From NCBI RefSeq assembly GCF_964355755.1, contig NC_092672.1, positions 38,818,437 to 38,882,436 of the forward strand: a stretch of DNA of 64,000 bases, given 5' to 3'. Both the position numbers and the translations under genes were made by a program. How positions within the stretch are numbered: position 1 is the stretch's first letter; each line of letters opens with the position of its first letter. Positions 1 through 64,000 of the stretch are shown here, piece by piece. The notes under the pieces were generated by a model. That model had not been told where the DNA came from. It saw only the letters and a program-made list of their open reading frames with translations, and did no database searches. Source of the stretch: Antedon mediterranea (lineage: Eukaryota; Animalia; Echinodermata).

Positions 1-1620
1 TTTTATTGAAATAGCTCTAGGTTTGAATTTTTAGGGTAAAAGATGTCAATTTTGGATAAATTTACAGATTTTGCCATGTAAACTGTGCAAACTTTAAAAA
101 AACACCCCACAAACATCATCCAAACCACTTAATATTGAGTATACCACTACTAGAACTATAAAAGAGGACAATTTATGAAATAATTTTATTGAAATAGCTC
201 TAGGTTTGAATTTTTAGGGTAAAAAATGTCAATTTTGGATAAATTTACAGATTTTACCATGTAAACTGCGTAAACTTAATGCAAACTTTTAAAAAACACC
301 TACAAACATCATCCAAACAACTTAATATTGATTATACCACTACTAGAACTATAAAAGAGGACAATTTATGAAATAATTTTATTGAAATAGCTCTGGTTTG
401 AATTTTTAGGGTAAAAAATGTCAATTTTGGATAAATTTACAGATTTTGCCATGTAAACTGCGTAAACTTAATGCTAACTTAACAAAAACACCCCACAAAC
501 ATCATTCAAACAACTTAATATTGATTATATCACTACTAGAACTGTAAAAAAAGAGAATTTTTGAAATCAATTTATTGAAATAGCTCTGAAGTTTGACTTT
601 TTAGGGTGAAAAATGTCAATTTTGGATAAATTGACAGATTTTACCATGTAAACTGTGCAAACTTTAAAAAAAACACCCCACAAACATCATCCAAACAACT
701 TAATATTGATTATACCACTACTAGAACTATAAAAGAGGACAATTTATGAAATCATTTTATTAAAATAGTTCTAGGTATAAATTGACACATTTTACCATGT
801 AAACTGTGCAAACTTTTAAAAAACACCCCACAAACATCATCCAAACCACTTAATATTGATTATATCATTATTAGAACTATAAAAGAGGACAATTTATGAA
901 ATAATTTTATTGAAATGGCTCTAAGATTTTTTTAGGAGTGAAAAATGTCAATTTTGGATAATTGACAGATTTTACCATGTAAACTGCGTAAACTTAATTA
1001 AAAAATACCCCACAAACATCATTCAAACAATTGAATACTGATTATACCACTACTAGAACTATAAAAGAAGACAATTTATGAAATCATTTTATTAAAATAG
1101 TTCTAGGTTTGACATTTTTGGGGTGATTATGAAATAATTTTATTGAAATAGCTCTAGGAATAAATTGACACATTTTACCATGTAAACTGTGCAAACTTTT
1201 AAAAAACACCCCACAAACATCATCCAAACCACTTTGATTATATCATTATTAGAACCATAAAAAGAGGACAATTTATGAAATAATTTTATTGAAATGGCTC
1301 TAAGATTTTTTTAGGAGTGAAAAATGTCAATTTTGGATAATTGACAGATTTTACCATGTAAACTGCGTAAACTTAATTAAAAAATACCCCACAAACATCA
1401 TTCAAACAATTGAATACTGATTATACCATTACTAGAAATATAAAAGAAGACAATTTATAAAATCATTTTATTATTAAATAGCTCTAGGTTTGACATTTTT
1501 GGGGTAAAAAACCACTTAATATTGATTATCACTAAAACTATAAAAGAAGACAACTTATGAAATGATTTTATTGAAATAGGTCAAAGTTTGACCTTTTGGA
1601 TAAATTGAACTTTACAATGC
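1..1620. repeat. Degenerate ~180-195 bp tandem satellite (starts before the window)
   Basis: The motif ttttattgaaatagctctagg...aaacatcatccaaac...actagaactataaaagaggacaatttatgaaa recurs at 1, 184, 377, ~571 and onward, with indels. Confidence 0.9.
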
Positions 1621-2300
1621 AAAAAAGGCCATCTGCAATCATCCTTCAAACCACTTATTATATTAAGACAATATTAATATTTGAAGCAGATATAAAATGA
1701 TGCATGCTCAGTTATCAAATGACTAGGCCTACACTGATCATATTTGATATTGGTATATAGACAATTAATATTAATTATTGTTGAGGTAGTTCAAACTATG
1801 ATTACACTGATCATATCCAAAATTGTGATATAGAATATTATTAATAGTTATGGAAAAGATAGATATTAAAAAACTAAACAGATCATATCCAACAGTTTGA
1901 TATAGATTATTAATATTAATTAATGATGATGCAGATATTAAAAGATTTTTGCTCAGTTATCAATTTATGACTACACTGATCATATCCAACTATGTGATAT
2001 AGATTATTAATAATAATTATTGATGAAATAGATATTGAAAGATGCATGCTCAGTTATCAAATTATGACTACACTAATCATATCCAACATTGTGATATAGA
2101 TTATTAATGATAATTATTGATGAGGTAGATATTAAAAGATGCATGCTCAGTTATCAAACTATGACTACACTGATCATATCCAACATTGTGATATAGGATA
2201 TTATTAATAGTTATTGATAAGGTAGATATTAAAAAACCAAACAGATCATATCCAACAGTGTAATATAGATTATTAATATTAATTATTAATGAGGTAGATA

Positions 2301-2644
2301 TTCTTCTTCTTTATTGTATCAAACAAAAACAATTTCAATACAAAAGGTAGCCAAGGTATAGCCGAAGCTAATCAAGCTTGGTACCTTTTATCTTAAACTA
2401 ACTTAAGCTACGAAATTAACAAATGAATAACAGAACTTAAAAGAAAATAAAAATTTGATAACGTCAAAAACCAAACAAAAAATGTTGAATAATAAATAAA
2501 TAACATAACATAAAGTGCTGTATGTACTATGCTGTAATAAACAAAACCATATCAGTTCAATAGATAATATCTGATGAATTCACAATATATAAAACATTGT
2601 AAATTATAGATTATTCTTTTATATACTTAAATAAAAGTAATTCT
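2301..2644 (-). mobile_element. Dispersed repeat, probable 3' end of a LINE (5'-truncated insertion)
   Basis: A near-identical copy lies at ~37946-38295. On the minus strand it ends in AATAAA plus (GAA)n, preceded by the hairpin aaaaggtagccaag...cttggtacctttt. It splits a satellite unit at gatatt|aaagatg. Confidence 0.7.
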
Positions 2645-2910
2645 AAAGATGTATGCTCAGTTATCAAATTATGACTACACTGATCATATCCAACAATGTG
2701 ATATAAATTATTAATAATAATTATTGATGAGGTAGATATTAAAAGATGCGTGCTCAGTTATCAAATTCTGACTACACTGATCATTATCGAACAATGTGAT
2801 ATAAGATATTAATAATAATTATTGATGAGGTAGATATTAAAAGATGCGTGCTCAGTTATCAAATTCTGACTACACTGATCATATCCAACGTGATATAATA
2901 TATTATTAAT

Positions 2911-3852
2911 ATTACATAGCCTATGTAAATACGCGAACGTGATTGGTTGAAACTGCATCACATGACTACCGCTGCGAGGATCGTAAATCGTATATATCCT
3001 CGAGAACGATGATATTGACTGTGTAATTTTCGCGTAATAATCGTGTCCCCTGTCATTAATCATATAAATTCTCGAGTACGATGATATTGACTGTGTAATT
3101 TTCGTGTGCAACACTCGAGTTTGCCGATAAATAAACAAAAGTCATCTACTCGATCTTGAACTCGGGTGGAATTGTCACTCCATCGCAAGACAACGTTTCA
3201 TCCGCTGGGCCACGGAATTTGCTTGAAGATATTAATCTTCTAAACTATTTAAGCTATGCATACATAGCGCCCTCATTTGTTATAAGTCCACCCTAAATGT
3301 GATGAAACACCGTTTGTGATTGGTCAATACTCACGGTAGTAACCTAGTAACTAGTACGCGCTGAACATCCGGTGATTCGGCTCCTCGAAGATCGAGTGAA
3401 GACGAATTGTTTATTCGGCCTACCTGATTATAATATTATTATTAATAGGCTTATTGATGGAAATTCTTCTGTTAATTTAAACGACCTAGGCCTAAGTGAA
3501 TATTTTATTGCCAAGGAATCATCAATTAGTAATTATCTGTATATTATTCTTCGCAAGGTAAGGTGTCTAGGCAGGCTTGTTTTAAATACAATACAAATAC
3601 TATAGGAGGCCTAGCCTAGCTTCACCCAACCCAGCAGACTTGTTCTTGGCTATATAATATAACAGATATTGCCTTTTATATCGGTTAAATATAAGATTTG
3701 ACATCCCCTCGGGAATGATATTAAGTTCTCGGGGAATATATATTTCCCTCAGCTGGCGCTTCGGGAAATATATATTCCCTCGAACTTAATATCATTCCCT
3801 CGGGGATGTCAAATCTTATATTTAACCTCTAAGCAGTCAATATCTGTATAAT
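2911..3852 (+). mobile_element. Non-autonomous element with a ~190 bp terminal palindrome (Crypton-like architecture, tentative)
   Basis: It interrupts the 84-bp satellite. Bases 3662-3850 form a long imperfect hairpin (acagatattg..ggttaaatataagatttgacatcccc / ggggatgtcaaatcttatatttaacc..caatatctgt). The other end carries a tgattgg...tcacatg motif shared with the element at 57320-58237. Confidence 0.6.
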
Positions 3853-6371
3853 AGTTATTGATAAGGTATATATTAAAAAACTAAACAGATCATATCCAAC
3901 AATGTGATATAGGTTATTAATATTAATTAATGATGATGTAGATATTAAAAGATTATTGCTCAGTTATCAAATTATGACTACACTGATCATAACCAACAAT
4001 GTGATATAGATTATTAATAATAATTATTGATGAAATAGATATTGAAAGATGGGTGCTCAGTTATAAAATTATGACTACACTGATCATATCCAACATTGTG
4101 ATATAGGATATTATTAATAGTTATTGATAAGGTATATTAAAAGATGCGTGCTGTTATTAAATTATGACTACACTGATCATATCGAACAATGTGATATAGA
4201 TTATTAATATTAATTATTGATGAGGTAGATATTAAAAGATGCGTGCTCAGTTATCAAATTATGACTACAATGATCATATCCAACAATGTGATATAAATTA
4301 TTAATAATAATTATTGATGAAGGAAATAGATATTGAAAGATGTGTGCTCAGTTATCAAATTATGACTACACTAATCATATCCAACATTGTGATATAGGAT
4401 ATTATTAATAGTCATTGATAAGGTATATATTAAAAGATGCGTGCTCAGTTATCAAATTCTGACTACACTGATCATATCGAACAATGTGATATATTATGAT
4501 ATTAATATTAATTATTGATGAGGTAGATATTAAAAGATGCGTGCTCAGTTATCAAATTATGACTAACACTGATCATATCCTACATTGTGATATAGGACAT
4601 TATTAATAGTTATTGATAAGGTAGTTATTAAAAGATGTGTGCTCAGTTATCAAATTTTGACTACAAAGATCATATCCAACATTGTGATGTAGATTTATAT
4701 TAATATTAATTATTGATGATGTAGATATTATAAGATGCATGCTAAGTTATCAAATTGTTACTACACGGATCATATTTGATATTGTGATTGATGATATATT
4801 CATATAAAGAGTGTACAATACTCACAGTATTTTTTAATCCATCCACATGAAGAAGAGACACAAGAAGAGTTGTTTGAAATTGTGAAGCCTCACAACCTTA
4901 CTAATTGTGATGACATTTAATATAATATTACAGCCATACACAAACAGTAAGGTAGTTAGGGTCACTACAATCTATTAAAATAATTAACATTAATTTAACT
5001 GGAAACATTGTTAATTATCAGTTTGAGTTTGACTTTTGTCTCTTTTGTTGTAGAATTGAATCTCTGTTTATCCATTGCTTTCAACCTGAAAATAAACAGG
5101 CCTAATACCTTGGCATTAGCAATGAAATCAACTTACACACTGATGAATCTTAATACTCCTACCTACCTATCTAATATTTTATATAGATAGGCTGTCTATG
5201 ACCCCCCAGCCTATCCCTAGCTAGGCCTATGCCTCTCTAGACCATTCTGCTGGCTAGCTAGCAAGGCCCTAGGCCTAGTCCTATAATTAATAGCACAGGT
5301 CTCATATAGATAGGCCTAGCTAGAGTGTTTAGACTGAGCCTGGTTATATGCCTATTTATTTAACTAGGACTAGGCAGGCCTAATCAGCCTAAACTAAGGC
5401 CTAATAAACTAGTCTAGGCCCTAACTAGAATACATAGAGCTAGCTAGTTAGGCAGCCTAGGCCTAGCTACTTATTAGCTAGTAAGTAGGCCTAGCTAGCT
5501 AGCCTACCAGTTCCCTAGTAGGGCCTAACCAGGTGGGCCTACTAGCCTAGCCTACTACTCTAGCTAGGCTAGGCCTAGATCTTTCTATTTCTAGGCCTAG
5601 CTAGACAAGGCTAGCCATAGTAGGCCTAGTAGTACTAGGCCTACCTAGTTTTTAGGCCTAAACTATTAGCTAGAGTAGAGAGATGCTAGCCTAACTAGGC
5701 CTAGGCCCTAGCTAGCTAGCTAGGCCTAGACTAGGCTAGCCTACAGGCTATAGCCTAGGCCTGCCCTCTAGGCCTAATCTGCCCTTTTTGGAGGCTAAAA
5801 TATTGTCTGAAATAAGCTATGACCTACAAATATAGCTTAACTATCTGTTTAAGGGTGACACTGATGATGGGTAATCAATAAAATATGCTTCTAAATCTAC
5901 CTTTTTGGCTTGCAATCATAATATCCAGTCTAGCCTAGGCCTAGGCCTGCACGGATCAGGTAGCGAAACGAACGAAGTGAGAGCAGAGAGCTGAGGAGGA
6001 GGAGGCCTCCTCCTCGGCCTAGGTTTCAGGCAGAAAAGAACATCTTGAGTTTGTGTAATTATATATCTATTTATAGTTATTTTAAAATATATCCCTAACA
6101 TTTAAAAAATTATATATATTACTGACAATTAATTCTAAGAATGATACTCTATCTAATGATAAAATCAATTAAATGTATTTTCCGTACGAAATTAATTATA
6201 TACGAGGATGGCATAAGTGATAGTTCTCTGTTATCAAAAAACAACTACATACTATACCTGCCTTGCTGGCTCGCACTCTTAGGCAGCAACACAATACTCA
6301 AGTGCGCAGTGTGATATGAGAGCAAACATGCTGTTAACTTGGTTGAGATCTGTATTTTAAAAGAAAAAGAG

Positions 6372-9300
6372 ATGGATGGGCCTAGTAGTGAAGAATCACA
6401 AGATGTAAGTTTTATTCAATGAATACTTTTAGAGAATGTATTGGGCTAATTTTTGACAAATATAATGGTTCAAGAAACCATTTTATCCTAGCCACTACTA
6501 ACTAAACTACCTAGCTAGGCCTAGCAGCTAGCTAGGGTGCCTTGGCTCGGCCCGTACTACTAGCAAAGAACTTATAACACAAGAATCTCCTGTTCTTCAA
6601 TTTGCATTCAAAACACAGTATCGGAAGTACAGGGTTAAAAGGTCAAACTGGGCGACGCCATTTCACAGCATGGGAGCAGCGCCCCCTCCAAACTAGGAAG
6701 TCAATTACTCTACCCCTCTATGATTTTGACTTTCTAATTTGATGCGGGCGCCCTACTCCTCAGTCAATTACTCTATCCCCCCTAGAGCATTAGCAGATCC
6801 CCTCTATGATTTTGACTTTCTAATTTGATGCGGGCGCCCTACTCCATGGCTCACAATGGCGCCACCCATAGCTCTATTCTATCCCACAATGCCTTTCGAA
6901 ATTGTTACGCGCTTCGGACGAACAAGAGATTCTTGTGTTATAAGTTCTTTGCTACTAGCTTGCAAGTTAACGGGTATGGAACGCCAATGTAGCAACAAAA
7001 GTATTAAAACATTTTTTTTTGTAGGAGGAACGGCAAGTGTTGCTATCGATCTACGAGGGTGATGACAATTTCAAGGAGTTAACTCCAACCACATTTCAAT
7101 ATTTGGTATTATTATTATTATTATTATTATTACTTGTATAGCGCACATTTATTACAACATTTAATTATAATCAGCGGCGCTTCACATCAATTAGTATCGT
7201 AACATTCTTTGAAATATAGTGCTTTTAAATGTTTTTTAAACTGATTATAGTCGTCTAAGTGCTTAATGTGACTTGGTAATCTGTTCCAAATTTTGGGTCC
7301 TGCTACGGCGAACGAACGGTCAACAAATGTCTTTCGTTTAGTTCGTGGGGTTGTCAGGTTATAATTGCTGGTGCTTACTGCGAGAAACATTCCGCACAGT
7401 AAGAATATCTCTCAGGTAACTTGGAGCGGAACCTTAATGCGAACGCCATACAAGACACGCTATTTTGAATTGATATCTATGAGACATCGGAAGCCAGTGC
7501 AAGGATCGCATATTATACAAATTAATTACGCCGTGGTATAGGATTCAACTGCCCACCGTTAGGGAATCCGACACGCTATTGCGCATGCCCAAAGCTCTGG
7601 GAAGTGAATTATAGCTTGCACTATTATAGTGCCACACACCACAGCACCGAGAGTCGGAGTGTTATCGGGATTTACTGTAGCCTAGTTAGTCGTTGCACAA
7701 GCGAGAGAGCGATGGATGATTGGCCTAGGCCATACATGAATAAATAATTAAAATACGACTACGCCACGCGTTAAAATAATTATTATGATATTAATAATAA
7801 TCAGTATCTATCTAAGAATCGTAATGCTGTAATTAGCGTTGCGACCCCGACTTCAGTTTTTTCACATCCACACGGTGGCCGCAGTCAACAAATCAACTTT
7901 TGATTGCATGTTGTTATGTACAGTATAATGCGTTATATGAAATCTTTTATTTTGTACTTGAAAAATCATAACACTAGTCATGTAATTATATAATTCATAA
8001 TTATATGAAGTTTATAATATGAATGAAGCAACCACTTTTTAATTACAAAATAAATAGGCCCACTGGTCACGTCTAACTGGTAGGCCTGCCTAGTATTTAC
8101 TATTAGTGGATCCCGTATTAGTAGTAGGCATCTAGGCTAGTATAGTTCGCTGTGGCGCAGCTATGAAATGACCCATCGCAGTTGATTAGTATAGAGTCGC
8201 CAATTACCTCGCTCTGGGCATGCGCAATAGCGTGTCGGATTCCCTAACGCTGGGCAGTTGAGTTCCGGTGCCGGAATCCTAACCACGGCGAAAATTATAA
8301 GTGTGAAATGAGCAGATTATTTTCATGTGTATAATTAATAGATTAAACCTGTTCCCATTTTATTGTCATTTGGCAGTTGAAGAGTGATTGCACTGAATTT
8401 TAGTTTAATCTGGATTGCCTTTGTTTCTCTTTGCCATTTTAATGTCACATAATAGTTATTCACTTTGATGAAAACAAAGGGAGTGGGTGGGGGAAGGGAG
8501 CGATACATCTTTTATACAAATTCATAAGTAAAATTGTTTTTTCCACTATCCAGTATGTATATAAAAACATTTTTTTAATGTATATTTGATTATAATTTAA
8601 AAATAACCATACTTCTCTTCAGGTTGGAGATACAGGTCATTTTAAATCATTTTTATTAGAAATTGTCTGGGGAGAAAAGTATCCAACAGAAATGCCAAAT
8701 ATCAATTTAGATGCATTCTATAATAATCATATGTAAGTCAACATTTCTCTTGTGCACATGTATTTAAGGGGTATCAGGGGTTTGTATTCATATGCTATAT
8801 TTCCAACAATTCTATAGCTGCTATATCTGTATTGTAGATTTGTATACTATGTATTGAAGACATGCCAACCATGAAGGTATTTTGCCAACCATGGAGGTAT
8901 TTTGCCAACCATGGAGGTATTTTGCCAACTTACCCAACCCACCAATTCTGAAAATTCTTCTACTAAAAATGCTAGTTTGGTAGTCCTATGGGGGTTAGCA
9001 GGTTGTATACTGTCAATGATTTAACAATTTGTAACACATGGTTTTTTTGTTTACAGTTGATTTGTAAGGCAAGAAAGTTGCCCAAAATGATTTATCCTAG
9101 CAAGTTATACCATAAATATATTTTAGAAACTTTTTACCCACATTACCTTAGGTGATATGTACTAATGGATTCATATTGTATTATAATTGTACTGGGGACG
9201 TGTAGATGTGTAGAAGTAAAATGGGTTAGGGTTTAACAGTGATATGTACTAGTAAGTAATACTATCCCTAATATTGTATTTTGAATACTTTTACTGGTGT

Positions 9301-12300
9301 AGATGTGCAGAAGTAAAATGCAATGTTGTAATGAAGATTAATGAGGAGGGAGAGCAGTGGTTAGAAAGTGCAATGACCTATACATTATTTGAATGGGCCA
9401 AGGAAAATGCTGATGTACTCATGACAAATCAAGTTGAGCAGGTCATCCAGTCAAGGGTATTTACACACTTATTTAAATTTTAACTGTCATTTTTTTTAAA
9501 CAAAATCTGAATTTATGGATGTGTTTTTTTACTATTTTTACCATCTTATTAAGTGTTTTGTATTTGTTGTCTTTTTTTGGCTTGCATATGCTTGTTCCTC
9601 AAAGCTGTGACCTGGGAGTTTGTTACATTCTTATGTTTTTATTTTCCACACAGATTCACCATTATATTCACTTCAGTTCTCATCACCAATCTCTTTATGA
9701 ACAGGAAGACAAGTAGGGTCTATCATAGACTAACATAAAGAATATGCTTTTTCTAAGCTCTGTTCTATTGCTATAAATGAAGTATTGTTTTATATTACTA
9801 GAATGCAAGTGATGCAACTACAGAAGTGCAACAAACAAAGAAAATAAAAGAAAAGAAAGAACATATGTCCAAAGCACAGAAGAGAAAATTAGCAGATAAA
9901 ACAGGTATGTAATTCTTACAAAAAATGTAACTAACATGTTAACATATAATTGCACTTATTTATGTATATCATTTATGTATAGTTTAACATTGTTTCTAAA
10001 TAATCAATGTTTACACCATAAACCTTAATGTTAGATAGTTGGCTACTGCATCATTGATTCTTTGTTTAGATTTTAAAGGCGAAAAGCCAAGAGGTTGGAA
10101 CTGGGTTGACATTGTAAAGGTAAGGTACATTTTTTTCTACTTGTGAGTGGTATGTTCTTATTCCTTGAAACAACCAAACTACCAAAAGTGATTTGTTTTC
10201 ATGTAAATAATAAAATTATGAATTGTAACTAAGTTAAACTTTTCCCCAGTTCTTGGCTATACAGTAGGATTTGCATTATGAATTGTAACTAAGTTAAACT
10301 TTTGCCCAGTTCTTGGCTATACAGTAGGATTTGCATTATGAATTGTAACTAAGTTAAACTTTTGACCAGTTCTTGGCTATACAGTAGGATTTGCATTTAC
10401 CCTGCAATTTAGGTATACAATGCCAGATGAGATGATGTCATCAATTTTTTTTTTTATTTAATTAAAATTATTTAAACATTGCACATCTGTCAGGGGTCAA
10501 CCTGTCGCTTTGGGTCAGGGGTCAACCTGTAGCTTTGGGTCAGGGTCAACCTGTAGCTTTGGGTCAGGGGTGAACCTGTAGCTTTGGGTTAGGGGTCAAC
10601 CTGTAGCTTTGGGTCAGGGGTCAACCTGTCAACCTGTAGCTTTGGGTCCTGTACACTACTAGGCTCGCGCTAACCGCTCGCCAATTCGCCAATGGCGACT
10701 GGAGTCTCCATTTGGCGAAAATAATTATTGCCTCGTTCGCCAAATTGGCGAAAATACATTTCCAAGCCTAGGCCTAGCCTGGTCGGCGTGACTTCTTATG
10801 GGGGCGAGAATTCGCCACACTTCGGTACTTTCTGACTCGAGTACACTTTTTACCACAACAGCATTTTATGTGACGACGTCACGATCGCCGTGTTCATTTT
10901 TTTAGTTCTGTTTAAACAGAGCGTGCCTCGATGACGTTTTAATGACACACAGTTAATGTGATTGGTTCGTGGCCGGTCGTCGTCGACGTGATGATGAGCG
11001 AATAAAAGGGGAAGTCCCTATTCTTCGACGTAGAAAATGAACTTCGAGAAGAAAATGTAAACAGAAACATGTGGACGAATACTTCCGTAAACGAGGCTGT
11101 TCTGTTATTTAAAAAGGGGAATTTTAAATTTAACAAAGTAATTACCTCAATAGTATAATGTTAACATGTTTAATTTTATTTCCCTTTCGATTATTCTAAC
11201 CGAAAGTTGCGCTTTAAATTGAATAGCTAAGAAACAACGTATACTACAACGGCAACCCTGGCCAAAGCGCGTTTCGGCCGCCTACATAGAATGGGTTACG
11301 GCCGCTGCATAGCAAATTCAAAGCTTCTTAAATTTCTGTGGTACATTTCTTCCTAACGTACTTGTTTTATATAATAGATTGATAAATATTCCACTTATTA
11401 AATAATTTAATAAATCGGTAAAATTGACGTTTCGAAGCAAGTATTCCATGATGAGAGGCGACATTTTTCGACATGCCTCGTGTGCGGCGAATACTAGTTC
11501 AGAAAATGGAACAGTCCACTGTGCGGGGGTTATCCAATCATTAATTAACGCGCTAATACCTAGGCGACGGTAATTTAGTAATAAGCGGAGAACTGAATCC
11601 CCTGTAAGGAAAATGGTAAACACTGATATTTATGGTAGGGATTATTTTTTTCAGTGGTTGGTCTTGTTGGCTTCTTCGCACCAGGTCCACGCAAAGTCAA
11701 ATAAAACGATGTGGTTTATCAAACAGAAATATAAATTAGCTTTAATTCATTACTAAATTAGCCAGATTTTGATAATGAGAAAGGCTAAAAAATTGTTATC
11801 GTTAAAATTGACATATGAGGCGGATGTACATAATAATAATAACCGATTTACATATCAAAATAAAGAGTATTTAAAGCCTGATAACATGCAACAAAAATTA
11901 CTCCACCACCTATTATGGACCTCGTGCGATCGGGTGCGAAAATGGGTAGGTGTTTTCCAAAGTTATTTTTAGCGCGCAGATTTCGGCTCGCCGGCTTTTG
12001 TACCTCATTTTTAACTCGTGTTTTCTATTAAAATATTTAATAAACATAGATTAAAAATATATAAAAATAATCCCTTAAACAAGATCTTTCCAGGCATATA
12101 ATTTTTATTCTCATGGGTACATAAGAAATAGTATATTTTTAACTTCAAAGACACGTCACTTTTTGAAATTTCACGAACGTGTTAAAATCGCGGTAACGAA
12201 AATCAGCTTCATTGGGATAAATAATAATAATATAAATGTAAAAGAAGTAAAATAACAAACAAATACATGCATTATTTATTTAATAAACATTTTTGCGAAT

Positions 12301-12805
12301 TTTTATGGTTTTTTAAATTTGGCTAAAGGATTTTCAATTTGGCTAATGTTTTTCAAAACCTTTCGCCATTTTGGCGAACGAAAATTTGACCTTAGCGCGA
12401 GCGTAGCACTATGTAGATTCTACTGTACTGCCATAGACTGTGAAACACATTTGAATGCAACAAATAAATATAATAGTTACTATTAGTAAACATTTCTCTT
12501 TTATTTATTTGTTTTATTGGTACTTCTACAAATTGAATACTGTAGCATGTAAGTAACCTTGTTTTATACGGTTATAATATATTCATCATCTATTTCAATA
12601 CCTCAATTTAATAAATTTAAATATTGTATACATAGTGGTGTTTGAAATACATTTTGATTTATTCTTGAACACATATTTATTATTATTAATCTATTGTAAT
12701 CAGTATTCATGTAATAATAATTTAAATTATAACTATTTCCAATTTTTATTTAAATTTATTATTTTTCAGCTTTCAAAAACTGGAAAATCGCACGGTGATG
12801 TCTAA
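6372..12805 (+). CDS. RWDD4: RWD domain-containing protein 4, 8 coding exons
   Basis: Exons 6372-6404, 7025-7105, 8623-8732, 9303-9456, 9802-9904, 10070-10119, 12546-12548 and 12770-12805 are all GT-AG and phase-compatible. Translation includes LLSIYEGDDNFKEL, FLLEIVWGEKYP, AMTYTLFEWAKEN, MSKAQKRKLADKT and PRGWNWVDIVKHLSKTG, matching the RWDD4 sequence as I recall it. Confidence 0.95.
6564..6951. mobile_element. MITE, P-superfamily-like
   Basis: Perfect 26-bp TIR CAAAGAACTTATAACACAAGAATCTC, 7-bp TSD ctactag (6557-6563 and 6952-6958), and an internal duplication at ~6700-6845. Confidence 0.85.
7108..7500 (-). mobile_element. L2/CR1-group LINE 3' fragment
   Basis: The minus-strand peptide RSFAVAGPKIWNRLPSHIK...FKKHLKALYF resembles an ORF2 C-terminus. 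It is followed by a short 3'UTR and a (TAA)n tail at 7108-7132. Confidence 0.85.
7529..8290. mobile_element. Non-autonomous DNA transposon with ~70 bp TIRs
   Basis: cgccgtgg..caactgcccaccgttagggaatccgacacgctattgcgcatgccca is the inverse of tgggcatgcgcaatagcgtgtcggattccctaacgctgggcagttg..ccacggcg. The TSD is unclear. Confidence 0.8.
10216..10397. repeat. 60-bp tandem repeat x3
   Basis: attatgaattgtaactaagttaaacttttgcccagttcttggctatacagtaggatttgc occurs three times. Confidence 0.95.
10489..10648. repeat. 25-bp tandem repeat, ~6 copies
   Basis: Units of gggtcaggggtcaacctgtagcttt. Confidence 0.9.
10660..12405. mobile_element. Non-autonomous hAT-like element
   Basis: TIR TAGGCTCGCGCTAA / TTAGCGCGAGCGTA, subterminal tcgcca/tggcga motifs at both ends, and imperfect flanking repeat acactac/gcactat. 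No transposase ORF. Confidence 0.7.
12546..12548 (+). CDS. RWDD4: 3-nt microexon (His) of RWDD4
   Basis: ctgtag|CAT|gtaagt has a consensus donor and an upstream T-rich tract. It supplies the H of VK-H-LSKTG that neither flanking exon encodes. Confidence 0.8.
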
Positions 12806-13573
12806 TTTGTAATTGACAAGCATCAGGAGTCATTGGATTTGGCTTCTGTACCCTGGAGAACTGACAGTAATAATATGCATCATGACAAATATATTAAAGT
12901 ATCCAGAGCATAAAATCCCACTTTTGGTGATTAAAAGCTTTCTATGTGGAATATCTGAAATGCATCAAGACAAACAATATTATTTTGGATTCTTAATTAT
13001 AGATACAGTATTTAGTTAGTGGGTCCAGAACACTGTTTTACTCAACACAATTCTATAGACTGCAAACCCAAAAAAATGTGTTTTTTAGCATAAATTGCAG
13101 TTAGTACTTCAGGTTTAGTTCATTTGGACAAAGTTTGCATTACAAATTATTAATATGAATATATCTTTCATTAATACCAAGTTTTATGAATAGCCATATA
13201 TATAGCCATATATATATAGCCATATATTTTTATACTGAAAACTGGAGGAATTTAATTCTTGGGTGTTTTAATTTCTTTTGAGTATCAGTTGGTGGGAATT
13301 CTTCACATATGACTTCATGATTCACTAGTATTAGTAATTTGTTGTTTGCAAATAGCATTAAACTATCAATTCAGTATAATTTCTCAGAAGTACATTAATC
13401 ATTTAGTGGCGGTTTCATCGCTGTTGGTTGTCAACTGAATAAAATATATAAAATTACTTTTTTTTTGGTCTTTTAACGCTGTGAGACATCCGTAAATAGC
13501 ACTTTATAAAAGATTATTATTATTATTACTAAATATTACAACAGCCTGTAAATAAATTGTAAATTAATTGAAT

Positions 13574-15280
13574 TTATTTTTCGCTGGTATGCCAAAATAT
13601 TGCAAGTGCAATTGCACTCCCTACTGCAGCATTGACATCATCTGTTGCCATCTCCACTGGTAAATCATAAACTCTTTTTAACTCTTCTTGTAAAATTTCA
13701 TTTTTAAGGAGGGCATTGCCACACCCCACAATCCTTGTAATACCAGCTGTACACAATATCTCCCTTGGTAACATATCAACCAGATTCTCCATCAATCCAG
13801 AACACAGTGCTCTAGACAAATCCCCAATATTCATATTAAATGGTGTGATGTTCCTAACATCGCCTTTCTTCTTCATTGCATGTCTTTCACCAAAAATTGT
13901 GGGATTAATTTTAAGGTCTGTTTTTGTAACATTTTTCCCCTTTTCCATCAATATTGTAATTACTTTTTCATCAGTGAAGTATTCTTGTGGCACTTGCATA
14001 GCCTCCATCATTTGTTGAAACATTTTAACTGTTGCTGCAAGTACATTTCCACCGTTGAGTGATGCAGCAACTGTTAGGTATGAACCGTTGAAAAAGGGGA
14101 AATATTCTAAAGCCTGAGGAAGACTACAACGAGTTGGTTTGAAATCAGAAGGGCATTTAAAGACAGCTTGCATTGATGTCCCAACATTTACAACTGAAAG
14201 AAAGAATCTGGAGAAATTTCTTTGTGTTGTGCAGGATTGTGGTATCAGGAAATTTGAGTTAATAAATAATTATCTTGTAATTTATTATAAATGTGGTAGT
14301 ACATTATTATTTGTTTTGCATTGTTTCTAGCATTAGAAATTTCACACAAGTTATTTAACTGTAGAACTTGATTTACCTGCATGTGTATCAGATATCAAGT
14401 GGGGTAATATTGAACATTGTAGATCACCCATGGCAACACCTACACCAGCTCCTTTTGGTATTCCTAGCCACGAGGCTTTTAGTTCACCAACTTTTCTGGC
14501 TGGTTGAATTACGTTTGGTAGCAAGTTTATTGGAAAACCAGTATTCTGTAGACTGTATAAAGTAATTGAATTATTAGATCAAAAATCAATTGACTGTTAA
14601 CTATTTGCAGAATAAAGACTAACAAAATAAACTTGCATTTACATTTGTTTATTCCATGAATTTGTGACTGTGTTGTAAAACCCCCAACTTGCTGCATTTT
14701 GCACTGACATAACAGGTTTTACTAGGCCACATAATATAGCAGTTAGCATATCCATAATCGTTCCAGCACAATCAAATCTTACATTTGTGTTACTTCCAAA
14801 GAAACTAGGAATATTCTTTTTGATCCATATCAAAGTTGCACATCCATGTCCAGTAGCAAGGTTGAGATGCGAATCAGGTTGCGGCAGAGTTGTAAGAAAG
14901 TCTTCTGAGCATCTCGCATCCTGCCATGTATACAAAGGACTGATGTTATCATCTTGATAACTTGATAGATCTAAACAATCATCTATTTGATGGGCGGTAA
15001 TTAGGTGGGAACTCCATAAAATGACGCCATGCATTTGTCCGGATACAGCAATGCGCCCTATGTGTTTACGGTGCTCGTCTTTCAGTCTTTGGATGCATGT
15101 TGTGCAGGCTTCAAGGATTTTCAAGTGGCATTGCTCACTACCCAATGGTGAAGTATCGCTAACAATATCGGCATTGGTATTTTCAGATTGCACATCAAGA
15201 ACTTGCTGATTTTCACTATCGATGACAGCAACTTTGACAGAGGTTGTACCCAAATCAATACCAAGTACTAAGAAGCTCAT
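13574..15280 (-). CDS. SHPK: Sedoheptulokinase (FGGY carbohydrate kinase family), 3 coding exons
   Basis: Exons 15280-14643, 14552-14377 and 14193-13574 join in frame. Motifs include LGIDLGTTSVK, VSGQMHGVILW, TWQDARCS, PQPDSHLNLATGHGCAT, MSVQNAASWG, MGDLQCS, NVGTSMQ and YLTVAASLNGGNVLA. Confidence 0.95.
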
Positions 15281-16008
15281 TTTTCATTTCTGTACTGTAT
15301 TCTATAAAATAAACACACGACACTAATAAATATTAATATAAAAACATTAATATAAAAACAATATTATAGTACTGTAGTATAAACAAAATACTGCATTGCA
15401 TGGATTCCCTTCTTGTCAATTAAAAAAAATAGACAAACTTCTCATTTCAATTAGATACCTAAAATGCCTAATTAAATAATTGATTGTTTGGCTTAAATAT
15501 ATTTCAAATTAAATCATTTTATTGTAAAAATGTACAAACAAATATACAGTATTAACAAAAATATGTTGAATGTTGTGTGCATTTATACATTCTCCATGTT
15601 TTCCTCCTATTCAGAAATTTCTGTTCAGGCCACCCACCCACCCACCACCATATTTCGGCAGTTCTCTTATTGAAAAAGATTGACATTTTATATATTTAGA
15701 ATAATTATTTTTACATAAATTAAAATAAAAAATTAGTTATAAAAATAATATTTTCATTCCTAGCAATTTTTTATTTTTATACATCTCTTAAAAATATATT
15801 ACTAGAAGATACAATGTATTTTGAAAAACTTTTTGTGAATACGTAGGCTGTTGGGCGGCGTAAAAATTGTTGACTACTGCTGCTGCTGCTGCTCGCTCGA
15901 CGACGACGACCTCTCGGCGGCGGGGTGGAGAGAGACAGATATCACCATATCATTCGGGTCGGCCTTGGACAAAATGTTGTTAGACTGATCTATCAAACAG
16001 TTAATAAA

Positions 16009-19000
16009 ATGGGTTGTTGTAAAAAGAAATGTTTGCCGTCAACAAACATTGTACCAGCCACACTTGCTTATATATTTCTAATTGGAACCACGTCATTATT
16101 TTTTGTATTTATGTAAGTACTATTATGTATTAAAATAATACTGGGTAGAGTTCTTGTTGAAAATGTACGTAGGCTAGGCCCAGACCTATGTAGGAGGCAA
16201 GACGAGCTAAACTAAACACTCTGAAATTATGTAGCGTCGGCCTAGCCTAGCTAGGTCTTTGTTTTTGCCATTGGGGAGACGGATTGCTTGTTGATAGACC
16301 CAGCTATGTTAGTTCTAACTTGTAGGCTGTATCTTCAAACCAACGCCTTTTTTATTTGGGATTAATTGTTAATGTTAGGCCTAATTCTTTCTACTGCCGA
16401 GTTAACTGTGAGTGTTGGCCTAGCTAGTAGTAGGTAGCTAGCTAGGCCTAGCCTAGTCCCCCTCTCTATATAGGCTAGGCCTAGGTTATGCTATATTTTG
16501 TATGCCAAAACAAAGTTGTAGTTTTACATGTATTGTTATTTAAAACATGGAGCTTTAAAAATTAGAATAGAAGGCCTCTCTAGCCTAGCTAGGCCTTTTT
16601 CATTGACATTGATTAATTAATCATCATCAGCTGTCAAATGAATAATTTGTAAATTGTAATTATATTAATATTATTTGTTAATAATATATTCCAAATTGAA
16701 TTTTGATTATGTTATTTATCATGATGTGGTCATTGTCAAATTATATACAGGTTATTAACAATAATATTAATAAATCTGGCAAAATTTTTATGCGAATTAC
16801 TTATTCCGGTATTACCTAATCAATATGTGGCGACTGATTCATTCACATTTGTGAAGGAAATCCAACATGTTGACACTTCGCACAAATGTATGGTGTCATT
16901 TGATGTTGTTAGTTTGTTCACGAACATCCCCCTGTTTGAATGCATTGACATTGCTGTTGACTATATCACTAATGATGTCAATTATAATATGAGCTTAAAC
17001 AAAAGCGATTTACGCAAATTGTTTTTACTTGCTACAGAAAAAACCAATTTCATATTCAATGGTGATATTTATGATCAAATAGACGGTGTGTAAATGGGAT
17101 CCCCACTTGCACCTGTTTTAGCCAATTTATTTATGGGTCATCATGAACAAACATGGTTAAAGAACTTCTCACAAGCTTCGGTCATGTTTTACTGTCGTTA
17201 TGTTGATGACATTTTTTGTTTATTCAATACAAAAGATGATGCAAATACTTTCTTTGACTATATTAACGATCAACACCCCAACATAAAGTTCACAATTGAA
17301 TATGAGATTGACCATTGTCTTCCATTTTTAGATATAATGTTAAACAATAATGGTTCTTCTGTCGTAACTTCGGTCTTCAGGAAGCCTACCTTCACGGGTC
17401 TCCTCACTAATTTTAACAGTTTCACTTCCTTTTCTTACAAAATTGGGCTTGTTCGTACTTTGATTGACAGAGTTTACAAATTGAATAATTCCTGGTCTAG
17501 CTTTAACAATGACATTTCAACTCTTAAAACCATTTTAAGTAAAAACTGTTTTCCACTCAGTATAATTAATGACAATATTTACAGATATCTTAGTAATATT
17601 TTTTCTCCTTGCAATGTTGCGTCAGTTGAGTCGATTATTGAACAAAACAAGGTTCTTTATTTTAAATTACCTTACTTACAGTTTGCCAAATGCGCACAAC
17701 AAAGAATCGACAAAATTACACGTAAATATTACAAAGGTATTAATATTAAATTAGCTTTCAAATCATTCAAAATTTCAAACTTGTTTAGTCTTAAAGACCC
17801 TGTCCCTGATGTGTTCCGCTCTTGTGTTGTATATAAATTTAAATGTATGGGATGTAATTCCACGTATATTGGTGAAACCAATAGACGGTTATCAATGCGG
17901 GTGCGTGAACATTTCAGGGACAAGGCTTCTCACATTTTTCAACATCTGTAGGATTCAAAACGGTGTAAGGCCCTCGCTAATGCGGGTTGCTTCACCGTTC
18001 TGGATTCTGCAGATTCCGCTTTCAAACTTAAGGTCAAGGAAGCCCTTCACATCTCGTGGAGTAAACCTTCCTTGAACAAACAAATCTATAACTTAGGCGT
18101 CACACTTGCCATATGATTGGTTGTTGCCTACATTCCTTGTTTTATTATGCTAATTACTTACCGTACCTATTTACATACAATATGTCCTATTGGTATATAT
18201 AAGCACTCTAGGCGTTGTTTACTGTTCTGATGATGAGAATAGTTTCTCGAAACATGTCACATTTACATTTTAAGGCAATTTGCCTTTTTATTAAATGCCT
18301 TGTTATAGTCATCCTAACTCGCAAGTTTGGTGGTATTATTCATGATTAATTTATAATTAATATGGTCAAATCACACCCTCCTCAATGCACCATAAACAGT
18401 AATAAAATTCAGACTTAATTTAGTGCATGGAATGCGTAATGTCTCTATGCACTTGACATTAAAAACTAAAAAGGCCAACTTCGTCGGATAAAATTAAAAT
18501 ATATTGTAAAGAAAAATTTAATGTATAAAATTAAAAGAATTGTAAAATCGTTGTTGCATGTTGCAAGTTTCCCCAGAGTATGGTAGTAGGTACTGTATAT
18601 GGCTTAGCAATGTACTGCTTAGCAATGTATTGCTTAGCAATGTATTGCTTAGCAATGTTTAAACTACAGGAATAAATAAAAATACATTTTCATGTACAGT
18701 GCTGCATTGTTTTTATTTGGGATCAACTACATTTGAAATGTAGACCTCTGAACCTGTAAAACATATCACCTTTTACTTTATGAATCATTGTTGTAAAAAC
18801 AAATGTTTAAAATTGAATTTGACAATCTGAATATTAAGCATAGTAATGTACTACTACCATAATACAATGGCTGCCTTTTGTAATGCTATTAATTACATAA
18901 ATAAAAATCAATTATACTTGTTATTACCACAGTGATTCCTAATCTTAGAGTATGCAATCTTCTAATACAAAATACATTATGCATTTTGTATTTGTTCTTT

Positions 19001-22000
19001 GGATAACCATGAAATTAGACATACTGTTTGTGCTACGTTGTCTCTACTTAGTTTATCCAAAGAAAAATACAAACATAATTTATTCAAACCAGATGAATTA
19101 TTTTAGAACAAAGTACATTCTTTTAAAAATGTTTATATGATTTAATGATAATATTTTTCCAAGATAGTCTTTTTTGGAAATAAGTAGCCATACTTAAGAA
19201 TTTTCAAGTACAGTAATATAAACTTCAAGTGTTTTGTTGCACGATTTTCATAATGTTTATTACCAGTATTGCTGTTTCTTTTTTTTCACAGCATACCAAC
19301 TCTTACAAAAGATTATACCATATTTATACCAATTTATGATGGTATCTTATTCTTATTTGTTCTTGGAAATTTTCTTCTGGCAACCTTTGTCGACCCTGGA
19401 GTTATTCCACAATGTGAGTATTTTATTTTTAAACAGAACAGATTCTGTCTGAAATATTACGGTCCTTGTTATTGAATGCAATAAAATGGTTGAACTTCAA
19501 TAAACAATTGATTGATAATGCTGAAATTTAGTCAATTTAACATTTGTTCAGTTAAGATAATAATTCGCTCTAGAGCTCTCAGAATCTCAATGTGCTGATA
19601 CAGTATGATAAAGTATGTGACATTGAACTTGCATAAAATTAACCAAGCACGTTATTAAAACTGATTTATTTTTAAATAAAATTGTCAATATTTATAGCAA
19701 AAGGGGATGAAGACAAAGAGGAAGAATCAAGAGCCCCTTTATACAAAGTAGTTGAGATTCAAGGGTACCAAGTACGCATGAAATGGTGTTCAACTTGTGG
19801 ATTCTACAGGCCACCTCGTTGCTCACATTGCTCAGTTTGTAATCACTGTATAGAAGTATGTATTGTTTCTTATTTTAAAACAGCATTTTATTTCTTTATG
19901 TCTTGAAGACCTTCCAGTCACGTAATGCAGTGGACAAAGGCCCCTAGTTTAGCGCTCCTAAGGGGCCCTCCAATACTGAGTAGTTGCATTGGGACTCCTT
20001 ATGTTCTGGGGTCCAATGCTGGGTTTAGCCAGTGAGAGCTCATAGCCGTTCTGCCACTGGGAATTCTAATCACATTGTCTGTGTGTTACAAACAAAGTCC
20101 CTTTGTTTTTCCTGTCTTGATATTCTAAAGCTGTGGTAGGTGAACATTCCTGTTAAAACCACATTTCTTTTTCTCTCTTTCATTTAAAGTGAAGTAAAAG
20201 TTTTAAATCATCTACAATCTTTACATTTAACTACTGTACTTACTAAAGTAGTACTACGGTACAAATCAATTAAAAAATGTACAGTTAATTAAATCAATGA
20301 ATGATATTGAGGATTGTTTTTGTGAAAGCTTTACTTGTGCTTTTAAAGGAAAGATCTCATTTCCTTGTATGTCATGTGACCTAGCCTTGTGAACTAATAA
20401 GCCATTCCTTCAACATGATTCATGTTGCACAAACCATGGATGTATAAAATTAAATTTTATACCTCCATGGTAACAAACTACTGTATTTCAGAGACAAGAC
20501 TCTCATTAAAACTGATTCTTTATTATTATTTTGCAGTCCATCCAATTACTTTAAATTATGATTTGTTTACTATTAATCAACCCTTTTTACTTTTGAAGTA
20601 TAAAATATACTTTTTATTTTGGCATTGAAGGAAACATTCAAAGTTTAATGCGGGTCCAAAAGTAAATGAAAGATATAAAGCACTCTCTGTGGAGTATATC
20701 TAATACAGGATTCTCATTGAATGTGTTAATGTTCCTGTCTCTAAATTTGACAAAATATGTCCATTTGCTTCTGTGATTTCTGTCCTTATTCTTGATGTAC
20801 AGTACACACATTGTAATCCTCAAAGTACAGTAATAAATTATACTTTACAGCACCTAAAAAGTGCAGCATAAGAATGTTTATCCAACATATTTATTAAATG
20901 TGAATACAGTAAATGAGGTTAAGAATCATCATGTTTCATTTTGCTCCTAACAGTGTTGGCTGAGATATTGATATGTTTTGATTTACATTTTCTTCCTTAA
21001 TTCCTTATTTTGAATCATCATGTTTCATTTTGCTCCTAACAGTGTTGGCTGAGATATTGATATGTTTTGATTTACATTTTCTTCCTTAATTCCTTATTTT
21101 GAATCATCATGTTTCATTTTGCTCCTAACAGTGTTGGCTGAGACATGTTTTGATTTACATTTTCTTCTTTAATTCCTTATCTTGAATTGTTGCATTAGTT
21201 GTTTCAATCCATTGATTGATTTTTGTTTATTACTTTTAAATTCTTTTTATTGATTGGTACGTGATTAATTCAGAATTTTTTGGGGATTTTATTTTTGTTA
21301 ACAAAATCTTGTAAGATGGACATTTTTTAATGAAATTATTGTTGTAAAGTGATTTAACAGAATAACATAATAAAACATTGTCACCAAAGATAAAGATTAT
21401 TTTATGAAACATCGCTGTAAAGCCAGAGGCGACAGTCATGATAATATGGTAATGAATATTACTATTGTGTCAAAGCAATATGTTAGAAAGGTCAATTGTT
21501 CTAGAATTACTAAGTGAAAAGTTAGATTTAAGTAATTAAGTAAGGAATGAGTCTAACTGGCCTACACTAGAGACCAACTTGAAAACCAGGTTCTTCAGAG
21601 AACATTTTAAAAATACTCACCTTCATAGATATTTATATTTTGTGTAGAATGATATCATCCAATAATTTAGCTAATCAATCAAATAGATTTATAATGCCGC
21701 CCTCTACTAATAATCTATTAATCAAATTAATAATTAACTTGAAGATGTATTGTCCTCCCAAAAGCATGAAAAATGAAGATTAATTAAATCAGACTTTGAA
21801 TAGGTTATTTTTTAATTTTAATAAAGTAAATCACTTCCGTAGAAAAAACACGGCAAAAAAATAATGTTTTCACTTATAAAATAACATGATAAATGGTTAA
21901 ATTCAACCAAAAATCCATTGGCTGGCAGCCAATTTGACCATTTTTTGCTTTAAATTCCATCCAAATGTTTTATGATCCAATTTTTGGTCAAAGTCAATAA

Positions 22001-25000
22001 CTATTATGTGACATTAAAATGGCATATTCAACAAAAAAAATTTTTGAAAATTATTTTCAGATGGACAATACATCTTTAAGACATTTATCACTAGACCTTG
22101 TGTCTTTTTAAGATCTTAAAATGGACCTGAAATGGACTTTCGATTTTCAAGAAATTCATACATGTTATTTAAATGTATCAAATTAACACAAACCCATACA
22201 AATAAAAACAAAATGTATAGTATTTTGAGTAAAAACGAAATTTTAAGATACCATGGTAAATTAGCGAAAATTACTCACGCCATTGCAATATTCTATTTCA
22301 ACGGCCGTCGGAAGCCTCTATATTCACGACGTCGCATATACACACGATGATATCGAGAGCGTGTATGCCGCCCGATAGTCAGTGAATGATCGACGGCCTG
22401 GAAAGATACCCGAAGTGTTGACACTAATACTAATTTATTCAATATCTAATGTTGTTGAAATATAGGTCCCTAAAATGTACTTCGTTTGTTCTAAAACCCG
22501 AATTTAGAAGGCCTACTGTACCTCCCAAACCTTTACTAGGCCTAACTAGGCTAGGCCCCCAATCCAGCGCGCTCCGTTTCATGTGCATCCAAGGACCAAA
22601 GCGATATCAACAACTTGCTGTGCTCATTGTCCAGCCAAAGTAAAATATGAATAAAATTCGTTTTCGAACTGCCTGATTCGTGACAAATAAATTATCATCT
22701 CATATTGCTAATTTAATTCTGCTAAACTAAAAACTAAAGAAACTAGCACATTTTAGCAGTATAAATTACGAACGATATACAAAATACACGAACAGAAAAT
22801 ATGGATACGCATCATTGCGCACGGAGCTGTATCCCGGACAACGTTGCCAGGCCAACTTCGGTATTGCCAGAAAAAAAACGTTGATTTTAAGATTTTAAAT
22901 CGTCATTTACTCGATAAATAACCGTTTATACGGTAATAATTTTATCTAAAAAAATTCTAAATACGTTTCTGCAAATGCACAAGCATTTTTTAGAAAATAC
23001 TCCATAGATTTCAAGAGTTATAGCCAAAAAACTGCAAATTGTCCATTGGAGGGATAGGAATATATTCGCAAAGTGACGTCACCCGCAAATTTTTTTGATT
23101 TTCAAATAGGGCTTTCCCCAAAAGGGCCAATTTATATTTTGTAACAATATACATTCTAGCAACACCTAATAGCCCCCAAAACATCATTCTAAAATGAAAA
23201 AAATCGAAAATCCATTTCAGGTCCATTTTAATGGTACAATAGTTTATCATAACTGATTCAAATTTAGTGGGCAAGATAAATTTGTGTCTTTTTGACTAGT
23301 CTAAGTTGGTTTTAACTTTTAGTGGCGATGCAGGAAATTTATAGAATTTTTTTTTAATTAACCATCTACTAGTATTTATCTTTCAGTAAATTTTTTATTT
23401 TTTATTTCAGAAATTTGATCATCACTGTCCATGGGTGAATAACTGTATTGGACGTCGGAATTACAAGTATTTTGTACAGTTTCTTCTGTCATTGACTATT
23501 CATATGGTGTCTGTGTTTACATTCACATTGATCTATATCCTGACTCATAAAGAAGATCTGAAAACAACAAAGTGTATTGTTGGGTATCCTTTTTGTTACT
23601 AATACGCTACTTTTACACAATCTAGCCTATACAAAATCTATAGGCCTAATTCTTTACCTGTTTTATGATGTGTTTCTTTTTAAATTCACCATGATTACTG
23701 ATTTTTGTAATGTCTTCACATCAAGACAGACATGTTAGGCAATACAATATGTTGTTGATAAAATTATAAGAGTATTTTACACAGGTTTTTCAATTTCTTA
23801 GAACTATATCTTTTGAATACGGACTAAATAAAATTTTGGAAATTTGAATCAATTCTACACTGTCCCTCATTTCTACACTGTCCCTCATTTCTACACTGTC
23901 CCTCAATTCTACACTGTTGTCCCTCATTTCTACACTGTTGTCCCTCAATTCTACACTGTTGTCCCTCAATTCTACACTGTTGTCCCTCAATTCTACACTG
24001 TTGTCCCTCATTTCTACACTGTTGTCCCTCAATTCTACACTGTTGTCCCTCATTTCTGTGAATAGTTTCTGTGGTACTTTAGTCATACAGACTCTGTCAT
24101 GATCCTCTTCGATTTTTTTTAAAGAGTATTTTTGTTTTGTGTTAAAAAACCTTTCAAAAATGTTGATGAAACTTAGCGACATTTCTGACTCTCAGTTAAC
24201 ATTCTCATGTTTCATTTGTTTACTAATCAAGTTTTCCAATGTTTTATAGAAACGTATAACTGACTTGTGTTATTCTTTGTGTTTTACACTCTACTATCCT
24301 TCAATACTTGTTACTTGTTATTGTTTTATTGATTGTGTTTGCTTCTTAACCAGCACAGTTTTTGCGTAGTAGGCATAGTAGCTTTGACATCGTTTCCTGT
24401 GTTTGGCCTTGCAGGCTTCCATATGTCCTTAGCAACCAGAGGCCGGACGACCTATGAGCAGGTACTTGTGCTGTCGTCCAAAAGTGTGTTGCATGTTAAT
24501 ATATTTGTGCTATGTGCATTTGTCTTGTTTTTACATTGTCTGTGTAATAATGCTACTTTTGAAAGATGTTTGTTGAAATATGTTGGAAATGTACTGTATG
24601 TGGTATGTTTTTTACATCTCACTGTTAATACTTTGTGGGGCGCAGTCATGCATTTTGTAAATAAATTTAAATGTTTATGCAAAAATGATTAGTATTTATG
24701 TTTAATACAGGACTCCCCACTGACTGCGCCCCAAGCAACGTCATTGTTGTGATTGGTTGTTATAATTTCACTGTGATTTTCATATAAATTTTACAAGCTA
24801 CTGTAAGAGTGCATTGTATATATTTTCATGATCTAGAATCAGTTTTTATCGACAGCACAAGTTTGGCTAAATGCAAATTTTGTACAAATGTGTAAATTTG
24901 CATTATAAGTACTGTATCGTTAATCTTGATGTCAGAGCTTAAGAAAGATGTTTGTGGTACATTGAATTTACAATCAATCAATTTGTAGAACAAAGAAGTT

Positions 25001-28000
25001 AAGCTATGTATTTATCATCATTGACACTAATTCTCAGTATCTGCATTACAAACTATGTTAAAAACATTTAAAGTTAAAGAGTGTAAAGTTACAGACTTAC
25101 ATTTGTTTATAGTTGTCTTTTTCACATATTTCTTAATCACAATGGATATTGATGATCAGCTATAAAATGTCTTCTAACCCTACATTGCGTTTTATTCAGT
25201 GATTAGTACATTATCATTCCAGCTTATCCTTCAAATTTGACATCTGATAAATATTTGTTGTGTTCTATGATCTATATCTTTAAGTAATGTGATACATGTA
25301 TATTTTATATCCATTTTTAAATATTCACTTATTTTGGTGATTATGTTTTGTATGACTGCATGTGCTATCATTTCCTTGACAACACTAATTAGTCTTGTTA
25401 TTTTGGTGATTGTGTTTCTTACATTCATACCGGTCATTATTTTAAGTATATTCCATTCCACCCTGGTCACCAGGGGGCGCACCACAAATGAACAGGTATG
25501 TATACAGCACTGTTTTGTACATTTTATGTCTGCACTATTGAGCACAGGGGGCGCAGGAGTGGTATGAACATTGATAAAAAAGTCATTCAACGGGGGCTCT
25601 AGCCCCCTCGTCGGGGAGCCTAGCCCCCCGTCGGGGAACACGGGTACTTTTTGTCGGGGAATAATAATATACAGTAAAAATCGTTCACTTCGTAGCTTCA
25701 GCGCCTAGAAAACCGCGACGTTCCATTGACCGTGAGTACATCAGAGGGCTATTATGCACTATGCATTCATTATTGCCAGCGATCTAGCTAAACAGTAGCT
25801 AGGTACACACTTGTCTGGCGGTATCCCTTTGTACGAATCGTTCAACGTTGGGTCCAGACGCGTGATGTCATGTTCCATCCAGGGACCAAAATGTGTATTG
25901 TAGTTACTTTCCAGGCGAAGTTTACCGACGGTTACGTCGTGTACTGTGTGTCGACGTACGCTACACTACAGGAAAAACGAATTATGTTAATTGTTTGTAT
26001 GTTCACAAATTTTTTGATTTACAAGTAACCCTCTACCATGGGGCACTTAAAATATATATTTCATACATTACTAAACAAAAAAACATGCTATTATTTTCAC
26101 TTAGCCAACATCTTATTAATTATAGCTAAGTTATTAAATTTTCAATGTCCTGTATGAACTTCTCACCACTCGGAAGTTCAGATGGACGTACGTACGCACG
26201 CATACACTTGGGAAGTAGGCTATAAACTGATTTCCCCGACTACTAAAAGGTTCTACGCTTGCGGACGCACCCCACCTCCCCCTCTAAAATAAAGGCAAAA
26301 TGGACCACTTTATTTAAGCCTCTAGGCCCGATGTTTCCATAGTATAAGATGCAATTTTTGAAGACCTGCAGCTCTGGTTTTAAAAATGTTCTTAGCTCAG
26401 CCCCAACCATAAAGCTGGTCATATTTCGAAGAATAATAAGTGCATTTTCCGGGACCTAACAGCTCTATTTTTCAAAAATGTCTTAGCTCAGTCACAACCA
26501 TGATAGGGACTATATTTTGTTTCTTGTTTTGAAGTATAATAAGTCCAATTTCCGGGACCTCCAACTCTATTTTTCTAAATTTTCTTAGCTCCATCCCAAC
26601 CACGGTTGTCTGTTTCTGTAGACTTGTAATTTCGTTTCATAGTATCATTAATATGTATATAAATTAATTGCAACTTCCGGGGACCTAGCAGCTCTATTTT
26701 TCAAAATTTTCTTACGCCTATGCGATAAACAATATAGGCACACCTCTTCGCCTGTTGGTAGCCTACGCTTTACGTTTGCGTATATTAATTTTTCTAAGCT
26801 ACAATTTACCCGATAAATATAGCCATATTTTGAATTTTTTTTTTAAATTGAAAAATATGGATTGAAACAGTCATCATCGCGCATCGTGTTTTTGCACGCA
26901 GTATTTTATTTATGCATTATAAAAAATGGAAAAAGTGGCTACCCTAAATCTTATTAAAATGGCCTCAAATGACGCTAGAACACCGGGGGCCCTTGGCGGC
27001 CCCCAGCCTAGTGATGCTCGCTTCGCTCGCATAGCCCCCTCGTCGGGGAATGTAGCCCCCGCTTCTGGAAAATCCTGGCGCCACCGCTGTTCTACACGTC
27101 TTGTAATTTTGGTAATACACATCAAATACACCTACTTTTAGGTTATTAATCATCTATTTTAGTATTCTCATATTTTGAAATGTTACTATTAAGTACTTTC
27201 TATCTTAACATCTGTAGTGTAGATACATCATTTATACATGTTATCCAAGTTTTAAAGATTTTGTCTTTATTTTGTCAGTGTTTAATAATGATAATTTGTA
27301 CAGCATGATTCTTAATGTAACAAACCGAATGTTTGTAAACAATACTGCTGTAATGTGTATGATTGATTCCATCATTGTTGGATTGGAAATATATTGATAT
27401 TATAAAATCCAAAAGTCTGTCATATGAATGGACACTTAATATGCTTGATTTGTGCTTAATGTAAATAACATTTTCACATCCTGTTTCAATAATCATGGTC
27501 TAAATATTATCTATAAAATATTCACAAAGTTTGTATATGAGTGACTCAAAGCCAACTTGCTCTGTTTATGTACAGAATGCTTCCATCAATAAACCTTTGC
27601 GTCTTTAATGGTGAGATTAATCTTGTTCATCTGTTTAAAATTGTTTTCAATAGGATGAATTAAACCATTTTTTTTTAGGTAACAGGCAAGTTCAGAAGTG
27701 GTCATAATCCTTTTGATATGGGATGTTGGAGTAACTGTGGTGATGTATTCTGCATACCATGGCGACCAAGGTAAATGTCTTATTCTCATTTTAATAAATC
27801 TTAAGGGTTATGCAGTCAAATGATACAACAATATCTAAATGAATATGTCTTTATCCTGATATCAATCTATCTATCTATCTAATATCTAAATGAATATGTC
27901 TTTATCCTGATATCAATCTATCTATCTAATATCTAAATGAATATGTCTTTAATATCCTGATATCAATCTATCTATTTATCTATCTAATATCTAAATGAAT

Positions 28001-29691
28001 ATGTCTTTATCCTGATATCAATCTATCTATCTATCTAATATCTAAATGAATATGTCTTTATCCTGATATCTATCTATCTATCTAATATCTAAATGAATAT
28101 GTCTTTATCTTGATATCAATCTCATTGTTCATGAATATATTGTTATATTTCTGTCTTCATAATATTTGTTGTTTGTCTTCATAATATTTGTTGTAATTTT
28201 TTTTTCTTCACTATATTCTTTACATTCTATAATTCAATTTTGTCATAGTCTTGAATTTTTAATATTTGTATTATCATTCTTGATTCTTATTGTCATAATC
28301 ATAATCTTTATTGTCATAATCTTTATTGTCATAATCTTAATCTTTGTTGTCATAATCTTTGTTGTCATAATCTTTATTGTCATAATCTTTATTGTCATAA
28401 TCATAATCTTTATTGTCATAATCATAATCTTTATTGTCATAATCATAATCTTTATTGTCATACAATAATCTTTATTGTCATAATCATAATCTTTATTGTC
28501 ATAATCATAATCTTTATTGACATAATTTAAGTTGTAAATGTTATCTTTTTCAGTATTGTTGCAAGCAGAATCATACTAATTTAAGGCAATTTAATTGCAC
28601 CACTTTTTTTAGTTTTGGATTACAATGGTTATGATTGTCTTTCAGATATTTAGGTTACAAAGGATGTACATTGACATTGGCAGCACTCTATGCTCCTCAA
28701 CCACTTAAAAACCTGTCTGAAAGTGAGATTCGTCTTAACGTCAGTGGAAATGGTGCTCCACCAGTCTTCAACAGATCAAATAATTACCCAAACTATGTAA
28801 ATCTCTTGTAATTACTATGTATATTGTATATTACATTGAGCCCAGTACTGTTATTAGGTGTGAATAACTGGACATGCATCTAATGGTCAACCAGTGACCA
28901 CTCTGAGTTAGGGTAGTCATTTTGTAAACATTTATTCTTGTTTTAAACCATTAAAGTATTATCTCAAACTGATTCAAAATCATAAATAAATTATAAATAC
29001 ATTATAATGCTGAGAGAATATCGTGTTTTGATCATGATGTCTGCTTTTGTTTTCACAGAGTGTCAATTCCCCTAGTAACCATGCTGTAATGTATGGCAAA
29101 CCTAATTATCAAGACGAAGGTCAGAGTTTAGACACTGAGGAAGAAGAGCCACCACCATATGCTAGAACACCACTACGTCAAGACTTTCAGCATTTACGAG
29201 AAATGGCACGAGTTGCACCACCTCAGGCTTCTAACAGACACGAACAAAGCAACGGTGATAAAACACCTCCAATGTATGATTACAACCCGGTTGAGAACCT
29301 ACAGAGTCCATCGTCCCGTCGACAACCAAGAATCGAACAACCTATTCAAAATAATGTTCACATAGACAATAGAGGGCAAGTTTTACCACCAGATGAATTA
29401 AGATCTAATCCAAATTCTGGGAAGCCAATCGGCAGGCACCAAAATATACAACTCGAACAATCACGAGTTCGTCGCCCGATTTCATTTGTGACGGCGCTTG
29501 AAATGAGCAGAGAGGCTGAAGATATGCAGAAGTCGCAGTCTTCGCCTACTAAAAAGTCAACATCAATGAAACCAAAGGCCAATGGACGAAACCAACATTT
29601 TCGTGGTAACAAGGACTCAACACCAGGCCATGCATATTGTATGCAAGACTCATCACACATGGGCTCACAGAGTTTTGAAGTTTCTGTATAA
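16009..29691 (+). CDS. ZDHHC8: DHHC palmitoyltransferase, ZDHHC5/ZDHHC8 co-orthologue
   Basis: Exons 16009-16112, 19292-19413, 19698-19855, 23411-23583, [24359-24461 or 25393-25495], 27679-27770, 28646-28796 and 29059-29691. Motifs include [52 protein letters not shown], RGRTTxEQVTGKFR and NPF, with a C-terminal PDZ ligand FEVSV. The symbol could equally be ZDHHC5. Confidence 0.93.
16770..18300 (+). mobile_element. Penelope-like retroelement (RT + GIY-YIG), 5'-truncated, with in-frame stops
   Basis: RT motifs [43 protein letters not shown] and LPFLDI, plus the endonuclease [22 protein letters not shown]...EH. Stops fall at 17091 and 17949. It lies in ZDHHC intron 1. Confidence 0.93.
18221..18262 (+). 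ncRNA. Minimal hammerhead-ribozyme motif in the Penelope 3' region
   Basis: CTGATGA-t-GAGAA-tagt-TTCTC-GAAAC-ATGTC gives both core boxes, a 5-bp stem II, a palindromic stem III (ACATGT) and a GUC site. Stem I is weak. Confidence 0.65.
20435..20469. mobile_element. 35-bp palindrome, P-like mini-element or excision footprint
   Basis: CATGGATGTATAAAATT-A-AATTTTATACCTCCATG (arms match 16/17). The flanks gcacaaac and gtaacaaac resemble a decayed TSD. Confidence 0.5.
20923..21185. repeat. ~89-bp tandem repeat x3
   Basis: gaatcatcatgtttcattttgctcctaacagtgttggctgaga... occurs three times. Confidence 0.9.
21743..22075. mobile_element. Kolobok-like MITE
   Basis: TIR AGATGTATTGTCC / GGACAATACATCT, flanked by ttga and ttaa. 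Confidence 0.65.
22120..23227. mobile_element. Kolobok-like non-autonomous transposon
   Basis: TIR AATGGACCTGAAATGGA..TTCGATTTT and its inverse, a TTAA TSD on both sides, and RR...YY termini. Confidence 0.8.
23584..23592 (+). other. U12-type (minor spliceosome) 5' splice site
   Basis: GTATCCTTT directly follows the DHHC exon (phase 2) and is an exact U12 consensus. Confidence 0.92.
23848..24056. repeat. 18/21-bp minisatellite
   Basis: Units of ttctacactgttgtccctca(a/t). Confidence 0.95.
24359..24461 (+). CDS. ZDHHC8: ZDHHC alternative exon 5a (TM4 + TTYE)
   Basis: U12 branch site TTCTTAAC at 24343-24350, acceptor AG at 24357-58, 103 nt. Encodes (G)[34 protein letters not shown]. Donor CAG|gtactt. 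Confidence 0.88.
25393..25495 (+). CDS. ZDHHC8: ZDHHC alternative exon 5b (TM4 + TTNE)
   Basis: U12 branch site TTTCCTTGAC at 25371-25380, acceptor AG at 25391-92, 103 nt. Encodes (G)[34 protein letters not shown]. Donor CAG|gtatgt. Confidence 0.88.
25544..27088. mobile_element. Non-autonomous hAT-like element
   Basis: Degenerate TIR cagggggcgcagga / tcctggcgccaccgctg. The subterminal motif tagccccc(t)cgtcgggga occurs at both ends, with internal ~120-bp repeats at 26360-26720. Confidence 0.6.
27831..28122. repeat. ~50-bp tandem repeat with (TATC)n
   Basis: aatatctaaatgaatatgtctttatcctgatatcaatctatctatct, about 6 copies. Confidence 0.92.
28287..28526. repeat. 15/21-bp minisatellite
   Basis: Units of tttattgtcataatc(ataatc). 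Confidence 0.92.
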
Positions 29692-31883
29692 ATTGGACCA
29701 AAATTTGTTGTAATGTTGAAAAAACTGTGAATATCATTTATTTTCGCTCACAAATAGTGTTTATGTGAATATCTCATGCAATATAAATAGTGTAGCATTT
29801 TTAATAAAGTTGATGGTAAGCTACAGCCTAACATTTAGAGCTTAACAGGCTTGAGGAAATATCTTTGGATGCAATGTAAACGTGTGGATAGCTTGTTGTC
29901 GTCGTCTACAGAATATTTTCCTCGCACTGATTTTCAAGAAGTTGTGTGGATGAATTCTAGAATTGCTACCAATTCCGTAAATATTTGTATGTTAGAAGAC
30001 AAACTGTATGTAATATTTGTTGATATTTTAAGACATTTTTGGACATTATTTGTATTAGTACTGGTACAAATTTGATAATTCTAGAAAGTTTGTATTATTT
30101 AGGAAAGCTTCTTATATTTGAGGAGATTATGTTTCTTATTTAAGTATCAAATGATGTATCTCAGAAGTGTTTTTAGTGTGACTCTCTTGTTTAAATGTGT
30201 TTTTTATTTCAATAATGTGTACATCAAACTCTGATAATATAAAGAATGCCTACCGTTCCTCACACATTACTACATTTGTACATTTTCTGTGAATTGCTAT
30301 TAAACCCATAATTCTGCATTGCAACTAATATAACCTACCTGTAATTCTCTAATAAAAAAAAACCTCTGTAAACTAAATATTGATCATGTGATCAAATTTA
30401 AATGGACAATTGTAAATATGTTCAGTTCACTATGCATCTACAATTTAACAGAATCAAGCATTAATATTAAAAGCTGATGTAAAATTTGGCTTACACTTGG
30501 TTCATACTTTATCACTTATTTTATAATTTTGTTAGACATCACCTTGCTCCTAGTGTAAGTATTTAAGTTTTAGAACACAATTCGTGCTCATATATTACAA
30601 TTTCTTTTTATGTGAATTTTCTTGTATTTTTTTGATTGGAATTCAGATATTATATTCTCAATTTCTGAAGAAAAAAATGTTTGGGGTAATGTTGCACCTT
30701 GTTTGAGACATGATGTCATAATTATTCATGCGATATTCTAAAGTAAAACGTTCTTTATTTTATTTATATCATTGTTTATGATACTGCTGGATTGTATCAT
30801 GATGTATATATTATATACTTTTAAGATTTGTAAAACACTAACAATTATTATTTTTTAGTATTTAATAAAGAAATAGAATGCCTTAGAATGGTTAATATAT
30901 AAATTATATGAAATGAATATCTCTGTTTATTTAATATAGAGATACCGTACTTGGTAAAACAGAGTAAGATTCCCTGGTAAAATGCCAAAAAAACTTGGTA
31001 GACTCTGATTTCATTGTTTAAAAAAAAATATCATTTTTGTAGTTAAATAGATCAATTACAAGAACGGTTTCATCAATATCTGCTGTGAAAACTAATACAC
31101 TGTCCTGAATATAATAATAGCCACTGCACCAGTTATACCGTGTGTAACATTTTTCAAAAAATGTAGTGAAAATTGACGTACGATTTTCTATTAAAAATGT
31201 ACTTATATTATATACAAAGTTCATACACAATCTATTGTATCATGTAATTTTATAGCTCCATGATTGTAAATAGTTGATATAGTTAAAATTTACATTATAA
31301 AGACGTTTACAGTAATCCAATAACTCTTAAGAATGGTATTATAACTGTAATTTTTATTAATACCATTGATAATTATAAAGAGTTATTGAATTACTGTAAA
31401 CATCACATACAAAACATTTAATTTATTTTGGTAACTAATTTTCAGATGTAAAGATATTAATGTTAATTAAGAAACTAAATAAATTGGTAATGTCTGAAAA
31501 AATGAAATGAATGTTCCTTGAATACTCGCAAGTAATTTATCACAGAGGAGTAATGTTGGCAGAGCTGCTAGATTTTGTTTTCAGTGTAGTTTTTGTAAAT
31601 TGCTGGCCAAGTGGACCATCTTGTGACATAAATGTGGGATTTTAATTAATTTTTAAGTTTATACAATACGACTAGAACAATCAATTTCTTTGTTGCCAAG
31701 TTCAATCGTTTTGTGTATTTAACAATTTGGCTTTTAAATTACCCAAACAAATTGTTTATTTATAAATCACAATTTAAGAAAATATAATTATTCAAGTTAT
31801 AGTAATAAAGTGTTAACATAAGAATGCACTGTTATTTATTTCATTTACTACTACAGTACAACTCCTCATTTGGGACACCTCTA

Positions 31884-31998
31884 CTAAGGGGACACTTTTG
31901 AGCATGCCAAATGGTACTAAGGGGACACTTTTGAGCATGCCAAATGGTACTAAGGGGACACTTTTGAGCATGCCAAATGGTACTAAGGGGACACTTTT
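31884..31998. repeat. 33-bp tandem repeat, ~3.5 copies
   Basis: actaaggggacacttttgagcatgccaaatggt. Confidence 0.9.
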
Positions 31999-32289
31999 AC
32001 ACGAAATGAGGGCCATTATAACACTAAAGAAAAATCTCTATTAAAAGGACACTTTTGAGCATGCCAAATGGTTGATTTGATAATGGAGGTATAAAAAGGC
32101 CATATAGATGGCTGCAGTCGCGTGCTCAAATTTGAGTTAGTGTTTACCGACCGACCGACATAGTGAGCTGTAGAGTTGCGTTGCATGCGACTGAAAATAA
32201 AAATGTAGAACTCCATGATTTGGAGTCGCAAAACAACAAAAAGACCATTCATTAGATGGTTATTAGGAATAAAGTAGATAAGGACATCA

Positions 32290-33025
32290 TATCTACCAAG
32301 GTATTGAATCAGGAACTTACTAAAATTGCAAACTGGTTAAAATCTTTCGTTAAATGTTAAAAAAAACTAATTTATTATTTTTCGTTCAGTAAATAATCCT
32401 CCCCAACATTCCTAAATTATATTCTGGCATCACCGAAATTGAAAGAACAAAAGCAACAACCTTTCTTTTTATTAAAATACTTATCTTTTATTTCTCACAT
32501 TAATATAATTTCATTAAAACTATCAAGAGTGGTCGGTGTCCTCAATAAACTTAAACATGCCTTGCCGACGTCCTCCGTTTTACTATTAATTTATAAATCA
32601 CTTTTTTTGCCACATTTAATTTATGGTATAACCGTTTGGGGTTTTACTTCAAAAATTAATTTAAATTGTATTTATATTTTGCAAAATAGAGCTTTAAGAT
32701 CAGTTTATAATGTACATTACCTCCACCATTCTGCTCCTCTTTTTGTCTTATCTAATACACTTAATATTTACGACTTACTTACAAAAAATGTTGCTTTATT
32801 TATAACATAATCAACTGCCCAGAGTTTTTGATAATTATTTTCAAACTTTTAGTTCAGTTCATAATTATAATACCAGAATTAAATTAGATTATGCTTATGA
32901 TTGTTTTAATACGGAGGTTGGCAAAGCATGATATATCTTTTCAAGGACCACAAATATGGAATTCTATACCAGAAGAACTCAAAATTATTAATTTTATATC
33001 TTCTTTTAAGTCCAAATTATATACC
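32290..33025 (+). mobile_element. Degenerate L2/CR1-group LINE ORF2 3' portion
   Basis: KLSRVVGVLNKLKH..LLLIYKSLFLPHLIYGITVWG..LQNRALRSV..HSAPLF, then HNYNTR and FQGPQIWNSIP in shifted frames. It appears to resume after 34036. Confidence 0.85.
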
Positions 33026-33302
33026 TTGTTGTGACGTTAACATATGGCCAGTTGAAGTTAAAAAGTAGTTTTTTCATCTTTTTCGTCAAAGTTATACAAA
33101 TTTCAAAGAGCGTGCACAGCGCTTCTACGTGCCAAATTCTCTTCCAATTCTTATATTTATTTGCTCAATTCATTATCTTTCGAAATTGTCATCATTGAGT
33201 TTATTTTGATAATTCTATCATAACAAAAAATTAGAACATGATGTGTGTCCCGTAATTTCACCTATGCTGCACTGTATATAGATATGTGATAATACCATAC
33301 AT

Positions 33303-33374
33303 GACTCTGTGGTCTAGTGGTATGATACTCGCCCTGTAAGCGAGAGGTTGCAGGTTCGAATCCAGCCAGAGACA
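33303..33374 (+). tRNA. tRNA-like sequence (anticodon TGT, Pro-like body), probably a pseudo-tRNA or SINE head, copy 1
   Basis: A box TGGTCTAGTGG, anticodon stem CTCGC/GCGAG with loop CCTGTAA, B box GGTTCGAATCC and a T6 terminator. There are A-A mismatches in the acceptor and T stems, and C in place of U33. Confidence 0.6.
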
Positions 33375-33671
33375 TTTTTTCATACAACTAAAAATTACGG
33401 AACTTTCGCCAATGAGCTATATGCTCGACGCGATTATGAGATCATGTTCCGAATATGAGCACTGTTTCTATAATTTACAGTATGATTTATATATAATTTA
33501 CACAGTGCTACGCAACATCATTGATTTACATATACACAATATTATTTAAAAAACCGTTGCAAATTAAAGTTGGAATTTATTCTGACTTGTTAAGCCTCCA
33601 CTGATTGTGAGGCCGTTTGTTGTATGAGAGAATGTATCTGGTGGGTGAAAATCTGTGATAATACCATACAT

Positions 33672-33743
33672 GACTCTGTGGTCTAGTGGTATGATACTCG
33701 CCCTGTAAGCGAGAGGTTGCAGGTTCGAATCCAGCCAGAGACA
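33672..33743 (+). tRNA. tRNA-like sequence, identical copy 2
   Basis: Identical to 33303-33374, within a ~205-bp direct repeat (33285-33491 and 33654-33858). Confidence 0.6.
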
Positions 33744-34354
33744 TTTTTTCATACAACTAAAAAATACGGAACTTTCGCCAATGAGCTATGCTCGAAGCGA
33801 TTATGAGATCATGTTCCGAATATGAGCACTGTTTCTATAATTTACAGTATGATTTATACATTAAATATATGTACATATTGTATATGGCATATAATAGGCA
33901 CAACTCAGCACTATAAGCGTATAATAGGACGTCATACATCAACATTTTCTGATCGTATGATAAAAAAAAATTAATTTCAGTAAAATGATAAAAATGATCA
34001 CCTATAATTCGTCAAAGTGACGAATTAAATTCTAGTTTCTACTATTATTGTTTAAGTTAATAATATATCTTAAATTATAACTGCATTCGTTAAGTTAAAA
34101 ATGCCTTTTTTGTTTGTTATCATTTTTACATGTTTCTTACTTTACCTTAACTTAAATATTGTTGCCTGAACCCCTGGCACATTTTTTCAGAGAAATAAAT
34201 TATTATTGATATTGATATAATTATAATATTGAAAAACCTCTGGCTTTGTCCAATGCATGAGAGTTTTCAAAAACCTCTGGCTTTGTCCAATGCATGAGAG
34301 TTTTCATATAAGTGTACACCAATAATAATGTGAAAACAGAAAATTGACATTTAC

Positions 34355-34370
34355 CATGGAGTACTCCATG
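34355..34370. mobile_element. 16-bp palindrome with a perfect 7-bp TSD (P-like footprint)
   Basis: catttac-CATGGAGTACTCCATG-catttac. Confidence 0.7.
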
Positions 34371-35545
34371 CATTTACTGACAATTCTTTCAAACAAAGCC
34401 ATTTAATTGTCTATGATTACATCAATGCTATTTTTAGAACCAGCTTCAGTGTGTGTGTGTAAAGTGTTGGTGGTGTATGGCGCGTGTGGATGTACGTACT
34501 ACGTGTAAAAGGGGTCGTGTAAAGATAGATGTGATGACATGATGACACATATATGATAATGATCACTCACGTGTGTACTGAAATTCCATTATTAGTTAGT
34601 CTTGGGCAAAGTAAAGGAAGTACTGAAAGAAAAAGCTAGTGTCAAGGTACTATTATATTACTTAGTGGTGGTAGGTTTACCTAGTTAACTAGGCCCAGCC
34701 CAATATAATACAGCTAGGAAAGAAAGTAGGCCTACTCTAGGCCTAGGCCTATGCTAGCGTAGCTTTTGGTTAGTTAGCCGGTCCACTGCTGGCAGGGCCT
34801 GGCGCCTGCTGACCCGCTTTGCGTTAGCAGCAGATCGAGTAAAGAAATATGTTATGGTGTGCCACCAAGGACAAAAATCTTTATGAAGGTTTTTATGGTA
34901 AGGCCATGAATTATATGAAGCCTACCAAGTCCTAGGCCTGCCCTCCCTTCTTGAAAAAAACCAGCTGCTTGCTGTGAGTGATTTGAACACTTTTTGCAAT
35001 GTCAAAATGCGCAAGGAAGGGATTTTTTTCTTCATTTTCTAATTTCGCAAAGAGAACTAGCCAACAAGGCCTTTGTTTGGCTCTCCTCTTTCTTTTCGAA
35101 ACCTTTTAAAAACAACACATCCCTCTATGAAAATGGTGAGTAATGCAGTATTCGAAAAGAAAAAAAAGTGGCACTAGTACCGATGGGAATCAATGCCGAG
35201 CACGGGTGTAGCACTCCGGCAGTCTAAGCATACACCATCCAGCTGCTCGTTTATGACAATGGGGTCTTACATTACAACGCCCTCAATGTATGTAGTGATT
35301 GATCGGTGAAGCACACTCCTTGCCATAGGCATAATATGCTACATATGAGCATGAAAATATGTCGGACGAGGCAAGACACAATTTTCAGCAAAATCCTATA
35401 CCAGAGGGCGGTATATGCCACATATGATAATTATGCCAGTTTATCATGTAACTATAGTGCTCCATGATAGGGATAATTAACACTATGTTATTCAAAACAT
35501 AATTGATAGATAATTTTATTTTCAGTTTAGCATACATGCAGCAGA

Positions 35546-38500
35546 ATGGTGTACAGTTCTTTTTATCTTCCTGGAATAAGATTTATTAATCTTACTAGGT
35601 CATACATCATCCTTGCTGGTCTTACATCTGTTGTTTTCTGGATCACAGGTTTGTACAATAATTAGTTTTCATTTTTAATTGATAACATTTGATTTGAATT
35701 TACATTCTACTGTATTGTAGACCTATACTCTAAATCATAAAAGTTTAAATTATCTATATATTGCAAAATTGCTTTTTAAAGTTCGTACCTGAAGATTTTT
35801 TTTTATGGAGGCAAATGTCATTGATGTAACAAAATGCTTACAAATTGTTTTTAGGATTGTTTTATAAAAATTTAAAAATGTAAATTGTTTATAATTTATA
35901 TAAATTTAGGTGGACATGATGCTTATCTGGAGCAAACAGTAATCAAGTGGAGTATAACAACATCAGCCTTTGAGCTTGCCTGTATCGCATTTATCAAAGT
36001 TTTCATTCTCTTCTTTCTGTACACTAAGATAGAAGACTACACACTACGGATACTAGATGATCCTTACAACTTATATTTAGAGAGTCGCAAACGTCTCTAC
36101 CTTATCTTTATCTTTATTACGTCTTTCATCTGCTTTGGGTATGCGTGTGTCAAAGGTGGTTTGGTTCTAAACCTGCTTCTTAATGATGCATCCTACCAAC
36201 CTATGCATGTGATGTATAATGCACTGGTTATTGCATCAATAGTGTTTGGTTTAATAGATGTCTTGCTATGTTTATCATGCCCATATTTTCTTCGTAAATT
36301 GTTAATACTTCGCGTACAAAAACGCTTTAATGATGATCATCAAGAAATAGACGACAATGGAAAGGTGATGAAGAAGGAATCAAGTGTGTCTTTAGCACGT
36401 GTGATGGGTCTAGCTAAAAAAGTAAGTTCTTCTAAAAAAAATGTAGATTTTTAGAAATTCTTTAAAAAATAATTTTTGGAATTTTTAGATTTAAAAAATG
36501 TTGTTGGAAATTCAATTGAAATTTTTCTGGAAGATCATTCGTCATATATTTTCTGTAAACCTTGCAGATACAATGAGTAAGGGAATAAGTAAGGGAATGA
36601 GTAATGAGTAAGGGATTGAGTAAGGGATTGAGTAATGAGTAAGGGAATAAGTAAGGGATTGAGTAATGAGTAAGGGAATAAGTAAGGGATTGAGTAATGA
36701 GTAAGGGAATAAGCAAAAATGCATTCAATTTAGTTCATTCTGTGCAATAAGTAAATATGTTGGATGAAAATGAATTATTTTGAATAACGTTCATAACTAT
36801 ACTGGTACTTGAATAACAAACAAAGGTTTAATTGTACATTAAAATGAATCATAATAATAGCTTAAATTATTTTGTTTAGGAAGCTGGTATTCTGTTTATT
36901 GGAACGGTATCTCTGATCTTCTCAAGTGCGTCAACCATGGCATCCCCTCTATTCTTTGGCAAGGTCATAGATGCAGCAACTGACCCTAATACCAAGGACA
37001 TGAGTAAGCCAACATTATCACTCATCAGCAATCCACTATTACCATATTATATATATATATATAATATAATATTACCCATCCCCAATTTTCATTATTACTT
37101 TCCATTGCTATTTTACTGTATTAACAGTTATTGATATAAATAAGAACTCCACAAAATATAAATATTTGCTACATGGCTGAAGATTGTTTTTTTCTCTTGT
37201 CAGGTGAAGTGAATAAAGCTGTTTTGATATTGTTTGCCATTAATGCTGGTGGCGCTGTTGCCTCCTTCTTCCGTTCCTGGCTTTTTACACTTGCCGGTAC
37301 ACGTGTTGTGTGCCGTGTTCGTAGCAAACTACTTGCTGCCATTATCCAGCAAGATATTGCATTCTTTGATATGAACCGCACTGGTGAACTAACTAGTCGA
37401 TTATCTTCTGACACACAAGTTGTTCAAAATGCTATAACAGTATGTTTTATTTTTTTATTCTGCAGTCACTTTCAGTACTAGTGCACTAATTTTCAAAGTG
37501 GTACAGTAATTGGAAATATCATGACCAACATAATAAAGTAAAGACAAAAGAGTAATCAAAATTATAAATAGAGAAAATATACATTAAAAATAGAATATTA
37601 TTTAATTGATTATTCCTTATGATTGAATATTGGGCAATTTTATCTTATGATGTATAGCAAACTTAACTTTTTTTAAACAATTTTTTCCACGACAGGTGAA
37701 TATATCAATGCTGATGCGCTATTCATTCCAGATCCTAGGCTCACTGATTATAATGTTGGTACAAAGCCCATCACTCACTGGTGTTCTCTTGTCTGTTATA
37801 CCTATTGTGGCAGTTGGAGCTATGCAGTATGGTATGCTTTTATTAAATTTTACTGGAGTTGGTTTTCTTTAATTTTTTAGTTTAGTAGAAAAAAGGTAGA
37901 CATTTTCTGACAAAACCTAAAAATAGAAAAAACATAAAAATAATTATTCTTCTTTATTGTATCAAACAAAACAAAAATTTTTTCAATACAAAAGGTTGCC
38001 AAGATATAGCCAAAGCTAATAAAGCTTGGTACCTTTTATCTTAACTAACTTAAGCTACGAAATTATCAAATAAATGACAGAACTTAAAAGAAAATAAAAA
38101 TTTTATAACGTCAAAAACAAAACAAAACATTTTGAATAATAAATAAATAACATAACATAACATAAAGTGCTGTATGTACTATACTGTAATAAACAAAACC
38201 ATATCAGTTCAATAGATAATATCTGATGAATTAACAATATATAAAACATTGTAAATTATAGATTATTCTTTTATATACTTAAATAAAAGTAATTCTTTAA
38301 GTTGTTTAGAGAAAGCAAATCTAGATGTAATTGTTCGTAATTGTACTCTGCACAAATATATTTTTTTGGTACTCCAGTTAATTGTATTTGCAGTGGGTAA
38401 ATTTTTAAATAAAATTAAATTTGTGAGAGACAACTCTTTGATGTTAGTTTCCAGTTGTTGTTACCTTTAAAAATGATATTTTTGTATTTTAAGGTAAATT

Positions 38501-41260
38501 TGTGAAAGGAATCAGTAAAAAGTTCCAAGATGCCCTTGGGGATGCAAGTACCGTTGCAGAGGAGTCCATCTCAAGTATTAGAACTGTACGTAGCTTTACA
38601 AGTGAACCAAAAGCTATGAAAATGTACAACAAAGAAATTGACCACAGCTATGGATTTGGAAAGAAAATTGCTCTAGCAGCCGGAATATTCAATGGTATCA
38701 TTGGCATTGTTGCTCAGGTGAATGAATCTCTTGTGTATTCTTCCAAATAGAAACAATAATAAGTAAATGTTGTTTTTTCCAATGTGTCCAGCTGTAGGAA
38801 GTTAATCTGTACTATTTGTTGTTGATTTATTAGTAGGCCAAACTTCTGGGTGTACATTGCTGCTGTTGTCAATTGATATGGAATATGGTGGAAGAACATC
38901 AATAACAATGTCCTTTCCTTGTTTGTAGGGAGCTATTACATTAGTGTTATGGTATGGAGGCAAGCTTGTATATAACAATGTCCTTTCCTTGTTTGTAGGG
39001 AGCTATTACATTAGTGTTATGGTATGGAGGCAAGCTTGTATATAACAATGTCCTTTCCTTGTTTGTAGGGAGCTATTACATTAGTGTTATGGTATGGAGG
39101 CAAGCTTGTATATAACAATGTCCTTTCCTTGTTTGTAGGGAGCTATTACATTAGTGTTATGGTATGGAGGCAAGCTTGTATATAACAATGTCCTTTCCTT
39201 GTTTGTAGGGAGCTATTACATTAGTGTTATGGTATGGAGGCAAGCTTGTATATAACAATGTCCTTTCCTTGTTTGTAGGGAGCTATTACATTAGTGTTAT
39301 GGTATGGAGGCAAGCTTGTATATAACAATGTCCTTTCCTTGTTTGTAGGGAGCTATTACATTAGTGTTATGGTATGGAGGCAAGCTTGTATATAATGGTG
39401 ATATTACTGTTGGTGTTTTAACAGGTACAGTAAAACAATCATCAAAATAAGTTTATTCTAAATGGTTTAGAATTATATTACAAATGTGTAGTAGCCATCT
39501 AAACATGATTCATTAGAATTATTTATCATTTCCCTACATTTTCAACATCTAATGATCAATATGAAATTCAACCTAAAGAATTTAGCAACTGTATGAATGA
39601 GCAACATTAAATAATATTTATTATATTCATTTTTAATAGCATTTATGTTGTATACATTAAATGTTGCTATGGCATTTGCCTTCTTGAGTTCTCTGTATGG
39701 TGACTTTATGAAAGCAGTTGGCGCTTCTGTGCGTGTTTTTGAACTCATGGATCGTGTCCCAGACATAAGTAACAGTGGAGGAAATAAGCTGATAGAATTT
39801 GATGGAAGCATCAGATTCGAAAATATCAGTTTCACATACCCATCAAGACCTGATAACCCGGTACTTAAGGTAAATCAATTGAATTTTATATACGCATCAA
39901 GGCCTGACAACCTGGTATTTCAAGTAAATAAATTGATAGATATTACATACAAGGTTAGACAAGCAATTTCATGAGTTCTTTTATATAATTTTTTTTCAAA
40001 GGATCGGTTTGACAGAAAAATTACAATGCATCGAATAAAGGTCACAATAGTTAGCATAAAAACTGTTGTGATCTTTCTCAATGCATAATTTGTTTTCACT
40101 TTTAACAGGGTGTGACATTTAGTGTAAATCCTGGCCAGATGGTAGCATTAGTGGGCCCTTCAGGGGGAGGGAAGTCTACTATTGTAAACCTTATTGAGAG
40201 GTTTTATGAGCCTGAATCAGGAAGAATTCAATTTGGTAAGTTATTAATGCATAAAATACTTTGTAAATATGTTTTGAGAACTTAATCAGATACAGAAATG
40301 CTTATTTATAATTATTAACAATGGTTTTTTGTTGGTAGGGGGTACTGATTTAAAAACACTTGATCCTCAATGGTTTCGTAAGGAGATAGGTATGGTGAGC
40401 CAGGAACCAGTACTATTTGCTTGCTCTATAAAAGAGAATATCGCATATGGCAAAGATGCTGATGATGAAGAGGTAAGCAATATTTTCTATACTACAGTAG
40501 CAACAATATATTATACCAAAAATGTTAGGAAGATAATGAAAGTTATATCTATCTATCTATGTATCTACAGATTGTAGAGGCTGCCAAGCAAGCCAATGCT
40601 CACGATTTTATTGAATCCTTTGAAGATGGTTATGACACGAAAGTAGGAGAAAGAGGTGTACGATTATCTGGGGGTCAGAAACAGCGAGTGGCTATAGCCC
40701 GTGCACTTATTATGAATCCATCGGTACTCCTTCTTGATGAGGTTTGTTTTCTTATTCATTCATCACTGTCATCAATATATTTATATACGCTTTATAAATC
40801 AATCTATTACAATGTATAATTGTTATTTGTTGTTTTTTTGGTTGATATAGGCTACAAGTGCACTGGATGCAGAAAGTGAGTTTCTTGTGCAAGAGGCTAT
40901 AGATCGAGCCATGCAAAATAGGACAGTGTTGGTTATAGCACATAGACTATCAACAGTACGCAATGCATCTCAGGTTAGTACAGAAGAACATTTTTTTTTC
41001 TCCTTTTTTACCATTATAATATTGTGTGTGATAATGATTTCAATGATTAGTTCAGTGATTTAGATTATATAAACTTTATGTCTGTACAATATTTTTTAAA
41101 GGTCGTAGTTATAAAGGAGGGAACTGTGGCAGAAATTGGAACTCATAATGAACTACTTGAGAAAGGGGGGGTCTACAAGGACCTTGTACTGAGACAATTG
41201 AGCTCCGGAACAGAACCAAAACCTGAGAAGGACCATTCCATTAATGCAGATTTGGACTAA
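35546..41260 (+). CDS. ABCB-subfamily half transporter (TAP/ABCB9/ABCB10-like) with a hydrophobic N-terminal extension, 13 coding exons
   Basis: Exons 35546-35648 (start tentative), 35910-36421, 36880-37003, 37204-37439, 37696-37831, 38494-38717, 39349-39424, 39640-39869, 40109-40235, 40339-40472, 40571-40741, 40851-40973 and 41102-41260. TMD motifs [24 protein letters not shown] and [14 protein letters not shown]; Walker [10 protein letters not shown]-loop VSQEPVLF, signature LSGGQKQR, Walker B LLLDEATSALD and H-loop IAHRLSTV. Confidence 0.93.
36572..36712. repeat. Low-complexity minisatellite
   Basis: Units of gagtaatgagtaagggaataagtaagggatt. Confidence 0.85.
37946..38295 (-). mobile_element. 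Second copy of the LINE-3'-end-like dispersed repeat
   Basis: Near-identical to 2301-2644. It lies in an ABCB intron. Confidence 0.75.
38903..39395 (+). repeat. 70-bp tandem repeat x7 containing the acceptor and first 15 codons of an ABCB exon
   Basis: aacaatgtcctttccttgtttgtag|GGAGCTATTACATTAGTGTTATGGTATGGAGGCAAGCTTGTATAT. Acceptor AGs end at 38928, 38998, 39068, 39138, 39208, 39278 and 39348. Confidence 0.95.
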
Positions 41261-41370
41261 ATATGCAATCAAATTAAAATAATGGTAACATACATCCCTT
41301 TATTGTTTAATAATTATTAAGTAAATTATTATTGTACAATAATAATTATAATTTCAAATTTCAAATAAAT

Positions 41371-42759
41371 AACTCATGCTTCATACCATAGTATAATGCC
41401 AAACAACATAAAAAACTCATGCTTCATACCATAGTATGATGCCAAACAACATTCAAACTCATGCTTCATACCATAGTATGATGCCAAACAACATTAAAAC
41501 TCATGCTTCATACCATAGTATGATGCCAAACAACATTAAAACTCATGCTTCACACCATAGTATGATGCCAAACAACATTAAAACTCATGTTCCACACCAT
41601 AGTATGATTCCAAACAACATTAAAACTCATGTTCCACACCATAGTATGATGCCAAACAACATTAAAACTCATGCTCCACACCATAGTATGATGCCAAACA
41701 ACATTAAAACTCATGCTCCACACCATAGTATGATGCCAAACAACATTTAAACTCATGCTCCACACCATAGTATGATTCCAAACAACATTAAAACTCATGT
41801 TCCACACCATAGTATGATGCCAAACAACATTAAAACTCATGCTCCACACCGTAGTATGATGCCAAACAACATTAAAACTCATGCTCCACACCATAGTATG
41901 ATGCCAAACAACATTTAAACTCATGCTCCACACCATAGTATGATGCCAAACAACATTAAAACTCATGTTCCACACCATAGTATGATGCCAAACAACATTA
42001 AAACTCATGCTCCACACCATAGTATGATGCCAAACAACATTATTAAAACTCCTGCTTCATACCATAGTATGATGCCAAACAACATTAAAACTCATGTTCT
42101 ACACCATAGTATGATGCCAAACAACATTAAAACTCATGTTCTACACCATAGTATGATGCCAAACAACATTTAAACTCATGTTCTACACCATAGTATGATG
42201 CCAAACAACATTTAAACTCATGTTCTACACCATAGTATGATGCCAAACAACATTTAAACTCATGTTCTACACCATAGTATGATGCCAAACAACATTAAAA
42301 CTCATGTTCTACACCATAGTATGATGCCAAACAACATTAAAACTCATGTTCTACACCATAGTATGATGCCAAACAACATTAAAACTCATGTTCTACACCA
42401 TAGTATGATGCCAAACAACATTTAAACTCATGTTCTACACCATAGTATGATGCCAAACAACATTTAAACTCATGTTCTACACCATAGTATGATGCCAAAC
42501 AACATTAAAACTCATGTTCTACACCATAGTATGATGCCAAACAACATTAAAACTCATGTTCTACACCATAGTATGATGCCAAACAACATTAAAACTCATG
42601 CTCCACACCGTAGTATGATGCCAAACAACATTAAAACTCATGCTCCACACCATAGTATGATGCCAAACAACATTAAAACTCATGTTCTACACCGTAGTAT
42701 GATGCCAAACAACATTAAAACTCATGTTCTACACCATAGTATGATGCCAAACAACATTT
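41371..42759. repeat. 42-bp minisatellite (~33 copies) just downstream of the ABCB stop
   Basis: aaaactcatg(c/t)t(c/t)(c/t)acaccatagtatgatgccaaacaacatt. Confidence 0.97.
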
Positions 42760-44260
42760 TGTAGTAGTGATTTTTTTCCTTTCTGCTATACTAGTAATTT
42801 GTTAGCCAACAAAATTTATTAAATCAAGATTTGACAACATTTTTTTTACAGTTGCAATATTCACTGTGGACAGCTATAAAATACATTATGCAGCTTCGAG
42901 AGGATCAACTCGACTCAGATTGGAGAAATTTAGGTGTAAAAATTATAAAATATTGTATTCTCAATCTGTAGAACAAAGTAATTTTTTCAGGTATTTCATA
43001 AAAAAACGTAATTAATTAAGTTTTATAAAGAGTTAAAAGAGATTTATTAATATTATAATACAACTATTTTAAAATAATTTTAAATTTCTAAACAGCTAGA
43101 GAGGCCTGTAATTACATAATAAATACATTGCAGTATCTGTCTGTTCACTATTGTCTATAAAATCTCAATTGTAATTATTTTTCTACATATTAATAGTGAG
43201 TGAGTGTATTGTCATTATTAGGTTATATGCATTATCATGCATATAACCTCTTGATTCTGTCAAAATCTTTGTTTATTTATTCCTTCCTTAGCACTATTTT
43301 GTCCGTCAATTATCTTGATATCAGTTTCATCTAGCTAAGTCAATTTTTCAGAGTATATTCCTTATGTCCAGGAATCGATGTGGTTATGTTTTCAAGGTGC
43401 GCAATCAAAAATTACGCGGTCTACGCGCGATTTAACGAAATCACGTTTGTAATCATATCTTCACAAGCATGAATTACAATTAAACAAAATTTGGTACTCA
43501 TAAATTTCAGGTCATATTTCATCATATGGCAATACAATGACGTGTGTAGCGCATATAACGCATGCGTACGCGCGCTTAAAATTTTCAAAATTGTCAAAAT
43601 TTATTTTCGATGAAATTAGAGTATGTTTCAGGCAATTTTAAACGATTAAAAAATTGCCATGAGTGCGCAGATTTTTGCACGCGCACTGCGCGTTAAACGT
43701 TAATGCGCACTATTTTTGTCCGATTTCTGTTGTACAATCTTTCTTTAATAATATCATCATATTTTATTCACTTTTCAACGCGAAATTGCGTTATACAAGC
43801 ACGTCAAAAGTGACAGGCTACGCACGTGTAAGTTAACAAAATGGTGAAAATATGCTAAATTTTAAAATTAATATAGATCGTCAGAATGCTCGGGAACACC
43901 TATTTTTTATTTCATTTTCTTGAAGTGTATGTATCTTATGTATGATTTATTATGAAATTAAGAGAACAAAAGTTGATTAAGTCATCATTAATTGCATTTT
44001 AAATTTAACAAATTATGACATTTTCTTAGGCCAAAATAACAAATTTAACAGTAACTTTCTTCCTTAATATGTTCATATATTAAAGTTAAAAGTATATAGT
44101 TTGACAGTGCATCATTTTTTTTACATTTTTAAAGATGTCATCATAGTAAAAAATTATAATTCATTGCGGTATGTAATAATCTATTTGCACCAAAGTGGTT
44201 ACTGCATAGTAAATACACGGAGGAATTTTTCTACAATTTTTAGTCAGTTGTGTATGGCTC

Positions 44261-45170
44261 TGTCACGATAAATATGGTCCGGGGCCAAAATCGGTCCGGC
44301 CGGACCAGTTTTGGCTCTAAAATTGTGGCCAAAAGCAGTCCGCCACTGCCAAAATCGGTCCGGGCTTTTCTTCTGTTGATTTTAATTGAATTACTAGGCC
44401 TATGATGCTGTTTTAAGTTGTTTATGGCTAGAAAAATATCCCATGATATATATTTAGTAAGTTATTTTGTCGGATAAATACTATAAATAAATGTATTTTA
44501 TCTACAAACATGACTTAGGTGTTCACTCATATTTCGGCCTGCCACACACTCACATGAACGGGTATGAGACGCTGATATTGCCAGCTAGATTTTATTTATG
44601 ATTGAGGCCTTTTTCCTTCCTCAGCCTAATCAATATTGGATAATTGTTTTATAATAATTGTATTGAATTGATATATTGATTGATTAACCATTAATAATTA
44701 ATAAATTAAATTGTTTTTAACATCATGGGGAAACGAAGATGTTAAAAAAGAACAATATGGATTAAAAACAGGCAGAGATACATATTGTATACAAAAAGCC
44801 TAACAATTAGTACTTATTATTGATGAGTTACTACTAATAATGATAATTAAAAAAACAGGCTTAATTTATAATATTAAAATAACAAATAAAACCCATAGTT
44901 TTCAATATAATGACTAATACATTTTTTTTAATGATATAATACATTATGACTCATTTTGCGCACCATATATTTGTAAGACCGGACCATATTTGGCGGCCAA
45001 AAACAGTCCTACTGCCCGGACCGATTTTATCCAGGCCGGACCAGTTTTGGCGGCCAAAATTGGTCCGGCCGGACAGGTTTTGGCAGCCATAAATGGTCCC
45101 CCGGACTGATTTTGGCAGCCAAAACTGGTCCGCCGGACCGATTTTGGCCCGGACTGATTTTGGTGTGACA
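44261..45170. mobile_element. Ginger-like MITE (TGT...ACA)
   Basis: Termini TGTCAC/GTGACA, a 4-bp TSD gctc (44257-60 and 45171-74), and repeated ggaccg(a)ttttggc subterminal motifs in inverted orientation. Confidence 0.8.
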
Positions 45171-45533
45171 GCTCGATGGTCTGTGCTCGTGTCTATGGCA
45201 TTCAAGGTACCGAGATCGAGTCTCACCTTGGGAAACGAAATAAGATTTTTTTTATTATCCGTATTGTTTGTTCAAATGTATTTGTTAGTGTATAGATTAT
45301 ACACATGATTTATAATGAAATCTAGATAAAAATTAACTTATGTCTTTATTATTATGTAACAACAAATGTGGTTTATACGCATATGGATCTTTGATCGGAT
45401 TGTGATACCGGCTATGGTGTTCGCGTTAGCAAGGTCCTATCATATATTATAAATAATTAAAGATTCTGAGAAAATCAATCAATCAATATATCTTTTAAAA
45501 ATCAATTATCTTTATTTAAATCAATGCATATAA

Positions 45534-45568
45534 CCTATAATTCGTCATAGTGACGAATTAAATCTAGT
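45534..45568 (+). mobile_element. 3' end of a second Helitron/Helentron-like element (5' end unresolved, possibly ~43300)
   Basis: cctataattcgtcatagtgacgaattaaatCTAGt is nearly identical to 34001-34036. Confidence 0.6.
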
Positions 45569-45976
45569 TGCATTAATGTTTTTGCATTAGGCTTACTTCA
45601 GTAAGTTCAGTAATTATGGATTATATTAGTATATGCCTTGATAAATAAAATTCATTCTTTTCGTTTATTGTAAAAGTACTAAAATTGATATTGAATAAAA
45701 TGCAACAATTATAGTAATAGTGTAGTAGATTTTATCACCTTATTGTCTAATCTAATTTATTTATGTGAAATAAAGTTAATTATGTTAAGCAAGTACAGTC
45801 TTACAATGTTATTAATTATATACTGCATTACATACTACGTACGTATTGATTCTAATTACATGTTTAGCAATAAATAAATAAAAGTATTCTCCATCAATGA
45901 CCACATGTTTGGGTTAATACGGCGCGCCATACATATATGACTGTTTAATTATTGGCGGTTGACTTTTCTGAGAAGT

Positions 45977-48900
45977 ATGGCTTCACTTGTAACAGAAGTA
46001 TTGGCACATTCAGGTAAAATGTGGCATGTGAAAATAAGTAGAAAAGTTGTTGTTTTAGTAATTTAAGAGAATTAGGCTCAATTAATCAATGCAGACATTC
46101 AGACGGCCCCGTCCACCGCTTCTTGTTGAGAATCTAACCTAGTCCTAGCTAGGCTATAGAAGGCTAGTCTTGTTTGTAGTAGGCTAAGCGAGCTGACGAG
46201 GCCTGTCGCTGAGCCTCATCAGGAGGCCTAACTACTCGCTCGGCAAGATTGATTATTTTGTGTGGCCGTCCGATTTATATGACACGCCACTCTCGTCAAA
46301 ATTAGTATGCACTGTGCCACCAATTTTGACTGTTATTATATAACCATGGATATAAATGGCGTTGTTAACTACAGTATTTTAACTCCCTGCTGTCAGTTTA
46401 CAACTAACAATACATTGACAGGGTCTGAATTAAACACCAACTCTTCATCACAAGAGGTGGGGTCTTAAAATTTTAAATCATGAAAATAATAAAGTATTAC
46501 ACTGTCACTAGCGGCTAGTAGCCTAGTTAGACTTGCCCCAAGTCTGTATTGTCTTTTTTTTTTATTTCGATTTTTGTCTGAAAATACAGACTTGTAAAAC
46601 ACGTATAGAAATTGATTTGCAGACCGCAAACATCTGATAAGAGAATCACGTAGGTTATCATACCGTATTTGGCTATATGGGGCGGGCGGTATGTAAATAT
46701 GGATTTCGAATCAACCAATGATCATTTTGTTTCAAAATGAAAAAGATCGAGTACGTACAGTGCTGAATGACTTGTACGATCGAGACTGAACAACTGTTAA
46801 AATATAAAATCGTGTTGCCAAGTTGTTTTACCAATAAGGTACATCACCACCGGCACACGACAGAGCTACACACTACCACACAGGGACAGAGTCTGGGCTG
46901 GGTGGGAATTAAATCAAATTATCTCCGCATAATAAATGATCCATTCAATGTTTGATTTGCCGAGAAGCTAGCCTATCATATCAAGACGAGTTTTCATGTT
47001 CCCATCAAATGTTTACCAGACTACTAGGCATAAAAAATCATTTCTAGCCTTCAGAAACGTTCATCCAATGTACCCAAGTACACATTGTCTAAATGTAACA
47101 TAGCGCATGTGCATCATCTTAGTTGTTGAGTCTTTGAAATTCTGAAATATGAACAGCGTTCAGGCTTGTAGCCAGGGGGGGTTTTTATGGTTCGGGCGAA
47201 CCCCCCTTTACAGCGAACCCTCCTTAACCGACTGCGAATCCCCATCCCCGACATGCCCAATACCTCACCCTCATCTCCAAAAATCTTCCAAATACGTGCC
47301 CCACAGTACAAAAAGTTGTTTGTAAATTGAAAAATTTGTAAACTTGTTCGTGAACCACCTTCTCTGTATGAGCGTCAACTAGCGATACGTGTCTGTAAAT
47401 TTCTAAAAGCTGCAAATGAATTGCCGATTTTAACCTGAAAAATAAATGTTTGGTCCCTGCATGTAACATGATATTGACGCGTCTCATAGCGAACTGGGGC
47501 ACGAACGATTCGTACAAAGGACACCGCCAGATCACTGGCAGTCAGGCAGCATGCATAAAGTATATAGCCTTCCGACGTACATCAGTATTTATGTGTGACT
47601 ATGAAGTATAAGGTATCATAGAGGATTATAGTGAATATTAATATTTTACACTATAATATCTATGGTATCAAGTACTGTAGTTCACATTATGGCATCCGAT
47701 TATTTTTTTCTAGACCACCAGCCGATACGTACTAAAATGTATCAATATCACCTATTTAAATATTTATATTCCTCAACAAATTGCTGTAAATAAATATTAT
47801 AGATAGAGCTAGCAAATAGCATTTGCCTTCAACCAGTGTGCTTTTTTCGGGGCTGCTCCTAGATGTACGTTCGCATTGAACTTGAACGCAAAACAAAATA
47901 CGGAGTAAATGATCAAACAATCGGCGGTTCCGCACAGAGCACGCGCATCTAACATACGGCAACAAATAGTTATTGTCCTTTAAATTATCGACGTGTTTGA
48001 GAAGGAGGAAAAAAGTACAATCTTTTTGCTCATTGGTAGCATGCTGCACGAGAGTGTCTTTTCCGGCCATCTAGGGGTGTCATTTAACAAAATTCGCTTC
48101 GCATCAGGCCCCACCCCCAGGGGGGGGGTTGACCCAAATATTTAGTGTCCGAACCCCCCCCTTGACAGATCCTGGCTACGGCCCTGGCGTACGAGTGCAC
48201 CAAGAATTCTTGGTGTCAAACCAGGTGACTTGTACGTGTTTCACCAGACGGAGTATCCAAAATCAAGTAGTATACGTATGAAACGCCATATGTGCCAAAA
48301 TATTTATATTTTTACTAATATTTAGACAAAACTCCACCTGGAACCCAGACTATAGCCTAGTATGAACTGTACAAATATGAGCCAAACATTTTTTCAAAAT
48401 GATTTAAAAAAAATTAGGTTCATTGGAGAAAGATGATTTGGGCACACGACTTCGTAAGCTGTCTGGCAGTGTGGATGAAATTAAGGCAGAAGTTTACGAT
48501 ACTGTCAAAAAGAAGTACATGGAATTTCAGCCAAGTCTTGACAAGACGGTAGAATTGGAAAGTAGGGTTGATGAAATGTCAAATGAACTCAACAATTTAA
48601 ATGATCAAATCCAGGTCAGTGATGATTCAATGAATTATATGCTAGGGGAGAACATTTTCTTTTTTTGTAATGCTTATTTTAATCTTTTTATCAGAATGAG
48701 ATCAAGGTGGATTTGGACATGTCAACAAGTGATTTACAAGATATAACTGCCAGCCATTCGAAAACCAAAGCAAAAATACAGGTTCTATATACACTATGCC
48801 AGGTAAGCACAAGAACAATAAAAACTGTGGCTGTTCACAGACACAGACACACACACAAACATACAGGGGTGAAAATATAACCTCTTTGGTGGAGGTAATT

Positions 48901-51900
48901 ATAAGATGACATGAAAAAAAGGGAAATTGTAAAGAGGATGAATTTTCCTGTCTAAATTCACAAAATTACCAAATCATAAAATAATTAATATTTTTTTGAT
49001 TGATTCATGCCAAATATTTCTTTTATGTCTTTGCCTGGAGCTGTACATTGTCAGAAATCCTGTTTTTTGCTTCTCTCAAATGCCTTTTGTTTCCACTCCC
49101 CACCCAACATTTAAATAATCAGTGACCTGGTTTAAGACTATTACAACACACAGGCAAAGTTTTTTTTTTTTTCTCTTTTGTGGTTAACTACCACTTTTAT
49201 TCATTCTTTCATACAAATTTCGTTCACATTGCATTTTCATACATTAAATTTCTGTTTTCTACTTTTTTCGTTATTTTCAGATTTTTACTCTTTTAACCTT
49301 TATACATATAGTGGTTTGATTATATGCATACACAGGCAAAGTTTATTGTAAATTTCAAATTGTAACATAATGTTATTTTCTAGATACATGAAGGGTTGCA
49401 ATCATTTAAACATTCGGTATCTTCTCAAGATTACATAAATGCAGCTGATAGTTTGGGAAAACTTGTAAGTAATACAAAGACACAAGAACATTATACCTTA
49501 TTAATGTATAGAATGTGGCAGCTGTACATTGTAGTAATAATAATAGTAATAATGTATAGAATGTGGCAGCTGTACATTGTAGTAATAATAATAGTAATAA
49601 TGTATAGAATGTGGCAGCTGTACATTGTAGTAATAATAATAGTAATAATGTATAGAATGTGGCAGCTGTACATTGTAGTAATAATAATAGTAATAATAAT
49701 GTATAGAATGTGGCAGCTGTACATTGTAGTAATAATAATAGTAATAATGTATAGAATGTGGCAGCTGTACATTGTAGTAATAATAATAGTAATAATGTAT
49801 AGAATGTGGCAGCTGTACATTGTAGTAATAATAATAGTAATAATAATGTATAGAATGTGGCAGCTGTACATTGTAGTAATAATAATAATAATAATGTATA
49901 GAATGTGGCAGCTGTACATTGTAGTAATAATAATAGTAATAATGTATAGAATGTGGCAGCTGTACATTGTAGTAATAATAATAGTAATAATGTATAGAAT
50001 GTGGCAGCTGTACATTGTAGTAATAATAATAGTAATAATAATGTATAGAATGTGGCAGCTGTACATTGTAGTAATAATAATAATAATAATGTATAGAATG
50101 TGGCAGCTGTACATTGTAGTAATAATAATAGTAATAATGTATAGAATGTGGCAGCTGTACATTGTAGTAATAATAATAGTAATAATGTATAGAATGTGGC
50201 AGCTGTACATTGTAGTAATAATAATAGTAATAATGTATAGAATGTGGCAGCTGTACTTTGTAGTAATAATAATAGTAATAATGTATAGAATGTGGCAGTT
50301 GTACATTGTAGTAATAATAATAGTAATAATGTATAGAATGTGGCAGCTGTACATTGTAGTAATAATAATAGTAATAATGTATAGAATGTGGCAGCTGTAC
50401 ATTGTAGTAATAATAATAGTAATAATGTATAGAATGTGGCAGCTGTACATTGTAGTAATAATAATAGTAATAATGTATAGAATGTGGCAGCTGTACATTG
50501 TAGTAATAATAATAGTAATAATGTATAGAATGTGGCAGCTGTACATTGTAGTAATAATAATAGTAATAATAATGTATAGAATGTGGCAGCTGTACATTGT
50601 AGTAATAATAATAATAATAATGTATAGAATGTGGCAGCTGTACATTGTAGTAATAATAATAGTAATAATGTATAGAATGTGGCAGCTGTACATTGTAGTA
50701 ATAATAATAGTAATAATGTATAGAATGTGGCAGCTGTACATTGTAGTAATAATAACAGTAATAATGTATAGAATGTGGCAGCTGTACATTGTAGTAATAA
50801 TAATAGTAATAATGTATAGAATGTGGCAGCTGTACATTGTAGTAATAATAATAGTAATAATGTATAGAATGTGGCAGCTGTACATTGTAGTAATAATAAT
50901 AGTAATAATGTATAGAATGTGGCAGCTGTACATTGTAGTAATAATAATAGTAATAATGTATAGAATGTGGCAGCTGTACATTGTAGTAATAATAATAGTA
51001 ATAATGTATAGAATGTGGCAGCTGTACATTGTAGTAATAATAATAGTAATAATGTATAGAATGTGGCAGCTGTACATTGTAGTAATAATAATAGTAATAA
51101 TGTATAGAATGTGGCAGCTTTACATTGTAGTAATAATAATAGTAATAATGTATAGAATGTGGCAGCTGTACATTGTAGTAATAATAATAGTAATAATGTA
51201 TAGAATGTGGCAGCTGTACATTGTAGTAATAATAATAGTAATAATGTATAGAATGTGGCAGCTGTACATTGTAGTAATAATAATAGTAATAATGTATAGA
51301 ATGTGGCAGCTGTACATTGTAGTAATAATAATAGTAATAATGTATAGAATGTGGCAGCTGTACATTGTAGTAATAATAATAGTAATAATGTATAGAATGT
51401 GGCAGCTGTACATTGTAGTAATAATAATAGTAATAATGTATAGAATGTGGCAGCTGTACATTGTAGTAATAATAATAGTAATAATGTATAGAATGTGGCA
51501 GCTGTACATTGTAGTAATAATAATAGTAATAATGTATAGAATGTGGCAGCTGTACATTGTAGTAATAATAATAGTAATAATGTATAGAATGTGGCAGCTG
51601 TACATTGTAGTAATAATAATAGTAATAATGTATAGAATGTGGCAGCTGTACATTGTAGTAATAATAATAGTAATAATGTATAGAATGTGGCAGTTGTACA
51701 TTGTAGTAATAATAATAGTAATAATGTATAGAATGTGGCAGCTGTACATTGTAGTAATAATAATAGTAATAATGTATAGAATGTGGCAGCTGTACATTGT
51801 AGTAATAATAATAGTAATAATGTATAGAATGTGGCAGCTGTACATTGTAGTAATAATAATAGTAATAATGTATAGAATGTGGCAGCTGTACATTGTAGTA

Positions 51901-54900
51901 ATAATAATAGTAATAATGTATAGAATGTGGCAGCTGTACATTGTAGTAATAATAATAGTAATAATGTATAGAATGTGGCAGCTGTACATTGTAGTAATAA
52001 TAATAGTAATAATAATAATAATAGTAATAATGTATAGAATGTGGCAGCTGTACATTGTAGTAATAATAATAGTAATAATGTATAGAATGTGGCAGCTGTA
52101 CTTTGTAGTAATAATAATAGTAATAATGTATAGAATGTGGCAGCTGTACATTGTAGTAATAATAATAGTAATAATGTATAGAATGTGGCAGCTGTACATT
52201 GTAGTAATAATAATAGTAATAATGTATAGAATGTGGCAGCTGTACATTGTAGTAGTAATAATAATTGGTTCACACTTTTGGAACAGAGAAGCAGAGGTTT
52301 GACCACATAACAAAACAACATTTACAAAATATATACAGAGATTTGAAATAAAAGATAAAACATCCCCCAGAAATACTTGTCCTGTGCAGGGGAGGGTTCG
52401 GTTAACTTCTTAAAATCAAAATAAATTAAGTACGGTAATAAACTAAATCAAAATTTCATATGTCTATATCAAGTATGTATTTTAATATTGATGAGATGAC
52501 CTGAAATTATATCTTTCAGAAAGGTCTTCTTTTAATAGGTGTGCACCAGTGTGAGTTTGAAATTGTGGCAGCAATCAGGGTAATTTATACTTTTAGTAAT
52601 TTTTTATCAAAATCATTAAATAAATACCTAGCTCATTGTGTTAGTATGTCAACATATTACAATACTCGGGTACACATATAAAATGAGTAGTTTCTTAACA
52701 GACTGAACTGACAGTTCATCAAGAAACTCTTCTGTACTCTCTTGAAGAAATGTGGAAACAAATTATAACATGGAAAGCACCTCAAATGGAGCTTCATATA
52801 GGTAGGTGTTTAATGGTTTATTTTCAATTGCAATATTGACAGTACAATGTTTCCAGGAAATCTAGTTTTCAGAATACACAGCAGTTTGATCCTTCAGCAG
52901 AGTCAGTAGTATTTCAACATCATTAGGGTTAGGCACAATAACCCTAACCCTTCAGCAGAGTCAGTAGTATTTCAACATCATTAGGGTTAGGCACAATAAC
53001 CCTAACCCTTCAGCAGAGTCAGTAGTATTTCAACATCATTAATGATAGTTTTACAATTTATTTATTACATTCTATGTATTACATTGTTTATTTAGTATTA
53101 TTCTTTTGTTTAATTTAAAGCTCATGATGACCATGTAAACAACATGGTAATTTCAATGCATAAAGTTGGCATTCTGAACAGTAAAATACAATCATTTGGA
53201 AAGGATCTATTAAAACATGTGTTCACACCAGTCATTACAAACCCATCTGTGCAGTGTGCCATTGCTGGAAAGTCAAAGGTTAGTGTATTGTTTCACTATT
53301 AAAACATGTGTTCACACCAGTCATTACAAACCCATCTGTACAGTGTGCCATTGATGGAAAGTCAAAGGTAAGTGTATTGTTTCACTATTAAAACATGTGT
53401 TCACACCAGTCATTACAAACCCGTCTGTACAGTGTGCCATTGATGGAAAGTCAAAGGTAAGTGTATTGTTTCACTATTAAAACATGTGTTCACACCAGTC
53501 ATTACAAACCCATCTGTACAGTGTGCCATTGATGGAAAGTCAAAGGTAAGTGTATTGTTTCACTATTAAAACACGTGTTCACACCAGTCATTACAAACCC
53601 ATCTGTACAGTGTGCCATTGATGGAAAGTCAAAGGTAAGTGTATTGTTTCACTATTAAAACATGTGTTCACACCAGTCATTACAAACCCATCTGTACAGT
53701 GTGCCATTGATGGAAAGTCAAAGGTAAGTGTATTGTTTCACTATTAAAACATGTGTTCACACCAGTCATTATAAACCCATCTGTACAGTGTGCCATTGAT
53801 GGAAAGTCAAAGGTAAGTGTATTGTTTCACTAATAAAACATGTGTTCACACCAGTCATTACAAACCCATCTGTACAGTGTGTTATTGCTGGAAAGTCAAA
53901 GGTAAGTGTATTGTTTCACTATTAAAACATGTGTTCACACCAGTCATTATAAACCCGTCTGTACAGTGTGCTATTGCTGGAAAGTCAAAGGTAAGTGTAT
54001 TGTTTCACTATTAAAACATGTGTTCACACCAGTCATTATAAACCCATCTGTACAGTGTGCCATTGATGGAAAGTCAAAGGTAAGTGTATTGTTTCACTAT
54101 TAAAACATGTGTTCACACCAGTCATTACAAACCCATCTGTACAGTGTGCCATTGATGGAAAGTCAAAGGTAAGTGTATTGTTTCACTATTAAAACATGTG
54201 TTCACACCAGTCATTATAAACCCATCTGTACAGTGTGCCATTGCTGGAAAGTCAAAGGTAAGTGTATTGTTTCACTAATAAAACATGTGTTCACACCAGT
54301 CATTATAAACCCATCTGTACAGTGTGCCATTGATGGAAAGTCAAAGGTAAGTGTATTGTTTCACTATTAAAACATGTGTTCACACCAGTCATTACAAACC
54401 CATCTGTACAGTGTGCCATTGATGGAAAGTCAAAGGTAAGTGTATTGTTTCACTATTAAAACATGTGTTCACACCAGTCATTACAAACCCATCTGTACAG
54501 TGTGTTATTGCTGGAAAGTCAAAGGTAAGTGTATTGTTTCACTAATAAAACATGTGTTCACACCAGTCATTACAAACCCATCTGTACAGTGTGTTATTGC
54601 TGGAAAGTCAAAGGTAAGTGTATTGTTTCACTATTAAAACATGTGTTCACACCAGTCATTATAAACCCGTCTGTACAGTGTGCTATTGCTGGAAAGTCAA
54701 AGGTAAGTGTATTGTTTCACTATTAAAACATGTGTTCACACCAGTCATTATAAACCCATCTGTACAGTGTGCCATTGCTGGAAAGTCAAAGGTAAGTGTA
54801 TTGTTTCACTATTAAAACATGTGTTCACACCAGTCATTATAAACCCATCTGTACAGTGTGCCATTGCTGGAAAGTCAAAGGTAAGTGTATTGTTTCACTA

Positions 54901-57900
54901 TTAAAACATGTGTTCACACCAGTCATTACAAACCCATCTGTACAGTGTGTTATTGCTGGAAAGTCAAAGGTAAGTGTATTGTTTCACTATTAAAACATGT
55001 GTTCACACCAGTCATTATAAACCCATCTGTACAGTGTGCCATTGCTGGAAAGTCAAAGGTAAGTGCATTGTTTCACTATTAAAACATGTGTTCACACCAG
55101 TCATTATAAACCCATCTGTACAGTGTGCCATTGCTGGAAAGTCAAAGGTAAGTGTATTGTTTCACTATTAAAACATGTGTTCACACCAGTCATTATAAAC
55201 CCATCTGTACAGTGTGCCATTGCTGGAAAGTCAAAGGTAAGTGTATTGTTTCACTATTAAAACATGTGTTCACACCAGTCATTATAAACCCATCTGTACA
55301 GTGTGCCATTGATGGAAAGTCAAAGGTAAGTGTATTGTTTCACTATTAAAACATGTGTTCACACCAGTCATTATAAACCCATCTGTACAGTGTGCCATTG
55401 CTGGAAAGTCAAAGGTAAGTGTATTGTTTCACTATTAAAACATGTGTTCACACCAGTCATTACAAACCCATCTGTACAGTGTGCCATTGATGGAAAGTCA
55501 AAGGTAAGTGTATTGTTTCACTAATAAAACATGTGTTCACACCAGTCATTACAAACCCATCTGTACAGTGTGCCATTGATGGAAAGTCAAAGGTAAGTGT
55601 ATTGTTTCACTATTAAAACATGTGTTCACACCAGTCATTATAAACCCATCTGTACAGTGTGCCATTGATGGAAAGTCAAAGGTAAGTGTATTGTTTCACT
55701 ATTAAAACATGTGTTCACACCAGTCATTACAAACCCATCTGTACAGTGTGCCATTGATGGAAAGTCAAAGGTAAGTGTATTGTTTCACTATTGAAACATG
55801 TGTTCACACCAGTCATTATAAACCCATCTGTACAGTGTGCCATTGCTGGAAAGTCAAAGGTAAGTGTATTGTTTCACTATTAAAACATGTGTTCACACCA
55901 GTCATTACAAACCCATCTGTACAGTGTGCCATTGATGGAAAGTCAAAGGTAAGTGTATTGTTTCACTATTAAAACATGTGTTCACACCAGTCATTATAAA
56001 CCCATCTGTACAGTGTGCCATTGATGGAAAGTCAAAGGTAAGTGTATTGTTTCACTATTAAAACATGTGTTCACACCAGTCATTATAAACCCATCTGTAC
56101 AGTGTGCCATTGCTGGAAAGTCAAAGGTAAGTGTATTGTTTCACTATTAAAACATGTGTTCACACCAGTCATTATAAACCCATCTGTACAGTGTGCCATT
56201 GCTGGAAAGTCAAAGGTAAGTGTATTGTTTCACTATTAAAACATGTGTTCACACCAGTCATTATAAACCCATCTGTACAGTGTGCCATTGCTGGAAAGTC
56301 AAAGGTAAGTGTATTGTTTCACTATTAAAACATGTGTTCACACCAGTCATTATAAACCCATCTGTACAGTGTGCCATTGCTGGAAAGTCAAAGGTAAGTG
56401 TATTGTTTCACTATTAAAACATGTGTTCACACCAGTCATTATAAACCCATCTGTACAGTGTGCCATTGATGGAAAGTCAAAGGTAAGTGTATTGTTTCAC
56501 TATTAAAACATGTGTTCACACCAGTCATTATAAACCCATCTGTACAGTGTGCCATTGCTGGAAAGTCAAAGGTAAGTGTATTGTTTCACTAATAAAACAT
56601 GTGTTCACACCAGTCATTATAAACCCATCTGTACAGTGTGCCATTGCCGGAAAGTCAAAGGTAAGTGTATTGTTTCACTATTAAAACATGTGTTCACACC
56701 AGTCATTATAAACCCATCTGTATAGTGTGCCATTGCTGTCAAAAGCTAGTGTATTATAGAATGTTATGATTCTTGCTAGCCAATATACAGTAGGATACTA
56801 TGCAATATTTTTTGTCCATTATTCGAACCACTACTTCTTATCAGCAGTCCTGTGCTCTTCCAGATACGATAATCATGCTTGTGGGCCACAGCCTGTGTTG
56901 TTATTTAAGTACCCTGTGTTAATATTTAAGTATCATGTGCTCTGCTACAAACTATCCAACACAGCCTGTGTTGTTATTTAAGTACCATGTGTTAATATTT
57001 AAGTATCATGTGCTCTGCTACAAACTATCCAGATAATAGTTGACATGCTTCATAAATCATACATTTATACTTATTTTCAGATTACTACAATAGTTTTTAA
57101 GAAAGTCAATTCATTTGATGCGTATGTACAACCACAGAAAGTCTACCATGACATTTTAAAGGTGCTTAAAGGTCTGGAAAGTGCTTTGTTAGAAATTAAA
57201 GTAATGTTTGGAGAAGAAGAGGAACAACAAAAGTCTCTTATGTATATATTAGGTAAGGGATACATGCTGTAAACAAAACAAATTATTTATTATTAAATGT
57301 ATTCTTAATAATAATAATAATATACAAATAATGAATGTTTATGAGTGTAATGGTACAAATAATGGCACGAGGTGAATGATGAAAGGTTATATCAACGAGG
57401 CGATGAGCCGAGTTGATATAACCTTTCATCATTCACCAAGTGCCATTATTTGTACCATTACACGAATACAAAACATTCATTATTTGTTTTATATAACATC
57501 TAAATAAATTCTAGTTATTTGAATCAAATAAAAGGTAGCCCTAACCAAAGCTTACTACATTTCATTCACACACATTGATTAAAAACAGTAACATTTGGTT
57601 TTTAATAATTTTATATTAAATGTTATATTTATATGGATTTCGTAAACACACCTACTTTTGTGTTAATTATGTCAACAAACGACCAAACAATCCTAGGCCT
57701 AGCAAGGCTAAAACGCCTAGGCTAGGCCTAGCCTAATACTAGCATGGCCTAGGCTACCCTAGTAGCCTAGTAGTACTAGCTTGGCTGAAAGGCAAAACTT
57801 CGACAGACAATTGGAACTTATCTAAGCTAATTATGGTTTTTCCAACAATTCCACGTCTTGTAGGGATGTCCCCATTAATTAATCAAAATCCTAAAAACGA

Positions 57901-60767
57901 TCTAAAGCTAATTTAAATGCCTTTTTGAATGAAATTAGTACATAATGTCCAAATCGTACACAAATATCTGCTGCTGTTGCATATCTCGCGGTGGTGTTTA
58001 CAAATGAAACTGAGACCAGACGACAGGTGGCGCTGTTGTATTTCACAGTACAGAGCCATATCATAGGATAATTTGTGTACTAGATTTTTTTTCATCCGCG
58101 AGACGTTTTTTTTTTCGTACACAAAAATGTTTCAAAAAGTACTATTTAACGATCGTTGAATAGTGCGTACTATTGCACGCCATGTGACCCACAATCGTCC
58201 AATCAAATGACAGGAATTTATTTAGGTGTTATATAATAAGGTTTATACAGCGCACATATCCACAAAAGTGCTCAAGGCTATCTATCAATTGACTTGTAGG
58301 TATGGCTATATGGAAAGACTTGTCAGATGTATTGATAAATAATTGTCTTGTGAAATCTATTCCAACAACAAATTCACAGGTAAAATTCATTTTGTTGTTA
58401 TTAGCATACACTAGTTTTGACTCATCCACAAAATGCTTTGTTTATTGTGGAATTGATACTAAAATAGAAAATGTTTATCTTGTCAGCTGACTGGATACAA
58501 CTCTGTGATTAGAGCAACAGAAGATTTTGAGAAATCATTAGAAACACTTGGTAAGTAAAATATACACTTGATTGTTGAAACATCACAGCTAGAATCTTTA
58601 AAATATACACTTGATTGTTGAAACATCACAGCTAGAATCTTTAAAATATACACTTGATTGTTGAAACATAACAGCTAGAATCTTTAAAATATACACTTGA
58701 TTGTTGAAACATAACAGCTAGAATCTTTAAAATATACACTTGATTTTTGAAACATAACAGCTAGAATCTTTAAAATATACACTTGATTGTTGAAACATAA
58801 CAGCTAGAATCTTCAAAATATACACTTGATTGTTGAAACATCACAGCTATAGAATCTTCAAAATATACACTTGATTGTTGAAACATAACAGCTAGAATCT
58901 TTAAAATATACACTTGATTTTTTAAACATCACAGCTAGAATCTTTAAAATATACACTTGATCTTTGAGACATCACCGCTAGAATCTTTAAAATATACACT
59001 TGGTCTTTGAGACATCACATCTAGAATCTTGATCTTTGAGACTTCACAGCTAGAATCTTGATCTTTGAGACATCACAGCTAGAATATTGATCTTTGAGAC
59101 ATCACCGCTAGAATCTTGATCTTAGAGACTTCACAGCTAGAATCTTGATCTTTGAGACATCACAGCTAGAAGCTTTTCACACAGGTGCAAATAAATGGAC
59201 TGATTTTTGATAAAGATCAATACACCATCACATATGGATTAAAAGCCTTTCTAGAAACACCAACTACTTATTCTCCTCAATAAAGTTGTCAAAACCCAAA
59301 ACTAAGAATTTATTTATGATTATATTTAGGATTTATTTCTGCTGGTGCATCATCCTTATTATCGTATGCTAAAGATGTAAATATTCATTTTGCCAACAAA
59401 AAAGTGAGTAGTAAATTAGTTTATTTTAACTGGAACCTATTAGTAGAAGTTCCTCTTCACCCTGCCCCTCCCACCATTCACTCTCTCTATCTCTAAAATA
59501 TAATTTTTATAGATGTTACTATATGTGAGAAACCAAAATTCCATTCAGTATTTTACTCAACAGAAAAGTGATATTTACTCAATTCTCAATATTTCATATG
59601 AATTAGTGTCGGGATATCATTGTTGAAGCAAGGAATCTAATGAAACAGGATCTACATAATACTGTTGTAGTCGGACTTAATGATGATGATGATGATGTGG
59701 AAAAGAAACAAGAAACAGAGAAAGAAAAGGTAAGGCAACATCAAATAAATCACTATAATTATTGTTTAGATCATGTTTTTCTTACTTTAATGTAACATTA
59801 CTTATTTCAGGTGGTTAATGGAGATGAAAAAAGGACCAATTATGTATCTAGTGGGACATTTAAATTCCCACGATGCAAGATCTCCATAACAACACAACAA
59901 ATTGTGAACTTGGCTTATGACACATTATTGGAGGCAACTAAAAGCTCCCAACAATGGTATGTCTTTGTCACTCAATCTGTTTTCATATTTTAAAAGTAAA
60001 TCCTTGTACTACAGATTTCACAATCAAGTGGTTAAACACAAACCACCATCTGTCTGTCCGTCCCAATGATAACTTTCATGTATGTTATCCACTTATTTAT
60101 ATCAGTGGAATATGTTTTTCATGTTCTTTCTCATCAGTGCAATCCAGCTTTTCCAAACAACTCGCAGCATGTTTGATCTTTACTGCGCCGTCATCCCAAC
60201 CTACCATAAAGACAGTTTAGCCAAGTTTCCACAGCTCTCAGCTCTTCATTACAACAACTGTATGTACATAGCTCATCACTTGCTAACACTAGGACACCAG
60301 TATCGCAGTCAACTTCCTCCTCCACTGTGTCAAGGGTCAGCCACATTCGTTGATGGAATCCCACAATTCAGACACCTTGCTACAGATTGCTTTATGGAAC
60401 AAATGGTCAGTATTTTTTCTCCTTTTTTTTTGTTTTTTTATTTTTATTATTTTGTTTAAGAAAGCAGAGATTGGTAGAATTGCTGAAAAATGGACTTTCA
60501 TTTTTTTCTTTAATTATGGTTTTATCAGGATATGATTTTTAAAATCTAATTTTTGGTCAAAATGAATAATTTTTATGTGACTTTTCCTTCAATTATTTTT
60601 TCAGGTGACAGATGAATGTATTTTGTGTGTTTGATAATTTTTAAATTTGTTTTTGTCTGCAGCGTACTCAAAGAAACCAATTAATTGAATATCTGAGTGG
60701 TGCTGGTTACATGAATCAAGTATCTAGTGGAGAAAATTATAAAACAGCTGAAAGGGCATTTAAACAG
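45977..60767 (+). CDS. ZW10: Centromere/kinetochore protein ZW10 (first 15 coding exons; continues beyond the window)
   Basis: Exons 45977-46013, 48418-48614, 48695-48802, 49384-49464, 52520-52579, 52702-52801, 53121-53278, 57081-57252, 58300-58379, 58487-58550, 59330-59403, 59607-59729, 59811-59956, 60138-60405 and 60663-60767 join in frame. Translation includes [48 protein letters not shown] and [26 protein letters not shown]. Confidence 0.96.
47161..48186. mobile_element. Non-autonomous hAT-like element in ZW10 intron 1
   Basis: TIR CAGGCTTGTAGCCAGG / CCTGGCTACGGCCCTG and cgaaccccc subterminal motifs. The TSD is not preserved. Confidence 0.65.
49503..52265. repeat. 48-bp minisatellite (~57 copies) in ZW10 intron 4
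   Basis: atgtatagaatgtggcagctgtacattgtagtaataataatagtaata; length variants are +3 nt. Confidence 0.98.
52891..53041. repeat. 58-bp tandem repeat, ~2.6 copies
   Basis: ccttcagcagagtcagtagtatttcaacatcattagggttaggcacaataaccctaac. Confidence 0.9.
53207..56738 (+). repeat. 89-bp tandem array (~39-40 copies) of the 3' part of ZW10 exon 7 plus its donor
   Basis: The unit is CTATTAAAACATGTGTTCACACCAGTCATTACAAACCCATCTGTACAGTGTGCCATTGCTGGAAAGTCAAAG|gtaagtgtattgtttca. Confidence 0.97.
57320..58237 (-). mobile_element. Non-autonomous element with a ~170 bp terminal palindrome (Crypton-like architecture, tentative)
   Basis: Hairpin at 57324-57487 (acaaataatgaatgttt..gtgtaatggtacaaataatggcac..gttatatcaac and its inverse). 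The opposite end reads catgtgacc..ccaatcaaatgacaggaatttatttaggtgttatataat. Confidence 0.65.
58556..59170. repeat. 43-bp minisatellite decaying into a ~29-bp unit
   Basis: taaaatatacacttgattgttgaaacatcacagctagaatctt, followed by ttgatctttgagacatcacagctagaatc. Confidence 0.92.
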
Positions 60768-63700
60768 GTAAACCAGCGTATATAGGTCAGTGGTACCTAG
60801 TTCTACCCACATATTTTAAACAGGTAAACCAGCGTATATAGGTCAGTAGTACCTAGTTCTACCCACATATTTTAAACAGGTAAACCAGCGTATATAGGTC
60901 AGTAGTACTTAGTTCTACCCACATATTTTAAACAGGTAAACCAGCGTGTATAGGTCAGTAGTACCTAGTTCTACCCACATATTTTAAACAGGTAAACCAG
61001 CGTATATAGGTCAGTGGTACCTAGTTCTACCCACTTATTTTAAACAGGTAAACCAGCGTATATAGGTCAGTAGTACCTAGTTCTACCCACATATTTTAAA
61101 CAGGTAAACCAGCGTATATAGGTCAGTGGTACCTAGTTCTACCCACATATTTTAAACAGGTAAACCAGCGTGTATAGGTCAGTAGTACCTAGTTCTACCC
61201 ACATATTTTAAACAGGTAAACCAGCGTGTATAGGTCAGTAGTACCTAGTTCTACCCACATATTTTAAACAGGTAAACCAGCGTGTATAGGTCAGTGGTAC
61301 CTAGTTCTACCCACATATTTTAAACAGGTAAACCAGCGTGTATAGGTCAGTGGTACCTAGTTCTACCCACATATTTTAAACAGGTAAACCAGCGTATATA
61401 GGTCAGTGGTACCTAGTTCTACCCACATATTTTAAACAGGTAAACCAGCGTGTATAGGTCAGTAGTACCTAGTTCTACCCACATATTTTAAACAGGTAAA
61501 CCAGCGTGTATAGGTCAGTGGTACCTAGTTCTACCCACATATTTTAAACAGGTAAACCAGCGTATATAGGTCAGTGGTACCTAGTTCTACCCACATATTT
61601 TAAACAGGTAAACCAGCGTGTATAGGTCAGTGGTACCTAGTTCTACCCACATATTTTAAACAGGTAAACCAGCGTATATAGGTCAGTGGTACCTAGTTCT
61701 ACCCACATATTTTAAACAGGTAAACCAGCGTATATAGGTCAGTAGTACCTAGTTCTACCCACATATTTTAAACAGGTAAACCAGCGTGTATAGGTCAGTG
61801 GTACCTAGTTCTACCCACATATTTTAAACAGGTAAACCAGCGTATATAGGTCAGTGGTACCTTCTACCCACATATTTTAAACAGGTAAACCAGCGTATAT
61901 AGGTCAGTGGTACCTAGTTCTACCCACATATTTTAAACAGGTAAACCAGCGTATATAGGTCAGTAGTACCTAGTTCTACCCACATATTTTAAACAGGTAA
62001 ACCAGCGTATATAGGTCAGTGGTACCTAGTTCTACCCACATATTTTAAACAGGTAAACCAGCGTATATAGGTCAGTAGTACCTAGTTCTACCCACATATT
62101 TTAAACAGGTAAACCAGCGTATATAGGTCAGTAGTACCTAGTTCTACCCACATATTTTAAACAGGTAAACCAGCGTATATAGGTCAGTAGTACCTAGTTC
62201 TACCCACATATTTTAAACAGGTAAACCAGCGTATATAGGTCAGTGGTACCTAGTTCTACCCACATATTTTAAACAGGTAAACCAGCGTATATAGGTCAGT
62301 GGTACCTAGTTCTACCCACATATTTTAAACAGGTAAACCAGCGTATATAGGTCAGTAGTACCTAGTTCTACCCACATATTTTAAACAGGTAAACCAGCGT
62401 ATATAGGTCAGTGGTACCTAGTTCTACCCACATATTTTAAACAGGTAAACCAGCGTATATAGGTCAGTAGTACCTAGTTCTACCCACATATTTTAAACAG
62501 GTAAACCAGCGTATATAGGTCAGTGGTACCTAGTTCTACCCACATATTTTAAACAGGTAAACCAGCGTATATAGGTCAGTGGTACCTAGTTCTACCCACA
62601 TATTTTAAACAGGTAAACCAGCGTATATAGGTCAGTAGTACCTAGTTCTACCCACATATTTTAAACAGGTAAACCAGCGTGTATAGGTCAGTGGTACCTA
62701 GTTCTACCCACATATTTTAAACAGGTAAACCAGCGTATATAGGTCAGTAGTACCTAGTTCTACCCACATATTTTAAACAGGTAAACCAGCGTATATAGGT
62801 CAGTGGTACCTAGTTCTACCCACATATTTTAAACAGGTAAACCAGCGTGTATAGGTCAGTAGTACCTAGTTCTACCCACATATTTTAAACAGGTAAACCA
62901 GCGTATATAGGTCAGTAGTACCTAGTTCTACCTACATATTTTAAACAGGTAAACCAGCGTATATAGGTCAGTAGTACCTAGTTCTACCCACATATTTTAA
63001 ACAGGTAAACCAGCGTGTATAGGTCAGTGATACCTTCTACCCACATATTTTAAACAGGTAAACCAGCGTATATAGGTCAGTCATACCTTCTACCCACATA
63101 TTTTAAACAGGTAAACCAGCGTGTATAGGTCAGTGGTACCTAGTTCTACCCACATATTTTAAACAGGTAAACCAGCGTGTATAGGTCAGTGGTACCTAGT
63201 TCTACCCACATATTTTAAACAGGTAAACCAGCGTATATAGGTCAGTGGTACCTAGTTCTACCCACATATTTTAAACAGGTAAACCAGCGTGTATAGGTCA
63301 GTGGTACCTAGTTCTACCCACATATTTTAAACAGGTAAACCAGCGTGTATAGGTCAGTAGTACCTAGTTCTACCCACATATTTTAAACAGGTAAACCAGC
63401 GTATATAGGTCAGTAGTACCTAGTTCTACCCACATATTTTAAACAGGTAAACCAGCGTATATAGGTCAGTGGTACCTAGTTCTACCCACATATTTTAAAC
63501 AGGTAAACCAGCGTATATAGGTCAGTAGTACCTAGTTCTACCCACATATTTTAAACAGGTAAACCAGCGTATATAGGTCAGTAGTACCTAGTTCTACCCA
63601 CATATTTTAAACAGGTAAACCAGCGTATATAGGTCAGTGGTACCTAGTTCTACCCACATATTTTAAACAGGTAAACCAGCGTATATAGGTCAGTGGTACC

Positions 63701-64000
63701 TAGTTCTACCCACATATTTTAAACAGGTAAACCAGCGTGTATAGGTCAGTGGTACCTAGTTCTACCCACATATTTTAAACAGGTAAACCAGCGTGTATAG
63801 GTCAGTGGTACCTAGTTCTACCCACATATTTTAAACAGGTAAACCAGCGTATATAGGTCAGTAGTACCTAGTTCTACCCACATATTTTAAACAGGTAAAC
63901 CAGCGTGTATAGGTCAGTGGTACCTAGTTCTACCCACATATTTTAAACAGGTAAACCAGCGTATATAGGTCAGTGGTACCTAGTTCTACCCACATATTTT
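60759..64000 (+). repeat. 56-bp tandem array (>=57 copies, runs off the window) built on the ZW10 exon 15 donor
   Basis: The unit GTAAACCAGCGTATATAGGTCAGTGGTACCTAGTTCTACCCACATATTTTAAACAG begins exactly at the donor GT (60768). Confidence 0.98.

Follow-up and report, generated by a model that had tools for sequence, protein, structure and literature searches.

A diverged exon pair behind a U12-type intron in crinoid ZDHHC5/8: a likely case of exclusive splicing through spliceosome incompatibility

Regulated alternative splicing at minor introns has been described as almost absent, with few examples (PMC3584512). Among the closest described systems is the exon 6a/6b pair of the vertebrate JNK genes (MAPK8/9/10), where two homologous exons are separated by a mixed-class intron and one of them serves as the default (Chang et al. 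2007, PMC1874599; Turunen et al. 2013, PMC3584512). In the JNK layout two U2 acceptors are combined with two U12 donors, a U12 acceptor lies downstream, and the hybrid intron holds a U12 donor. The ZDHHC5/8 locus described here shares the two homologous exons, the mixed-class intron and an apparent default exon, but in mirror image: a single U12 donor lies upstream of two U12 acceptors, and the hybrid intron combines a U2 donor with a U12 acceptor. This mirror relation had been suggested in a preliminary description of the locus, and it is borne out by comparison with Chang et al. (2007). The two systems belong to different genes and phyla, and the JNK pair has been tested in minigenes, whereas the ZDHHC5/8 pair is known from sequence.

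Exons 11 and 11a of mouse Tmem87b are likewise exclusive, equal in length and adjacent to a minor intron, and reads joining them are unreported (Olthof et al. 2019, PMC6717393). Their arrangement is MAPK9-like and their 72 nt keep the reading frame, whereas the 103-nt exons of ZDHHC5/8 shift it, making NMD a confounder here, unlike in Tmem87b. U2/U12 incompatibility has also been described for five MXE clusters in human, which fall in the same class, and the screen that produced them took in donors of introns preceding a cluster, as in the present case (Hatje et al. 2017, PMC5740500); the mirror layout may thus already lie within earlier work. ZDHHC5/8 does not occur in 10 supplements of that study, a set that excludes the appendix naming the five cases. 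The intron itself is familiar from single-exon ZDHHC5 and ZDHHC8, in which the same phase 2 GT-AG U12 intron precedes a 103-nt exon (Lin et al. 2010, PMC2831892; PMC6717393), and in the MIG table both genes have, in human and in mouse, a GT-AG minor intron with this donor (PMC6717393). Among the proteins and loci examined, vertebrates, fly-side relatives, molluscs, cnidarians and a hemichordate have one exon only. A literature search by titles and abstract starts, outside subscription papers, found no paper on the exon pair, which likely adds a mirror-layout case of the JNK-type mechanism.

On similarity, the locus, which lies within a 64-kb stretch of Antedon mediterranea contig NC_092672.1 (the window), is the crinoid ZDHHC5/8 orthologue, encoding a predicted palmitoyltransferase (DHHC). 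The initial gene assignment is upheld by the presence of PF01529 in the Anneissia orthologues, by 88% identity of exon 4 to those proteins, and by a PDB comparison favouring ZDHHC5 (E 2e-102) over ZDHHC9 (6e-48). Isoforms built with either candidate exon, 5a or 5b, are open throughout (511 aa), and each is identical to the matching Anneissia isoform at 428/512 positions. The AlphaFold model is poor overall (mean pLDDT 41), and only its helix 181-212 was used. Features are collected in Table 1.

Table 1. Features of the ZDHHC5/8 locus, in positions of the 64-kb window.
Feature	Position	Strand	Basis
Coding exon 1	16009..16112	+	tblastn with Anneissia protein; open CDS
Coding exon 2	19292..19413	+	tblastn with Anneissia protein; open CDS
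Coding exon 3; U2 donor, phase 0	19698..19855	+	tblastn with Anneissia protein; 3' end is the loose end preceding 23411 in run X1
Exon 4 (173 nt); carries DHHC active site and TM3; phase 2 at 3' end	23411..23583	+	tblastn; X1 contig
U12-type donor GTATCCTTT	23584..23592	+	sole match on either strand; used in X1 contig; same site in orthologues
5a U12-type branch box TTCTTAAC	24343..24350	+	U12-pairing score; branch A at -10
Exon 5a; TM4 and TTYE motif; keeps Gly202	24359..24461	+	protein match to Anneissia isoform X1; unseen as spliced form in run X1
Hybrid intron; U2 donor GTACTT, U12-type acceptor	24462..25392	+	class from sequence only
5' arm of 13-bp perfect stem; spans +3 to +15 of 5a donor	24464..24476	+	computed pairing
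Nested 13-bp perfect stem, 24636-24648 with 24721-24733	24636..24733	+	computed pairing
3' arm of stem over 5a donor	24850..24862	+	computed pairing
5b U12-type branch box TCCTTGAC	25373..25380	+	U12-pairing score; branch A at -14
Exon 5b; TM4 and TTNE motif; Ile in place of Gly202	25393..25495	+	4>5b>6 in one X1 contig; protein match to Anneissia isoform X2
Exon 6; U2 acceptor without U12 box	27679..27770	+	X1 contig; acceptor scoring
Exon 7	28646..28796	+	tblastn; open CDS
Last coding exon	29059..29691	+	tblastn; open CDS; X1 contig piece begins at 29059

The donor of intron 4, GG/GTATCCTTT, is the only [GA]TATCCTT in the window on either strand, and it fits the rule for U12 GT-AG donors, RTATCCTT without AG at -2/-1 (PMC10853781). 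The same source treats GG/GTATCCTT donors as mostly genuine U12 sites and dual-type 3' sites as rare. Exons 5a and 5b (103 nt each, phase 2 to 0, stop-free) both follow a box resembling the consensus TCCTTRAY, to which the 5b box conforms and from which the 5a box departs by one wobble. Ranked by our own U12-pairing score, the boxes reach 15 (5a) and 16 (5b), against at most 7 for the gene's six other acceptors; only 5 of the 3375 + strand AGs in the window attain at least 15, and 3 of these lie under the 5a/5b boxes. The exons end in CAG/GTACTT (5a) and CAG/GTATGT (5b). The intron between them consequently has ends that, judged by their bases, belong to different classes. Some GT-AG U12 acceptors do take U2 donors, as in CENATAC, DRAM2, PFDN5 and KANSL2 (PMC10853781).

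Most of the preliminary reading of these signals was reproduced: the perfect U12 donor at the same bases, the two exons base for base, U12 branch boxes close to both AGs, U2-type donors on both exons and an ordinary U2 acceptor on exon 6. Its statement that the 5a and 5b acceptors lack a pyrimidine tract stands only in part. The pyrimidine share at -14..-4 is low (0.55 at 5a, 0.45 at 5b), but not uniquely so, given that the six U2 acceptors span 0.55-0.91 and that of exon 3 equals 5a; a short pyrimidine run is also present at the 5b acceptor. The donor, both boxes and the orthologous U12 intron elsewhere together support the assignment of intron 4 as a U12-type GT-AG intron.

Both copies have been retained well beyond Antedon. 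Annotated isoforms of Anneissia (XP_033112163.1/XP_033112164.1) and Apostichopus (XP_071848361.1/XP_071848360.1) differ only in this exon, and gene models of Holothuria (KAJ8044103.1) and S. purpuratus (XP_791699.3) carry both copies in a-b order, linked via 7 and 18 filler residues and with the correct N-terminus missing. The isoform pairs sustain the view that the exons are a real and conserved mutually exclusive pair. At the protein level the 5a type is thereby present in Apostichopus, Holothuria and S. purpuratus. Antedon 5a and 5b are each identical at 31/34 residues to their counterparts in Anneissia (isoforms X1 and X2, respectively), while sharing with one another 18/34 residues and only 10/34 third codon positions. 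Tyr218 of Antedon 5a is common to the sea cucumber and sea urchin copies; in its place, Asn occurs in 57 of 57 non-echinoderm peptides. Among the matches listed, 4 starfish, 1 brittle star, 2 Lytechinus and 2 Diadema species have 5b-type proteins only.

An exon tree resting on 34 columns supports the 5b clade (97/95) and rejects a separate crinoid duplication (p-AU 0.023), from which we infer that the pair dates to the echinoderm ancestor; the 5a clade falls short once the sea urchin is added (84/87). The divergence of the crinoid, sea cucumber and sea urchin lineages goes back some 480 million years or more. The single-exon state is visible in a metagenome scan of 80 loci, which contained no echinoderm-like a/b pair and yielded 4 usable intron-bearing orthologues, all with the order U12 intron, exon, U2 intron. 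With this layout shared, duplication alone would create the hybrid intron. Sea urchin and oyster-like proteins contain read-through peptides starting Tyr-Pro-Phe at this site, pointing to the same donor.

Transcript evidence comes from contigs in all runs. One contig of run X1, presumed to be RNA from its spliced contigs rather than from the run record, splices 4>5b>6 exactly, so that two of the junctions listed earlier for checking, 23583>25393 and 25495>27679, are seen together. The former is a GT..AG joint, has only 29-30 letters on its exon-4 side, and is missing from the DNA-like runs X2 and X5. In X1, the single RNA-like run, exon 5a is covered only by an unspliced contig (depth 6, similar to other intronic contigs). 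Spliced 5a does not occur among the X1 contigs, which is no evidence of absence because contigs drop rare forms; joined 5a-5b (24461>25393) does not occur there either, and contigs cannot show absence. Each exon may thus occur alone in a transcript, 5b by one contig in Antedon and 5a only by annotation, in the Anneissia and Apostichopus isoforms.

As the preliminary description had proposed, both aberrant products would be frameshifted, double inclusion running into a stop at 25489-25491 and the joining of exon 4 to exon 6 into one at 27680-27682. Two of its conclusions were nonetheless overstated. Inclusion of exactly one exon is not obligatory, as exon 3 could join exon 6 via U2 sites, dropping exons 4 and 5 in frame (173+103 = 276 nt), and one Asterias-like protein (P0275) has this form. 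Nor need the choice fall to the minor spliceosome: the U2 donor of 5a, once joined to exon 6, removes 5b anyway, so the major spliceosome can also decide.

We favour, with a probability of about 65%, a reading in which 5a and 5b are diverged copies of a TM4-TTxE exon, duplicated in the echinoderm ancestor behind an old U12 intron 4, and in which U2/U12 incompatibility likely bars their joint inclusion. The duplication would have left each copy with its own U12 branch site and U2 donor. The intron between them would then start at a U2 donor, end at a U12 acceptor and so be poorly spliceable. Joining of exon 4 to exon 6 would be barred for the mirror reason (U12 donor, U2 acceptor), and frameshift with NMD would back up both bars. 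Incompatibility, the likely lock on double inclusion, would exclude that product without picking an exon; the choice would probably be set by exon definition across 5a or 5b. Exon 5b looks like the default, because it has the stronger donor and branch box and no masking stem, and 5a appears regulated, possibly via release of the stem over its donor.

The mature mRNAs expected from incompatibility are also those expected from frameshift with NMD, and it is conceivable, if rather unlikely, that exclusivity arises mainly from RNA structure or splicing factors together with NMD, with the U12 signals as inherited passengers and the 5b acceptor open to the major spliceosome once 5a is defined. The early stops in both aberrant products accord with such an arrangement, dual-type acceptors exist (PMC10853781), and competing RNA structure has been termed the major MXE mechanism (PMC6071210). 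The 13-bp perfect stem may mask the 5a donor and so bias exon choice; its length is reached at 8 of 1702 GT[AG] sites, the gene's seven other donors reaching 5-6, but among 15 control windows one reached a fold as good as that of the stem window. Positions 24711-24733 can pair with 24636-24648 (-28.6 kcal/mol) or with approximately 25545-25562 (-30.5 kcal/mol); the latter, the sole competing partner found, sits at the edge of a repeat element, and a docker-selector model was therefore set aside. Furthermore, near-consensus U12 boxes are kept at both acceptors although the exons have diverged so far at third codon positions. Around the exons, YCAY, TGCATG and ACTAAY occurred either at control-like counts or as single hits, and an ORF continuing past the 5a donor was taken as chance.

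It is improbable that intron 4 is dual-use or partly U2-converted in this lineage, which would make the pair an ordinary U2 MXE cluster. The G at -1 is disfavoured for U12 donors (PMC10853781) and in D. ananassae and Anopheles the same intron has become U2-type (PMC2831892), but the perfect donor without AG at -2/-1, the two matching branch boxes, and the Tyr-Pro-Phe peptides marking the same donor in sea urchin and oyster-like proteins all argue otherwise. That 5a is a silent relic in Antedon, with only 5b used, is similarly improbable: its spliced form is unseen in the X1 contigs, its donor is weak and possibly masked, and no 5a-type protein is present for starfish or brittle star among the matches listed, but contigs lose rare forms and 5a is open, retains its branch box, its close match to Anneissia isoform X1 and the Tyr218 shared with sea cucumbers and sea urchin.

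If incompatibility is indeed the lock, a single U12 donor is contested at this locus by two U12 branch sites, in a pair that crinoids, sea cucumbers and a sea urchin have all retained. The visible ancestral single-exon state would show a one-step route to such a switch, and sea urchin embryos permit knockdown of minor snRNAs and UPF1, which would separate incompatibility from NMD. A broader generalisation, tentative and on balance doubtful, is that ancient minor introns act as cradles for exon switches by making a duplicated exon instantly exclusive. The TM4-TTxE exon behind the same minor intron would then have undergone two independent duplications, one in echinoderm ZDHHC5/8 and one in mollusc ZDHHC14-like genes, and in echinoderms the minor spliceosome, gated by the 5a-donor stem, would switch acyl-chain or substrate selectivity between tissues. 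The isoforms diverge in TM4 and in the TTxE motif next to the active site, which may give them different preferences for acyl chains or substrates. With the rest of the enzyme unchanged, the two naturally occurring versions of TM4 would provide a ready test of the role of TM4 and TTxE in DHHC selectivity.

All the elements named in the preliminary description were found in the window at the positions given for them (table). The motif [GA]TATCCTT has a single match there, on either strand, which is the donor following exon 4. Acceptors were scored by base pairing with a U12 branch template; its consensus, TCCTTRAY, agrees with that reported in PMC10853781. The 5a and 5b acceptors score 15 and 16, with the branch A at -10 and -14, and none of the gene's other six acceptors exceeds 7. 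A score of at least 15 is reached by 5 of 3375 AGs of the + strand, three of these belonging to the 5a and 5b branch boxes, and by 3 of 3098 of the - strand. The accompanying claim that both acceptors lack a pyrimidine tract is weaker, with values of 0.55 (5a) and 0.45 (5b) against 0.55-0.91 at the other acceptors. Upstream, the start codons of ZDHHC5/8 and an FGGY-family kinase gene lie ~730 bases apart, and a shared promoter is possible.

Features of the ZDHHC5/8 locus and its surroundings (window positions)
Feature	Position	Strand	Remark
FGGY-family kinase gene	13574-15283	-	head to head with ZDHHC5/8
ZDHHC5/8	16009	+	
Retroelement reverse-transcriptase fragment	16725-17951		ZDHHC5/8 intron 1
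Exon 3, end	19855		
Exon 4, end	23583		DHHC active site
U12 donor	23584		
Exon 5a	24359-24461		103 nt
5a-5b intron	24462-25392		
5a donor stem	from 24464; 24850-24862		donor +3 to +15
Nested stem	within 24464-24862		
Exon 5b	25393-25495		103 nt
Repeat/transposon remnants	~25545-27088		intron after 5b
Exon 6, start	27679		
ABC half-transporter gene	35876-40819		
ZW10 gene	48408-60459		
Long tandem repeat	~49400-52300		inside ZW10

The gene is a ZDHHC5/8 orthologue. Its exon 4 shares 88% identity with the ZDHHC5-like protein of the crinoid Anneissia japonica, whose isoforms match the full window isoforms at 428 of 512 residues. The best solved-structure match is ZDHHC5, with identical numbering across residues 187-220. 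That both exons are real, as first proposed, is borne out by isoform pairs in Anneissia and Apostichopus and by the splicing of 5b in X1, a sequencing run guessed to be RNA and available as assembled contigs. In Anneissia the pair, with 512 aa in each isoform, differs at 16 positions, every one of them inside 187-218, and 5a and 5b each share 31 of 34 residues with the respective isoform. A comparable pair, of 582 aa each, exists in Apostichopus japonicus. Both copies, in a-b order, also occur in gene models from Holothuria leucospilota and S. purpuratus, where 7 and 18 filler residues link them and the true N-terminus is missing; we read these models as probable mis-predictions that reflect genomic order rather than co-inclusion. 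Several public gene models (P0229, P0231, P0089 and P0230) are broken at the U12 intron or fuse both copies, so annotation probably under-reports the pair. For four starfish, for Amphiura and for two species each of Lytechinus and Diadema, the proteins listed are all of the 5b type; judged from these sequences, 5a would be either minor or lost in those animals.

In Antedon, one 161-letter X1 contig joins 23583 to 25393 over GT..AG and continues into exon 6, with just 29-30 letters on the exon-4 side. This joint is absent from the DNA-like runs X2 and X5, and spliced 5a appears in none of the six X1 contigs aligned to the region. Runs X1 and X4 also carry a synonymous, third-position C>T variant at 25453 in 5b.

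The 5a and 5b isoforms each read open for 511 aa, and both the double-inclusion product and the join of exon 4 to exon 6 meet early stops. Each spliceosome is reported to excise its own intron class only (PMC1874599), and dual-type acceptors are described as existing but rare (PMC10853781). The intron between 5a and 5b would be a poorly spliceable hybrid of U2 donor and U12 acceptor, and the 4-to-6 join would be blocked in mirror fashion by its U12 donor and U2 acceptor. The sites, the frames, the conservation and the splicing of 5b are observed; the hybrid and the block are inferred, and we consider U2/U12 incompatibility the likely lock, with a probability of roughly two in three. Because NMD predicts identical mature mRNAs, steady-state RNA cannot reveal the lock. 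Skipping from exon 3 to exon 6 uses U2 sites only and stays in frame, removing exons 4 and 5 and hence the DHHC site; the Asterias-like protein P0275 has the form expected from it, and loss of U11 in mouse is reported to increase skipping of both exons flanking minor introns (bioRxiv 2020.05.18.101246).

Incompatibility alone does not decide which exon is chosen. Splicing of the 5a donor to exon 6 would delete 5b. Use of the 5b donor would leave both U12 acceptors open, and picking 5a would then strand the hybrid intron; coordination by exon definition is needed. One candidate regulator is a perfect 13-bp stem over the 5a donor, within which a second perfect 13-bp stem is nested. Predicted pairing probability at the donor stem is 0.88-1.0. 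Folding of the region gives z -4.0, equalled by 0 of 100 shuffles, for a segment picked after the stem was seen, and 1 of 15 control segments reached z -4.2. In a fairer test, complements of at least 13 bases within 1 kb occur at 8 of 1702 GT[AG] sites, of which this structure accounts for two; the longest at the gene's seven other donors are 5-6. The predicted stem is suggestive and consistent with 5b as the default. The intron after 5b is filled by high-copy repeat or transposon remnants, whose left edge could pair with 24711-24733.

The mirror relation to JNK suggested previously holds: the switch would work alike, but the layout is reversed. Tmem87b is a further JNK-like case, and a U12 intron is confirmed in MAPK14 by PMC8883539, which gives no description of that gene's exon pair. 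The newness of the layout may be tempered by the Hatje 2017 screen, which covered it and found five human clusters (PMC5740500). Among titles and abstract starts, subscription papers aside, no paper on a ZDHHC5/8 exon pair was found, and the echinoderm pair is apparently unreported. The paralogues ZDHHC9, 14 and 18 of human and mouse have an AT-AC minor intron; protein alignment and donor flank, rather than DNA, suggest for ZDHHC9 a position at the equivalent start of the TM4 exon, with 34 residues from there to the end of TTNED.

For ZDHHC5 and ZDHHC8 of both human and mouse, the PMC6717393 supplement lists the donor that follows exon 4 here, and in the fly this intron is likewise reported as U12 type (PMC2831892). 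Of the 80 loci from a metagenome scan, four were orthologues that carry introns and in which exon 5 could be located; each combines a GTATCCT donor in phase 2 and a branch box (scores 12-16) with a single exon of 103 nt followed by a U2 donor. Duplication of that exon with its flanks yields the present layout without further change. Among 142 new representatives, 128 proteins bear the exon and none of them has a tandem copy, and in the hemichordate Ptychodera two listed isoforms show one ancestral-type exon. In a tree of 25 exon peptides, weak because it has 34 columns, the 12 rows of 5b type, which span the five echinoderm classes, group as one clade (97/95), and the four 5a rows cluster at 84/87 (95/91 in a first tree without sea urchin). 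A constraint uniting crinoid a and b was rejected (p-AU 0.023). Columns 202, 205, 211 and 218 separate the types: all 5a copies have Tyr218, which is Asn in 57 of 57 distinct non-echinoderm peptides, and 5b has lost Gly202, present in 56 of the 57. The exon pair is real and ancient in echinoderms, behind a conserved minor intron.

Exon 5 supplies the greater part of the fourth transmembrane helix (181-212 in a model that is poor overall) together with the TTxE motif, which is reported to touch the DHHC site (PMC8107437). Ser217 of DHHC20, described as a component of the acyl-cavity ceiling (PMC9105814), aligns near 193-194, with a numbering offset that we derived and that may be off by one residue. 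At position 194, 5a carries Gly or Ala; the 5b of crinoids, holothurians and ophiuroids has Phe, and others have Ala, Thr or Val. It is a reasonable guess, and no more, that switching between 5a and 5b may alter chain-length or substrate preference.
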